A stretch of 23,199 bases of DNA from Methanobacteriota archaeon. GTDB taxonomy: Archaea; Thermoplasmatota; Thermoplasmata; UBA10834. A model generated the notes under the pieces. The model was not told the DNA's origin. It saw nothing but the letters and a program-made list of their open reading frames with translations, and did no database searches. Within the stretch, counting starts at the first letter, position 1, and each line of letters starts with the position of its first letter. Below, piece after piece: positions 1-23,199 of the stretch. The position numbers were made by a program, and so were the translations under genes. The stretch lies in contig CP070736.1 of NCBI GenBank assembly GCA_020347645.1, positions 920,451 through 943,649 on the forward strand. Direction: 5' to 3'.

Positions 1-78
1 GACGACGCGGTTGAGGTTGTGCTCCTTGATCATCTCTTTGATCTTTTCCTGCGTGTCCTGCGAGCAGGTGTACAGGTT
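1..78. repeat. Near-identical 78-nt tract shared by two hdrA paralogues (partner at 3833..3910)
   Basis: Positions 1..45 are identical to 3833..3877, and the next ~33 nt differ at about 3 positions. Elsewhere the paralogues are clearly more diverged. Confidence 0.7.
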
Positions 79-1536
79 CTCTCCGGCGTACACCACATTC
101 GGAAGGGTTCTGGCGTACTCGGCCACAGAAGGCACCTTCACGACTCCTCCTATGTTGATTCCGCAGTGGCATACGAAGACGCCTATCCGCGGGTCCTGGT
201 TAGCGATGTCCAACTCATCTGGGTACTCCTTCTTGGTCACCAAAGTGTTTCTAGCCGATGCAATCTCCGCCCCCGCTTTCGCAGCAGCCCCACTAGCTTC
301 CGCGACGGTCATCGGTATGTCCTTCGGCGAGGAGAAGGCACCACTCACAAAGATGCCCTGCCTAGAGGAGCTGACAGGATCCATCAGCCCCGTCTTGCAG
401 AATCCATCCTTGTTAAGTTCGAAACCCATTATTTCGCTAAGCACCTCCGCGTCCTCTGGCGGTTCGAGGCCAACGGCTAGAACGACGAGTCCGAACTCCT
501 CCTCCTTAGGCTCGCCCTTCTCGACATATCTTACGACCAGATTTCTCGTTGCGGGGTCCTCGAAAACCGATGCAACCCTTGATCGCACAAACTCAATGCC
601 ATATTCATTCTGTGCCCTGTTGTAGTACTCGTCGAACTCCTTTCCAAACGCCCTCATGTCCATGAAGAATACCTTGGGTTTGATGTTGCCTCCATGCTCC
701 TTTGCGATTATGGCCTCCTTTATCGAATACATGCAGCAAACACCTGAGCAAAACTCGTTTCCCACTCGTTCATCTCTGGACCCGACGCATTGGATGAACG
801 CCACCTTCTCAGGGATATCGCCATCTGAGGGGCGCAGTACTGTGCCGAAATACGGACCCGTGGCACTCAACATTCTCTCGAACTCTATGCTTGTCACTAC
901 GTTCTTGTAGACGCCGTATCCGTACTCGCCCTTCCGGCGAGCGTCGAACTCGTCGAAGCCCGGCGATAGGATGATCGAACCGACTTTGATTTCTGAGATG
1001 TCTTCCTTTTGGTCATATACGATCGCTTCCGCCTTGCACTCCTCAGCGCATATACCGCAGCCTATGCATTTGTCATGGTCAATAGAGTACACCAGAGGAA
1101 CAGCCTGTGGGTAGCGAACATAGATCGCTTTGCGTATCTTCGTGTTCTCGTTGTATTCATCAGATGTTTCGATGGGACAAGTCTGGGCGCAAGAGCCACA
1201 ACCTGTGCACTTCGCGGCATCGATCCTCAACGCCCTCTGTTTCACGGTGACGGTGAAATTCCCGGCCTGTCCGTCCACCGCCGTGATGTCTGCATTCGTG
1301 ACCAAGGTGATGTTATGATGCCTGCCTGTCGATACGAGCTTTGGCGCCATTATGCACATCGCACAGTCGTTCGTGGGGAAGGTCTTGTCCAGCTGGGCCA
1401 TCGCGCCGCCTATGCTCGGCTGTTTCTCGACCAGATAGACCTTGAAGCCAGAATCGGCCAGATCAAGAGCGGACTGAAGGCCAGATATGCCCCCTCCTAC
1501 TACCATGACTGCACCGATCTTCTCGGTTGTCGCCAT
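1..1536 (-). CDS. hdrA: Heterodisulfide reductase subunit A-like flavoprotein, tandem-type paralogue (N-terminal 512 codons; gene continues past window start)
   Basis: The minus-strand frame is open from the ATG at 1536..1534 to position 1, with no stop, so it is absent from the ORF track. Translation starts MATTEKIGAVMVVGGGISGLQSALDLADSGFKVY (FAD Rossmann GxGxxG). It is followed by an inserted 2x[4Fe-4S] ferredoxin domain (CTGCGSC...CP, CIGCGICAEEC) and a later PRIGVFVCHCGINIG...CSQD...NRVV cysteine-cluster domain. Domain order matches the 1000-aa ORF at 2365..5367. The ATG overlaps the TGA of the upstream mvhD-like gene. Confidence 0.8.
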   Translation of the reverse strand, partial: MATTEKIGAVMVVGGGISGLQSALDLADSGFKVYLVEKQPSIGGAMAQLDKTFPTNDCAMCIMAPKLVSTGRHHNITLVTNADITAVDGQAGNFTVTVKQRALRIDAAKCTGCGSCAQTCPIETSDEYNENTKIRKAIYVRYPQAVPLVYSIDHDKCIGCGICAEECKAEAIVYDQKEDISEIKVGSIILSPGFDEFDARRKGEYGYGVYKNVVTSIEFERMLSATGPYFGTVLRPSDGDIPEKVAFIQCVGSRDERVGNEFCSGVCCMYSIKEAIIAKEHGGNIKPKVFFMDMRAFGKEFDEYYNRAQNEYGIEFVRSRVASVFEDPATRNLVVRYVEKGEPKEEEFGLVVLAVGLEPPEDAEVLSEIMGFELNKDGFCKTGLMDPVSSSRQGIFVSGAFSSPKDIPMTVAEASGAAAKAGAEIASARNTLVTKKEYPDELDIANQDPRIGVFVCHCGINIGGVVKVPSVAEYARTLPNVVYAGENLYTCSQDTQEKIKEMIKEHNLNRVV

Positions 1537-2363
1537 CAGCGCTCATCCCCCGTCGCGACGGTCCTGTAGACCGGTGTGAATCCTTCGGAGTGTTCCATTG
1601 CGATCTTGCTGTTCTGTCTAAGAAGAACGATGTGTTTCAGAATCCTGTCAGTGGGAACGTCCATGACCATTCCCAGCTGCTTGACCGACATCGGCCTTAT
1701 CCCTGCCAACTCAAGAATGAGAGCCCTCTCAAACTCGTCTACCACAGCGGTATCAATGATTCTTCCGAGTTTCTCGGGATCGAGTTTGTCGCCGTACGCG
1801 TTTCCTTTATTGAGAAGGTTGAACTCCTTCCCTATCAGCGCCTTCAATCTGAAAGTCTCTGAGGCGTTGTCGGCGGAAGCGGCCCTGACCTTCATCATAT
1901 CATCCGTGAGCACTCTACTCGTTCCAAGCCTCCGAATCTCCTCGGTGAATTCCGTGACGACCTTTGAGAACTTCTCTCCCTCAGACGCAGAAATCCATTC
2001 CAGTCTCAGGCGCGCCTCTTCGATGCCAGCTTCTCTGAGCAACCTTTTCATCAGGCCCACGCGTTTTTCCGTGTGGAAATTGCCCGTCATGTAATGACAG
2101 TCATTCAAGTGGCATCCCCCGATTAGGACGCCATCCGCACCTGCTTCGAACAAATCGAGTACGAGGTGCGGGCTGACTCTAGCGGAACACATCACTCTGA
2201 CTAGCCGGATGTTCGCAGGATACTGGAACCTGCTGACTCCGCACAGATCTGCGCCGGCGTACGAGCACCAATTGCACAAGAAGCCGACGATCTTCGGTTT
2301 CCTCTCTTTGCTAACGTCGGCCTGTACTTTGACCCCATGAGGAGGCTGATGCTTATCCGTCAT
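1536..2363 (-). CDS. mvhD: MvhD/FlpD-family [2Fe-2S] protein with a ~130-aa Cys-free C-terminal extension of unknown function
   Basis: 275-aa ORF. Residues ~20-145 carry the MvhD hallmarks FLCNWCSYAGADL...VMCSARV...GGCHLNDCHY. The C-terminal third (ALILELAGIRPMSVKQLGMVMDVPTDRILKHIVLLRQNSKIA) has no Cys and looks helical, possibly winged-helix-like. The stop overlaps the ATG of the next hdrA. Confidence 0.8.
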   Translation of the reverse strand: MTDKHQPPHGVKVQADVSKERKPKIVGFLCNWCSYAGADLCGVSRFQYPANIRLVRVMCSARVSPHLVLDLFEAGADGVLIGGCHLNDCHYMTGNFHTEKRVGLMKRLLREAGIEEARLRLEWISASEGEKFSKVVTEFTEEIRRLGTSRVLTDDMMKVRAASADNASETFRLKALIGKEFNLLNKGNAYGDKLDPEKLGRIIDTAVVDEFERALILELAGIRPMSVKQLGMVMDVPTDRILKHIVLLRQNSKIAMEHSEGFTPVYRTVATGDER

Positions 2364-2364
2364 G

Positions 2365-5300
2365 TCACCCCTCCTCCAAGGCTGCTCTGGCCATTGCGAT
2401 GAGTTGTTGGTCGGTGTAATGCGTCATGGTAATGGCTCCTTCAGGACAGGTGGCGCCGCAGCAACCGCAGCCCTTGCAAGCAGCGACGATCACTTCGCTG
2501 ACACCATCGCTATTCTTCCTCAAGGCGCTGAACGGACACACTTCTACACAAGTCCCGCAGCCTGAGCATTTGTCTTCGTCCACGACGCTTACCACACCCT
2601 CAGCCTCAATGGAGGATTTCGACAACACCGTGTTCACCCTGGCAGCGGCTGCCAGGGCCTGCGATATGCTCTCATCGATGAGCCTTGGCGAGTGCGCAAG
2701 GCCGCACAAGTAGATGCCATCCGTTGGGAAATCGACCGGCCGGAGCTTCATGTGGGCCTCCAAGAAGAACCCCTCCTTGTTCAGAGGGACCTTCAGCAGC
2801 TGCGCGAGGGCTTTGTTGTCCGGGTTGGGATGGACAGCAGCGTTGAGCACCAGATAGTCCGGTTTCAGAACGATTCTCTGCTCGATGAACTGCTCATCAA
2901 CATGTATCTCGATATCGTCTCCGTCCGCCTGCACCTTCGGTGGCGTTGAAGGGTCGTACCTGAGGAACTTGACTCCTAGGCGCGCAGCTTCGTTATAGTT
3001 TTCTTCGGAAAATCCGTAGGTTCTTATGTCTCTGAAGAGGACATACACCTCGGTATCGGGGTAGTCCTTCTTGATGCTTAGAGCGTTTGTCATCGCCGTT
3101 GAGCAGCAGATTCTGGAGCAGTTCGGGTGCTCGTCGTTTCGAGATCCGACACATTGGATTGTCACGATGCTTTTTGCATCGAATTTACCACTCGAGAGCA
3201 TGTCCCCTAGAGCAGTTTGCCTTATCACCTTCGGATGTTTGCCATACAGATATTCCGTGGGCTCGTACTCTATGGCCCCAGTCGCTACTACGATTGCGCC
3301 GTGTTCAATCTTCTCTCCATCCTTGAGGGTGCTCTCAAAGTTGCCGATATAGCCCTTGACGTCCTCGACGGTGTTCCCAAGATGAACAGTGATGTTCTCA
3401 TTGTGCAGCACTTCCTTCCTCAAGATGGCGAGGGTCCTCCGCGGGTCCACCCCGGCGAGAGTGCTGTGTATCGTCCTGAGATGTCCGCCAAGTTCTTTGC
3501 CCTTCTCGATTAGATGGACTTCGTATCCGGCCTTCGCAATCTCTAGGGCGGAGGTCATTCCACTTAGCCCTCCCCCGATTACGAGCGCGGCCGGCGTTAC
3601 GGGAATCTTGGGCTGTTGGAGCGCCTCAAGTCTGCTTGCTTTGGCTACCGCCATCCGCACGAGGTCCTTAGCCTTCTCCGTCGCAGCTTCGGGCTCCAGT
3701 CGATGGACCCATGAGCATTGATCTCTGATGTTAGCCATCTCGAACAGATATTTGTTCAGCCCCGCCTCTCTTACTGTGTTCTGGAACAGCGGTTCGTGTG
3801 TTCTCGGTGTGCAGCTAGCGACGACGACGCGGTTGAGGTTGTGCTCCTTGATCATCTCTTTGATCTTCTTCTGCGTGTCCTGAGAGCAGGTGTATGTGTT
3901 TGTCTCCGCGTAGACAACTCCTGGGAGTTTGGATGCGTACTCCATCACCTCCGGAACATTCACGACCGATCCAATGTTGATGCCACAATGACAAACGAAG
4001 ACACCTAGTCGCGGTTCCTGATTCGATAGGTCCATTTCTTCAGGGTATTCCTTCTTCGTAACGAGCTTTCCTCTTTGATCCGAGAGGAGAGCGGCAACTT
4101 TGCCCGCTGCGCCGCTCGCCTGGGCTATCGAGTCTGGGATGTCCTTTGGACCGGAGAACGCCCCACATACGAATATCCCAGGCAATGAACTGTCGACCGG
4201 CGAGAGTTCGTCGGTTTCGCAGAAACCGAACTTGTTGGTCTTGATCTTCAAGATCTCTGCGAGTTTGTGGGACATTTCCGGCGGCTCGGCACCGGCCGAG
4301 AGGACAACCATGTCAAAGGTTTCCTCGGAGATGTCAGCAGCGTCTATGAAGCTCAGAGAGAGATCATGGGTTTCCTTGTTCTGCTGAACTCCCGATATCC
4401 GATTGTTCCTGAAGACCCTGACGCCGTATTCGCTCTCCGCTCTCTGAAGGTACTCTTCGAACTCCTTTCCGAACGCACGTGTGTCCATGAAGAACATAGT
4501 TGTTTCGAGTCCAGGCAGATGCTCCTTGGCAATCACCGCTTGCTTCAGCGCCGCCATGCAACAATATGATGAGCAATAGGAATTGGGGGTCTGAGCGTCT
4601 CTCGATCCCACGCACTGAATGAATGCGATGCTCTTCGGCACATCGCCATCTGAAGGTCTGATGACGTGTCCTTCAGTGGGACCAGAAGCGCTGAGCATCC
4701 TTTCGAATTCGATATTGCTGACCACGTTCGCATAGACTCCATGGCCGTACGCGCTTTTCTTGGATGCATCAAACACTTGGTAGCCTGGAGCAAGGACGAT
4801 TGCGCCAACCTCCATCGTTTCGTCGATTTCAGAGTCCATATCGTATTCGATCGCATTCGCCTCGCAGAATTTCTCACATATGCCGCAACCGATGCACAAG
4901 CCTTTGTCGATAGTGTAGACTAGCGGCACTGCCTGAGGAAAAGGAACATAGATCGCCTTGGCCGGGGCGAGATCCCGTTCAAAGGAGTTTGCACCCTCGA
5001 TGGGACAGTGTTCAGCACAAATCCCACAGCAGGTGCACTTATCCTCGTTGATGAAGCGCTGATGTTTCGTGACCGTTACGCTAAACCTGCCCACTTCCCC
5101 TTCGACTTTCTTCAGCTCGGCGTTCGTAATAAGGGTGATGTTCTCGTGTCTTCCCGTGGCAACCAACTTCGGAGAAAGTATGCACATTGAGCAATCGTTT
5201 GTCGGGAAAGTCTTGTCCAACTGGGCCATCGTCCCTCCGATGCTGGGCGTCGTCTCTAATACGTAGACCTTGTACCCGGATTCCGCGAGGTCCAGTGCGG

Positions 5301-5367
5301 CCTGCATCCCGGCTGGTCCTCCGCCCACGACCAAGACCGCTCCGACAACTTCCTTCTTAGCCATCAT
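2365..5367 (-). CDS. hdrA: 1000-aa HdrA-like flavoprotein with two FAD/thioredoxin-reductase-like modules
   Basis: 1000-aa ORF. It has an N-terminal GGGPAGMQAALDLA FAD motif, an inserted ferredoxin (CTCCGICAEHCP, CIGCGICEKFC) and a central VFVCHCGINIG...CSQD...ASCTPRTHE...DQCSWVH cluster domain. A second Rossmann module follows (ALVIGGGLSGMTSALEIA ... CVGSRN ... CCST), then a C-terminal 2x[4Fe-4S] ferredoxin (CSGCGTCVEVCP, CKGCGCCGATCP). The ATG overlaps the TGA of mvhD (ATGA). Confidence 0.85.
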   Translation of the reverse strand: MMAKKEVVGAVLVVGGGPAGMQAALDLAESGYKVYVLETTPSIGGTMAQLDKTFPTNDCSMCILSPKLVATGRHENITLITNAELKKVEGEVGRFSVTVTKHQRFINEDKCTCCGICAEHCPIEGANSFERDLAPAKAIYVPFPQAVPLVYTIDKGLCIGCGICEKFCEANAIEYDMDSEIDETMEVGAIVLAPGYQVFDASKKSAYGHGVYANVVSNIEFERMLSASGPTEGHVIRPSDGDVPKSIAFIQCVGSRDAQTPNSYCSSYCCMAALKQAVIAKEHLPGLETTMFFMDTRAFGKEFEEYLQRAESEYGVRVFRNNRISGVQQNKETHDLSLSFIDAADISEETFDMVVLSAGAEPPEMSHKLAEILKIKTNKFGFCETDELSPVDSSLPGIFVCGAFSGPKDIPDSIAQASGAAGKVAALLSDQRGKLVTKKEYPEEMDLSNQEPRLGVFVCHCGINIGSVVNVPEVMEYASKLPGVVYAETNTYTCSQDTQKKIKEMIKEHNLNRVVVASCTPRTHEPLFQNTVREAGLNKYLFEMANIRDQCSWVHRLEPEAATEKAKDLVRMAVAKASRLEALQQPKIPVTPAALVIGGGLSGMTSALEIAKAGYEVHLIEKGKELGGHLRTIHSTLAGVDPRRTLAILRKEVLHNENITVHLGNTVEDVKGYIGNFESTLKDGEKIEHGAIVVATGAIEYEPTEYLYGKHPKVIRQTALGDMLSSGKFDAKSIVTIQCVGSRNDEHPNCSRICCSTAMTNALSIKKDYPDTEVYVLFRDIRTYGFSEENYNEAARLGVKFLRYDPSTPPKVQADGDDIEIHVDEQFIEQRIVLKPDYLVLNAAVHPNPDNKALAQLLKVPLNKEGFFLEAHMKLRPVDFPTDGIYLCGLAHSPRLIDESISQALAAAARVNTVLSKSSIEAEGVVSVVDEDKCSGCGTCVEVCPFSALRKNSDGVSEVIVAACKGCGCCGATCPEGAITMTHYTDQQLIAMARAALEEG
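3833..3910. repeat. Partner of the 78-nt hdrA-hdrA identity tract at 1..78
   Basis: See the feature at 1..78. The tract encodes the ...HNLNRVVVASCTPRTHE... segment of the Cys-cluster domain. Confidence 0.7.
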
Positions 5368-5810
5368 TGTGCACTCTCCTCGGAAATCGGACCGAGCGCT
5401 TCTAGTTCCGTCACCATCTGTTTAACAACGTCAGCGAATTTGTGTCCCTCAGAACCTGCAATCCATTCAACTCTGAAGCGTTGTGATTCTATCCCCGCAT
5501 CCTCTATGAACTCTGATAGGAAATCCCCTCTTATCGCAGTCTTCTCGTTGCCGTTTATGTAATGACAGTCGGAGGGATGACATCCAGCGATGATCACGCC
5601 GTCCGCTCCGAGCGAGAATGCTTTGAGCACGAAGGCCGGATCGACCCTGCCGGAACACATAACCCTTATGATCTTGACATTCGTGGGATACTGCAGCCTA
5701 GTTGTTCCTGCCAGGTCTGCGCCCGCATATGAGCACCAATTGCAGCAGAAAGCAACAATCTCTGGATTGTAGGCGGGTCGTTCTTCCCGGAGATTCGGAT
5801 GTCCATCCAT
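5364..5810 (-). CDS. mvhD: Methyl-viologen-reducing hydrogenase delta subunit-like protein (MvhD)
   Basis: 148-aa ORF with FCCNWCSYAGADLAG, RVMCSGRV and AGCHPSDCHY motifs typical of MvhD. Sits immediately upstream of hdrA, with a 4-nt ATGA overlap. Confidence 0.85.
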   Translation of the reverse strand: MDGHPNLREERPAYNPEIVAFCCNWCSYAGADLAGTTRLQYPTNVKIIRVMCSGRVDPAFVLKAFSLGADGVIIAGCHPSDCHYINGNEKTAIRGDFLSEFIEDAGIESQRFRVEWIAGSEGHKFADVVKQMVTELEALGPISEESAQ

Positions 5811-5812
5811 GG

Positions 5813-6730
5813 TTAGGTCCCCCTGAGCTTTCTGATAAACGAGTGTACAGAGACGTGATGCGTGTCAAAGCCGAGCGAGTTCGGATCGACCCCCATCGCG
5901 ATGGCCTGGAACTGGGATATGTGCATCACAGGTATCCCCTCCTTAGTGAAGGATTTCTGCGCGTTGTCAAATTGGAGGAGACAGAATGGACATCCCGTGA
6001 CTATGCAGTCCGCTCCGGCATCTGCGATCTTCCTACACTTGTCCTCAGTAATCGAATTGGCCAGCTCCACTACATGGGACCGAACACCGCCGCCGGCGCC
6101 GCAGCAGTCCAACTTGTCTTCGTATTCGATGCTGGTCGCGCCGCATTTCTCTATGATTAGGTCTATGTTGACCGGGTCGTTCGGGTCGTCAATCGTTTGC
6201 TTCTCGGTTGGTCTCAGGTAGTGGCATCCATAATGCACCGCGGCGCGCACATTGCTGAGGGGCTTCCTCGTCCTCTCTGCAATGGTTTCGAGACCAACAT
6301 CATTGATCATGACATCAACATAGTGTCGTACTTTCACTGGCCCCATCACTCGCCGTCGCCCCTCGGTCTTTGTGGGGATTCCAATGTACTTCCTGCCAAT
6401 CTGGGAGAGCACGCGGTTCACCCTGCCGAGGTTCTTTGGGTCGGCGAGGTTCTCGGTAGCTTTGAGCAATGAGGTGAGACAGCCGTTGCAGACGGTGAGG
6501 ATCTCCCTCCGCTCATTCTGAGCGAGCGTCAGGTTTCGCGCAGCTATAAGCAGCCAAGTCCTTTTGTCAGAGGAGTAGAATATGCCTGGAACGGGACAGC
6601 AGGAAAACTCCTCGATGTCCTCTACATCCAGGTTGAATCCGTCGCTACCGCAAACCCACCTGACAGCGTACTCTATGCCCGGATATCGGTTGGGTATGAC
6701 ACAGCCGAAGAAATAGGCGTACTGCGTCAC
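5813..6730 (-). CDS. hdrB: Heterodisulfide reductase subunit B (two CCG domains)
   Basis: 305-aa ORF beginning [18 protein letters not shown]. Contains both cysteine-rich CCG signatures (CCPVPG...C...CNGC and CCGAGGG...CPFC). The start codon is GTG and overlaps the hdrC stop (GTGA). Confidence 0.9.
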   Translation of the reverse strand: MTQYAYFFGCVIPNRYPGIEYAVRWVCGSDGFNLDVEDIEEFSCCPVPGIFYSSDKRTWLLIAARNLTLAQNERREILTVCNGCLTSLLKATENLADPKNLGRVNRVLSQIGRKYIGIPTKTEGRRRVMGPVKVRHYVDVMINDVGLETIAERTRKPLSNVRAAVHYGCHYLRPTEKQTIDDPNDPVNIDLIIEKCGATSIEYEDKLDCCGAGGGVRSHVVELANSITEDKCRKIADAGADCIVTGCPFCLLQFDNAQKSFTKEGIPVMHISQFQAIAMGVDPNSLGFDTHHVSVHSFIRKLRGT

Positions 6731-7311
6731 CCCCTCACCTCACTCTCTATGCCTATGAGCCTGTCATAGCCCGTGGAACGAACCAGCAGGTTAATCTCAC
6801 GTACGACTTTCGCGTATCCTCGAGTGCGCGACGGCATGTCTTCCAGGTCGAGCTCCCTCCTGACTCGCTCAATCTCAGAGTCAGGTTTGACGCTTTGGCC
6901 GTACTCGACGAGGTTTGTCGCAGCCAACTTGATGAAGGGTGGTATGACACCCTCCTTTATTGCCATGTGTCTGAGCGCTATCATCACTTCAGCAGGGTTT
7001 ATGTCGGCAGGGCAGTATTCATAACACCTGTAGCAGGTAGCACAGACCCACCTCATCTCAAGCGTGAACTTCTTAAGCCCAAACTGACAGAATTTGATTA
7101 TGCTTCTGGTCTTGTAGTCAATCTTGAGACTTATTGGACAGACGCCCGTGCAATTCCCGCATTGGAGACAAGTCATCACATCTTTGCCTCCATGCTTCAC
7201 GATTTCTTTGGCGAAATTCGGTTCAAGGTGCGACTCATCAATGATTTTGTCCTCGGCCAACTTCTCATGAAGGCCGCCTATGAATGTCTTCTCTACTTCT
7301 CCCATGATCAT
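6727..7311 (-). CDS. hdrC: Heterodisulfide reductase subunit C (2x[4Fe-4S] ferredoxin)
   Basis: 194-aa ORF with [12 protein letters not shown] and [12 protein letters not shown] motifs. The ATG overlaps the hdrA TGA (ATGA). Confidence 0.9.
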
Positions 7312-9473
7312 GCACCCTCCGCCCTATTCGCATCTTTCTTTGTCTTGCCGGCCGCCCTGCCAACACCTCCAAGGGCTGACGCGATTTCCGAAGTTATCTG
7401 CTCATCAGTGAACTGGTTCGCCGCTATGGCTTTTTGCGGACACGCCGGGACACAAGTCCCGCATCCATGACAGAGCGCTTCCACGATCTTCGCTTTTGAG
7501 CCCGTCTCGCTTTCGTGGACTTCCGGCGCGCCATAAGGACACATCTCAACGCACAGCCCGCATCCGACGCAAAGCTCTTCATCGACAATTGCTGTCAGAG
7601 GTTCAATTCTAACCTGTTTGCCAGCCATGATTGCGGCTGCGGATGCCGCAGCCGCTTTCGCCTGGGCCACCGAATCTGGGATGTCCTTGGGACCCTGTGC
7701 GCATCCCGCGAGGTATATGCCATCGATGGCGGTGTCGACAGGTCGGAGCTTTGGGTGCGCTTCCTGAAAGAATCCATCAGAGCTGAGAGAAAGCGGCAAG
7801 ACCTTGCCAATCCTCTTGCTTCCCTCGGACGGTTTGAGCCCCGTCGCTAGAACAATCAGGTCGAACTCCCTCTCCGTGATCTTGCTGAGCAGGGTCTCCT
7901 CCGCTCTTATCGTGATGGAGCCGGTTTCCGGATTCTCACTAAGCTTTGCTGGCCGACCTCTTATGAATTCAATTCCGTACTCTTCTCTAACGCGATGGTA
8001 CAGTTCCTCGAAGCCCTTCCCAAACGCTCTGATGTCATTGTAGTAAACAGCGATATCGGTGTCGGGTTGGTGCTCCTTGATTATCTGCGCATTCTTGATT
8101 GTATACATGCAGCAGACCCGCGAGCAGTAGGCGGATCCCAACTTCCTGTTCCTCGATCCTACGCATTGGATGAATGCAACCCTCTTTGGCGGCTTTCCAT
8201 CGGATGGTCTGATGAAATTCCCTCCAGTAGGACCCGAGGCGTTTATCAATCGTTCGAGTTCCAGGCCTGTTATGACGTTCCGGGACTCCCAATACCTGTA
8301 AACATCCCGCTTCTTCGGGACATATATGTCGAAGCCAGTGGCGCAAATGATCGTGCCGACTTTCAACTCAATTTCATCGTCGACAATTTCGTAATCTATT
8401 GCATCGTTGGAGCAAGCCTTGACACAAGCTCCGCATTTGCCGGTCTTGAAGTGAATGCAGTTCTCTCTATCGATCGTATACTTGAGCGGGACCGCCTGTG
8501 GAAAGGGAACGTAGATTGCCTTCCTCTTGCCAAAGCCTAGGTCGAACTTGTTGTCGACTTTGACCGGGCATGCGTCGGCACACACTCCACACCCGACGCA
8601 CTTGCTCTCATCGACATAGCGAGCCTTCTTCCTGACCTTCACATTATAATTGCCTATGAACCCGTGGATTTCTTCGACCTCGGAATATGAAAGGAGTGTG
8701 ATGTTTGGGTGCCTCGATAGCTCCACCATTTTGGGGGCCAATATACATATGGCACAGTCTCCCGTCGGAAAAGTCTTGTCCAATTGGGCCATGCGGCCGC
8801 CAATACTCGGCTCGGATTCGACGACGTAGACTTTAAATCCCATCTCCGCCAGGTCGAGTGCGGCTTGGATCCCCGCCACTCCTCCCCCAATAACCAGTGA
8901 CGATTGCTCTACGGGCACCTCTCTGGCCTCAAGCGGTTCTAGCCTTGCAGCCTTTGCTACCCCCATTCTCACTAGACCGATCGCCTTCTCAGTAGCCTTG
9001 TCTTTCTCTCGGGAGTGCACCCAAGAGCACTGCTCTCTGAGATTTACCATCTGCAACAGATACGGGTTGAGGCCAGCCTGCTTGACACAGTTCCTGAAAG
9101 TCGGTTCATGCATCCTTGGAGAGCACGCGGCAATGACAACTCTCTCGACCCCATTCTGTTTGATTGCAGAAATTATCTCATCCTGTCCAAGGTCTGAACA
9201 GGTGTACTTATTCTCTTTGGCAGTGACAACGCCCGGCAGCTTCTCTGCGGCCTCCCTGACTTTTGACGGATTAACGGTGCCTGCTATGTTGCTGCCGCAA
9301 TGACAGATGAAGACGCCTATACGCGGATTCGAAGAGATGCTATTCACCTCTCTCGCCGTTTCTCCGACTCCGTTTTCTCCGAGCGACTCATATGAATTCA
9401 CATCATCACTCCATGCTAAGACCGGCATTACTTCGTTTAGTCCGAGTAATCCCGCAATTACCGTTAAGCGCAA
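7308..9473 (-). CDS. hdrA: Heterodisulfide reductase subunit A, classical domain order (N-terminal Cys-cluster domain, FAD domain, inserted ferredoxin, C-terminal ferredoxin)
   Basis: The ORF-track start at 9473 is a TTG. In-frame alternatives are ATG at 9428 and a GTG at 9401 preceded by GGAGTGA, and the true N-terminus is probably one of these. Sequence shows [16 protein letters not shown]...CSDLGQ...AACSPRMHE...EQCSWVH, then [35 protein letters not shown]...CSRVCC, and C-terminal [12 protein letters not shown]...[12 protein letters not shown]. Confidence 0.9.
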
Positions 9474-9541
9474 AGACCGACTTAATTACTCGGCCCTGAT
9501 TTCATATCTGGAGATTAGTGTTTCGTGTAGCAGAAGGACAG

Positions 9542-9556
9542 TTAATATAGCTTTCG
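9542..9556 (-). promoter_or_regulatory. Candidate archaeal BRE/TATA element for the hdrACB-mvhD operon
   Basis: The minus strand reads CGAAAGC-TATATTAA (purine-rich BRE followed by an 8-bp TATA) inside the only AT-rich stretch of the window. It lies 70-115 nt upstream of the candidate hdrA start codons. Confidence 0.3.
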
Positions 9557-9826
9557 TTGTCAATATTTCTAAAAACGCATTGACGTCTGCGATAATTGTT
9601 AACAGGTCTCCTTAAGAAGGCCGGCAAGTGTACAGTAATGTATTCGCATATTCGAAGTCCAGTTTTCTGGATATGCGGTAGATTTGACAATCTTACACAC
9701 TTGTCGGCATTTTTAGGCAAATCAATAGCATCCCCACCCACTCCTCATTAGGAAATTCGCAACCATCACATCGCTTTACATTTGGGAAGATCGCTCACAT
9801 TCGCATTTCTTTCTGATGATAGGTCT

Positions 9827-10918
9827 TCAAGTCTTGTCGAGTCTTGTACGACGGTATCTGTGCGAGATATGGCAACTCCCTTCGCGCGAAACCATGCATG
9901 GTCCAATAGGATTCTCCGGAGTACATTTCCTGTCAAACAGTGGGCATTCCTCGCTTGTTATGATGCCCCGTAGAATCTCGCCACACCTGCAACCATCAGG
10001 CTCTATGCATTCCGCGTCTGCGGCGGCAGCAATTGTATCAGAGAAACGCTTGCTGGCATCGTGAATCTCAAGCTCGTTCTTCACCGACATCCCACTTTCG
10101 GGGATCACAGGGAATCCACGCCAGATAGCGTCTGTCGGCGTAAAAGCATCCCTAATAGCCTTCAGCGCCGTCGGGTTTCCGGCTGGTTTCACCACTCGCG
10201 AGTATTCGTTCTGCACCTCGCCCCTCCCCTCGGAGTGCTGTTTGGCCAAGAGGTAGACAGCCACCATGAGATCGAGGGGCTCGAAACCGGCCACAACCTG
10301 AGGTATTCCGTACTCTTCCGACAGAAATTCGTAGGGCGCGGTGCCGATAATTGCGCTCACGTGGCCAGGTTGAATCATGCCGTGGAGCTTTATCTCCCCC
10401 ATCGAAGATATCGCTCTCAGAGCCGGGGGAACGATTCTATGGAAACTCAGAACAGAGAAGTTATCCGGCGGACTCGATAGAAGGGCCGTAGCCGTTGTGG
10501 GCGCAGTTGTCTCAAAGCCGATTCCTACGAAGACCACCTCACCATGCGATTGTCTGGCAATATCAACCGCGTCGTCCACGCCGAAAACGATTCTGACGTC
10601 TCCTCCCTCGGCTTTGATGTCCCCGAGCGATTGCCTCTTGCCAGGAACTCTCATCAGGTCCCCGAATGCTGCTATAGTTATTCCAGCCCTTGCGAGTGCC
10701 ATCGTCGTTTCAATCTCCTGCGGTGGCGTTATGCACACCGGGCATCCTGGTCCTTGACGAATATCGATTCCGACTCTTTGAAATTCGCTGTCAAGACCGA
10801 ACCTGACGAGGGTGTCTTGGTGGGTGCCGCAAACGTGCATGAGGGTGATGTCGAGCCTCATCTCTTTCAGCTCTTTCAGTATCTTTTGGGACATCTCCCT
10901 GTCTCTCAGCCTAAACAT
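9827..10918 (-). CDS. hypD: [NiFe]-hydrogenase maturation factor HypD
   Basis: 363-aa ORF with MHVCGTHQD, GPGCPVCITP, FETTAP and a C-terminal Cys cluster (CRCG...ECPLF...C). Starts at ATG; overlaps hypA by 8 nt. Confidence 0.9.
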   Translation of the reverse strand: MFRLRDREMSQKILKELKEMRLDITLMHVCGTHQDTLVRFGLDSEFQRVGIDIRQGPGCPVCITPPQEIETTMALARAGITIAAFGDLMRVPGKRQSLGDIKAEGGDVRIVFGVDDAVDIARQSHGEVVFVGIGFETTAPTTATALLSSPPDNFSVLSFHRIVPPALRAISSMGEIKLHGMIQPGHVSAIIGTAPYEFLSEEYGIPQVVAGFEPLDLMVAVYLLAKQHSEGRGEVQNEYSRVVKPAGNPTALKAIRDAFTPTDAIWRGFPVIPESGMSVKNELEIHDASKRFSDTIAAAADAECIEPDGCRCGEILRGIITSEECPLFDRKCTPENPIGPCMVSREGSCHISHRYRRTRLDKT

Positions 10919-11285
10919 CCGGCACCACCATAGCGATGTTCCTTATGACGCAGTCACGGCCGCCTGTGACCTTTGCGAGATCCCCGCATCTTGGGCATTC
11001 GAACGCAGAAGCCAGAGCATGGGGCCTGTCGTTCGATGGCGACGTCTTTCCTCTGAATCCGCAGCTGCATTCAATCTCGCCATCCACGGTTTGCAGGTCC
11101 AAGATCGCCCCTTCGAGCAGGGTATTCTTAGACAACACTTCGAAGGCGAATCTAAGCTGATAGTGCCCGAGCATGGTGAACTCTCCCAGCTCGACTGTGA
11201 CCCTCTCTATCCTGGACGCGTTCCTGCTTTTCGCCTCATCGATTACGCTGGTGACTATTTCGCTCATAACGGAAAACTCATGCAT
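10911..11285 (-). CDS. hypA: Hydrogenase nickel-insertion protein HypA
   Basis: 124-aa ORF. Begins MHEFSVMSEIV (conserved MHE). Has two zinc-site motifs, CSCG and CPRCG. Confidence 0.85.
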   Translation of the reverse strand: MHEFSVMSEIVTSVIDEAKSRNASRIERVTVELGEFTMLGHYQLRFAFEVLSKNTLLEGAILDLQTVDGEIECSCGFRGKTSPSNDRPHALASAFECPRCGDLAKVTGGRDCVIRNIAMVVPDV

Positions 11286-11288
11286 GAC

Positions 11289-11516
11289 TCAAGCCCCGGC
11301 ATCGTCCTGCGTAAGCAGCTCCCTAAACAGTTGGAGAGTTTTCTCCGCCTCCTCTCTGTCGAGTACTTCAATCGCGTATCCAGCATGCACTATGACGAAA
11401 TCTCCGACTTTGGCGTCGACGAGCGATATGTTCACAGATCTCGCGACTCCTCCGAAGTCGGCTTTTGCCACTGCCCCGTCTATGGTTATGATTTCTGCCG
11501 GAACAGCAAGGCACAT
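11289..11516 (-). CDS. hypC: Hydrogenase assembly chaperone HypC
   Basis: 75-aa ORF beginning MCLAVPAEII (HypC signature N-terminal Cys2). Confidence 0.9.
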   Translation of the reverse strand: MCLAVPAEIITIDGAVAKADFGGVARSVNISLVDAKVGDFVIVHAGYAIEVLDREEAEKTLQLFRELLTQDDAGA

Positions 11517-11551
11517 CGCAGCGTCATTATGAATGGTTCGTTCATAAAGTT

Positions 11552-13759
11552 TTAGCCGAGCAGGCTGCCAGCTATCGCGTTTTGACCTGTGGATATGCCA
11601 CCGTCTCCGTTTGGAACTCGCTCGTGGGTCACAAAGAAGAGACCATTCCTTGAAATCGTTCGCTCAACCCAATTCGAAATTGGATTGCTGTATGAGACTC
11701 CTCCAGTCAAGCCCACATTCGAGAACCCCTTCTTCTCCGCAATCTCGCAGGCTTTTTCAGCAAGCGCTGAGACAAGCGAGCAAACGAAAGACGCCGCCAC
11801 ATCAGCCTTTTGAGTGTTTGTGTCCATGCGTGTTTCTAGTATTCTCGCGAACATCGGCACTGTCTCCGCGTACTCAATCCCATTCCGCACTCCGAACTTC
11901 ACCTCGAAGTCGTTGCTGACGCTACCTTTCTCCAGCCATCTCTCGAGCTTGATTGCCGGCTCCCCCTCGTAAGTCCGTTTGCAGGAGAAGCCGAGAATGC
12001 AGGATAAAGCGTCGAGTACGCGACCCATGCTGGACGCCTTGACGCTGTTACCCATCATCTTGGAGTAGATGTCCACCTCCTCAGAACGAACGAGCGTCGG
12101 CTCCAACCCTATCATGAGTTGGAGAGCAGTGACAACTCTTCTGGGGTCTAATACGGCTTTATCTCCTCCCAGCAGAGGTAAGCCCTGCAACGTGCATAGC
12201 CTCTTGTATTTCCGGAAATCGGCGAGCAATGTCTCACCGCCCCATGATGTGCCGTCATCACCATAGCCAGTCCCGTCCCAGGCCAGGGCGACGATGGGCT
12301 CGAAGACCCTTCGATCTATCATGAGTGAAGCAGCGTGAGCGTGGTAGTGTTGCACCTCCACCATCTGACAGCCGTGTTCCTCAGCCAGTTGTCTAGCCAT
12401 TATTCTCGTAGAATATCTGGGATGCTTATCAAGGGAAATCGCATCAACATGCTCGGTTCCAAGCAATCCCGAGAGGTGACGTATTGCATTCCCTAGGTAT
12501 TGAAGCGTAGGGTGTTGTTGCGATTCTCCAATGTATTGGGTAAGGAATATCTCCCTGTTTCGGGTGATTGAGCCCGTGACATCCCATTGAGCTCCCACTC
12601 CTATGACAGTCTTGTCGTGATTCGCCTCAAGAGGGAGCGGCACAAATCCTCGGGATTTCCTAATGAAGCTGAGGTGATCGCCCCGCGGTTTCACAACGCT
12701 GTCGTCGCATCTGTGAATTATCCTGCGGTCGTGTAGCAGGTAGCAGTCTAATCCGAGTTCGAATGCCTTCGAGTTTTCCACCACCATCGGCTCTCCGGGC
12801 GGGTTCGCAGATGTCATTATCACCGCGTCCGCTTCCAGATGTGCGAATAGCAGCATGTGCGCAGCGGAGTAGGGCAACATGATACCCACATTATCCAAAC
12901 CCGGTGCAACCCCTTCCAGTGCCGACATTACCTCTTCCTTCTTCTTCAGGAGCACGATCGGTCTCTGGGGTGATCTAAGCACCCTTTCCTCGGCTTCGCT
13001 GACGTAGGCGTACCGCTTCGCGGCCTCAATGTCCCTTGTCATTATCGCATACGGCTTGTCTCCACGACGGTAGATCTTCCTCAGTCTCGGCGAACTTGCG
13101 AGTGCACAGACTATGTGCATCCCACCCCATCCCTTCAGAATGCCTACCCGCCCGTCATCGATATTTCTGGCGAATTCAAAGAAAGGTTCTCCTGCGACGA
13201 CCTCCCCGATGTGATCACGCAGCTCGTATGTCGGACCACATTCAGGGCAAGAGATTACCTGCGCGTGAAACCGCCTGTTCTCAGGATATTCATATTCGTC
13301 TAGGCAGGACTCGCACATTCTAAAATCCGACATACTGGTCCTGTCACGGTCGAAAGGCACACCCGTGATGATCGTGAACCGTGGTCCGCACTCAGTGCAA
13401 TTGGTGAATGGGTATCGATGTCTCTTGTCAGTGCATCTTTCGAAGTCGTCAACGCAGTTACCGCAAATCGCGGTGTCGGTGGGGATGAGGGATTCCTTTC
13501 TTCCCTCTCTGCTCCCCACTATCGAAAAGCCTTGTTGACCGCAATCGTACTCCTCAATCTCCACCCGGTCGATTCTCGCGAGTGACGGCAGCGCTTTCCT
13601 CAACCTCTTGAGGAACTCGTCGACGTCGCGATCCACGCAAATCTCCGCGTTCGAACCGTTGTTCAGAACATAGCCGTTGAGTCCCATCGCTCTGGCCACT
13701 CTGTATACAGTTGGTCTGAACCCAACACCTTGGACAACGCCGTAAACAGTAACTCTCAT
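11552..13759 (-). CDS. hypF: Carbamoyltransferase HypF
   Basis: 735-aa ORF. Has an acylphosphatase-like N-terminus (VYGVVQGVGFRPTVYRVA), two CxxC...CxxC zinc-finger pairs, and YrdC-like and Kae1-like domains. Strong SD (GGATAGGAG) upstream of the ATG. Confidence 0.9.
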   Translation of the reverse strand: MRVTVYGVVQGVGFRPTVYRVARAMGLNGYVLNNGSNAEICVDRDVDEFLKRLRKALPSLARIDRVEIEEYDCGQQGFSIVGSREGRKESLIPTDTAICGNCVDDFERCTDKRHRYPFTNCTECGPRFTIITGVPFDRDRTSMSDFRMCESCLDEYEYPENRRFHAQVISCPECGPTYELRDHIGEVVAGEPFFEFARNIDDGRVGILKGWGGMHIVCALASSPRLRKIYRRGDKPYAIMTRDIEAAKRYAYVSEAEERVLRSPQRPIVLLKKKEEVMSALEGVAPGLDNVGIMLPYSAAHMLLFAHLEADAVIMTSANPPGEPMVVENSKAFELGLDCYLLHDRRIIHRCDDSVVKPRGDHLSFIRKSRGFVPLPLEANHDKTVIGVGAQWDVTGSITRNREIFLTQYIGESQQHPTLQYLGNAIRHLSGLLGTEHVDAISLDKHPRYSTRIMARQLAEEHGCQMVEVQHYHAHAASLMIDRRVFEPIVALAWDGTGYGDDGTSWGGETLLADFRKYKRLCTLQGLPLLGGDKAVLDPRRVVTALQLMIGLEPTLVRSEEVDIYSKMMGNSVKASSMGRVLDALSCILGFSCKRTYEGEPAIKLERWLEKGSVSNDFEVKFGVRNGIEYAETVPMFARILETRMDTNTQKADVAASFVCSLVSALAEKACEIAEKKGFSNVGLTGGVSYSNPISNWVERTISRNGLFFVTHERVPNGDGGISTGQNAIAGSLLG

Positions 13760-13769
13760 CTCCTATCCT

Positions 13770-14420
13770 CTAGAGCTCCAGTGCCGATAGAAGATCATCG
13801 ACTCCAGTTCCATTTCGAGCATCCATGGCGATGATGTCCGCCTTCGGGTTTGCCTTCCTCGCATCTCCTTCGAGCGTTTCGATGTTGACTTCCATAGCAT
13901 CAGCCAGCCCAATCTTGTTGATTACTATGATATCCGAGAAGGCGAAAATTGCGGGATGTTTTCTAACCATATCATCCCCTTCCGTGACGCTTATAACGAC
14001 AATCCTCTTGTGCGATCCAAGCGGGAAATCGACCGGACAGACCAGGTTTCCAACATTCTCGATGAAGAGGTAATCGAGCTCACTCAACGGTAGCTTCTCG
14101 AGCGCGTGATCAACCAGATGCGCATCGAGGTGACATTCTTTGCCTGTGCTTATGTTGACTCCGGGTATGTCATGTGATACGAATCGTCTATAATCATCGT
14201 CTCCTGATACGTCACCGGAGATGGCGGCACACTTCTTGCCCTTCGCTTTCAGCCGATCTATCAACCTCTCGATTATCAGCGTCTTGCCGGAGCCTATGCC
14301 TCCGAGGAAATCGAACGATCGAATGCCGTGCTCATCGAGCAAAGCCCTATTCTGTTCCGCCAGTTTCCTGTTGGCAGAGAGGATATTCTTCTCTAGGTCA
14401 ACGTCGACAGTCTTGTGCAT
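13770..14420 (-). CDS. hypB: Hydrogenase nickel-incorporation GTPase HypB
   Basis: Has Walker A GGIGSGKT, ENVGNLVCP, and a GDD...Y motif. I placed the start at the in-frame ATG at 14420 (MHKTVDVD). The ORF track extends to a TTG at 14486, but the extra 22 residues are not HypB-like. Confidence 0.85.
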   Translation of the reverse strand: MHKTVDVDLEKNILSANRKLAEQNRALLDEHGIRSFDFLGGIGSGKTLIIERLIDRLKAKGKKCAAISGDVSGDDDYRRFVSHDIPGVNISTGKECHLDAHLVDHALEKLPLSELDYLFIENVGNLVCPVDFPLGSHKRIVVISVTEGDDMVRKHPAIFAFSDIIVINKIGLADAMEVNIETLEGDARKANPKADIIAMDARNGTGVDDLLSALEL

Positions 14421-14516
14421 GTTGTTGAGAAGCAGCCTTCTCGGAATAATCTTTTCGCCCCAAATGTGTGCCGCCGTTATCGGCAAGTGTTGAATTCTGC
14501 TACCTACTCTCCATCA

Positions 14517-14765
14517 ATGCCTATGAAGGAGACGTTCATATCGCATTCGACCTCAAAGCCAATGCGATGGATCAACAGGGTTGCCAAGAGTTCGACCAAG
14601 AAGGACAGAATTGAGGGGCCAGATCTGATTGGCGAAGTCGTTGCATTCCTCTTCATGTTCGCTGTACTATGGCTCATCGTGGCACATAAGACAAAGGAAA
14701 CAGGATTCCACATTGACTATTTCGGCGTGGTGGAGATACCCGGCGACCTTACCTGGCAGGGATAG
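14517..14765 (+). CDS. Hypothetical small membrane protein (one predicted TM helix)
   Basis: In-frame ATG inside track ORF 14415..14765. Encodes MPMKETF...VVAFLFMFAVLWLIVAHK... with a hydrophobic helix. No obvious SD, so it may be leaderless or spurious. Confidence 0.2.
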   Translation: MPMKETFISHSTSKPMRWINRVAKSSTKKDRIEGPDLIGEVVAFLFMFAVLWLIVAHKTKETGFHIDYFGVVEIPGDLTWQG

Positions 14766-14768
14766 ACG

Positions 14769-14777
14769 CTATATAAC
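14769..14777 (+). promoter_or_regulatory. Candidate TATA box for the Kelch-protein gene
   Basis: CTATATAAC sits about 85 nt upstream of the ATG at 14859, which is preceded by a GGTGAG SD. Confidence 0.3.
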
Positions 14778-14858
14778 TCGGTTTACGAATACTTCCGACA
14801 TGCTCGGAGCCGTTGGGGACTGATGCTCTATCGCGGCCGGGTGTGACAAGGTGAGAAG

Positions 14859-16508
14859 ATGACAAGTAGGAAAGTTGGCGAAACTGCGGTCCTTGCGGGA
14901 GTACTTGCGTTCCTGCTGGCATTCGCATCATTGAGCTTCATTGCGACCCCTGTCAGCGCAGCTCTGACAGGGGAATGGGTTGAAGAGACGTCCATGGGTG
15001 GGCCACGGGCGCAGGCCGTTATACTCTATGATGCGGAAGGAATCGCCTATGTGATAGGAGGAGTGAACAGCACATTACCCTACAGTGCAACGAACGAGAC
15101 AAATTCCTACGACTTGGATACAGGGTCGTGGGATTCCTTGGCTCCATTGCCATTTCCAACAAGGGGAGCAGCTGGCGCTGTGGGTCCCGACGGAAAGCTG
15201 TACATGTTCGGCGGAGAATACCCGGAAGACGCGGTCCAGATATATGACCCCGATTCCAATTCATGGCACCTTGGAACCAGCATGCCGACAGGCGTCTGGC
15301 AGGGCAGGGCAGGCATGGGTTACGATGGTATGATATACGTTATGGGTGGTGTCAATGGAACCTCCGGCATCACGGATTCGGTGCAGATCTACGATCCTAT
15401 GCTGGATTCATGGTCCCTGGGAGCCCCGATGCCCTACGCTCGAAACTCGGGGGCTCTCGTGAGCGTCTACGAGGGAAGCGGCTTCTATTACTTGGGAGGC
15501 AGCACCGTCTCATGGACTGACAGCAGCGCCACGGTCTACGTCTACTCAGTGGATGGAGACTTTTGGTACGGACTTGGGGATGAGATGCCAGTAACCGTGG
15601 CCTCGCAATCGTGTGCTATTGCCGTTGACGGGAACATCTTCGTGATGGGCGGCGGGGCCGATGGATACAACGTCGGCCCGGGTTATGACACAACCTATTG
15701 GTATGACACGTCTGATGGCGATTGGCACGACGGCCCCGCCCTCCCGGTCGGTGTGAGGCACGCGGGCGCTGTCGCGACTCCCGAGGGAATGCTCTACTTC
15801 TTCGGAGGCAACAACGATACGGATGTTATGAGCACCGTTCTCTCTCTTGAGGTCGCGCATTTGGAAGTTACCCTCTCGGGAACACCAGTGGCCCAAGGCG
15901 GTTTCTTGAATCTCGGGATCACGCTGGATTTAGCATTCGCACACCCGGACGGCTACTATGCAGACGCATATCTTATTTCGGACTCTGGAACTGTGCATTC
16001 AGTGTGGGAGGTCTGGGTCCCTGTCCTTGAACCCGCGGAGTTCGTGTTGGATATCCCGGCCGCAACGCCCGCAGGCGATTACACACTCGTTGTGGACGTG
16101 GGATTCTATCCATCGGACTTCCCAGAGAAGTCATTAGACGTAACCGTGACAGATGCATACACGTTCGAGGAGCAACTGGAGATGTTGAGGGCAAACTTGA
16201 CCGAACTCCTGGACGCTCAGGCGACGGACATCGCGGATCTTGAGGCGGCGCTCGACGCCCTGGAGGCTCAACTTTCCGACGCCGACGGCAACATCACCGA
16301 CTTGCAGACTCAGCTGGACGAGCTGCAGGATGTCCTGACCGAGATGCAGGAATCCATGAACGACGTACAGACATCGGTGGACAAGAAGACCGACAACTCT
16401 CTACAGTATGCCGTCATTGGCCTGCTCATCGTAGTCATCGTCCTCATGGTTCTCATGATGATCATGGGCCGCAGGCCTGGCGCGTCACCGCCTCCTCCTG
16501 ATGCGTGA
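14859..16508 (+). CDS. Secreted Kelch-repeat beta-propeller protein with coiled-coil stalk and C-terminal transmembrane anchor
   Basis: 549-aa ORF. Signal peptide MTSRKVGETAVLAGVLAFLLAFASLSFIATPVSA, then six repeats of the Kelch pattern (YDxxxxSW...MP...R...). Then an acidic Leu-heptad segment (LEMLRANLTELLDAQATDIADLEAALDALEAQL) and a terminal helix VIGLLIVVIVLMVLMMIMGRR with a Pro-rich tail. Confidence 0.8.
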   Translation: MTSRKVGETAVLAGVLAFLLAFASLSFIATPVSAALTGEWVEETSMGGPRAQAVILYDAEGIAYVIGGVNSTLPYSATNETNSYDLDTGSWDSLAPLPFPTRGAAGAVGPDGKLYMFGGEYPEDAVQIYDPDSNSWHLGTSMPTGVWQGRAGMGYDGMIYVMGGVNGTSGITDSVQIYDPMLDSWSLGAPMPYARNSGALVSVYEGSGFYYLGGSTVSWTDSSATVYVYSVDGDFWYGLGDEMPVTVASQSCAIAVDGNIFVMGGGADGYNVGPGYDTTYWYDTSDGDWHDGPALPVGVRHAGAVATPEGMLYFFGGNNDTDVMSTVLSLEVAHLEVTLSGTPVAQGGFLNLGITLDLAFAHPDGYYADAYLISDSGTVHSVWEVWVPVLEPAEFVLDIPAATPAGDYTLVVDVGFYPSDFPEKSLDVTVTDAYTFEEQLEMLRANLTELLDAQATDIADLEAALDALEAQLSDADGNITDLQTQLDELQDVLTEMQESMNDVQTSVDKKTDNSLQYAVIGLLIVVIVLMVLMMIMGRRPGASPPPPDA

Positions 16509-16590
16509 GGTGCGCGTAAATGTCGATGAATCGGGTGGAGAGACAGGCGTAATCCGCTGAACGCTCAAGAGGGATTGATTTCCCTCGCTA

Positions 16591-16620
16591 AACCCTTTTC
16601 CCATATTCTGTTTATGTTGC
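16591..16620 (+). terminator. Possible oligo-T termination signal after the Kelch gene
   Basis: T-runs (CCCTTTTCCC, CTGTTTATGTT) within 110 nt downstream of the stop. Archaeal termination uses oligo-T. The placement is weak. Confidence 0.2.
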
Positions 16621-16633
16621 ATTGTCTCACAGC

Positions 16634-16718
16634 TACAGAGGGATTCGAACCTCTGCCAAGCCAGTAGGTCCGAAGTCGGAGGAAATCAAGAGGAATTTCG
16701 TACCGGGGACAAACCCTT
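16634..16718 (-). repeat. tRNA-like repeat copy A (T-arm/acceptor-like core plus ~60-nt extension)
   Basis: The reverse complement contains GGTTCGAATCCCTCTG... About 95% identical to copy C over ~85 nt. Same orientation as copies B, C, E and D. Confidence 0.6.
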
Positions 16719-16878
16719 TTCAATCATTCCATGCCGAGAGAACTACCCTCTTTCAAGAAATGAATTCACTCGGCACTGAATTCGACTCGTTGGCTATGTT
16801 CTAAGAAGCGATTGGAGATTTCGGGAAGAGTGTTGAGAAGATTGATATCCACCAGCAAGATTACCCTGTGAGTAATCC

Positions 16879-17520
16879 ATGCCGAACGATGAATTCTGGC
16901 CAGAGGAGGAAGTGAGGAAGTATACTACCGAGATGAAGGCCGTGACAATCACCGTCAACTTCATCGTCGAGGGTAAGCAGATGATACTATCCGTAGACAA
17001 CTTCGAGAAGCTGCTGCGCAAGGCATACAGAATCGCAATCATCGACTGCGAATGCAGGACCCGAGTGAAGGCGTGCAGCGCTCCAGTCGACGTCTGTATC
17101 TATATGAACGAGGGAGCGGACGACCAAGTCGGGTTAGGACGTGGGAAAGAGGTCTCGCTTGAGCAAGCCCTCGACGCCATAAGGAGAGCGCATGAGGCGG
17201 GGCTCGTCCATACAGCTTTTAGCGACATCGACGGGAAGGAACCGCAGTACATCTGCAGCTGCTGCTCGTGCTGCTGCCATACATTCCCCGCGCTGCAGAG
17301 ATACGGGTTCAGCGAGTATTTGGTCTCGTCCGAGATGATTGCTGCCCAAGACGACGATAAGTGTGACGACTGCGGACTCTGCGCAGACACATGCCACTTC
17401 AGAGCGAGGAATATTGTGAACGGACGCCTGAAGTATGACAAGAAGAAGTGCTTCGGTTGCGGTATTTGCATTCCCTCTTGCCCTAACGGCGCGATATCGA
17501 TGAAGAATAGGCACAATTGA
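16879..17520 (+). CDS. Cysteine-rich iron-sulfur protein with a C-terminal 2x[4Fe-4S] ferredoxin domain, function unknown
   Basis: 213-aa ORF. Has CECRTRVKAC...C, an unusual ICSCCSCCCH block, and then CDDCGLCADTC and CFGCGICIPSCP ferredoxin motifs. Confidence 0.75.
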   Translation: MPNDEFWPEEEVRKYTTEMKAVTITVNFIVEGKQMILSVDNFEKLLRKAYRIAIIDCECRTRVKACSAPVDVCIYMNEGADDQVGLGRGKEVSLEQALDAIRRAHEAGLVHTAFSDIDGKEPQYICSCCSCCCHTFPALQRYGFSEYLVSSEMIAAQDDDKCDDCGLCADTCHFRARNIVNGRLKYDKKKCFGCGICIPSCPNGAISMKNRHN

Positions 17521-17535
17521 GGATTCAATAAAGTT

Positions 17536-17622
17536 GGGGGCAGAGGGATTTGGACCTCTGCCGAGCCAGCATGTCCGAAGCCCAAGGGAATCAAGAGGAA
17601 TCTTGTACCAGGGGCGAACTCC
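17536..17622 (-). repeat. tRNA-like repeat copy B (diverged)
   Basis: GGGGGCAGAGGGATTTGGACCTCTGCCGAGCCAG... is homologous to copies A and C with many substitutions (T-loop reads TCCAAAT). It is read through by the artefactual N-terminus of track ORF 17534..18997. Confidence 0.5.
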
Positions 17623-17830
17623 TTTCTCCCTTGTCGTTCACCCAGCCAACGAGGACGATTCTGCAAATGTGTGCTGGTCACGGGTCAAACGCGATAGTTA
17701 TCGCTGCGCTGACAGGACGCGCGGATTCCGGGATTCGAACCAAGGAGTAGCCCGACATCCTTCCTTAATCGCAATTGAGTATGTGAAGATAGACAAGGTT
17801 GATATAGCGCAACCTGACTACGATTGGCGG

Positions 17831-18997
17831 GTGGTAGTAGTGAGGGGTGCAGCAATCAGTGTGGGAGTTGCGATTCTGCTGCTGTTCTCAGGCCTCAGTC
17901 TGATATCCCAAGATGTGGCAGCAAGTGGGTACGAAGATGGTGTCTCTCCGGATCGTACATTCTATCTGGATCGTGGTGGGGAGAAAGAGAACGGCAAGTC
18001 TTATGAGAGCACTCTCGTCCCTCCGTTCCCTGGTGAATGGTGGTTGGAACTACTGGTGCTCGATGGCGGTTCCGTCGAAGTATCGGTCTATTCCACATAC
18101 GTTCGAGGTCCTGCAATAGCCAAAATGAGCTTGGGCTCGATCGGGATGGTATCGGCACGTCTTCCGGTGACGGCCGGCTACTCTTACGACTTAACCTTCA
18201 AGATTGAAGGCGGTCCAGGCTACGCTGTTATGAAGGAACACTTCCTGTCAACCCTTCCGCCGCCCGCGGAGCTTCCTCCCTTCGGAACTGTACCACACGC
18301 CCCGATACATATCTGGTCCTATACCGACTATCTGGATCCATTGAACGACATATCTGGTTCGGGAACTGAAGACGATCCGTTTGTCATCGAGGGCTGGGAG
18401 ATAAGCGGAGGGGTTGAGGACGGCATCTGGGTGTGCGAGTCCAACTTCCATCTGGTCATCCGTGATTGCTTTGTCCATTCCATCGGCTACCCCAGCGCAG
18501 GCATATATCTCTTCGTGACCTCGAATGTCGTGATTGAGAATTGCTATGTTGAGAACTGTGTGGGTAGTGAGATTGCCATAGGCTCGTGCTCGTCAATCCT
18601 TGTCAGGAACTGCGTGATCTGGAACGATGTCTACACATATCATTCAACGGATTCCACGTTCGAAGACAACGTGATTGGGAAGTCCAGACTCTTGTTACAG
18701 CAGTGCAGCAGCATTACTGTGCGTGGAAACACGCTACGCGATGGCATGATTGCCTCGTACTTCATCGCCTGTAATGATTGCCTCGTGTACAACAACAACT
18801 TCATGGAAAACGGGCAGAATGTGTACATCTGGGAATCCGTGGCTGTCGTGTGGGATTGCGGCCCCGTCTTGGGAGGGAACTACTGGTCCGATTACACAGG
18901 AATCGACTCTGACGGTGACGGATTGGGTGACACTCCATATGAGATCGCTCCAGACTGCATCGACCGGTATCCCTTGATACTTCCCTATAGCGGATGA
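17831..18997 (+). CDS. Secreted right-handed parallel beta-helix repeat protein (NosD / pectin-lyase-like)
   Basis: Repeated beta-helix rungs (VIRDCFVHS, VIENCYVENC, VRNCVIWND, VRGNTLRDG, VYNNNFMENG). C-terminal GNYWSDYTGIDSDGDGLGDTPYEI...DRYPL motif typical of the NosD/beta-helix family. The start is uncertain: in-frame GTGs lie at 17783, 17831 and 17840, and the last gives a canonical signal peptide MRGAAISVGVAILLLFSGLSLISQDVAA. The first ~100 codons of the track ORF (from the TTG at 17534) translate repeat B and are unlikely to be coding. Confidence 0.75.
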   Translation: MVVVRGAAISVGVAILLLFSGLSLISQDVAASGYEDGVSPDRTFYLDRGGEKENGKSYESTLVPPFPGEWWLELLVLDGGSVEVSVYSTYVRGPAIAKMSLGSIGMVSARLPVTAGYSYDLTFKIEGGPGYAVMKEHFLSTLPPPAELPPFGTVPHAPIHIWSYTDYLDPLNDISGSGTEDDPFVIEGWEISGGVEDGIWVCESNFHLVIRDCFVHSIGYPSAGIYLFVTSNVVIENCYVENCVGSEIAIGSCSSILVRNCVIWNDVYTYHSTDSTFEDNVIGKSRLLLQQCSSITVRGNTLRDGMIASYFIACNDCLVYNNNFMENGQNVYIWESVAVVWDCGPVLGGNYWSDYTGIDSDGDGLGDTPYEIAPDCIDRYPLILPYSG

Positions 18998-19098
18998 ACT
19001 CCGAAGTACTGCGCGCCTTGGAGAACGCCATGCCAGGCACCCCCGGTGCAAAAACCCCCTTGATTTCTCGGGACGACGATTATACCGACTATGCGTGA
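18994..19098 (+). CDS. Conserved 34-aa small ORF (MNSEVLRALENAMPGTPGAKTPLISRDDDYTDYA), paralogue of 22038..22142
   Basis: The ATG overlaps the TGA of the beta-helix gene (ATGA). A 34-codon paralogue with the same length and phase sits before repeat D. The two differ at 28 nt, 13 of them in third codon positions, including 8 purely synonymous codon changes. The ORF ends 4 nt before repeat C. Confidence 0.4.
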   Translation: MNSEVLRALENAMPGTPGAKTPLISRDDDYTDYA

Positions 19099-19102
19099 GA
19101 GT

Positions 19103-19187
19103 GGGGGCAGAGGGATTCGAACCCCTGCCAAGCCAGTAGGTCCGAAGTCGGAGGAAATCAAGTGGAATTTCGTACCGGGACAAACCC
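19103..19187 (-). repeat. tRNA-like repeat copy C
   Basis: The reverse complement ends ...GGCAGGGGTTCGAATCCCTCTGCCCCCA (T-stem/TTCGAAT loop/acceptor-like). ~95% identical to copy A over 85 nt. Its left flank (the small ORF) is homologous to the flank of copy D. Confidence 0.6.
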
Positions 19188-19229
19188 TTTCATCCTGTCA
19201 TTTCTGAGGTGCGGGCGACTATCGGCATA

Positions 19230-19940
19230 TCAGGATAGTGGGTCATCGATTGGCCCATGGTCTATCCATGAGTAGAGTTGCCCATCATGGACTGCGATAC
19301 CGTACCCTTCCCGGGCCTCCTGGCCACCCGCAGTGCAATAGAGTTCGAGTTCATACACAATGTCCTCCAGGAACCCAACCGACGAAACTGAACCATCTCT
19401 GAACACGATATGGACGAACGAGAAAGTGTCCCCAGCGTTGAATACTTCTGGATCAGTTGCATCAGAGACGAAATACGCAGTCAGAGAGCGAACCTCGACT
19501 TCGCCATCGAAGTAGATGGAGTATCCCAGCAGGGGTAGGCTCTCAGCTTCATCGAGGGTTGCAGGGACGGAGAAAGCAGAGATTTCGATGAATTCCTCGC
19601 ACGAGAACGGGCAGTATTTTCCCGTCGAGCCATCATCACGGTACTCAGTCATGTATATCGAAATATTGGCGTATGCCCAGAATGGGACTTCGTTGAGAGA
19701 CTCATTGAAGTCCCTGTTCCAGGTTACCCCCCACGACTGAAGCGTCAAGGGCGTGTCCTGCATTGGATATGGGTCGTCTGGCTCGTCAAAAACCCCCTCA
19801 GAGGCAAGGCCGTATAGAGCGAAAGCCACGAGTACCAAGACCAGCACAACAGACAGAATCCTGATTTTCAGAACATCAGAAGGTCTTCTCGGAGGTTCAT
19901 TTCTCCCCGGCTGTCTCGGTTCTGCTGCCTCATCACCCAT
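19230..19940 (-). CDS. Hypothetical single-pass membrane protein (Pro/Arg-rich cytoplasmic N-terminus, extracytoplasmic domain)
   Basis: 236-aa ORF: MGDEAAEPRQPGRNEPPRRPSDVLKIR, then a TM helix ILSVVLVLVLVAFALYGLA. GAGGA SD about 10 nt upstream of the ATG. No recognisable family. Confidence 0.6.
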   Translation of the reverse strand: MGDEAAEPRQPGRNEPPRRPSDVLKIRILSVVLVLVLVAFALYGLASEGVFDEPDDPYPMQDTPLTLQSWGVTWNRDFNESLNEVPFWAYANISIYMTEYRDDGSTGKYCPFSCEEFIEISAFSVPATLDEAESLPLLGYSIYFDGEVEVRSLTAYFVSDATDPEVFNAGDTFSFVHIVFRDGSVSSVGFLEDIVYELELYCTAGGQEAREGYGIAVHDGQLYSWIDHGPIDDPLS

Positions 19941-20004
19941 TAGACCATTCCTCAGGTCGTGCTGAACATCTTCTCACGTACAAATATCCTCGGACCACCT
20001 ATCA

Positions 20005-20055
20005 GGAGCAGAGGGATTTGAGTCTCTGCTGAGCCAGTATGTCCAGAATCCGAGT
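20005..20055 (-). repeat. tRNA-like repeat copy E (short, degenerate)
   Basis: AGCAGAGGGATTTGAGTCTCTGCTGAGCCAGTATGTCCAGAATCCGAG aligns with the first ~50 nt of copies A, B and C. Same orientation. Confidence 0.45.
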
Positions 20056-20098
20056 ACTTGTTATCTCGATGTTGAAAAGCGGAGAACGGGGAGGGGAG

Positions 20099-21508
20099 CT
20101 ACTTCCCCTTCTCCCGCCGCCCATCGACAGAGTTTCTGCCTTCCTCGAGCTTGGATAACTCGGACTTCAAGTCCTTGTTCTCCTCCATGATTCCCGTGAG
20201 CACGCCCATGATGTCCTTGAAGCCAAGGTCATTGGGTCGAGCGAGTCTGTTCAGCACGCTCACGGCCGAGCTTTCACTCGCCACATCCAGGCTTTCGATG
20301 AGCTGGCCGAGGTCAAACCCAGATCTCGCAGAGTCTCCTCCAGCAAACACCTTCAGATCGGCAGATGTCAGAGCCTTTGCTGTCTCGAGCCCGATCTGTC
20401 TCTGCATCTCAACGAGACGCTCGGCGACCAGCGCTCTGATGGCTTCTGGTCCGAACCGGTTCAGGGCGTCCTGCAGCTTCATCTTTGCCTCAGCATCTGC
20501 GAGCCCCTTCTCTCTGATGGGAGCGGCTTCTCCCTTCGCCTTCTCGGACAGGTAGATCTTGTCTCCTTCTCCGTCGAGCCTCTTCCTCTCTTTGTTGATC
20601 TCCTCGACTTCCCTGTCCTGGTTGGCTACGACGAGGGCCTTCTGCTTGAGGATCTCGGCCATCTTGACCTCATCGACCCTCCTGACCTCGAACTGCTCTG
20701 CGAGGGCGACCTTCTCGAACTCCGCGACGGCCCGATCCTTCTCCTGCCGTCGTTTCGCGACCTCCTCATCCCTCCGAATCTCCCTCTTCGTGGCCTCCTC
20801 GTCCGTCTCCGCCTCTTTGAGCCTCGCGATCTTCCTCTGCTCGGCGTTCTTCTGCCTCGCCTCGCTGTTGATCTGCTCCTCGATGATAGACGATACGTCT
20901 CTGATCACGTGCGGAGGCTCCGCTTCGCCATACTCTGCTTTCGTCGGGTCCTGGAAGTAGACGAGCTCGATGTCCTTAAGGTCGATGCCCCAGTGACCTA
21001 TCGCCTCTCTCAGGGGAGGGTTGATTGTATCGATTATGTCCTGCCTATTGTTGATTATCTCCCTTATGGTCTTCTTCGTGCATGCATCCCTTGTTGTGGC
21101 CGTGACGATCATGGCCACTTGCCTCTCCAGTTCGGTTACATCGCCGCCGAACCTCTGTGCCGCCTTGACGGGAGTAGTGACTGCGACATAGGCGATGATG
21201 TTGCACAGAAATCGAGCCCTGTCTATGTCGAAAGCCATGAAGTTCGACACGTCAACCGTGATCATCCTCAGAGGAACCCTGTGTACGGTCATGCCCAGTC
21301 CGAAGAGGAAGAACCATGATGGAATCTTGAAGTACGCGGCCCTCCCCTCTCTGTTGTAATCCTTGTGCGGGGACAGAACGCGCATCTTGCCTTTCTGGAT
21401 GACTACGTCGACATAGTCTGCAGGGACTATGGTGTACATCGCTGCAAGGATCGCAAAGAGGATCAGCAGTACGATGATTATGATGAAGGTCAGAAGCCAA
21501 GTCTCCAT
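20099..21508 (-). CDS. SPFH/band-7 (flotillin-like) membrane protein with long Glu/Ala/Lys/Arg-rich coiled-coil region
   Basis: N-terminal TM helix LLTFIIIIVLLILFAILAAMY, an SPFH core, then an extended EA/KR-rich helical region (KNAEQRKIARLKEAETDEEATKREIRRDEEVAKRRQEKDRAVAEFEK...). I chose the ATG at 21508 (METW...), which is preceded by GGGGGGA and overlaps the upstream gene's TGA. The track's ATG at 21526 is the alternative. Confidence 0.85.
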   Translation of the reverse strand: METWLLTFIIIIVLLILFAILAAMYTIVPADYVDVVIQKGKMRVLSPHKDYNREGRAAYFKIPSWFFLFGLGMTVHRVPLRMITVDVSNFMAFDIDRARFLCNIIAYVAVTTPVKAAQRFGGDVTELERQVAMIVTATTRDACTKKTIREIINNRQDIIDTINPPLREAIGHWGIDLKDIELVYFQDPTKAEYGEAEPPHVIRDVSSIIEEQINSEARQKNAEQRKIARLKEAETDEEATKREIRRDEEVAKRRQEKDRAVAEFEKVALAEQFEVRRVDEVKMAEILKQKALVVANQDREVEEINKERKRLDGEGDKIYLSEKAKGEAAPIREKGLADAEAKMKLQDALNRFGPEAIRALVAERLVEMQRQIGLETAKALTSADLKVFAGGDSARSGFDLGQLIESLDVASESSAVSVLNRLARPNDLGFKDIMGVLTGIMEENKDLKSELSKLEEGRNSVDGRREKGK

Positions 21509-21768
21509 CACATTTCCCCCCCACATCGCTCCTTGATTGCGACCAGAACCATTGTACCATCGTACACGCGCCCCGAAATCATCCTGTGCGGAAGCAGAGT
21601 TATGACCCCGTCCTTCTCAACGTAGATGTCCTTGCCATCGTTCAGTTCTCTGTACGCACTCTCAAGGTCGGCTATCGTGTGGAAGATGATCTTGTCTCCC
21701 TTGACCTTGTCTCCGAGTATCAGTTCCTCGACCGTGTAGATTCTCCTGCCTTCCGGAGTTTGTCTCAT
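21508..21768 (-). CDS. Small soluble protein translationally coupled to the flotillin gene (possible NfeD-like partner)
   Basis: 86-aa ORF with GGGGGAAGTGA SD. Its TGA overlaps the flotillin ATG. Operon pairing of SPFH proteins with NfeD-type OB-fold partners is established in bacteria and archaea. The beta-rich composition fits, but I did not verify a family match. Confidence 0.5.
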   Translation of the reverse strand: MRQTPEGRRIYTVEELILGDKVKGDKIIFHTIADLESAYRELNDGKDIYVEKDGVITLLPHRMISGRVYDGTMVLVAIKERCGGEM

Positions 21769-22037
21769 GCTCTCACTTCCCCCAGTACCCCTGGATCCAT
21801 ATGCGCGTGCGTCGACTCCGTGCGCATACCATTTCTCAGGATTGCATCAAACCTTTTTAACTCTGGCGATGGAATTCCGCTCGTGAATTTCGAGCCTTGG
21901 CCCCCTGATGTGGTTCACAGGGCTGCTTGCCTGAAGGCGACGCGGTTGCCGCTGAGCGAGGCGGCCGCATCGACGGCCCTTGGACACAGAAGGATCAAGG
22001 CCACGCAAGCGTGCTACTGCAAATAAGCATAGACACG

Positions 22038-22142
22038 GTGAATTCTGAGGTTCTGCAAACCTTGAACGACGCTGTGCTTGGCTACCCTGGTACGAAAAAC
22101 TCCGTGATTTCTCGGACGGACGATTACACTGGCTATGCGTAG
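22038..22142 (+). CDS. Conserved 34-codon small ORF, paralogue of 18994..19098 (GTG start; VNSEVLQTLNDAVLGYPGTKNSVISRTDDYTGYA)
   Basis: Homology to the copy-C small ORF begins exactly at the start codon (ATG there, GTG here) and runs to the stop, 3 nt before repeat D. The longer track ORF 21927..22142 adds an unconserved N-terminus. Confidence 0.35.
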   Translation: MNSEVLQTLNDAVLGYPGTKNSVISRTDDYTGYA

Positions 22143-22145
22143 GTG

Positions 22146-22316
22146 TGGGGGCAGAGGGATTTGAACCCCCATCGACGGGTTTCCACCACGTGGAGAGCGA
22201 CTCCACGCGTTCAGACATGGGTCATCGCTCCAGTTACTCATCACTGGTCAGCAAACCCAACGGAAATCATTCCCATAACTGGAGCCCGTTAGGATCCCAG
22301 GTTACCCCATACCCCC
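22146..22316 (-). tRNA. tRNA-like gene, possibly intron-containing or disrupted (repeat copy D)
   Basis: Minus-strand sequence starts GGGGGTA-TG-GGGT-AACCTGGG-ATCC. That gives a 7-bp acceptor stem that pairs with the 3' TGCCCCC-A, plus U8, A14, a GG in the D-loop and a 4-bp D-stem. It ends GGGGG-TTCAAAT-CCCTC-TGCCCCC-A, a near-perfect T-arm. A 5-bp AACGG/CCGTT stem encloses 22 nt, which would be an anticodon loop plus intron. About 87 nt lie between that stem and the T-arm, including a perfect hairpin CGTGGAG-TCGCT-CTCCACG. Confidence 0.3.
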
Positions 22317-22342
22317 GTGTGCGCATCATCGCAATGAAATCT

Positions 22343-22450
22343 CTACTTCTTCCTGAGCTTCTGAGCTCTCTTGCGTCTCCTCATCTTCTTCTTGCGCCAC
22401 TTCCAGCGCTGTTTTCCACGTTTCTTCCACGCTCGAGAACTCCTTTTCAT
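22343..22450 (-). CDS. rpl41e: Ribosomal protein L41e
   Basis: 36-codon minus-strand ORF: MKRSSRAWKKRGKQRWKWRKKKMRRRKRAQKLRKK. It is extremely basic, with the RWKW...RKKKMRR pattern of archaeal/eukaryotic L41e. GGAG SD about 10 nt upstream and a TATA box about 48 nt upstream. Too short for the ORF track. Confidence 0.7.
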   Translation of the reverse strand: MKRSSRAWKKRGKQRWKWRKKKMRRRKRAQKLRKK

Positions 22451-22493
22451 GCGTCAGACTCCTTTGCGACTGCTTTGGCGTACATCGCTTCCT

Positions 22494-22503
22494 TTTTATA
22501 TGC
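22494..22503 (-). promoter_or_regulatory. TATA box (with purine-rich BRE) for rpl41e
   Basis: The minus strand reads CAAAAGG-CATATAAAAAGG, centred about 48 nt upstream of the rpl41e ATG. Confidence 0.4.
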
Positions 22504-22743
22504 CTTTTGATGGGGCGCAGCGGGCCGGTCGGGATTTTCGGACGCTTCGGCGCCTTTCGAACCCGAGACCACTGGCTGTCCTCGGTCCATAGGATGAACC
22601 ATAGAAGGCCAGTGCTATATCCGGACTAAGCCACCGGCCCATCTGGCCGGAAGACACATGAGTCCTCCTGTATAAAACCTTGGCTGAATCGACGAAATCA
22701 TTGCGAAGGCCCGCCTCTTCCCCGTCCTGTTCATGCGAACGCT

Positions 22744-22750
22744 TTAAAGT
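22744..22750 (+). promoter_or_regulatory. Candidate TATA element for the PAC2-family gene (leaderless-type spacing)
   Basis: TTTAAAG lies 31-37 nt upstream of the ATG at 22781. A second TATA-like CTGTATAAAAC lies at ~22666. Confidence 0.3.
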
Positions 22751-22780
22751 GGTCATCTATCATATCATTCCCTGTTCAAA

Positions 22781-23199
22781 ATGGAAGAGGTCGAGATAGT
22801 CGAGCTCAAGAAGATGGATCTCAGGAACGCGGTAATCATCGACGGGTTCCCAAGTGTAGGGCTGGTCAGTTCAATCGTCGCAAACTATCTGATAGCGTTG
22901 CTGAAAATGGAGTACATCGCGGTGATGGATTCTAACCTGTTCCCGACCGTGTCGTTGATTCGCAACGCGGAGCCGCTTGGTCCTGCGAGGGTATACGCCA
23001 GACCCTACCTGCAACCTGGCGAGCAACAGGTCGTTGTCTTCTCGACGGAGTTGCAGCCTTCGGCAAATCTGCTGAGGCCCCTCGGAAGAGCGATGATAGA
23101 CTTTGCAGAAGAGCAGAAGTGTGGTTTGATCATATCCGCAGGCGGACTAATAGTCGAAGGCGAGGAAACCGAGAAAGGGGTGGAGGAGAAGGGCGAAGT
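22781..23199 (+). CDS. PAC2-family proteasome assembly chaperone-like protein (N-terminal 139 codons; continues past window end)
   Basis: The frame is open from the ATG at 22781 to the window end: MEEVEIVELKKMDLRNAVIIDGFPSVGLVSSIVANYLIALLKMEYIAVMDSNLFP... The DGFPSVGLVS...YLI motif is characteristic of archaeal PAC2/PbaA-PbaB proteins. Not in the track because it is unterminated. Confidence 0.7.
   Translation, partial: MEEVEIVELKKMDLRNAVIIDGFPSVGLVSSIVANYLIALLKMEYIAVMDSNLFPTVSLIRNAEPLGPARVYARPYLQPGEQQVVVFSTELQPSANLLRPLGRAMIDFAEEQKCGLIISAGGLIVEGEETEKGVEEKGE

Follow-up and report, generated by a model that had tools for sequence, protein, structure and literature searches.

ANME encode fused HdrA proteins of ~1000 aa, gene clusters that combine several HdrA with HdrD-like and MvhD proteins, and HdrA with an NfnB/GltD insert (PMC9012536). 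HdrA proteins have been divided into types I, Ia, II and III, and two bifurcations have been proposed for clusters with type I and type II (PMC12054007). Asgard and TACK archaea carry up to six fused HdrA copies per genome (PMC11237513). The cryo-EM structure of BamE/BamF revealed a fused HdrA together with a long MvhD; in BamE, Cys59-Cys62 and Lys280 lie at the bifurcating FAD, and Gln768 lies at the non-bifurcating FAD (bioRxiv 10.64898/2026.04.10.717634). A preliminary description of the locus studied here held that its subunit composition had not been described. However, fused ~1000-aa HdrA, several HdrA proteins and a long MvhD make up the same kind of composition already known from ANME, Asgard, Moorella and BamDEF.

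We analyzed a 23,199-nucleotide stretch (the window) of contig CP070736.1 from a Thermoplasmata archaeon. Its string of three hdrA and two mvhD genes is a shortened, recombined copy of a large operon that is common in uncultured Thermoplasmata archaea. On the minus strand, which carries all the features located below, the order is canonical hdrA, hdrC, hdrB, mvhD, 1000-aa fused hdrA, 275-aa extended mvhD and second fused hdrA. Gene identities were assigned with Pfam and NCBIfam profiles and, together with the motifs, agreed with the preliminary description apart from three corrections, namely the hdrA start, the position of the hyp genes and the recombinant nature of the 1000-aa gene. The three HdrA paralogues (one canonical, two fused) and both MvhD genes are thus confirmed within one string, in which an MvhD-type gene comes after each fused HdrA. 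The junctions are, in order, ATGA, GTGA, a 2-nt spacer, ATGA, a 1-nt spacer and TGATG. Because neighbouring genes overlap by 4 nt or 1 nt or are spaced by 1-2 nt throughout all seven genes, the string is tightly packed, and a GGAGG-like purine tract (SD-like) precedes each start. The proposal that all genes are translationally coupled therefore stands for the packing, and coupling itself is suggested by this arrangement.

The canonical (type I) hdrA (7308..9401) encodes 697 aa from a conserved GTG, and the mechanical ORF reaches a TTG at 9473. The GTG at 9401, which is kept in relatives, is the likely start, and the TTG is probably unused. The product matched PDB 5odc_A (E 3e-265) and has all the Fe-S cysteine positions of 5ODC, GGGxxG, C194/C197 and E356/K409. 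It is followed by hdrC (6727..7311; 194 aa; two CxxCxxCxxxC motifs), hdrB (5813..6730; 305 aa), in which the Pfam CCG domain occurs twice with two complete Cx(n)CCx(n)CxxC (CCG) motifs, and the short mvhD (5364..5810; 148 aa; Pfam FlpD E 4e-53; VhuD-like by NCBIfam). None of the Hdr proteins of the window reached the NCBIfam equivalog cut-offs: HdrA scored 955 bits against HdrA2 (cut-off 1100), HdrC 116 bits against TIGR03290 (cut-off 160) and HdrB 313 bits against TIGR03288 (cut-off 345).

The first fused hdrA (2365-5367) encodes 1000 aa. Its N-terminal half (4048..5367; aa 1-440) comprises a TrxR/FAD core with its own [4Fe-4S] site and an inserted two-cluster ferredoxin domain; the CxxC pair (C59/C62), E and K275 are present, and this half is predicted to carry the bifurcating flavin. 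The C-terminal half, up to the crossover described below (2581..4047; aa 441-929), contains the HdrA N-terminal Fe-S domain and then a second TrxR/FAD core without the CxxC pair, the inserted ferredoxin domain or E356/K409 (G and T760 instead), and its flavin is predicted to be non-bifurcating. The chain ends in a C-terminal ferredoxin domain (2365..2565; aa 935-1000 plus stop; motifs CSGCGTCVEVCP and CKGCGCCGATCP), and the N-terminal, inserted and C-terminal Fe-S domains are each present in a single copy. The whole-chain AF2 model (pTM 0.82) matched only HdrA chains in a Foldseek search of the PDB (8rwn_A, TMt 0.89), with no fused HdrA among the PDB entries searched. The second fused hdrA (1..1536) runs off the window edge after the first 512 of about 1013 aa; these codons cover the TrxR half and the beginning of the HdrA N-terminal domain, with the CxxC, E/K and inserted ferredoxin cysteines present in the N-terminal half, and the orthologue in one related locus (L020) has 1013 aa and is 89% identical. 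Each fused HdrA has the layout of BamE, a likeness judged from the published description of BamE rather than its sequence, and carries the CxxC and Glu/Lys pair of the bifurcating flavin in the N-terminal half only, which makes the earlier term "multi-flavin" an overstatement. Proteins closely homologous to the fused HdrA are encoded by sulfate reducers, Planctomycetota, Asgard and Bathyarchaeia.

Between the two fused genes lies the extended mvhD (1536..2363; 275 aa; FlpD E 9e-53), which consists of an MvhD domain (1914-2363; about aa 1-150) and an extension (1539-1913; about aa 151-275). In the AF2 model (pLDDT 80, pTM 0.80), the N-terminal domain matched 5odc_D (Foldseek, E 8e-12) and the extension matched ArsR/SmtB winged helix-turn-helix proteins; as modelled, the extra 125 aa are a winged-HTH domain of the kind described for BamF. 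The extension is also homologous to a stand-alone 127-aa protein encoded between mvhD and mvhG in relatives (hhalign probability 99.6%).

The window's gene order was found in no other related locus (a singleton among 95). In 28 related loci, three genes come next after the first fused hdrA, namely an MvhD-HdrCB fusion, an HdrA N-type gene and a 625-aa HdrA; across relatives, the N-type gene has an NfnB/GltD insert in 12 loci and lacks it in 39, and 13 loci have an optional additional fused-HdrA/MvhD pair. At 2566..2580 (codons D930-C934 of VVDEDKC), nucleotide identity of the window's 1000-aa gene to its fused orthologues falls from 80-93% to 21-50%, and identity to the relatives' 625-aa HdrA paralogue climbs from 37-63% to 77-87%. 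The crossover, also examined at the protein level, is in frame and in register, and the swapped domain keeps all eight of its cysteines. Five orthologues in the database retain the native C-terminus; no second copy of the chimeric gene was found there, and no second contig with the junction. By these sequence comparisons, the 1000-aa HdrA is a chimera whose C-terminal ferredoxin domain comes from the relatives' 625-aa HdrA paralogue, as would result from the in-frame loss of three genes. A recombination between the two paralogues, within the regions that code for their C-terminal ferredoxin domains, would have removed about 5.3 kb, with the MvhD-HdrCB fusion, the HdrA N-type gene and most of the 625-aa HdrA, and would have left a hybrid in which the MvhD-facing domain of the fused HdrA matches the extended MvhD now next to it. 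One HdrBC set is left near three HdrA proteins after this deletion, which would also fit sharing in one assembly.

The [NiFe]-hydrogenase maturation genes hypB, hypF, hypA and hypD (9827..14486; Pfam) had been said to follow directly. They are indeed nearby, but they lie upstream of hdrA in the direction of transcription, across a gap of 353 nt between ORFs, or of 425 nt when measured from the GTG start, and this neighbourhood is kept in relatives (L009, L012, L013 and L014). When the hypD-hdrA spacers of the window and four relatives were aligned, the main near-continuously identical block upstream of the hdrA start was 9542..9579, inside the gap, and the rest aligned poorly. This block reads TGCGTTTTTAGAAATATTGACAACGAAAGCTATATTAA and includes a BRE-like AACGAAAG (9551-9558) and a TATA-like TATATTAA (9542-9549); it is a putative promoter. 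A promoter or terminator between the hdrA/mvhD pairs, which would have weakened the idea of a single complex, was looked for without a match; there is no intergenic space for one at these junctions, and the block upstream of hdrA is the only conserved one that resembles a promoter.

The preliminary description was right that mvhAG are absent from the window, but this absence is probably an edge effect. Related operons close with VhuD/VhuG/VhuA-like genes and a gene for a maturation protease: the order mvhD, winged-HTH gene, mvhG, mvhA, protease comes directly behind the second fused hdrA in 40 of the 43 loci that reach that far, the complete chromosome CP070748.1 among them. Since 40 related loci continue into mvhG and mvhA, the hydrogenase genes are likely to be found immediately beyond the edge of the window. 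The link of the window's operon to H2 is suggested by these relatives, at 77-89% identity.

Overall, we consider it reasonably probable that the conserved hyp-hdr-mvh operon encodes several separate HdrA-type bifurcation modules that are co-made with a group-3c Mvh-type [NiFe]-hydrogenase, and the best reading is one of co-transcribed, H2-linked electron-bifurcating modules rather than one proven mega-complex. The window would hold the first two thirds of this Thermoplasmata operon. Canonical HdrA-HdrC-HdrB with MvhD would form module 1, and modules 2 and 3 would each pair a BamE-like fused HdrA with an MvhD adaptor that is encoded after it and has a winged-HTH docking domain. This domain is part of the 275-aa MvhD itself and a separate 127-aa protein in the relatives' last module. 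Each fused HdrA may represent an asymmetric, covalently linked HdrA "heterodimer", in which the N-terminal half contributes the bifurcating FAD (CxxC, Glu, Lys) and, through the inserted ferredoxin domain, a low-potential exit to ferredoxin. Electrons would pass from H2 through MvhAG and MvhD to the bifurcating FAD. From there, one branch would lead to ferredoxin at low potential and the other, at high potential, to an HdrBC-type CCG protein that reduces a disulfide.

Alternatively, the three HdrA, both MvhD and the single HdrBC could form one hydrogenase-fed multi-flavin supercomplex, possibly with two bifurcations in series. The seven tightly spaced genes behind one conserved promoter-like block and the presence of only one HdrBC in this genome would fit such an assembly; moreover, BamE forms a dimeric core in a supercomplex with two coupled bifurcation modules (bioRxiv 10.64898/2026.04.10.717634), the proposal for type I plus type II HdrA clusters also involves two bifurcation events (PMC12054007), and methanogen Hdr is reported to form megadalton assemblies. 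However, modules vary among relatives while the rest is retained (the optional pair, the insert variants and the three-gene deletion here), and every HdrA unit is accompanied by an MvhD-type adaptor of its own. In addition, the relatives' second HdrCB, fused to MvhD, adjoins the first fused HdrA, which suggests that the modules are self-contained. We therefore regard the supercomplex as unlikely; modules gained and lost among relatives and the loss of three genes in this genome do not indicate the single complex that was first proposed.

It seems similarly unlikely to us that the organism is a methanogen related to Methanomassiliicoccales and that its cluster is a genuine methanogenic system for reducing the CoM-S-S-CoB heterodisulfide. 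In favour of this reading, HdrA2, CoB_CoM_SS_B and CoB_CoM_SS_C gave the best NCBIfam matches, the host lineage lies within Thermoplasmata, and a related fused-HdrA string (55% identity) occurs in a Methanomassiliicoccaceae MAG (L017). However, every NCBIfam score is under its equivalog cut-off, the close homologues of the fused HdrA listed above include those of sulfate reducers and Planctomycetota, and orders basal to Methanomassiliicoccales in Thermoplasmata keep hdr and mvh without mcr (10.1101/2020.03.09.984617). Still less probable is that the chimeric HdrA and the extended MvhD are decaying, functionless leftovers beside a working canonical HdrABC-MvhD and hydrogenase-proximal module. 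The cognate MvhD-HdrCB partner of the fused HdrA and the cognate split HdrA pair of the extended MvhD have both been lost, and the arrangement is unique among the related loci; nevertheless, both ORFs are intact, the Fe-S ligands and FAD motifs are all retained, including the swapped-domain cysteines, the crossover preserves frame and register, tight junctions and SD-like sequences remain, and the orthologues are 81-84% identical, a level similar to that seen for neighbouring genes. An assembly error that joined paralogous regions of a genome with the full locus is very improbable: although the paralogues resemble each other around the junction, which occurs on no second contig, and at least one related long contig contains frameshift errors (L019), the shared stretch of only about 18 nt, imperfect between the relatives' paralogues, is too short for a collapse of k-mers or long reads, the join keeps register and frame, and the two flanks diverge from relatives to about the same degree (roughly 10-25% in most segments of 30 nt), which is not like a mix of two strains.

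The locus compares with known systems as follows. As reported for MetFV-HdrABC-MvhD of Moorella thermoacetica (PMC9012536), an HdrA that fuses two HdrA units, with Cys197 and the N-terminal domain complementary, stands beside HdrBC and MvhD; unlike there, no metFV genes were found in the window or in the partly annotated related loci. The ANME and methanogen type II and III clusters share the ~1000-aa HdrA derived from two different type I classes (PMC9012536; PMC12054007), the complementary presence of Cys197 and N-terminal domain (type II), the extra type I HdrA, HdrD-like and MvhD genes, and an NfnB-like insert (type III), here in a 901-aa gene of relatives. However, the partner here is probably a hydrogenase instead of FdhB or a molybdopterin protein, the host belongs to Thermoplasmata, and about 75% of surveyed type II sequences are reported to have both E356 and K409 (PMC9012536; PMC12054007), whereas the window's C-terminal half has neither. 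Compared with MvhAGD-HdrABC of hydrogenotrophic methanogens (5ODC), the canonical HdrA, HdrC, HdrB and short MvhD match all cofactor sites residue for residue and VhuG/VhuA-like hydrogenase genes end the relatives' operon, but the window adds two fused HdrA genes and a long MvhD, its scores stay below equivalog cut-offs, its host is an uncultured Thermoplasmata lineage and it does not contain the hydrogenase genes. BamDEF of the class II benzoyl-CoA reductase of Geobacter metallireducens differs in that the donor module here is probably an Mvh-type hydrogenase and there is no selenocysteine; genes for BamBC (tungsten AOR) and BamGHI (NADH/ferredoxin module) were not found in the partly annotated related loci. 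Nevertheless, both systems have the bifurcating FAD in the N-terminal TrxR half with Cys59-Cys62 and Lys at about 275-280, a non-bifurcating second FAD with the Lys replaced (T760 in the window, Gln768 in BamE), an HdrBC-fusion partner, fused to MvhD in the window's relatives, and an MvhD adaptor with a winged HTH and more than 100 additional aa.

All on the minus strand, hypB (13770-14486), hypF (11552-13759), hypA (10911-11285) and hypD (9827-10918), each assigned by Pfam, are followed after 353 nt without an ORF by the hdrA ORF (7308-9473), hdrC (6727-7311) and hdrB (5813-6730). A short mvhD (5364-5810), a fused hdrA of 1000 aa (2365-5367), an extended mvhD of 275 aa (1536-2363) and a second fused hdrA of 512 codons that runs off the window (1-1536) complete the string. 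These assignments, which rest on a six-frame ORF listing and translation followed by Pfam and NCBIfam scans, confirm the gene order and gene identities of the preliminary description. The hyp genes, however, lie upstream in the direction of transcription, and not downstream as "follow directly" had implied. The truncated hdrA is of the fused type because its first 512 aa contain a whole TrxR-type half and then the beginning of an N-terminal domain of HdrA. The hdr/mvhD genes are tightly packed: the successive junctions are ATGA, GTGA, a 2-nt spacer, ATGA, a 1-nt spacer and TGATG, and a GGAGG-like tract stands directly 5′ of each start. The tight junctions that had been taken as coupling of all genes are real, but translational coupling itself is consistent with this packing rather than proven by it. 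Rfam and tRNA scans of the window gave no matches. The genes at 14859-21526 look unrelated to the Hdr/Mvh cluster. In their products, Pfam recognises Kelch repeats in one of 549 aa, a C-terminal ferredoxin domain in one of 213 aa, NosD/beta-helix in another and SPFH/Band 7 in one of 475 aa; a product of 236 aa gave no Pfam match at E <=1e-5.

None of the spacers between the seven hdr/mvhD genes is long enough to hold a promoter, and no promoter or terminator, which had been named as something that would weaken a single complex, was found between the hdrA/mvhD pairs. A scan for sigma-70 promoters and intrinsic terminators gave counts within ~1 SD of the shuffled expectation, and these bacterial models are not applicable to archaea. 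When the window was compared with four relatives, most of the hypD-hdrA spacer could not be aligned, except chiefly for a block at 9542-9579 that reads CTGCGTTTTTCGAAAyATGrACAACGAAAGCTATATTAA and looks like an archaeal BRE and TATA box. The same alignment marks the GTG at 9401 as the conserved hdrA start, giving a product of 697 aa, the same as in the relative L014. Further elements conserved among relatives occur 5′ of the TATA-like block at 9589-9660 (minus strand), including TTAAC(A/G)ATTATCGC at 9589-9602 and a repeated TTCGAATA / CGAATA motif at about 9640-9655 (both minus strand); these could be a candidate regulator binding site for the hdr-mvh operon.

The product of 7308-9401 is a canonical HdrA. 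It aligns with chain A of the solved MvhAGD-HdrABC structure (5odc_A) over residues 5-646, keeps every Fe-S cysteine position together with E356 and K409, and has the expected layout of N-terminal Fe-S domain, TrxR-FAD core with C194/C197, and inserted and C-terminal ferredoxin domains. Regular-expression and Pfam searches found the two CCG motifs for non-cubane clusters in HdrB and the two [4Fe-4S] motifs in HdrC. Taking the NCBIfam equivalog cut-offs as the mark of CoM-S-S-CoB-specific enzymes, no Hdr protein of the window reached that level (HdrA, 678 bits against 1400; HdrA2, 955 against 1100; HdrB, 313 against 345; HdrC, 116 against 160).

The two fused HdrA proteins are built differently. 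The numbering of 5ODC chain A was reconstructed from the alignment, and the canonical HdrA and both halves of the fused proteins were aligned to it. Each fused chain combines two TrxR/FAD cores with a single N-terminal domain, a single inserted ferredoxin domain and a single C-terminal ferredoxin domain. The N-terminal halves, which have neither the N-terminal nor the C-terminal domain, keep GGGxxG, the C194/C197 pair (C59/C62), E356/K409 (K275), the four TrxR-cluster cysteines and the eight inserted-ferredoxin cysteines. The C-terminal half has no CxxC pair and no inserted ferredoxin domain, and it carries G and T760 instead of E356 and K409. The second fused HdrA repeats this asymmetry, as judged from its N-terminal half in the window and the C-terminal half of its orthologue in L020, the closest related locus. 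From the asymmetric cofactor motifs, we read each fused HdrA as two HdrA units in covalent linkage, of which only the N-terminal one is predicted to carry a bifurcating flavin. The term "multi-flavin" for the assembly proposed earlier is an overstatement, as the bifurcation motifs are confined to one half of each chain. Over the TrxR core, the N-terminal halves are 57% identical to each other and 46-49% to the canonical HdrA, the C-terminal halves are 54% identical to each other and 34-38% to the canonical HdrA, and N-terminal and C-terminal halves share ~30%. The fusion is therefore old and common to both paralogues, and these identities reject an origin of the fused HdrA by recent duplication of the adjoining canonical gene. 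A repeat search likewise gave no sign of recent duplication among the hdrA copies of the window, which are alike only at paralogue level (61-82%) save for a stretch of 26 identical nucleotides within a conserved part of the coding sequence. This stretch, at 10-35 and 3832-3857 in the two fused genes (the terminator scan lists 33 nt as identical), encodes part of KEMIKEHNLN between flanks that are only 71-79% identical; gene conversion over a short tract or strong conservation may account for it. The AlphaFold2 model of the 1000-aa protein (pTM 0.82) matched only HdrA chains in a Foldseek search of the PDB (5odc_A, TMt 0.77; 8rwn_A, TMt 0.89), and the copy searched held no solved fused-HdrA structure. 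The protein is identical to UCE80434.1, from an NCBI MAG labelled Methanobacteriota archaeon.

Both mvhD products contain an FlpD domain (Pfam, E ~1e-52) and the FlpD/MvhD fold with its [2Fe-2S] cysteine positions. In the AlphaFold2 model of the extended MvhD (pLDDT 80, pTM 0.80), Foldseek matched the first 150 residues to MvhD of the solved complex (5odc_D; E 8e-12, 54% identity) and the last 125 to ArsR/SmtB-type winged helix-turn-helix (wHTH) proteins; 10-residue pLDDT means were 82-98 over residues 150-270. The extension has a homologue (hhalign probability 99.6%, E 6e-25) in a separate 127-aa protein, itself a weak Pfam HTH_5 match, that relatives encode between mvhD and mvhG. The occurrence of this adaptor in both fused and split forms argues for a role of the wHTH extension as a subunit and against one as a regulator. 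Within residues 28-41 of the extended MvhD, in all 45 aligned homologues, an invariant Leu replaces the first Cys of the short-MvhD motif CCNWC, giving FLCNWC, and an additional cysteine, C41, is invariant.

Genome and metagenome collections yielded 95 related loci, which were annotated by BLASTP against the proteins of the window and some reference ORFs; a stretch of the complete chromosome CP070748.1, for which called genes exist, came from an exact-protein look-up. Thermoplasmata contigs and this chromosome share a recurrent order that begins with hypB, hypF, hypA, hypD, hdrA, hdrC, hdrB, mvhD and a fused hdrA (1011 aa). It continues with an MvhD-HdrC/HdrB fusion (531 aa), an HdrA N-type gene, an HdrA C-type gene (625 aa) and an extended mvhD, optionally followed by another fused hdrA and extended mvhD (13 loci). 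A fused hdrA (1013 aa), mvhD (153 aa), the wHTH protein (127 aa), mvhG (338 aa), mvhA (504 aa) and a maturation protease end the series, with hypE next on the opposite strand. In 28 loci the first fused hdrA is directly followed by the MvhD-HdrCB fusion. The hdrA-mvhD-hdrA-mvhD arrangement of the window, for which a synteny search had been suggested, occurs in none of the related loci annotated. The absence of mvhA and mvhG from the window had been recorded correctly, but in relatives both genes lie just beyond the corresponding point: mvhG was seen in 40 of the 43 loci that extend past the last fused hdrA, and mvhA/mvhG lie directly downstream in 40 related loci, including L020 (89% identity) and CP070748.1. 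To judge from these relatives, the mvhAG genes of this genome most probably lie just left of position 1. The hydrogenase subunits of the relatives match VhuG and VhuA best. In syntenic loci the HdrA N-type gene has two forms, one of ~431 aa (39 loci) and one of ~901 aa with a GltD/NfnB-like NAD(P)H insert (12 loci); the NAD(P)H link is therefore optional within the lineage. At L019 (10001-13501; ENA contig_15047, 762 kb), frameshifts split the fused hdrA into 667 + 353 aa and mvhD into 90 + 49 aa. Such frameshifts are typical of error-prone long-read assembly and, on this one case examined, may explain some other "partial" long-contig database entries. Selenocysteine recoding as the cause of the many "partial" second-fused-HdrA homologues on long contigs was rejected, as L019, the one case examined, is a frameshift and the translated window genes contain no in-frame TGA. 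Literature searches found no published description of this particular locus and no paper on the accessions of its relatives.

The most informative feature of the locus is an in-frame recombination between paralogues, through which a bifurcating core gained another MvhD adaptor as its partner. Three genes separate the first fused hdrA from the extended mvhD even in the closest relative, and the final part of the window's fused hdrA corresponds to that of the 625-aa HdrA in relatives. Protein and nucleotide alignments place the crossover at codons 930-934 (VVDEDKC; 2566-2580). On its 5′ side, identity is 80-93% to fused-hdrA orthologues and 37-63% to the 625-aa paralogue; on its 3′ side, the values are 21-50% and 77-87%, respectively. 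The last 66 residues, which span both cluster motifs of the C-terminal ferredoxin domain, thus derive from the 625-aa paralogue, whose partner, the extended mvhD, now directly follows. Five database orthologues keep the native C-terminus. Recombination between two mvhD paralogues was rejected, as the 275-aa MvhD is orthologous to the relatives' extended MvhD over its full length. The C-terminal ferredoxin domain is described as the entry point for electrons from MvhD-type adaptors (PMC9012536; bioRxiv 10.64898/2026.04.10.717634); thus, the recombination kept a matched domain-adaptor pair. By comparison with the relatives, it discarded the HdrCB module and the pair of HdrA N-type and 625-aa HdrA genes, the former of which has, in the closest relatives, the NAD(P)H-type GltD/NfnB insert. 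The deleted stretch includes the sole sizeable gap within the relatives' operon, a ~160-nt spacer that separates the MvhD-HdrCB fusion from the HdrA gene after it (L014 14628-14790; L096, on CP070748.1, 5246-5408) that is a possible internal promoter. In relatives (L014 10001-13036, L020 1-2841, P0002 and others), the first fused HdrA has a native C-terminal ferredoxin domain with unusual cluster motifs, CxGCGRCExxCEYGA and CKGCGSCAxxCC, without the Cys-Pro ending, and the swapped domain of the window has the canonical CxxCxxCxxxCP.

We consider it reasonably likely that the locus encodes several self-contained bifurcating modules that are co-produced with a hydrogenase. [quoted passage not shown] The gain and loss of modules among relatives supports their independence and speaks against a single supercomplex shared by all of them, which we regard as unlikely even though only one HdrBC remains in this genome. 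The preliminary description was therefore right in its observation and only partly so in its interpretation, as a single assembly is less likely than separate modules. Slightly more doubtful still is one hydrogenase-driven assembly in which the canonical HdrA and two fused HdrA of the BamE type share one HdrBC in coupled or serial bifurcations, with the swapped ferredoxin domain and the MvhD-wHTH adaptor serving as a portable "plug" that chooses the donor module. We give little credence to the idea that the chimeric hdrA and its extended mvhD are a decaying pair. An assembly artefact as the source of the chimera is less probable still: the chimeric gene is a singleton, but it is joined in frame and in register with only ~18 nt of imperfect similarity around the crossover, which favours real recombination.

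Flavin-based electron bifurcation by HdrA is a central energy-saving route of anaerobes. Fused HdrA is widespread, but BamE is so far the only one with a structure. BamE/BamF-like modules adjoining an Mvh-type hydrogenase in abundant sediment Thermoplasmata offer a concrete hypothesis for the function of their many "hdr/mvh" genes, and the in-frame exchange of the ferredoxin domain that faces MvhD amounts to a natural experiment on partner specificity. Caution is needed, as homology alone cannot assign a fused HdrA or long MvhD to methanogenic Hdr or to benzoyl-CoA reductase.

The subunit composition had been thought undescribed, but its parts are of known kinds. Fused HdrA of >1000 aa, tandem HdrA with complementary Cys197 and N-terminal domain, HdrD-like partners and NfnB inserts were described in ANME, and the same fusion was noted in the MetFV-HdrABC-MvhD complex of Moorella (Chadwick et al., PMC9012536). 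Duplicated-HdrA fusions reach six copies per Asgard or TACK genome (2024 survey, PMC11237513), and "multiple hdrABC/mvhADG homologues" have been noted, but not resolved, in studies on non-methanogenic Thermoplasmata (including 10.1101/2020.03.09.984617). A 2025 survey formalised HdrA types I, Ia, II and III and proposed that clusters with type I and type II HdrA and HdrD support two bifurcations (PMC12054007). It found K409 and E356 in ~75% of type II sequences and suggested that both TrxR domains could bifurcate; in contrast, the C-terminal half of the window's fused HdrA lacks both residues. A close likeness is to class II benzoyl-CoA reductase of G. metallireducens, in which BamE is a fused HdrA dimer with its bifurcating FAD in the N-terminal TrxR domain (Lys280, Cys59-Cys62) and a second, non-bifurcating FAD (Gln768), BamD is a fused HdrBC, and BamF is an MvhD that is >100 aa longer and bears a winged HTH (2026 cryo-EM preprint, bioRxiv 10.64898/2026.04.10.717634). 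Unlike that reductase locus, the window ORFs and the called genes of L019 and L096 include neither BamB/BamC (tungsten AOR) nor the HydABC-like BamGHI, the other 90-odd loci having been screened against Hdr/Mvh/Hyp references only. Compared with the published description of BamE, the window proteins match the BamE/BamF pattern almost position for position, and the extended MvhD, like BamF, has a C-terminal extension of >100 aa with a winged HTH. What is new here is the combination of these known parts with an Mvh hydrogenase in Thermoplasmata, and their recombinant form.

What the first reader, a model, noticed from the sequence alone, without database searches (positions are those of the whole stretch)
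2365..5367. 1000-aa HdrA-like protein: Cys-cluster domain lies between two FAD modules, not at the N-terminus
In classical HdrA, as in the ORF at 7308..9473, the CHCG...CSxD...C...TP...C [4Fe-4S] domain is N-terminal. Here it follows the first FAD/ferredoxin module, about 460 residues in. A second complete Rossmann/thioredoxin-reductase-like module comes next (ALVIGGGLSGMTSALEIA ... CVGSRN ... CCST), then a terminal di-cluster ferredoxin. The truncated paralogue at 1..1536 shows the same order. This looks like a duplicated or permuted HdrA architecture with potentially two flavins per polypeptide.
Basis: seen in the sequence. Interest (0 to 1): 0.55.

Follow-up and report, generated by a model that had tools for sequence, protein, structure and literature searches.

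The report
Two HdrA flavoproteins fused into one
The 1000-residue protein is real, but it is a known kind of enzyme: two different, complementary HdrA flavoproteins joined end to end, so the Cys-cluster domain in the middle is just the start of the second half.

Summary
The ORF lies on the minus strand (5367 to 2365, 1000 aa).

**Layout**
- First thioredoxin-reductase (TrxR) flavin module with its inserted two-cluster ferredoxin: residues 1-435.
- HdrA "N-terminal" Cys-cluster domain: residues 450-585.
- Second TrxR module with no inserted ferredoxin: residues 586-918.
- C-terminal two-cluster ferredoxin: residues 919-1000.

**What it is**
- It is not a permutation. It is a fusion of two diverged HdrA paralogues that are about 33% identical to each other.
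- Relatives carry the same two halves as adjacent separate genes, in the same order.
- The halves are complementary. Only half 1 has the Cys197-equivalent (C62), the inserted ferredoxin and the Lys/Glu pair held to be needed for bifurcation (K275, E222). [quoted passage not shown]
- By analogy with solved HdrA dimers, this gives one complete electron-bifurcating unit per chain.

**Second flavin site**
- In this Thermoplasmata clade it has lost the Lys/Glu pair (T760, G721).

**Novelty**
- The architecture is published: fused HdrA3/4, "type II HdrA", and the two-FAD HdrA of Moorella.
- It is widespread in archaea and bacteria.
- Verdict: an ordinary new member of a known kind.

The parts
2365..5367 (-). 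Whole gene: 1000-aa fused double HdrA (identical to NCBI UCE80434.1)
   Evidence: ORF list and translation. 100% identical database entry P0001, from a MAG contig of 1.42 Mb.
5053..5367 (-). Module 1, TrxR/FAD domain part a (residues 1-105). Contains GGGPAG 15-20, and C59 and C62, which correspond to Cys194 and Cys197 of solved HdrA.
   Evidence: Alignment to PDB HdrA chains 8rvu and 5odc. C59 and C62 are conserved, or C62 is encoded as TGA (Sec), across the family.
4822..5052 (-). Inserted ferredoxin domain of module 1 (residues 106-182), with two [4Fe-4S] motifs
   Evidence: Pfam Fer4 hits and alignment to HdrA 243-325. All eight Cys are conserved in at least 99 of 109 representatives.
4063..4821 (-). 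Module 1, TrxR domain part b (residues 183-435). Contains E222 (=E356), cluster cysteines C252/C265/C269/C270, K275 (=K409) and GPKDIPDS.
   Evidence: Alignment to 5odc. E222 is conserved in 107/109 and K275 in 106/109 representatives.
4021..4062 (-). Fusion linker (residues 436-449)
   Evidence: Least conserved stretch of the protein across the family: mean top-residue frequency 0.19, against 0.42-0.51 for the domains.
3613..4020 (-). HdrA N-terminal-type [4Fe-4S] domain, belonging to module 2 (residues 450-585). Cysteines C459, C461, C494, C519, C551.
   Evidence: Aligns to residues 1-140 of solved HdrA at about 65% identity. Most conserved region within the clade.
2614..3612 (-). Module 2, TrxR/FAD domain without inserted ferredoxin (residues 586-918). 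Has GGGLSG 598-603, E621 and cluster cysteines C739/C750/C754/C755. No Cys197 equivalent. G721 stands in place of E356 and T760 in place of K409.
   Evidence: Alignment of residues 443-1000 to 8rvu_a. Self-alignment. Column counts. Conservation equal to module 1.
2368..2613 (-). C-terminal two-cluster ferredoxin domain (residues 919-1000)
   Evidence: Pfam Fer4 and Fer4_21 hits. Aligns to HdrA 570-655.
5364..5810 (-). mvhD (148 aa, FlpD domain), immediately upstream. Its stop overlaps the start of the fused HdrA.
   Evidence: Pfam PF02662, E 4e-53. Junction sequence.
1536..2363 (-). Long mvhD (275 aa: FlpD domain plus a C-terminal extension of about 125 aa with no family match), immediately downstream
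   Evidence: Pfam PF02662, E 9e-53. The extension has no Pfam hit. 79% identical orthologue in L001.
1..1536 (-). Second fused HdrA paralogue, cut by the window edge (first 512 residues visible: module 1 plus the start of the N-type domain)
   Evidence: Translation. 55% identical to module 1. Full-length orthologues of 1012-1013 aa in L001, L002 and L004.
5813..9473 (-). Canonical hdrA (7308-9473), hdrC (6727-7311) and hdrB (5813-6730), upstream in the same tightly packed gene string
   Evidence: Pfam and NCBIfam hits. HdrA motifs are all present, including DCAIC, LELER and CCMYTIK.

Best explanation
The gene encodes a fused ("type II") HdrA. Two diverged HdrA paralogues are joined into one chain, which acts as its own asymmetric partner.

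**What each half carries**
- Half 1 (residues 1-435) is an HdrA core. It has the FAD site, the Lys/Glu pair K275/E222, a [4Fe-4S] cluster in the TrxR domain, the inserted two-cluster ferredoxin domain, and the cysteine (C62) that in solved HdrA dimers completes the cluster of the partner's N-terminal domain.
[quoted passage not shown] It has lost what half 1 has: the Cys197 equivalent and the inserted ferredoxin.

**Inferred mechanism**
- By that analogy, the chain contains one complete bifurcating unit. Electrons enter from MvhD through the domains of half 2 to the FAD of half 1. There they split. One branch goes through half 1's TrxR-domain cluster towards an HdrC/B-type disulfide reductase. 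The other goes through the inserted ferredoxin domain towards ferredoxin.
- The second TrxR module most likely still binds FAD and a [4Fe-4S] cluster. It would be a non-bifurcating site, serving as a scaffold and/or an auxiliary electron entry or exit.

**Shown versus inferred**
- Shown here: domain map, homology, residue conservation, split-gene relatives and operon context.
- Inferred: the packing of the two halves, electron routes, flavin occupancy and the physiological substrates.
For: **Domain map**
- One search gives three non-collinear matches to PDB HdrA, E about 1e-207.
- One search shows residues 443-1000 equal a full HdrA minus only the inserted ferredoxin domain, E 3.7e-133.
- Foldseek of the AlphaFold2 model (pLDDT 76.6, pTM 0.80) finds HdrA chains for both halves. 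One set of hits has TM 0.75 over about 655 alignment columns at 36% identity. The other has TM 0.90 over about 423 columns at 48% identity. I assign the longer hits to half 2 and the shorter to half 1 from their length and identity, because the tool gave no query ranges.

**Complementarity**
- C59 and C62 occur only in half 1. The corresponding residues in half 2 are P and T.

**Conservation**
- E222 and K275 are near-universal in 109 representatives and 101 genomic homologues.
- So are the second GxGxxG, E621 and the four cysteines C739/750/754/755.
- Module 2 is as conserved as module 1.

**Fusion origin**
- Adjacent split genes occur in the same order in relatives: L004 9312-10610 (432 aa) plus 10611-12479 (622 aa), and likewise in L002 and L001.
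- They are 47% and 46% identical to modules 1 and 2. The two modules are 33% identical to each other.

**Cross-protomer logic**
- Cys197 comes from the partner protomer (PMC9012536).

**Other support**
- Precedent: the fused HdrA of Moorella harbours two FAD, one proposed as bifurcating (PMC5861303).
- Context: translationally coupled hdrA-hdrC-hdrB-mvhD-[this gene]-mvhD-[paralogue].
Against: - The relative packing of the two halves could not be checked. The tools return no model coordinates, so the pseudo-dimer geometry rests on analogy.
- The universal retention of the second TrxR-domain cluster, and the retention of the Lys/Glu pair at the second flavin in about 65-70% of the wider family, shows that module 2 is more than a scaffold in most members. 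It could carry real chemistry here too.
- No dedicated HdrB/C/D-type gene directly flanks this gene in the window. Relatives have an MvhD-HdrD-like fusion right after it. The high-potential acceptor arm is therefore not defined here.
- Lyu et al. (PMC12054007) propose two bifurcation events per type II HdrA.
- The substrates (donor, disulfide) are unknown for this uncultured Thermoplasmata lineage.
Confidence: 0.7

Rival explanations
1. Both flavin modules are independent electron-bifurcating sites, so one polypeptide performs two bifurcation events. Lyu et al. suggested this for type II HdrA in general.
For: - Both modules keep the FAD fingerprint and a TrxR-domain [4Fe-4S] site.
- In most of the wider family, module 2 also keeps the Lys/Glu pair (E in 77/109 and K in 68/109 representatives).
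- PMC12054007 argues for this.
Against: - In this protein and its clade the pair is gone. Position 721 is G in 31/34 sequences and position 760 is A or T in 34/34.
- Module 2 has no inserted ferredoxin domain.
- No N- or C-terminal domains are contributed by module 1 to serve module 2.
- Module 2 has no Cys197 equivalent. Two of the three electron routes needed at a bifurcating HdrA flavin are therefore missing.
Confidence: 0.08
2. The second flavin is a hydride-donor entry site, for example NAD(P)H or F420H2 oxidised directly at FAD2. The fused enzyme would then carry its own electron-input module instead of relying on a hydrogenase or formate dehydrogenase arm.
For: - In the Moorella MetFV-HdrABC-MvhD complex, the NADH-binding site is assigned to the fused HdrA, which holds two FAD (PMC8515935; PMC5861303).
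- No hydrogenase, FdhB or NuoF-type gene lies in this operon.
- Module 2 is under strong purifying selection.
Against: - There is no recognisable second nucleotide-binding motif. The position of the NADPH-domain GxGxxG is occupied by the cluster motif CVGSRN.
- Two mvhD genes flank the gene, and MvhD is the usual adaptor to an external donor module.
- hyp maturation genes next door point to a [NiFe]-hydrogenase somewhere in the genome.
Confidence: 0.15
3. The second TrxR module is a degenerate, flavin-free scaffold kept only to mimic the dimer partner.
For: - It has lost the Lys/Glu pair.
- The GPKD motif near the flavin is changed to SPRL (H892, R895, L896).
- It has lost the inserted ferredoxin.
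Against: - GGGLSG, E621 and the GG motif are invariant or nearly so in the clade. The three Gly and E621 are held in at least 103 of 109 representatives across phyla.
- The four cluster cysteines are retained in at least 103/109.
- Overall conservation equals that of module 1.
- Two FAD per fused HdrA were measured in Moorella (PMC5861303).
Confidence: 0.06
4. The long ORF is an assembly or annotation artefact that joins two adjacent hdrA genes.
For: Split versions of the two halves exist as neighbouring genes in related genomes.
Against: - Uninterrupted ORFs of about 1000 aa with the same order occur in 101 of the retrieved genomic loci, from many archaeal and bacterial phyla, including complete genomes of cultured Desulfosarcina variabilis and Desulfopila.
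- There are 8000 database hits, and the top 120 are mostly 1000-1015 aa.
- The linker is conserved within the clade (0.76).
Confidence: 0.01

Closest known systems
Type II HdrA (class A3/A4) of Lyu, Yu & Lu 2025 (PMC12054007), equal to the fused HdrA3/HdrA4 of Chadwick et al. 2022 (PMC9012536)
   Same: - Two TrxR modules in one chain of about 1000 aa.
- N-part like class A6: no N-terminal cluster domain and no C-terminal ferredoxin.
- C-part like class A12.
- Cys197 and the N-domain are complementary between the halves.
- mvhD lies next door.
- A Methanoperedens homologue (L017) aligns over residues 6-989 in the same order.
   Different: - The host is an uncultured Thermoplasmata archaeon rather than a described methane-metabolising archaeon.
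- There are no FdhB or inactive-molybdopterin neighbours.
- Module 2 lacks the K409/E356 equivalents that about 75% of type II sequences keep.
- Chadwick's text states the opposite order of the two halves (N-domain-bearing half first). That is not what is seen here or in L017.
HdrA of the Moorella thermoacetica MetFV-HdrABC-MvhD methylene-H4F reductase (Mock et al. 2014, as reported in PMC5861303, PMC8515935 and PMC9012536)
   Same: It is described as two fused HdrA domains with complementary loss of Cys197 and the N-domain. It was purified with MvhD and HdrBC. Two FAD were measured per HdrA, one of them proposed as bifurcating.
   Different: No metF or metV genes lie in this window. The Moorella sequence could not be fetched here, so the residue-level comparison was not done. 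NADH use is unknown for the window's protein.
Canonical HdrA of HdrABC-MvhADG, Fdh-Hdr or Elp-Hdr (PDB 5ODC, 7BKB, 8RVU)
   Same: Every domain of the window's protein has its counterpart there, at 36-65% identity. The cofactor-binding cysteines and the Lys/Glu pair of module 1 are identical in position.
   Different: The canonical enzyme is a homodimer of identical 650-aa chains with two equivalent bifurcating sites. Here one chain carries two non-equivalent halves and, by inference, one complete site. NCBIfam scores fall below the equivalog cut-offs and the match is split into three stretches.
Tandem, unfused HdrA pairs (HdrA5/6 and 12/13 of Chadwick et al.; class A6 plus A12)
   Same: The same two complementary halves occur in the same gene order in close relatives of this organism: L004 432 aa plus 622 aa; also L001 and L002.
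   Different: They are separate polypeptides. The stand-alone A12-like proteins keep E and K at the second flavin.
HdrL of Desulfobacterium autotrophicum, and type III HdrA (HdrA fused or interrupted with a GltD-like NAD(P)H module)
   Same: These are large HdrA-derived proteins followed by mvhD. Relatives of 1,470-1,490 aa with a GltD-type domain (PF14691) appear among the hits.
   Different: The window's protein has no GltD/Fer4_20 domain.

Membership tests
Fused / type II HdrA (HdrA3/4; class A3) | Two thioredoxin-reductase-type FAD modules in one polypeptide | tested here: met
   Pfam Pyr_redox_2 and NAD_binding_8 each hit twice. Self-alignment is 33% identical, E 1e-28. Each half aligns to PDB HdrA.
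Fused / type II HdrA (HdrA3/4; class A3) | The first half is A6-like: TrxR core with inserted ferredoxin domain, no N-terminal cluster domain and no C-terminal ferredoxin | tested here: met
   Residues 10-373 match HdrA 153-515 only. 47% identical to a stand-alone 432-aa HdrA.
Fused / type II HdrA (HdrA3/4; class A3) | The second half is A12-like: N-terminal cluster domain plus TrxR core plus C-terminal ferredoxin | tested here: met
   Residues 443-1000 match HdrA 7-242 and 326-655, with the inserted ferredoxin skipped. 46% identical over full length to a stand-alone 622-aa HdrA.
Fused / type II HdrA (HdrA3/4; class A3) | Complementary presence of the Cys197 ligand and of the N-terminal cluster domain in the two halves | tested here: met
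   C62 (=Cys197) occurs only in half 1. The N-type domain occurs only in half 2. The half-2 residues at the Cys194/197 positions are P and T. The pattern holds in 101 homologues.
Fused / type II HdrA (HdrA3/4; class A3) | K409/E356 equivalents at both flavins (reported for about 75% of type II sequences; typical, not strictly defining) | tested here: not met
   Module 1 has K275 and E222. Module 2 has T760 and G721. Within the clade, position 721 is G in 31/34 and position 760 is A or T in 34/34.
Fused / type II HdrA (HdrA3/4; class A3) | Gene cluster with mvhD, with or without hdrBC; 14% of clusters also have fdhB and an inactive molybdopterin protein | tested here: met
   mvhD lies on both sides and hdrCB upstream. 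No fdhB or molybdopterin gene is in the window. That sub-feature is absent.
Canonical HdrA (NCBIfam NF041778, NF040770, NF041891) | Collinear full-length match above the curated cut-off, with the cluster domain at the N-terminus | tested here: not met
   Scores are 1027.9 against a cut-off of 1100, 751.7 against 1400, and 707.5 against 1300. Each match is in three stretches.
HdrL / type III HdrA (HdrA with GltD-like module) | GltD-type NAD(P)H/Fe-S domain (PF14691) within the protein | tested here: not met
   PF14691 is not among the 25 best of the 30 Pfam families hit at E <= 0.01, nor in the precomputed Pfam list of the identical protein P0001. It is present only in longer relatives.
Moorella-type MetFV-HdrABC-MvhD reductase | metF and metV encoded with the fused hdrA | tested here: not met
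   No such genes were found among the window ORFs scanned.
Moorella-type MetFV-HdrABC-MvhD reductase | Two FAD bound per HdrA polypeptide | not testable with these tools
   Only sequence fingerprints can be read. Both are intact: GGGPAG with E38, and GGGLSG with E621.
   G598, G600, G603, E621, G627 and G628 are present. They are invariant or nearly so in the clade. The three Gly and E621 are held in at least 103/109 representatives and in all full-length genomic homologues.

The most novel reading that the evidence does not exclude
In this Thermoplasmata lineage, both fused paralogues have specifically replaced the Lys/Glu pair at the second flavin, while keeping that flavin's binding fingerprint and its [4Fe-4S] site under strong selection. 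The replacements are G721 with A/T760 in one paralogue, and K721 with T/S760 in the other. The second module may therefore have been repurposed as a non-bifurcating two-electron gate, for example direct oxidation of a soluble hydride donor. That would make the single chain a self-contained donor-plus-bifurcation enzyme, and a natural "half-sites" HdrA.
Probability: 0.2. Interest if true: 0.45.

Novelty: new member of a known kind. Interest (0 to 1): 0.22.

Why it matters
The finding does not change what is known. Fused double HdrAs have been purified (Moorella), catalogued in methane-metabolising archaea and in Asgard/TACK archaea, and interpreted as built-in heterodimers.

The modest value here has three parts:
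- A clean residue-level map shows that the two halves together supply exactly one set of the parts a bifurcating HdrA flavin needs.
- The same lineage also carries the unfused gene pair in the same order, which explains why the "N-terminal" domain sits mid-chain.
- This clade has lost the Lys/Glu pair at the second flavin. That makes it a convenient natural test case for asking what the second flavin of type II HdrA does.

No structure of a fused HdrA is in the PDB copy searched.

Tried and rejected
- **Circular permutation:** rejected. There are two full TrxR modules, and residues 443-1000 are collinear with a whole HdrA.
- **Recent internal duplication:** rejected. The halves are 33% identical to each other but 46-47% identical to distinct stand-alone paralogues.
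- **Misassembled gene pair:** rejected.
- **The downstream long mvhD as a recombination chimera explaining the three-gene difference from relatives:** rejected. It is a full-length orthologue (79%) of the relatives' long mvhD.

Dead ends:
- The window's own contig is not in the gene-position index, so the region beyond the left edge could not be read.
- A second homologue search with the truncated paralogue returned mainly partial proteins and gave no usable full-length entry.
- The AlphaFold-database fold library was unavailable.
- Mock et al. 2014 is not held, so its findings are cited second hand.
- The C-terminal extension of the long MvhD has no Pfam match, even at E = 10.
- No tRNA genes are in the window.
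- Model coordinates are not returned, so the packing of the two halves and the Cys-to-Cys distances could not be measured.


Full report

Yes. The ORF at 2365..5367 is on the minus strand, is 1000 aa long and starts with ATG. It is identical to a deposited MAG protein, UCE80434.1, annotated only as [quoted passage not shown].

The neighbour at 7308..9473 (minus) is a canonical HdrA with the Cys-cluster domain at its N-terminus. The truncated ORF at 1..1536 (minus) repeats the unusual order as far as it runs.

**2. Anatomy**

phmmer against PDB chains matches solved HdrA at E about 1e-207, but in three non-collinear pieces:
- residues 10-373 to HdrA 153-515 (TrxR core with the inserted ferredoxin domain)
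- residues 443-622 to HdrA 1-174 (N-terminal cluster domain and the start of the Rossmann fold)

Searched alone, residues 443-1000 align end to end with a canonical HdrA at E 3.7e-133. Only HdrA 243-325, the inserted ferredoxin domain, is skipped.

The protein is therefore [HdrA core + inserted ferredoxin] - 14-residue linker - [N-domain + HdrA core without inserted ferredoxin + C-terminal ferredoxin].

The two cores are 31-33% identical (E 1e-28).

An AlphaFold2 model (pLDDT 76.6, pTM 0.80) finds HdrA chains for both halves in Foldseek. One set of hits has TM 0.75 over about 655 alignment columns at 36% identity. The other has TM 0.90 over about 423 columns at 48% identity. I assign the longer hits to half 2 and the shorter to half 1 from their length and identity, because the tool gave no query ranges. 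No solved chain of about 1000 aa of this kind turned up.

**3. Residue-level reading**

Numbering follows the solved Methanothermococcus thermolithotrophicus HdrA (5ODC).

| Feature | Module 1 | Module 2 |
|---|---|---|
| FAD fingerprint | GGGPAG, E38 | GGGLSG 598-603, E621, G627-G628 |
| TrxR-domain cluster cysteines | C252/C265/C269/C270 | C739/C750/C754/C755 |
| Cys194 / Cys197 equivalents | C59 / C62 | P / T |
| E356 equivalent | E222 | G721 |
| K409 equivalent | K275 | T760 |

Across 109 representatives of the fused family (no more than 50% mutual identity) and 101 full-length genomic homologues:
- The module 1 Lys/Glu pair is near-universal.
- The second GxGxxG, E621 and the second set of cluster cysteines are also near-universal.
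- The module 2 Lys/Glu equivalents are present in only about 65-70% of the 109 representatives.

In the clade of this protein (34 sequences of 64-100% identity), position 721 is G in 31/34 and position 760 is A or T in 34/34. Orthologues of the second paralogue have K721 with T or S at 760.

Module 2 is as conserved as module 1, within the clade and across the family. It is not decaying.

The second site does lack the two residues that the literature treats as the hallmark of a bifurcating HdrA flavin (PMC12054007).

**4. Origin**

Close relatives carry, next to their fused genes, a pair of separate genes in the same order:
- a 432-aa HdrA, 47% identical to module 1
- a 622-aa HdrA, 46% identical to module 2 over its full length

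Examples are L004 9312-10610 and 10611-12479, and also L001 and L002.

The TrxR part of module 2 is only about 35% identical to canonical HdrA. Module 2 and these stand-alone proteins therefore form their own lineage.

The fused gene is thus an end-to-end fusion of two old, complementary paralogues. That fully explains the mid-chain "N-terminal" domain. The linker is the least conserved stretch of the protein.

**5. How it most likely works**

- In solved (HdrABC)2 complexes, one cysteine of the N-terminal domain's cluster comes from the partner's TrxR domain (Cys197; PMC9012536).
[quoted passage not shown] The high-potential branch leaves through that protomer's own TrxR cluster. The low-potential branch leaves through its own inserted ferredoxin domain (PMC12350162).

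Mapped onto this chain, everything that must sit around one bifurcating flavin is present exactly once:
- FAD1, K275/E222, the TrxR cluster, the inserted ferredoxin and C62 come from half 1.

The reciprocal set for FAD2 is missing.

I therefore infer one bifurcating unit per chain, with module 2 as a flavin- and cluster-bearing but non-bifurcating partner. This matches the "own heterodimeric partner" idea of Chadwick et al., and the Moorella finding of two FAD with one proposed as bifurcating (PMC5861303).

**6. Context**

On the minus strand the genes run:
hypB (13770-14486), hypF, hypC (11289-11516), hypA, hypD, then hdrA-hdrC-hdrB-mvhD-[fused hdrA]-[long mvhD]-[second fused hdrA].

The starts and stops across the two mvhD and two fused hdrA genes overlap or are one base apart.

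In relatives, each hdrA-type gene is followed by an mvhD. The orthologue of this gene is followed by an MvhD-HdrD-like fusion. After that come the split pair, the long mvhD and the second fused paralogue. The window lacks those three genes.

The donor and the disulfide substrate remain unknown. [quoted passage not shown]

**7. Distribution and novelty**

- The database search returned 8000 hits, and the top 120 are mostly 1000-1015 aa.
- The exhaustive representative search found 3010 clusters at E <= 1e-30.
- A scan of one genome per species returned at least 598 loci. The best 80 span Thermoplasmata, Bathyarchaeia, Methanomassiliicoccales, Methanoperedens, Archaeoglobi, Asgard archaea, Chloroflexota, Actinomycetota and many Desulfobacterota, including cultured Desulfosarcina variabilis and Desulfopila.

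The architecture has been described repeatedly: PMC9012536 (HdrA3/4), PMC12054007 (type II), PMC11237513 (fusion of duplicated HdrA in Asgard/TACK), and the Moorella enzyme.

Verdict: a correct observation of a known kind of protein, with a small clade-specific twist at the second flavin.

Noticed in passing
L050 10160-10162, L046 10160-10162, L065 10184-10186, L026 4804-4806, L029 10175-10177 (homologues of window residue C62, nt 5182-5184): In the five Desulfobacterota homologues inspected, the codon for the Cys197 equivalent is an in-frame TGA (…TNDCSM[TGA]ILSPK…). About 35 further loci have their ORF starting right after this position. This implies selenocysteine at the residue that completes the partner domain's cluster. 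Gene callers split or truncate these genes there.
   Followed up: partly
window 2364 versus L001 13033-19378 and L004 7061-12479: Relatives have three extra genes between the fused hdrA and the long mvhD. These are an MvhD-HdrC/B-like (HdrD-type) fusion, an A6-like HdrA (in L001 fused to a GltD-type domain), and an A12-like HdrA. The window lacks all three, so its fused HdrA has no dedicated disulfide-reductase gene beside it.
   Followed up: partly
window 1536-2363 (minus), residues about 150-275: The downstream MvhD carries a C-terminal extension of about 125 residues with no Pfam match, even at E = 10. It is conserved (79% overall identity) in the orthologue of a related genome.
   Followed up: partly
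window 9321-9473 (minus): The canonical hdrA ORF as listed starts at a TTG and has about 50 residues before the match to HdrA models begins (residue 51). The true start is probably further downstream.
   Followed up: no
window 9827-14486 (minus): A complete [NiFe]-hydrogenase maturation set, hypB-hypF-hypC-hypA-hypD, lies directly upstream of the hdr string. hypC (75 aa, MCLAVP…) is at 11289-11516. No hydrogenase structural gene is in the window.
   Followed up: partly
PMC9012536 text versus window 2365-5367 and L017 9860-13129: Chadwick et al. write that in fused HdrA3/4 the N-terminal half carries the N-domain and lacks Cys197. Here, and in a Methanoperedens homologue, the order is the reverse: the Cys197-bearing half comes first. 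Either their sentence is inverted or a second fusion order exists.
   Followed up: partly
P0095, P0100-P0104 and others; P0122-P0128: Close relatives of 1,320-1,530 aa carry an extra GltD-type (PF14691) segment inserted into or ahead of module 1. These are a larger variant of the same fused protein.
   Followed up: no
window 14859-18997 (plus): On the opposite strand lie a 549-aa Kelch-repeat protein, a 213-aa ferredoxin-domain protein and a 487-aa NosD/beta-helix protein. They are unrelated to the hdr genes.
   Followed up: no

Follow-up and report, generated by a model that had tools for sequence, protein, structure and literature searches.

What do five tRNA-like repeats, all pointing the same way, record when they separate unrelated genes between the hyp operon and a tRNA gene? 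The window analyzed here, meaning the whole stretch of 23,199 nucleotides, carries copies A, B, C, E, and D on its minus strand (Table 1), where the first-pass annotation had placed them. That annotation interpreted them as integration junctions stacked at a tRNA 3′ end and followed by decay, and our results support this interpretation. The region, from a Thermoplasmata archaeon, is best read as an island of captured genes anchored at a tRNA. It was probably built by serial site-specific integration at tRNA-Trp, with decay of the integrases and later gain and loss of modules at the repeat cores. The flanks were also named correctly: hypDACFB lies on the hypB side, the rpl41e-like gene was read from sequence (its DNA is kept in the related loci L005 and L009), and PAC2 was confirmed via a homologous 257-amino-acid protein of L005.

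Table 1. Features of the island and its flanks (window coordinates)
Feature	Position	Strand	Basis
hypB, conserved flank at the island's distal end	13770..14486	-	Pfam cobW/HypB
Module 5: Kelch-repeat protein	14859..16508	+	Pfam Kelch; tblastn 87% to L001
Partial arm remnant, 5′ ~36 nt of unit, without core	16564..16601	-	direct-repeat family D5, 72%; weak nhmmer
Unit A, ends at CCCTCTG, without acceptor part	16630..16723	-	nhmmer 94.0 bits
Module 4: 213-aa 4Fe-4S protein	16879..17520	+	Pfam Fer4 families
Unit B, complete att unit, then CCCCCA, then unrelated DNA	17535..17629	-	nhmmer 84.7 bits; right flank
Module 3: secreted NosD/right-handed beta-helix protein	17831..18997	+	Pfam NosD, Beta_helix
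C-terminal integrase remnant abutting unit C: MNSEVLRALENAMPGTPGAKTPLISRDDDYTDYA, 34 codons before the stop	18994..19098	+	tblastn
Unit C, complete: arm, core with hairpin, and CCCCCA as tRNA 3′ end	19102..19194	-	nhmmer 88.6 bits
Module 2: orf236, orphan 236-aa membrane protein	19230..19940	-	homologue in L020
Unit E, truncated hybrid att unit	20002..20110	-	repeat family, unit pattern, unit profile
Module 1: SPFH/flotillin gene (20099-21526) and 86-aa upstream partner (21508-21768)	20099..21768	-	Pfam Band_7, Flot
Integrase pseudogene remnant converging on tRNA-Trp 3′ end	21967..22142	+	tblastn, L005 integrase fragment and full-length P0010
Copy D: intron-containing tRNA-Trp(CCA) gene, proposed chromosomal attB/attL	22145..22316	-	ARAGORN, introns allowed
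C/D-box sRNA-like segment within tRNA-Trp intron	22219..22274	-	weak Rfam matches
rpl41e-like 35-aa gene, flank directly upstream of tRNA-Trp	22343..22450	-	read from sequence (MKRSSRAWKKRGKQRWKWRKKKMRRRKRAQKLRKK)

Copy D alone among the five forms a full tRNA, as had been claimed. With introns allowed, ARAGORN returned a 74-nt tRNA-Trp(CCA) with a clean cloverleaf and a 98-nt intron at the anticodon loop; default ARAGORN and Rfam at its gathering threshold gave no match in the region, copy D included. L005, L009, and L012 have this gene too, with the same intron, and copy D is a functional, bona fide tRNA-Trp(CCA) gene. The C/D-box sRNA-like segment in the intron matches Rfam weakly (sR3 at 20.6 bits, E = 0.053, against a gathering score of 41; snoPyro_CD, likewise below its gathering score), and its guide-target pairing was assessed by eye; the segment is part of the tRNA gene and not of the island. 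The model for this comparison was the euryarchaeal tRNA-Trp whose long anticodon-loop intron bears a guide RNA with C/D and C′/D′ boxes. What D has in common with the other copies amounts to about 25 nt, running from the T-loop to the 3′ end (T-loop, T-stem 3′ strand, and acceptor 3′ strand).

An att-like anatomy emerged once the copies were aligned together with their flanking sequence. Copies A, B, C, and E are units of ~95 nt, in which an arm of ~65 nt is followed by a perfect hairpin, GGCAGAGG-TTCRAAT-CCCTCTGCC, and then often by the tRNA 3′ end. The unit-specific pattern GGACNTNCTGGCTNNGCAGNNNNNNNAATCCC matches all four, with 0 matches expected in 100 shuffles. The T-arm/acceptor core that had been reported for all five copies is generally there, but unit A lacks the acceptor part (its end reads ...CCCTCTG followed by TAGC) and the loops of B and E deviate from the consensus (TCCAAAT and CTCAAAT). 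Repeat searches yielded an 83-nt family of A, B, and C, in which identity to A is 81% for B and 92% for C (the latter first put at ~95%), and a second family of 50 nt that brings in E at 76%. In unit E, positions 20005-20054 are well conserved and the flotillin 3′ end stands in place of the 5′ arm; the unit resembles L020 unit 3086 in its left half and matches L020 unit 4009 exactly in its right half, with the switch within the T-loop. Unit A has a positional orthologue in L001 (1012-1104), where the segment matching the partial arm remnant is also kept. The unit core is a perfect inverted repeat and the tRNA side an imperfect one; a perfect-core attP facing an imperfect attB is the usual arrangement (PMC8371274, section 18).

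The statement that no integrase is present did not hold: tblastn of the neighboring sequence found tyrosine-integrase tails beside both D and C. Near D, a frameshifted ...ASTALGHRRIKATQACYCK from the catalytic-tyrosine region (21967-22023) is followed by a tail, ...PGTKNSVISRTDDYTGYA plus stop. This tail (22020-22142, plus strand) is a paralogue of the one beside C, which matches the L005 integrase at E = 2e-9 and the full-length integrase P0010 at E = 2e-6. The tail beside C is also the small open reading frame noted earlier next to the beta-helix gene; the frame exists, and its identity is an integrase C-terminal tail. An LGH...Y motif and the tail are all that is left of the integrase in the window. 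Neither the window nor any array-bearing locus except L012 holds an intact integrase, and present activity of the sites is therefore only putative. C-terminal remnants also adjoin tRNA-Trp or units in L005, L009, L006, L001, and L020, and the end points of the N-terminal truncations vary, so the truncations reflect decay.

An intact relative is found in L012, where a 334-amino-acid PF00589 integrase has its stop codon 5 nt from tRNA-Trp. Beyond the integrase gene come 10.9 kb of element genes without an internal unit, and then one unit at the distal end. The unit, here bounding an intact integrase element, is therefore an attR-type junction. Full-length integrase genes of 334 to 339 amino acids in L012, L013, and L017 stop 2 to 5 nt from the tRNA 3′ end. 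P0010 scores 50.6 bits against PF00589 (cut-off, 27.1) and also matches the phrog_1 integrase; scores with the XerA and IntI models fall far under the curated cut-offs, and close relatives of the integrase in the protein database are few, mostly fragments. The integrase also bears on the further ~60 nt that A, B, and C have in common. This sequence had been noticed, but its homology to the integrase 3′ end had been missed: aligned with the integrase tail in the sense reading, arms score up to 43, a significant similarity compared with 13±2 for shuffles, and the best match of the divergent L012 arm is L012's own integrase tail. The arm is an inverted homologue of the integrase gene 3′ end. Taken together, unit C and 19042-19067 make up a long, imperfect palindrome.

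A search with a unit profile detected ~24 copies in 9 loci, namely, the window and eight other Thermoplasmata-type contigs. Units within a locus are always co-oriented and spaced 0.8 to 4.8 kb apart, and in loci with tRNA-Trp they lie 3′ of it on its strand. Past the end of most units there is no integrase tail and no common sequence; five stop exactly at CCCTCTG, without the acceptor part, and several right flanks retain the exact tRNA 3′ end CCCCCA with nothing beyond. Related genomes keep the flanks (rpl41e-tRNA-Trp and hypB; the L009 and L007 arrays likewise terminate at hypB-hypF), and it is the cargo between them that differs, one module at a time, the breakpoints lying in the repeat core. 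The only parts common to the window and MAG JAOTTD01 are PAC2-rpl41e-tRNA-Trp-integrase remnant and unit A with the Kelch gene, and only the tRNA side and hypB are common to the window and L009; units apart, the interval contents differ in both comparisons. A synteny block joins window 16719..14743 to L005+L001 9017..10993 at 88% identity. The Kelch module, internal to the array in JAOTTD01, is the most distal and presumably the oldest module. Lineage-specific modules lie nearer the tRNA, the arrangement expected if insertion takes place there.

One module present in two arrays is that of orf236, which has no match in Pfam or PHROG. The module (window 20052..19075) is 97.65% identical in L020, and the encoded protein is 99% identical, in an array that differs from ours on both sides of the module; the left breakpoint lies inside the T-loop of the left unit (unit E) and the right one at or just after the unit C core, just past CCCCCACT. 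The other gene common to the two arrays is 79% identical; L020 holds a 79%-identical flotillin/partner pair, in a relative orientation opposite to that in the window. Modules with a 430-amino-acid protein and with EamA likewise recur in differing contexts. The nearest homologue (78%) of the 4Fe-4S protein sits at another locus, beside tRNA-Arg(TCG), without units. For the beta-helix gene, the GTG start at 17831 is inferred; the mechanical open reading frame starts at 17534.

We propose that integrative elements of one family use tRNA-Trp (copy D) as their attachment site on the chromosome. They would encode a tyrosine integrase of the lambda/pNOB8 style (class II), and after integration its gene would stop within a few bases of the tRNA 3′ end. 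The site on the circular element would comprise, in order, the ~65-nt arm, the core (GGCAGAGG / TTCRAAT / CCCTCTGCC), the tRNA 3′ end, and the integrase 3′ tail, its two arms being inverted homologues of one another. Crossover, presumably in or beside the T-loop, would restore the tRNA, and the insert's distal junction would then read "arm + core + tRNA 3′ end," as in units A, B, C, and E. In the order of events that we infer, successive insertions at the tRNA would shift older inserts toward hypB, integrase and backbone genes would be lost until one or two cargo genes were left per module, and later core-to-core recombination would add, remove, or reshuffle modules. The observations behind this scheme are the unit anatomy, the integrase remnants, the intact relative, the variable cargo between conserved flanks, and the core breakpoints. 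Other findings count against it. A junction that stops at CCCTCTG could not restore the tRNA by simple insertion. Positionally orthologous units have arms just 66 to 77% identical, which a simple integration model does not predict; in the best case, L009 versus L002, the neighboring noncoding DNA is 93 to 95% identical, unlike the arms. The L004 array sits after a tRNA-Ala gene and the L020 array after NMD3, not tRNA-Trp, and G+C content is even across the island.

Could the units instead be functional RNA genes, either 3′ halves of split or permuted tRNAs or tRNA-like small RNAs, with a complementary "leader" that pairs with DNA downstream of tRNA-Trp? Each unit does end in a T-arm/acceptor-like hairpin, the arms are complementary to sequence that lies downstream of tRNA-Trp and also of unit C (inverted repeats I1-I5), and the DNA around C folds as a long hairpin (-64.6 kcal/mol, z = -2.3). 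This complementarity is accounted for by the homology to the integrase coding tail, however, and the consensus fold of 18 units retains the core hairpin alone (6-7 bp), with a covariation term of -0.25. The window contains no 5′ half with GGGGGCAG that would match, indels and decayed copies are common, and Rfam and ARAGORN found no tRNA or structured RNA in A, B, C, or E, which makes an RNA function extremely improbable. Only slightly less remote is an origin as a MITE-like element or as local tandem duplicates of the tRNA 3′ region, independent of any integrase. The unit is short and repeated, with weakly inverted ends (GAAAGGGTTTG versus the reverse complement CAGAGGGATTTG, read from the alignment), and units seem to evolve independently of their neighbors. 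Against such an origin, the ~24 copies are co-oriented and array-bound, with none scattered in the 23-kb window or the fetched loci; their flanks show no visible target-site duplications, the intervals hold unrelated genes and not duplicates of each other, the intact integrase element terminates in a unit, and breakpoints fall within the tRNA-identical core.

A closer competitor, akin to the cassette or recombination system that the first-pass annotation had offered as its alternative, takes the integrase-less one- or two-gene modules to be mobile themselves and not decayed large elements: a module would circularize core to core with just one "arm + core" site, and an integrase acting in trans would insert it at tRNA-Trp or at a resident unit, amounting to integron-like or CIME-like gene capture. 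Modules measure 0.8 to 1.5 kb and often hold a single gene; ~16 units have no integrase tail at all, and random deletions of a ~1-kb gene would seldom end bases from the core. Flanks ending exactly at CCCCCA would be required if the module itself restores the tRNA, array cargo and the intact L012 element have zero genes in common, and the recurrence of orf236 (97.7%, core breakpoints, beside 79% for the only other shared gene) and of the 430-amino-acid and EamA modules fits modules that move. Core-to-core deletions in a shared ancestral array can account for the same breakpoints, however, and neither circular forms nor empty sites nor free cassettes were observed; the viral collection contained no unit. 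Cargo orientation is mixed in every array, leaving no common promoter logic; an intact integrase accompanies an array in L012 alone; and for the L009/L002 module, high identity did not extend to the arm downstream of it. We regard this account as rather unlikely. It is conceivable, if doubtful, that the units are live recombination sites and the one-gene integrase-less modules true mobile cassettes, served by an integrase unrelated to IntI, with the tRNA-Trp T-arm as fixed insertion point, "arm + core" cassette sites, and a full attachment site in the form of a ~150-bp palindrome, half of it integrase coding tail. If so, Thermoplasmata would possess an independently evolved, integron-like gene-capture platform.

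Serial integration with decay, the reading that we prefer, is an already known type of mechanism, represented by archaeal gene capture, tycheposon islands, and CIME accretion. She et al. 2001-2004 reportedly described archaeal "gene capture" by decay of elements integrated at tRNA genes, and Krupovic et al. are said to have described tandem integration of archaeal elements. Class I integrases have the attachment site within their own open reading frame, so that the gene is cut on integration into two parts, Int(N) and Int(C). An SSV-type "suicidal" (class I) integrase was rejected here: the stop codon is outside the tRNA, the gene is whole when integrated, and PF00589 is the only domain detected where PF16795 would be expected. 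Class II (lambda/pNOB8-type) assignment follows from a catalytic domain beside the site, an intact gene, and flanks formed by a tRNA and direct repeats (tRNA-Trp...unit in L012; D and four co-oriented cores in the window); the module-level difference between L020 and the window, with its core breakpoints, bears indirectly on integrase-dependent integration and excision.

Archaeal class II (pNOB8/lambda-paradigm) elements at tRNA genes, and gene capture by them, have been reviewed (PMC8371274). As in those elements, a PF00589 tyrosine integrase targets the tRNA 3′ part, direct repeats of that part lie on either side of the insert, the integrase gene survives integration intact (L012, L013, and L017) and is later lost, and several elements stand in tandem at one locus. 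Unlike them, the integrase is not of a recognized family, the conserved junction spans ~95 nt instead of an exact repeat of 40 to 60 nt, one arm of the attachment site is homologous, in inverted orientation, to the coding tail of the integrase itself, and modules are down to one or two genes. Among other known systems tried, split or permuted tRNAs were rejected on the grounds that no 5′ half complementary to CTGCCCC exists other than D, that units have no anticodon-stem strand, and that leader complementarity is integrase-tail homology; in such genes the leader of the 3′ half pairs with a trailer on the 5′ half, and splicing yields the complete cloverleaf. A MITE-like transposon, which would have terminal inverted repeats, target-site duplications, and copies scattered in either orientation, was rejected on co-oriented, array-bound copies, flanks without duplications, and weakly inverted ends.

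Integrons, including archaeal ones, share with the island tandem short modules, a repeated hairpin-containing recombination site between them, and a tyrosine recombinase gene and fixed insertion point adjoining the array (PMC9668308). Whereas attC is defined by structure, the sites here are tRNA derived with conserved primary sequence, the insertion point is a tRNA T-arm, and cargo runs in both directions. An integron proper, with an IntI that has its extra domain around patch III and with promoterless cassettes mostly in one orientation, was rejected: the TIGR02249 model, whose cut-off is 265 bits, gave scores of 34.5, 23.0, and 16.4, the sole PDB similarity to IntI is a weak 50-residue match to IntI4, and in place of attC there are sequence-conserved units with a 6-7-bp core hairpin and mixed cargo orientation. 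Streptococcal CIMEs (cis-mobilizable elements) are movable by an integrase supplied from elsewhere (PMC5704250, section 2.3); CIME/ICE accretion is bacterial and conjugative, whereas here mobilization in trans is putative and the modules are far smaller. The tycheposon islands of Prochlorococcus differ in that the host here is archaeal, the integrase is probably of an unrelated lineage, the junctions carry a long conserved element-derived arm, and the arrays show no replication or packaging modules. Like those islands, the one described here is tRNA adjacent, with new inserts at the tRNA that would displace older ones inward, scattered partial tRNA copies and fragmented integrases, and adaptive accessory cargo (bioRxiv 10.1101/2020.12.28.424599), and it shows how an uncultured Thermoplasmata lineage assembles a variable gene island.

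All five tRNA-like copies reported in the first-pass annotation (A, 16634; B, 17536; C, 19103; E, 20005; D, 22146) were recovered by repeat and pattern searches of the window, in one orientation on the minus strand. An 83-nt repeat family comprises A (16636-16718), B (17541-17623; 81% identical to A), and C (19108-19190; 92%), and a 50-nt family also takes in E (20005-20054; 76%). A pattern joining the non-tRNA part to the core matched exactly A, B, C, and E in the window (0 expected in 100 shuffles); D has in common with them only the T-loop, the T-stem 3' strand, and the acceptor 3' strand. No tRNA or structured RNA was called in the window by default ARAGORN or by Rfam at the gathering threshold, and an Rfam E-value scan gave only sub-threshold C/D-box matches in the tRNA intron and chance matches (mir-877, tmRNA). 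Once long introns were allowed, D was called as a full tRNA-Trp gene (see the table); of the five copies, D alone is thus a genuine tRNA gene. Low-stringency ARAGORN returned dozens of spurious "tRNAs," some around B and C, which were dismissed as noise. Finders run without long-intron settings overlook the true tRNA-Trp here, and annotation of the partial copies as tRNA genes is unwarranted. The intron, near-identical in three comparison loci (L005, L009, and L012), has the look of a C/D-box guide RNA (AUGAU.., CUGA, GUGAUGA, ..UGA; Rfam C/D families sub-threshold), and one of its guides could, judged by eye, pair with the anticodon-loop region of the very pre-tRNA that contains it.

Features of the window and of the comparison loci (L-numbers)
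Feature	Location	Strand	Content or basis
tRNA-Trp(CCA) gene, copy D	window 22145-22316	minus	74 nt, clean cloverleaf, 98-nt intron; ARAGORN, long introns allowed
tRNA-Trp intron	window 22182-22279; C/D-like part 22219-22274	minus	weak resemblance to archaeal C/D-box sRNAs
Small ORF of the first-pass annotation, adjoining C	window 18994-19098	plus	encodes ...PGTK..ISR.DDYTGYA, then stop
Integrase remnant, catalytic LGH...Y region, frameshifted	window 21967-22023		tblastn
Integrase remnant	window 22020-22139		tblastn
Integrase remnant	window 18994-19095		tblastn
Array of MAG JAOTTD01	L005+L001 (shown contiguous)		tRNA-Trp, 169-aa integrase fragment, five units, one or two genes between
Array	L009		rpl41e, tRNA-Trp, frameshifted near-full-length integrase, 361-aa gene, partial unit, 3 single-gene intervals, 150-aa GNAT gene, hypB
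Intact element	L012		334-aa integrase (PF00589), intact, stopping 5 nt short of tRNA-Trp; element genes over 10.9 kb; unit at far end
Array	L020		NMD3, partial unit, abhydrolase, unit, orf236, unit, integrase pseudogene, further genes
Units around shared 430-aa module	L009:6472-6572 and L002:7047-7147		
Units around shared 430-aa module	L009:4950-5041 and L002:5524-5617		
Integrase relative P0011, full-length	L013:117-1199		
Integrase relative P0016, full-length	L017:201-1295		

The first-pass annotation also held that no integrase is present, which the tblastn matches in the window show to be wrong: two decayed integrase genes adjoin D and C. The stretch adjoining D is 76% identical to the small ORF beside C and encodes the same C-terminal motif and stop; in L005, that tail terminates an ORF annotated as a site-specific integrase, convergent on an identical intron-bearing tRNA-Trp.

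Each repeat unit (~95 nt) begins with an arm of ~65 nt, which on the tRNA-sense strand reads GAAAGGGTTTGTCCCCGGTACGAAATTCC.CTTGATTT.CTC...TTCGGAC.TACTGGCT in the aligned A, B, and C, followed by a perfect inverted repeat, GGCAGAGG-TTCRAAT-CCCTCTGCC, and usually by the remaining tRNA 3' end (CCCCCA). In tRNA-Trp itself, just a 5-bp T-stem lies left of the loop. The core is thus symmetric in the unit, as is expected where the site belongs to an element, and imperfect in the tRNA, as is expected of a site in the chromosome; this distinction is established knowledge (PMC8371274). The arm aligns with the integrase tail in sense orientation with local scores of up to 43 (shuffles, 13±2), and this likeness is inverted relative to the tail adjoining the tRNA, which explains the inverted repeats in the window and the long hairpin around C. 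In L012, the sole divergent lineage at hand, the arm matches its own integrase tail best, while other arms match other tails best, suggesting that the arm/tail symmetry is maintained rather than accidental. We rejected a peptide-coding role for the unit (frames differ among copies, and stops and indels are present) and a structured RNA (a consensus fold of 18 units keeps the core hairpin only, with essentially no covariation). Split, permuted, or trans-spliced tRNA halves were considered in view of the complementarity between each unit's arm and DNA downstream of tRNA-Trp, and were rejected because that DNA is an integrase coding tail. A second right-flank type, CCCTCTG|AAT(T/G)CGTG...GGCGGAA..., was seen at three units (L005:5647-5700, L005:7080-7130, and L009:4076-4135); in L009 it continues into a further partial arm motif, GAAATTCTGCTTGATTTC, hinting at nested or tandem partial units. 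Window positions 20076-20124 form a G+C-rich hairpin (GGAGAACGGGGAGGGGA...UCCCCUUCUCCCGCC) overlapping the stop codon of the flotillin gene. This hairpin gave rise to the false mir-877 match; it is probably terminator-like and occupies the place where the 5' arm of unit E would be expected.

The same pattern is present in five Thermoplasmata MAGs and further metagenome contigs and is absent from the viral contig collection; a unit profile search found about 24 copies in nine loci. Units are always co-oriented within each locus and, where tRNA-Trp is present, lie 3' of it on the same strand. Each of the three single-gene intervals of L009 is closed by a unit, giving four unit positions in total. 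The element genes of L012 include a D12 methyltransferase and DUF6996/6997/7226, with 0 internal units; L012 preserves whole what survives only as fragments in the window, and this element, with a unit at its far end, identifies the unit as the distal, attR-type junction. In L004 (3559-3756), a unit begins 29 nt past an intact tRNA-Ala(TGC) gene; the orthologous JAOTTD01 unit (L001:6330-6472; 14330-14472 in the joined L005+L001) is preceded by a mere tRNA-Ala 3' fragment, ...GTCCACCA. This context hints at either another tRNA-linked junction or an array segment that has moved.

More distant full-length relatives of the integrase (P0011 and P0016) converge on tRNA-Arg(CCT) and tRNA-Ala(GGC) genes and stop 2 to 3 nt short of their 3' ends, which points to the abutment of integrase tail and tRNA 3' end as a family trait; the family apparently uses several tRNAs as targets, in one and the same tail-to-tRNA geometry. 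Even distant members keep the C-terminal motif ..PLIS...D.TGY(A/V). One of these, P0017 (L014), has the conserved tail and no adjoining tRNA or unit, and is uninformative. Because the gene is whole in the integrated state, the integrase belongs to class II in the sense of PMC8371274, and an SSV-type split integrase is ruled out. Its scores fall far under curated cut-offs (XerA, 49.9 versus 220; integron integrases, 34.5 versus 265). Neither this integrase/site family nor any Thermoplasmata array at tRNA-Trp is described in the open-access papers that we searched; the integrase and attachment-site family is previously undescribed and can be searched for by the unit profile.

Compared across related genomes, as the first-pass annotation had proposed, the intervals vary as units between conserved flanks and are gained and lost as such. 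The window and JAOTTD01 have in common only PAC2-rpl41e-tRNA-Trp-integrase remnant (83% identical) and unit A with the Kelch gene (88%); everything between these ends differs, units excepted. The window and L009 have no more in common than the tRNA side and hypB. The Kelch module shared with JAOTTD01 lies distally and the lineage-specific modules lie proximally, the order expected if newcomers insert at the tRNA. Three further modules recur in other surroundings, those of a 430-aa gene (L009/L002, 92%), an EamA transporter (JAOTTD01/L004, 87%), and a C11 peptidase (JAOTTD01/L006). Window cargo (SPFH/flotillin, orphan membrane protein, NosD beta-helix, 4Fe-4S, and Kelch proteins) and that of other arrays (C11 and M14 peptidases, PKD surface proteins, MMPL transporter, TrmB regulator, EamA, GNAT, and abhydrolase) is typical accessory material; along the island, base composition is free of any G+C anomaly. 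In another Thermoplasmata MAG (L018:9841-10642; L019 is the same), the nearest homologue of the window 4Fe-4S protein (78%) lies directly downstream of tRNA-Arg(TCG), ahead of a GNAT gene and a surface protein of 2277 aa. This site may be another tRNA-linked variable spot; it has no units and shows only that the gene resides elsewhere in another MAG. Upstream of hypDACFB, window positions 1536-9473 (minus strand) hold a heterodisulfide-reductase-like and FlpD/MvhD-like cluster (two FlpD-domain proteins, 1000-aa and 721-aa flavoprotein/ferredoxin fusions, and a CCG-domain protein) that looks like ordinary core energy metabolism.

The breakpoints of one exchange can be read directly. L020 is 97.65% identical to window positions 20052..19075 (unit E core through orf236 to unit C) within an array that differs from the window's and whose flotillin pair is just 79% identical and inverted. 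At the left edge, differences persist up to ...GCAGAG(GT/AC) and identity begins at TCAAATCCCTCTGCTCCTGATAGG, which places the switch within the T-loop; at the right edge, identity covers all of unit C as far as CCCCCACT, beyond which it falls to ~70% in non-orthologous integrase tails. Unit E reads as a fusion of the left half of L020 unit 3086 and the right half of L020 unit 4009, as would be expected from core-to-core excision of the abhydrolase module or from insertion in L020. Recombination has therefore taken place inside the ~20-nt tRNA-identical core at internal units, not solely at the tRNA.

The proposal of a stack of integration remnants at a tRNA gene is thus supported, with the integrase correction, by the site anatomy, integrases both decayed and intact where they would be expected, arrays of uniform orientation, variable modules between conserved flanks, and breakpoints in the core. 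The T-loop would be the strand-exchange (overlap) region; every new element would enter at the tRNA and rebuild it, its integrase and backbone genes would be lost after insertion, and subsequent core-to-core events would gain or drop modules.

Some observations fit this scheme poorly and keep alive a different explanation, that the short modules are trans-mobilised cassettes, which we consider rather unlikely. To the right of most units, an integrase tail is missing; in several, exactly CCCCCA is retained before unrelated DNA, and five end at CCCTCTG. Were a ~1-kb gene deleted at random in place, the end point should seldom fall so near the core, so either the modules never had an integrase and moved in trans, or integrase-mediated secondary-site events trimmed them. 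Array cargo, moreover, has the integrase alone in common with the intact L012 element. Other features sit awkwardly with the integration-remnant stack as well. Arms at positionally orthologous units are 66 to 77% identical, no closer than random pairs, and those of L009 and L002 are ~75% identical beside non-coding DNA that is 93 to 95% identical; units evolve, or get overwritten, far faster than their surroundings, for which gene conversion among units is our guess. Some arrays may also lack a link to tRNA-Trp: that of L004 follows the tRNA-Ala gene, and that of L020 follows NMD3.

Our results describe, at sequence level, the gain and loss of accessory genes in an uncultured Thermoplasmata lineage; these genes, mostly for envelope, secreted, and transport proteins, are exchanged at a single hotspot between tRNA-Trp and the hyp operon, and the breakpoints of module exchange map into the tRNA-derived core. 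Should the integrase-less modules be trans-mobilised cassettes, cassette capture would have evolved independently a second time, besides integrons, and the locus would provide a compact archaeal system for site-specific recombination at a defined tRNA target. The layout resembles that of an integron (as defined in PMC9668308), but the locus fails on integrase, site type, and cassette orientation. It is alike in working to archaeal "gene capture" and tandem integration at tRNA genes (PMC8371274), to the tycheposon-built islands of Prochlorococcus (10.1101/2020.12.28.424599), and to CIME/ICE accretion (PMC5704250). What is unusual here is the ~95-nt conserved junction, with an arm that mirrors the integrase's own coding tail, and the cutting down of modules to single genes.

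Follow-up and report, generated by a model that had tools for sequence, protein, structure and literature searches.

A 23,199-nt stretch of contig CP070736.1 from a Methanobacteriota archaeon of the Thermoplasmata (assembly GCA_020347645.1; hereafter the window) carries two copies of a 34-codon open reading frame, each adjoining a tRNA-like repeat, and raises the question of whether these frames form a peptide gene borne by a mobile element, are a fragment of a larger gene, or only mimic a coding pattern. The two ORFs are present with equal length and phase, as reported in the first-pass annotation, at 18994-19098 (+; translation MNSEVLRALENAMPGTPGAKTPLISRDDDYTDYA; copy C) and 22038-22142 (+, frame +3; VNSEVLQTLNDAVLGYPGTKNSVISRTDDYTGYA; copy D). 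In both copies, the stop codon is followed by 3 nt, within the 3-4 nt given earlier, and then by TGGGGGCAG, the 3' end of a tRNA on the opposite strand. Both belong to repeat family D6, delimited by a repeat search of the window to 18995-19125 versus 22039-22169 (131 nt, 76% identity); the similarity is far beyond chance (blastn E = 1.7e-21), and global alignment of the two copies revealed none outside the 131-nt repeat. Our recount agrees with the 28 differences reported, 13 in third, 9 in first and 6 in second codon positions, when the start codon is excluded (29 differences, 10/6/13 for positions 1/2/3, when it is included), and the eight codon pairs listed as synonymous are correct on reading the codons. 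Taken alone, the 9/6/13 split does not differ from a uniform one (chi-square ~2.6, 2 df, p ~0.27). The features discussed below are located in Table 1.

Table 1. Positions in the window of the integrase remnants, the tRNA-Trp gene and the att-like repeats
Feature	Position	Strand	Description
Copy C	18994..19098	+	Very probably what is left of a decayed tyrosine integrase gene, its last 34 codons, corresponding to ~residues 301-334 of P0010 (334 aa)
Copy D	21965..22142	+	Probable integrase remnant of ~59 codons, frameshifted
Left arm of 26-nt inverted repeat	19042..19067		Repeat family I7; within the integrase tail codons (PG.K.PLIS); 81% complementarity to 19154-19179
tRNA-Trp(CCA) gene	22145..22316	-	ARAGORN, introns allowed; adjoined by copy D
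Displaced att core	19102..19125	-	Copy of the tRNA-Trp 3' end (acceptor 3' strand + T arm); TGGGGGCAGAGGGATTCGAACCCC on the + strand
X arm of repeat C	19126..19190	-	Repeat families D3/D4; element-side (P-arm) sequence of attR
Repeat A (core + X)	16632..16718	-	Outermost att scar of the island; acceptor part of the core degenerate
Repeat B (core + X)	17537..17623	-	att scar 17 nt past the Fer4 stop; common to L011, L041 and L035
Repeat E	20005..20054	-	Incomplete and degenerate att scar (core + start of X), 45 nt 3' of the flotillin-like gene

Repeat D had been described as tRNA-like, which understates it: a real tRNA-Trp(CCA) gene lies here, interrupted at position 36/37 by a 98-nt intron. 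The intron bears box C/D-like motifs and a weak match to the C/D-box family sR3 (22220-22274, E = 0.03). Default ARAGORN and Rfam gathering scans of the window found nothing, the tRNA being missed because of this intron. The gene at 22145-22316 is the attL/attB of integrative elements. Beside it, the att core, an 8-bp inverted repeat around an 8-nt spacer, occurs five times in the window in one orientation, and in all 41 loci with the tRNA the copies of the repeat (R) are co-oriented with the tRNA and lie on its 3' side. The core at repeat C is identical in register to positions 22146-22169 of the real tRNA, and the same core bounds an intact element found at another locus (L012). The X sequence that follows it is the left end of that intact element and is present in 29 metagenome loci; in repeat C, the X arm is part of the element lying nearer to the tRNA. 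Repeats A-C were rejected as tRNA genes, permuted or split tRNAs and TnpB omega-RNA-like scaffolds, in view of the missing acceptor 5' strand, inconsistent frames and ordinary neighbours (Kelch, Fer4, NosD-like, SPFH/flotillin).

The search for homologues in other genomes, proposed in the first-pass annotation, returned further ones, several of them contiguous with tyrosine integrases. For copy C, tblastn gave E = 1e-9 (query P0002) and E = 6e-6 (query P0010), and the integrase alignment places it at the C-terminus; no integrase homology was found upstream of it, where its 5' boundary is the stop codon of a NosD-like gene (ATGA overlap). For copy D, P0002 matched the tail with E = 6e-11 and gave a second HSP in another frame. 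This upstream piece (21967-22023, ASTALGHRRIKATQACYCK, frame +1) includes the Gly-His and Tyr motif region and is followed by a stop at 22024-22026 and a frameshift, after which the 34-codon tail runs in frame +3. The statement that similarity begins exactly at the start codon thus holds for C against D and fails for D against the integrases, where homology extends upstream in the other frame; at the nucleotide level, the homology of copy D to loci L008, L011 and L041 begins at 21963-21965. Upstream of the tail, L008 and L007 continue in the same frame, without a stop, into ...LRALRRTYGQ...ALGH.S.KTTQ.YYCQ..., which is C-terminal tyrosine recombinase sequence; this protein, named 'site-specific integrase' at NCBI, matches positions 106-166 of the Pfam Phage_integrase profile (E = 8e-5). 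In all, the frame is the end of an integrase ORF at five loci (L007, L008, L010, L011 and L012).

The full-length 334-aa integrases P0010 and P0011 share the tail ...PLISR..TGYA*, and together with P0014 they score ~50 bits against a PF00589 threshold of 27.1. A search of representatives returned 518 relatives at E <= 1e-3, and the 12 relatives inspected, which are full-length or nearly so, all terminate in ..(T/S)GY(A/V/T/S/L). The PG, PLI and TGYA motifs are kept as amino acids among integrases only 31-40% identical. By sequence, the closest solved structure is XerA (Thermoplasma acidophilum PDB 5hxy; Pyrococcus abyssi 4a8e; E = 5e-6), and the best NCBIfam match by name is recomb_XerA_Arch, with 49.9 bits against a family cut-off of 220. 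Among GenBank phage records, a protein search for relatives found only bacterial phage integrases at 25-26% identity.

Both copies are significantly homologous to the C-terminal region of PF00589 members and are pseudogene stubs, not functional integrases: copy C begins after the catalytic Tyr, and copy D retains only the ..GH..K.TQ..Y.. stretch, in a different frame and with a stop after it. From these sequence comparisons, the 34-codon ORFs are very probably the last surviving codons of two decayed tyrosine integrase genes and not a peptide gene. They would look 'coding' because they diverged while each was still the C-terminus of a functional integrase, the two being carried by separate elements. 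As stubs, they very probably no longer encode any product themselves. dN/dS, computed over more copies as had been proposed, is 0.18-0.65 for the tails, with copy C (0.40-0.55) slightly above copy D (0.18-0.40). Frame-breaking indels in homologues, which the first-pass annotation would have taken, together with a lack of third-position bias, as a sign of a non-coding flank, do occur, as a 4-nt deletion in the tail of L006.

How such a gene sits in its element is seen in L012, where an 11-kb element is integrated intact, with direct repeats of the tRNA 3' end, the intact tRNA at one end and the integrase inside. Its order is core plus X (attR) at 31-120, ten cargo genes, then int at 10001-11005, TGA, 3 nt and tRNA-Trp (attL), int-core-tRNA-Trp spanning 10001-11127; the integrase remains whole while integrated. 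At other loci, we observed graded erosion of the integrase. The remnants adjacent to the tRNA range from ~3 to 285 codons (L004/L005, 3-4; L003, ~25; L007, 83; L011, 112; L008, 169; L030, ~285 and frameshifted), and the tail-homologous stretch always ends at the core. No two genomes have the same 5' boundary, and the start codon, where there is one, is ATG or GTG.

The tail also recurs with the repeat elsewhere, as the first-pass annotation had suggested checking: tail remnants are anchored at the att core in other genomes. They were found at the R junctions of window copy C (W_C), L001a/b, L013, L014, L018, L021, L028 and L029, which shows that these units once carried their own integrase. 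No tail remnant was found at the inner junctions of window repeats B and E (W_B, W_E), L010a-c or L008a/b; here, either the integrase and its tail were cleanly deleted up to the core, or the units never had an integrase. Within the window, repeats A, B and E have no significant tail remnant, and the degenerate one said to precede copy A does not stand out as such (z = 0.4). An excised circular form or free attP was not found, and two scans of viral contigs, with the X arm and with the tail-core junction, were empty.

From this architecture, we infer an order of integration events. Very probably, the single tRNA-Trp gene of this Thermoplasmata archaeon, in the window, has at its 3' end an integration hotspot for a family of elements. 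The family encodes a ~334-aa tyrosine integrase whose gene converges on the tRNA, with the stop codon 2-3 nt from the tRNA 3' end. Its attP consists, in order, of the integrase tail codons, a 22-37-nt core identical to the tRNA-Trp 3' end and the X arm, and core-by-core crossover would give tRNA-core-integrase (attL) and, at the far end of the element, X-core-flank (attR). Copy D would then be the attL of the most recent element, with its integrase eroded to ~59 frameshifted codons, and copy C the junction of that element's X arm with an older integrase tail displaced from the tRNA, of which the last 34 codons are left. With the core as the presumed crossover site, the ORF would come from one element and the X part from the neighbouring one; the unit proposed earlier, small ORF plus tRNA-like element, straddles two elements. 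Both window copies would have been eroded from the 5' side rather than cut by recombination. The L011 tail has 13 differences from copy D and 20 from copy C; as D is the closer, the simple history in which C is the older orthologue of the L011 remnant fails as stated.

The last codons may in addition be kept for their DNA, as the P' arm of the att site, bound by the integrase or by an accessory protein, and/or as an oligo-T terminator with the tRNA-Trp 3' trailer, a reading compatible with integrase decay that we hold to be possible though rather unlikely. Nucleotide-level selection would in that case preserve them once the integrase is dead. It draws on a 26-nt inverted repeat whose left arm lies in the tail of copy C and whose right arm (19154-19179) lies in the X arm of repeat C. 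Almost every pairing of a tail with an X arm, across 8 loci, has 18-22 matches out of 26 at the same position, against a shuffle maximum of 16-18, and the L012 tail matches its own X best (20/26). Each side carries the boxes CCGGTAC and TTGATTTC; judged by its sequence, this repeat is a putative arm-type att or protein-binding site overlapping coding sequence. Consistent with retention of DNA are also the blocks ATGCCAGGCACCCCCGGTAC and TTGATTTCTCGG, in which synonymous sites are conserved too, a stretch of 5-6 T on the tRNA strand ~55 nt past the tRNA end, and the last 12-15 nt (GGCTATGCNTAG plus 3 nt), which persist at the core with all else lost in L004, L005, L009 and several R junctions. 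However, a C interrupts the T run in L002 and L010 (TTTCTT), L012 has no more than T4, the remnant length varies freely from 3 to >100 codons, which argues that no fixed DNA module is kept, and the conservation of PG, PLI and TGYA as amino acids in such divergent integrases points to a constraint on the protein.

A second alternative starts from the surroundings of the tRNA, a variable island bounded by HypB in six genomes. Its outer units (Fer4 plus R) are common to genomes and its inner units vary, a pattern that successive insertions at the tRNA would produce. The stretches separating R copies are compact, most of them one intact gene, and the genes are of mixed orientation (window order A-Fer4-B-NosD-C-236aa-E); in each of L010 and L030, one integrase is accompanied by four R copies and four single genes. 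Superficial resemblance aside, L010 encodes no close homologue of the window's 236-aa protein, and an exact-sequence look-up of the window's flotillin-like protein gave no record. An island of single-gene units parted by att-like repeats is the one mildly unusual aspect of the locus.

Such an arrangement could be read as an integron-like gene-capture array, in which single-gene cassettes with an att-like R were inserted by one resident integrase and the small ORF is part of the recombination site. In its fullest form, which we consider improbable, the HypB-tRNA-Trp interval would be a working gene-capture platform: the ~90-nt R sites, each a tRNA-derived core plus the X arm, would act like attC, any integrase of the family, whether incoming or resident, would insert, excise and shuffle single-gene units, and the last 35 integrase codons would double as a recombination-site arm. 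The compact units, the many inner junctions without an integrase remnant and the R core, whose inverted repeat resembles a recombinase core site, all fit an array of this kind. Against it, the tail remnants at many R junctions imply that units had their own integrases, L012 has an ordinary 11-kb element with these ends, and gene orientation is mixed. No cassette turned up at more than one array position, the sole shared unit, Fer4 plus R, being syntenic, and the integrase reaches only 34.5 bits on the integron-integrase profile TIGR02249, whose cut-off is 265. Overall, we give the array reading little chance.

That the 34 codons are a genuine small-protein gene, either a co-opted tail or an independent gene, with copy C translationally coupled to the NosD-like gene, is very improbable. 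In its favour, neither window copy has an interrupted frame, both begin at the same position with ATG or GTG, dN/dS of the tails is <1, and the ATGA overlap joins copy C to the gene upstream. However, there is no fixed start, intact frame or fixed length across genomes: similarity starts at different codons in L002, L003, L006 and L009, the deletion in L006 breaks the frame, and at the five loci listed above, including the intact element, the frame simply ends an integrase ORF. A look-up in the collection found no record of the exact 34-aa peptide, which is nowhere called as a gene, and the peptide has no Pfam match. The mobile-element-borne peptide gene suggested at first is hard to square with these observations. 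Least likely of all is a conserved structured RNA (tRNA-Trp 3' trailer or sRNA) whose substitutions mimic coding, as also floated in the first-pass annotation: the sequence does lie directly downstream of the tRNA, on the tRNA strand, and is conserved across genomes, but RNAalifold on 9 copies gave -7.0 kcal/mol with a covariation term of +0.19 and a compensatory change in 1 of 18 pairs, no Rfam family matched even at E <= 1, and the protein explanation accounts for the conservation.

We return to the decayed integrase genes and compare them with known systems. An integrase gene of the SSV type contains attP within its ORF and is divided into int(N) and int(C) upon integration. As with SSV1, pTN3 and pT26-2, the elements here are archaeal, target a tRNA and leave integrase fragments beside chromosomal tRNA genes. 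Unlike these, the ORF ends before the core in 13/13 copies examined, 3 nt separate the stop codon from TGGGGGCAG in every copy, and the integrated element keeps the whole gene. Of the origins offered in the first-pass annotation, the 'split-gene fragment' or mobile-element origin comes nearest, in that the ORFs are gene fragments of mobile elements; they are not split in the SSV sense. Minus-strand ORFs running through the tRNA core were rejected as an SSV-type Int(C), being arginine-rich antisense junk with no Pfam match and with the real integrase on the + strand.

Closer parallels are the pNOB8-type, or lambda-P4-like, non-partitioning integrases, with which the full-length relatives share the PF00589 catalytic domain, and whose elements are likewise bounded by tRNA 3' direct repeats and restore the tRNA with the element's own copy. 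The integrase also remains whole after integration, as in L012, and tandem integration followed by integrase gene decay and loss has been described in archaea (PMC8371274). The present elements differ in that the integrase stop codon is only 2-3 nt from the tRNA end and that the last ~35 codons overlap one arm of the core-flanking 26-nt inverted repeat. XerA has the same catalytic fold; unlike XerA, the genes here lie in mobile elements beside a tRNA and encode the long ...PLI..TGYA tail, and they encode integrases rather than chromosome dimer resolvases. Integrons, of which some have been reported in Archaea, are similar in having co-oriented short repeats that part mostly single genes next to a tyrosine recombinase gene. 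They differ in that the integrase here is not IntI, the repeats are a tRNA 3' end plus an element arm rather than attC, several junctions hold integrase remnants, and cassette mobility is not seen.

Integration next to tRNA-Trp with a decayed integrase is an ordinary scar, a known kind of feature. For the annotation of this genome, neither 34-codon frame should be annotated as a gene, the tRNA-Trp merits annotation, and ~14.5-22.1 kb is to be marked as an integration island. A literature search found no described Thermoplasmata tRNA-Trp element of this integrase family. The family has a clear attP layout (tail, core, X arm), and in nearly all of its chromosomal copies, loss of the integrase has proceeded inward from the 5' end. 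It changes no concept and is useful for studies of archaeal mobile elements.

Both 34-codon frames that the first-pass annotation had called small ORFs are present in the window as described (copies C and D; table), and we consider it highly probable that they are integrase pseudogene stubs at att junctions. The observation itself stands, and its interpretation in part, a gene fragment of a mobile element being the nearest of the options first offered, whereas a free-standing small gene or a structured trailer is not supported. The two frames belong to a 131-nt repeat pair with 76% identity (18995-19125 versus 22039-22169, family D6 in a repeat search of the window; blastn of C against D, E=1.7e-21), and global alignment of wider regions indicated that the likeness ends at both edges of this stretch, the 5' edge of copy C being the stop of a NosD-like gene. 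The 28 differences, split 9/6/13 over codon positions 1, 2 and 3, were recovered when the start codon is left out (10/6/13 when it is counted), and all eight codon pairs listed as synonymous are correct. Since the 9/6/13 split does not depart significantly from uniformity (chi-square about 2.6, 2 df), the C/D pair alone is no proof of coding.

Scanning one genome per species for the pattern 'TAYGCNTRR + 3 nt + tRNA-Trp 3' end' yielded nine Thermoplasmata contigs, seven of which carry a recognisable tail upstream. In loci L008 and L007, the tail frame is open upstream and reads ...VRFELRALRRTYGQ...ALGH.S.KTTQ.YYCQ.S.D.VN.E.L..., i.e. the C-terminal portion of a tyrosine recombinase with its catalytic tyrosine region. 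These fragments align to positions 106-166 of the 172-position Phage_integrase profile of Pfam with E about 9e-5, their truncation keeping them under the threshold, and the L008 protein carries the NCBI name 'site-specific integrase'. With a 277-aa relative (P0002) as query, HMMER run in full against 1.84 billion representatives returned 518 relatives at E<=1e-3, among them the full-length 334-aa P0010 (65% identical) and P0011, in which the alignment reaches the last residue and which exceed the Pfam threshold (about 50 bits versus 27.1). All 12 relatives examined, down to about 31% identity, end in ..(T/S)GY(A/V/T/S/L) after a ..PLI(S/E).. motif. An open frame running into a recombinase, together with full-length relatives that have the same end, identifies the 34 codons as what follows the catalytic tyrosine in an integrase family, its conserved C-terminal tail. 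Against the window, tblastn with P0002 matches copy D (E=6e-11), copy C (E=1e-9) and ASTALGHRRIKATQACYCK (21967-22023), which lies in another frame just upstream of D and is followed by a stop codon; at the nucleotide level, homology with the integrase remnants in L008, L011 and L041 starts at 21963-21965. By these matches, copy D is a frameshifted integrase remnant of about 59 codons and copy C one of 34 codons. L026 also carries a distant but full-length member of this integrase family (9516-10544, minus strand), which shares 36% identity with P0010. An R-like repeat (12023-12106, plus strand) lies about 1.5 kb away in the opposite relative orientation, and the arrangement may represent a different sub-family or target site.

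Repeat D had been taken as tRNA-like; its relation to tRNA holds, but it is a real tRNA-Trp(CCA) gene, missed completely by default ARAGORN and by the Rfam gathering scan. Its intron contains box C/D-like motifs (GTGATGA...CTGA) and, at 22220-22274, a weak match to the C/D-box family sR3 that stays under the Rfam gathering score (E=0.03). In the other repeats (R), the tRNA part comprises only the last 22-25 nt (acceptor 3' strand and T arm), beyond which they run into a common 65-nt non-tRNA sequence, X; all five repeats share one orientation. Just upstream of tRNA-Trp, a 35-aa extremely basic ORF (22343-22450, minus strand; MKRSSRAWKKRGKQRWKWRKKKMRRRKRAQKLRKK), conserved in related loci, has no Pfam hit and presumably resembles ribosomal protein L41e.

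The 11.2-Kbp contig encoding P0010 (L012) begins with core and X, continues with the cargo genes and the intact integrase, and closes with TGA, 3 nt and tRNA-Trp. It holds an integrated element of the classical type, flanked on both sides by the tRNA 3' end as a direct repeat. X is the far end of this element, and the integrase tail adjoins the core at the tRNA end. From this architecture, we infer that 'tail-core-X' junctions (copy C; L001 5822-5989) lie between two elements inserted successively at the same tRNA.

Features of the window and of related loci from other genomes or metagenomes (L numbers)
Feature	Location or extent	Strand	Remarks
Copy C frame	18994-19098		encodes MNSEVLRALENAMPGTPGAKTPLISRDDDYTDYA*
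Copy D frame	22038-22142		encodes VNSEVLQTLNDAVLGYPGTKNSVISRTDDYTGYA*
Repeat A	16632-16718		core + X
Repeat B	17537-17623		core + X
Repeat C	19104-19190		core + X
Repeat E	20005-20054		core + start of X (partial)
tRNA-Trp(CCA) gene (repeat D)	c[22145,22316]	-	ARAGORN with introns allowed; 98-nt intron at 36/37
Remnant at tRNA-Trp, L004, L005	3-4 codons
Remnant at tRNA-Trp, L009	about 8 codons
Remnant at tRNA-Trp, L003	about 25 codons
Remnant at tRNA-Trp, L002	about 28 codons
Remnant at tRNA-Trp, L007	83 codons
Remnant at tRNA-Trp, L011	112 codons
Remnant at tRNA-Trp, L041	about 166 codons
Remnant at tRNA-Trp, L008	169 codons
Remnant at tRNA-Trp, L030	about 285 codons		frameshifted
Integrase at tRNA-Trp, L012	10001-11005		334 codons, intact
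tRNA core, then X, L012	31-120
Cargo, L012			ten genes incl. D12-class DNA methyltransferase and DUF proteins
Second-class sequence	L008 5658-5725; L008 7082-7150; L010 2560-2622; window 16570-16635
R hairpin	window 16669-16682; L007 about 2930-2945; L010 about 170-185

The region between HypB, the outer boundary in the window, L020, L021, L022, L030 and L040, and tRNA-Trp, the inner boundary, varies in content among genomes with 83-90% identical flanks. This hypervariable island (14500-22145 in the window) was also seen in L010/L030, L022, L008/L029 and L041, and its 90-nt R repeats are co-oriented, 0.9-1.7 kb apart and up to four per contig. The outermost unit, a Fer4 gene with R, is common to the window, L011, L041 and L035; such a shared outer unit with a variable inside is what one would expect from new elements entering at the tRNA and pushing older ones outward. 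In the 29 metagenome loci found by scanning for the X arm, R on a tRNA-bearing contig was always co-oriented with the tRNA and on its 3' side. Neighbouring R copies enclose compact units, usually of a single intact gene (A-Fer4-B-NosD-C-236aa-E in the window; four such units in L010/L030), and no tail remnant was found at several of the inner R junctions, an integron-like look that could denote a functioning cassette-capture platform. We regard this as very improbable: integrase remnants do occur at many junctions, no unit was seen at two different array positions, and the integrase falls far short of the cut-off for integron integrases (34.5 bits versus 265). Outside the island, window positions 1-9500 contain direct repeat families (60-80% identity) spaced by about 3822-3828 and 3551-3563 nt, spanning a 1000-aa ORF (2365-5367, minus strand), a 721-aa ORF (7308-9473, minus strand) and the beginning of the window; this spacing suggests three putative sets of paralogous genes in tandem, with many Cys motifs.

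The integrase stubs differ widely in length (table), and the core is the end point of the tail-homologous stretch in every tRNA-Trp-adjacent remnant listed. Short tail ends (..TATGCNTAG + 3 nt) are also found to the left of displaced R copies in L001b, L013, L014, L018, L021, L028 and L029. A conserved peptide gene, one of the options of the first-pass annotation, is contradicted by remnants of 3 to about 285 codons, by a 4-nt deletion breaking the frame of the L006 tail, and by the absence of any called-gene record for the exact 34-aa peptide, which has no Pfam match either. The tails show graded integrase erosion, and a conserved small gene is highly improbable. Pairwise dN/dS of 0.18-0.65 among divergent tail pairs (copy C, 0.40-0.55; copy D, 0.18-0.40) is consistent with weak constraint on a protein tail and some later neutral decay. 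A structured 3' trailer RNA is not supported, RNAalifold giving a consensus fold for nine tail copies on the tRNA strand (-7.0 kcal/mol, covariation term +0.19, compensatory changes in 1/18 pairs) and an Rfam scan of the tail region no match even at E<=1.

The R core contains an 8-bp inverted repeat with an 8-nt spacer (GGCAGAGG-GATTYGAA-CCTCTGCC), probably the usual tyrosine-recombinase core-site layout with the T loop as spacer. Tail (19042-19067, codons PG.K.PLIS) and X (19154-19179) form the two arms of a 26-nt inverted repeat (I7) with 81% complementarity. When eight tails were compared with nine X arms taken from various loci, the top 26-nt match was almost always in the same place and had 18-22 identities versus a shuffle maximum of 16-18, and the best partner of the L012 tail is its own X. 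These arms are putative arm-type binding sites, one overlapping the last codons of the integrase, and this overlap may add nucleotide-level constraint on the tail, in which the ATGCCAGGCACCCCCGGTAC and TTGATTTCTCGG blocks are conserved at synonymous sites too. Some R cores have on their left a second sequence class, ..CCAT(T/C)(T/C)CCCTCGACC.. about 45 nt .. CCACG(A/C)ATT-CAGAGGG, in place of the tRNA acceptor part and integrase tail; it may represent another attP arm or another target, and TTGATTTCCCTCG, previously noted before copy A, resembles it. The central hairpin of R reads CCGA..TCGG in window repeats A and C and CGCG..CGCG in L007 and L010a, a compensatory-looking change, and is broken in other R copies.

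A limited literature search found no published description of this particular Thermoplasmata tRNA-Trp element family, and neither GenBank phage records nor pattern scans of IMG/VR gave relatives. The closest solved structures to the integrase are XerA proteins (5hxy, E=5e-6), but the integrase scores well under the cut-off of the XerA family. In its behaviour the system resembles tRNA-targeting integrases of the non-partitioning kind and is not of the SSV type, because the integrase ORF ends ahead of the core and stays whole on integration. Tandem integration and post-integration loss of the integrase gene are known in archaeal elements (PMC8371274). Integrase stubs at att junctions are an already known kind of feature, and they can give spurious database proteins, as exemplified by P0005 (219 aa, JGI metagenome), whose gene call extends an integrase remnant with a frameshift across the strand antisense to tRNA-Trp (..GAEGFEPPSTGFHHVESDST..).

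Follow-up and report, generated by a model that had tools for sequence, protein, structure and literature searches.

It has been textbook archaeal RNA biology since 2000-2001 that the intron of the tRNA-Trp gene is a box C/D guide for Cm34 and Nm39. In Haloferax volcanii, the tRNATrp intron of 103-105 nt contains a box C/D RNA for the 2'-O-methylation of C34 and U39 (PMC7714728, PMC4090602, PMC7994747); the Haloferax work of Clouet d'Orval et al. 2001 and Singh et al. 2004 is used here as it is summarized in PMC7714728 and PMC4090602. The intron RNA of H. volcanii acts on the precursor or in trans, forms a stable circle, and is dispensable for viability (PMC7714728, PMC4090602, PMC3326292, PMC7994747). 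After excision, the tRNATrp intron takes the form of a stable circle in Haloferax, Sulfolobus and Thermococcus (PMC3326292, PMC9014305), with a circular tRNATrp intron described for Thermococcus kodakarensis (PMC9014305). Pyrococcus sR50 is the tRNA-Trp intron as a C/D sRNA (PMC7994747), and the tRNATrp intron of Sulfolobus has 65 nt, reportedly without consensus boxes (PMC3326292).

The 23,199-nt stretch of DNA analysed here (the window) comes from a Thermoplasmatota archaeon and adds an uncultured-Thermoplasmata member to this known intron-guide arrangement. When introns were allowed, ARAGORN at its default threshold made exactly one call in the 23-kb window, tRNA-Trp c[22145,22316] (cca) i(37,98), which corresponds to a 171-nt tRNA-Trp(CCA) gene with its intron at 22146..22316 on the minus strand, the 5' end being 22316 and the discriminator A 22146. 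The 5' exon (22279..22316) carries positions 1-37, including 17a, with the anticodon CCA at 22282..22280. The intron (22181..22278) has 98 nt and lies at the canonical 37/38 position, in agreement with the homologous introns, and the 3' exon (22146..22180) carries positions 38-73. We have very high confidence in the assignment of the gene and the intron, and the locus is in all likelihood a functional tRNA-Trp(CCA) gene of the archaeon whose intron encodes a double-guide box C/D sRNA. The gene is probably essential.

Deletion of 22278..22181 leaves a 73-nt spliced product that ARAGORN folds into a canonical cloverleaf with nothing left over. In this product, the acceptor stem GGGGGUA/UGCCCCC has one U-G pair and is followed by the discriminator A, the anticodon stem ACGGG/CCCGU closes the loop CUCCAGA, and U8, A14, G18G19, U33 within an anticodon loop of 7 nt, and the T arm GGGGG-UUCAAAU-CCCUC can all be recognized. 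In the D stem, U13 and U22 are mismatched and G10 pairs with U25, and the CCA end is not encoded. The first-pass annotation, made from the letters of the DNA, had described a tRNA-like gene with canonical ends and an archaeal-type intervening sequence, and ARAGORN confirmed this on the minus strand. The acceptor pairing it had named (GGGGGTA/TGCCCCC, one G-U pair) is present, as are U8, A14, the D-loop GG and the T arm (GGGGG/TTCAAAT/CCCTC), and the roughly 100 nt of internal extra sequence turned out to be the single 98-nt intron.

The same annotation had left a choice between a multi-intron tRNA, a disrupted tRNA and a tRNA-derived structured RNA. A tRNA with two or more introns, as in Thermoproteales, would have a parallel close by, as the neighbouring tRNA-Arg(TCT) gene carries two introns, including one in its T loop. 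However, removal of one contiguous 98-nt block at 37/38 is enough to give the perfect tRNA-Trp, and in every homologue of the 51-gene alignment described below positions 37 and 38 enclose all of the extra sequence, so that more than one intron in this gene is hardly conceivable. The tRNA-derived structured RNA was rejected as well.

Standard scans pass over the gene. Default ARAGORN found no tRNA in the whole window, and Rfam at the gathering threshold gave no match in the whole window. The default ARAGORN and Rfam scans miss the tRNA-Trp gene because the 98-nt intron breaks the tRNA model, and Rfam at the gathering threshold also misses it because the archaeal sRNA families are narrow. The first-pass annotation had named the lack of a covariance-model match among the outcomes that would speak against its reading; when the scan against Rfam was run, no match reached the gathering threshold, yet the gene is real, and that criterion was misleading. 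With default tRNA and Rfam scans, both tRNA genes in the window are missed, and the organism would seem to be without tRNA-Trp and tRNA-Arg(UCU). The main practical use of the result is therefore in annotation, and it has little weight for discovery.

To collect homologues, one genome per species was scanned with the T-arm/acceptor pattern only, the intron lying outside the query. The scan returned at least 120 loci, almost all of them in Thermoplasmatota (Methanomassiliicoccales, Poseidoniales and other Thermoplasmata MAGs). Among the matches listed, 69 are tRNA-Trp genes with an intron of 83-111 nt at the same site and 29 are intron-less tRNA-Trp genes, the anticodon loop of the intron-less Thermoplasmatota genes being mostly CTCCAGA. 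The nearest among the matches listed (L029, L025, L012, L008, L078 and L072) have introns that are identical to the one in the window or carry 1-3 differences, and their flanking DNA is about 82-90% identical, which puts the source of the window in the same Thermoplasmata clade. L029 and L025, like L155 below, come from sediments. Co-variation was counted in an alignment (A1) of 51 distinct genes, namely the window gene and 50 others. The architecture of a tRNA-Trp gene with a guide intron is shared by genes from several orders of Thermoplasmatota, and the cultivable relatives Methanomassiliicoccus and Methanomethylophilus have it too.

The alignment also bears on whether the locus is a disrupted or decaying tRNA pseudogene in which an insertion in the anticodon loop only resembles an intron. 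The default tRNA and Rfam scans are blank, and the gene borders a region rich in degraded mobile-element remnants, as might be expected of a pseudogene. However, the interrupted architecture is kept in 51 distinct genes from several orders, with compensatory changes in the stems that span the insertion and with invariant boxes. Pairing of the anticodon stem, which spans the intron, reaches 100%, and its pair 27:43 is G-C in 28 genes and A-U in 23. The geometry of the splice sites is kept too, and the linkage of the tRNA-Trp gene to the gene for ribosomal protein eL41 is conserved among related genomes. Decay of the gene is thus very improbable, and the disrupted tRNA of the first-pass annotation can be set aside. 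In the window, eL41 is a 35-aa ORF that was recognized by a PDB sequence search, had no match in Pfam or NCBIfam, and ends 26 nt upstream of tRNA-Trp.

In the 5' to 3' direction, the intron consists of UAUGGG, the C box, the D' guide, the D' box, CCA, the C' box, the D guide, the D box, CCCAUG, a spacer, a hairpin and GUGGUGGAA, the last being the intron end up to the 3' splice site. The sRNA module covers 22216..22277 on the minus strand and includes a terminal stem of UAUGGG (22277..22272) and CCCAUG (22221..22216), which is 98.5% paired over its four inner pairs and in which one pair alternates between G-C (32 genes) and A-U (19 genes). Alignment to the sR3 family and a table of the boxes place the elements inside this stem, all on the minus strand. 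The terminal C box AUGAUUU (22264..22270), whose last three nucleotides are non-consensus, precedes the 12-nt D' guide CCGUUGGGUUUG (22252..22263) with predicted target C39 and the D' box CUGA (22248..22251). After the 3-nt spacer CCA follow the C' box GUGAUGA (22238..22244), the 12-nt D guide GUAACUGGAGCG (22226..22237) with predicted target C34, and the terminal D box AUGA (22222..22225).

The C'/D' boxes (CUGA-CCA-GUGAUGA here) are near-invariant across the 51 genes, with the D' box being CUGA in 50 of them. They correspond to the C-box-like motif (GTGATGA, the C' box) and the CTGA (the D' box) that had been picked out at first reading. The guides are 12 nt long in 49 of the 51 genes for the C-D' interval and in all 51 for the C'-D interval. 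The terminal boxes deviate from the consensus (AUGAUUU versus RUGAUGA, and AUGA versus CUGA), with the nucleotides of the sheared pairs (UGA / GA) present. This deviation is compensated, because the kink-turn pair between C-box position 6 and D-box position 1 co-varies, occurring as U-A (47 genes) or G-C (3 genes), and is never unpaired. Terminal C/D boxes may therefore drift from the consensus provided that the kink-turn pair is compensated.

The hairpin CGUGGAG-UCGCU-CUCCACG (22189..22207, minus strand) follows the sRNA and precedes the 3' splice site, and all 7 of its pairs are changed on both sides across the 51 genes; the 7-bp hairpin of the first-pass annotation (CGTGGAG/CTCCACG, 22207..22189) is thus a real one. 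The other internal "helices" noted there are mostly not intron folding. The AACGG/CCGTT stem exists in the window sequence but is no structural element, as AACGG/CCGUU is only 53% paired in the homologues, which makes it a coincidence specific to this lineage in which the beginning of the D' guide is involved. The 10-bp long-range helix (GCTCCAGTTA/TAACTGGAGC) is real, has 11 pairs and co-varies in the 51 genes, but it does not fold the intron. It consists of the D guide paired with the anticodon loop and is the guide-target duplex of the intron-encoded box C/D sRNA.

The D guide makes 11 of 12 possible pairs with the pre-tRNA, from about 30/31 to 37 and on through intron bases 1-4, with C34 at N+5 and a predicted duplex energy of -18.2 kcal/mol. 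In the 51 genes, the duplex is 99.8% paired over 10 pairs and has compensatory changes at three of them (G37, i2 and i3); in Poseidoniales genes with A37, the guide has U in place of C. Through its co-variation with G37 and with the opening bases of the same intron, the D guide is linked to the precursor of its own tRNA-Trp. The D' guide makes 10 of 12 pairs with the spliced tRNA at about positions 35-46, with C39 at N+5 and a predicted duplex energy of -12.5 kcal/mol, and 9 of 12 on the unspliced junction. For a random 12-mer, the chance of such a match in register is about 8e-5 for C34 and about 4e-4 for position 39. All 8 box-proximal pairs of the C39 register are kept in 46 of the 51 genes. 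The D' core GGGUUUG hardly varies, and the D' target accordingly rests on conservation, not on co-variation. By analogy with the known introns, it is highly probable that the intron sRNA guides Cm34 and Cm39 on its host tRNA-Trp, both methylations being predicted. A register of the D' guide on the D arm (C23), which equals C39 in this sequence, was dropped because it is kept in none of the 51 genes.

The intron sRNA may be real and yet work on targets other than C34 and C39 of its host: the D' guide could act on U60 in the T loop, or the excised circular intron could guide rRNA or further tRNAs in trans. Indeed, the D' guide makes 9 of 12 pairs with positions 56-67, with N+5 on U60, and this register is kept in 38 of the 51 genes, whose T arm was set in advance by the search pattern; excised tRNATrp introns also persist elsewhere as stable circles (PMC3326292, PMC9014305). 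However, the C39 register is the better conserved of the two, and the target nucleotide of the U60 register would sit in a G-U pair. Moreover, the co-variation with G37 and the first intron bases binds the D guide to its own precursor, and the precedent is for positions 34 and 39 (PMC7714728). Targets other than C34 and C39 are thus improbable.

The intron resembles that of Haloferax in its host tRNA, Trp(CCA), in the 37/38 site and in its size class (98 versus 103-105 nt). Both are double-guide C/D RNAs addressing positions 34 and 39 of the host tRNA, and in each of them the guide duplexes include sequence of the exon-intron junction and cannot coexist with the bulge-helix-bulge (BHB) fold. 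The differences are minor: position 39 is C in the window gene and U in Haloferax, and the window gene has non-consensus terminal boxes (AUGAUUU/AUGA) compensated by a U-A pair, a 7-bp hairpin that follows the sRNA and co-varies, and a constant C34 mismatch in the splice helix. With Pyrococcus sR50 and the T. kodakarensis intron, it shares an intron-resident C/D sRNA in a euryarchaeal tRNA-Trp and a predicted release at the BHB motif with circularisation. Unlike the window intron, the Pyrococcus and Thermococcus introns are shorter, with little beyond the sRNA, and the similarity is confined to the boxes.

The best Rfam match is RF01133 (sR3), which aligns over its full length (1-55 of 55) with 22274..22220 at 20.6 bits and E = 0.06; in the same, permissive scan, snoPyro_CD matched the intron at 16.7 bits and E = 9.6. 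Because 20.6 bits is below the sR3 gathering score of 41, the window sRNA is not filed as sR3 and is only functionally analogous to it. The consensus of sR3, a crenarchaeal C/D sRNA, contains the same guide cores (GGGU.UG and UGGAGC), as CGGGUCUG-CUGA and UGGAGCa-CUGA. Judged from their sequence, the guides of the sR3 consensus would also target C39 and C34 of tRNA-Trp.

For splicing, cuts after G37 and before A38 produce the canonical geometry of a putative 3-4-3 BHB in which helix h is the anticodon stem. The bulges are A36-G37|U on the 5' side and A-A|A38 on the 3' side, the central helix sets C32-C35 against G-G-U-G, and helix h' pairs intron bases 2-3 with bases n-6 and n-7. The 3' strand of the motif lies at 22181..22188 on the minus strand, where G and U pair with intron nucleotides 2-3, GUGG stands opposite C32-C35, and AA together with A38 forms the bulge. 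All 51 genes have C-G at 32:(n-2) and at 35:(n-5). U33 has a partner in 45 genes, mostly in a G-U pair, and C34 has none in 45. The h' pairs co-vary as well (U-A/U-G/C-G), the second being A-U in 47 genes and G-C in 3. Splice sites shifted to 36/37 (A37) were rejected, since the conserved pairs fix the bulges as A36 G37|U and AA|A38; the loop of the intron-less relatives, mostly CUCCAGA, also opposes the shift.

When the BHB fold is enforced, the energy is -56.6 kcal/mol versus -77.1 kcal/mol for the unconstrained minimum of the naked RNA, about 20 kcal/mol above it. Intron bases 2-3 co-vary with both the D guide and h', which is expected if the guide and the splicing conformations alternate, as in Haloferax. 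For uncultured Thermoplasmatota, the guide-target duplex and the putative alternative splice fold are cleanly supported by co-variation in the 51 genes. For this Thermoplasmata/Methanomassiliicoccales lineage, one might go further and take the C34 mismatch, the three-way co-variation of intron bases 2-3 and the extra hairpin for parts of an ordered maturation switch, but this is doubtful. It is just as doubtful that, in such a switch, sRNP assembly and C34 methylation would precede and gate the splice motif, or that the circular intron would instead or in addition serve the T loop or rRNA.

The gene and its intron boundaries, the boxes, the guide complementarity, and the conservation and co-variation were established here. 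As the intron agrees with the Haloferax type in its host tRNA and its position, in the order of the boxes, in the spacing of the guides and in the two targets, it would be expected to work in the same way; binding of the proteins, both methylations, cleavage, ligation and circularisation are taken over by analogy from Haloferax, Pyrococcus and Thermococcus. The gene would be transcribed, probably together with the upstream eL41 gene. L7Ae, Nop5 and fibrillarin would then assemble on the terminal C/D kink-turn and on the internal C'/D' motif, the D guide on positions 31-37 and the first four intron bases would direct the methyltransferase to C34, and the D' guide on positions 35-42 would direct it to C39. 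The precursor may then refold so that positions 32-35 pair with the 3' end of the intron in the 3-4-3 BHB, after which the splicing endonuclease would cut both bulges and RtcB would join the exons and circularise the intron. The circular intron could persist as a trans-acting sRNP.

Downstream of the tRNA-Trp gene and on its strand (minus), the window contains four partial copies of the tRNA-Trp 3' end, at 16550-16776, 17468-17669, 19025-19245 and 20003-20054. All four are without the 5' acceptor strand, and the first-pass annotation was right that 22146-22316 is the only copy in the repeat family with a 5' half. Homologous units lie 1-3 kb downstream of tRNA-Trp in at least 10 related genomes and 51 metagenomic contigs. 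Synteny holds in 7-8 genomes on the 5' side of tRNA-Trp, whereas the 3' side varies. In L063, the outer neighbours HypB and HypF are the same as in the window, but there is one unit only. The gene at 16879-17520 encodes a Fer4 cargo protein and is 89% identical overall to its counterparts in L105 and L061, reaching 90-100% in most 30-nt windows, while the att core flanks near it are about 75% identical to L105/L061. The block of identity starts just past a core ending in ...CCCUCUGCCCCCA and ends at the next ...AAUCCCUCUG.

Integrase candidates were located with a recombinase probe and then confirmed with Pfam; a Pfam screen of 133 neighbouring ORFs contained two tyrosine recombinases. One tyrosine recombinase (L161:4700-5827) has the C-terminus ...DDYTGYA*, and five bases separate its end from the 3' end of a tRNA-Trp gene that is intact; homologues of this integrase occupy the same place in L168, L155 and L172. 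In the window, C-terminal integrase remnants abut the 3' end of tRNA-Trp (21999-22139) and one of the repeat units, unit C (18970-19095). The partial copies are therefore att junctions of successive, decayed tyrosine-integrase elements, which recombine with the last ~24 nt of tRNA-Trp. Integration at the 3' end of tRNA-Trp explains why only 22146-22316 has a 5' half. The final 22-24 nt or so of the 3' exon (22146-22169) serve as the att core too (repeat D4).

This raises the possibility that the tRNA-like sequence itself is no host gene but part of an integrated mobile element, either an element-borne tRNA or an att site. The last ~24 nt are indeed the att core common to the four partial copies, and an integrase remnant directly adjoins the tRNA-Trp 3' end. 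However, the 5' side (eL41, tRNA-Arg and a PAC2-family gene) is syntenic in the 7-8 genomes and only the 3' side varies. Archaeal tyrosine-recombinase elements integrate into the 3' part of host tRNA genes and regenerate the gene as their standard pattern (PMC6563490), so at most the terminal ~24 nt would be element-derived. An origin of the whole tRNA-Trp gene from a mobile element is accordingly extremely improbable, and the host gene remains the reading adopted here.

Two other explanations of the partial copies were rejected. Split-tRNA halves or working sRNAs do not agree with the missing 5' acceptor strand and with an intron-like part that has no D' box. Integron-like attC sites were dropped because a tyrosine integrase abuts tRNA-Trp in the metagenomic relatives and remnants of it are found in the window. 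The integron idea had rested on the one-gene units and on the initial absence of any visible recombinase from the window and from 10 array-side ORFs; tRNA-linked arrays are not mentioned in the archaeal-integron paper. A scan of viral contigs gave a single match, an unrelated bacterial-type tRNA-Met, and exact-protein look-ups of two window proteins found neither on record.

The nearby "repeat family" is thus explained as integration scars, not as RNA genes. Like the described archaeal integrative elements (PMC6563490, PMC5495485), the units show direct repeats of the tRNA 3' end with an integrase beside the att site, and arrays that come from re-use of one site. In contrast to those elements, the integrases of the window are cut down to C-terminal remnants of 42-53 codons, and the units span 0.9-2.1 kb between att copies, with one or two cargo genes each.

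The units repeating the tRNA-Trp 3' end downstream of the gene lie at 16550-16776, 17468-17669, 19025-19245 and 20003-20054, all on the minus strand, and each of them (~50-220 nt) repeats the last ~24 nt of tRNA-Trp together with conserved arms. One or two cargo genes are bracketed per unit, whose products are SPFH, Fer4 and NosD-like proteins and a further protein of 236 aa. Units were also found in the genomes or metagenomic contigs L010, L015, L029, L039, L063, L105, L108, L120, L155 and L172. While the 5' side of tRNA-Trp is syntenic, the 3' side is a variable hot spot. We interpret the units as att junctions of decayed integrative elements in tandem.

Two C-terminal remnants of a tyrosine integrase, at 21999-22139 (+) and 18970-19095 (+), are 42-53 codons long, with the C-terminus DDYTGYA and a stop codon. 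The att core is ~5 nt from the integrase stop codon. In the metagenomic contigs L161 (4700-5827) and L168, full-length homologues adjoin the tRNA-Trp 3' end. Two further homologues are already partly degraded: the one in L155 has a frameshift, and the one in L172 is reduced to its C-terminal half.

The Fer4-gene cassette (window ~16641-17530) was found in two other species-level genomes, L105 (~3050-3994) and L061 (~1532-2403), with an overall identity of about 89% and an identity of 90-100% in most 30-nt windows. The core flanks are only about 75% identical. The sequence comparison suggests that the cassette is a small unit that moved horizontally and recently, although it has no intact integrase alongside.

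The 5' part of unit A (the unit at 16550-16776), at 16700-16740 on the minus strand, and its equivalents in L061 and L105 read AATGATTGAAAAGGGTTTG, which closely resembles the C box and D' guide carried by tRNA-Trp introns of the Methanomassiliicoccales type (GTGATTGAAAATGGGTTTG-CTGA). In unit A, L061 and L105, no D' box follows this intron-like part. It may be a relic of an attP of the element that once held a longer piece of a tRNA-Trp gene from another host. In the alphaproteobacterial MAGs L056 (6358-6599) and L096 (5682-6010), a sequence ending in the same motif, GGTTCAAATCCCTCTGCCCCCACCA, is present as three copies in tandem with a spacing of about 110 nt; these copies are not related to the archaeal tRNA-Trp gene.

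Weak Rfam matches to C/D sRNAs were seen for sR14 (E = 9.6) at 19914-19963 (-), which includes GGUGAUGAGG at the start of the 236-aa ORF, and for sR30 (E = 3.3) at 20459-20500 (-). Both are probably chance matches. Extra ARAGORN tRNA calls at 17719-17828 (-), 19101-19332 (-), 2207-2484 (-) and 8032-8281 (+) appeared only with a relaxed threshold and long "introns". They are sited in coding regions or att units, the call at 19101-19332 being unit C (19025-19245), and look like false positives.

Upstream of tRNA-Trp, with 26 nt between them, a 35-codon ORF at 22343-22450 (-), MKRSSRAWKKRGKQRWKWRKKKMRRRKRAQKLRKK, matched archaeal L41e chains in a PDB sequence search (E about 0.002) and was assigned as ribosomal protein eL41; Pfam and NCBIfam returned no match. 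Across Thermoplasmatota, eL41 and tRNA-Trp stay linked, also in lineages whose tRNA-Trp has no intron, which suggests that the two genes are co-transcribed.

A second tRNA gene, tRNA-Arg(TCT) at 22520-22640 (-), was overlooked in default scans. It has a canonical 24-nt intron (22601..22578, -) with a textbook bulge-helix-bulge motif and a second intron of ~21 nt within the T loop (~22555..22535, -). To our knowledge, non-canonical T-loop introns are uncommon outside Thermoproteota.

The families D1 and D5-D13 of the repeat scan (window 1-9500) reflect paralogous gene sets, in which HdrA-like flavoprotein/ferredoxin genes and MvhD (FlpD) genes are present two or three times, alongside HdrB/C-like genes. 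These Hdr/Mvh sets are followed at 9.8-14.5 kb by genes for HypD, HypA, HypF and a HypB-like GTPase.
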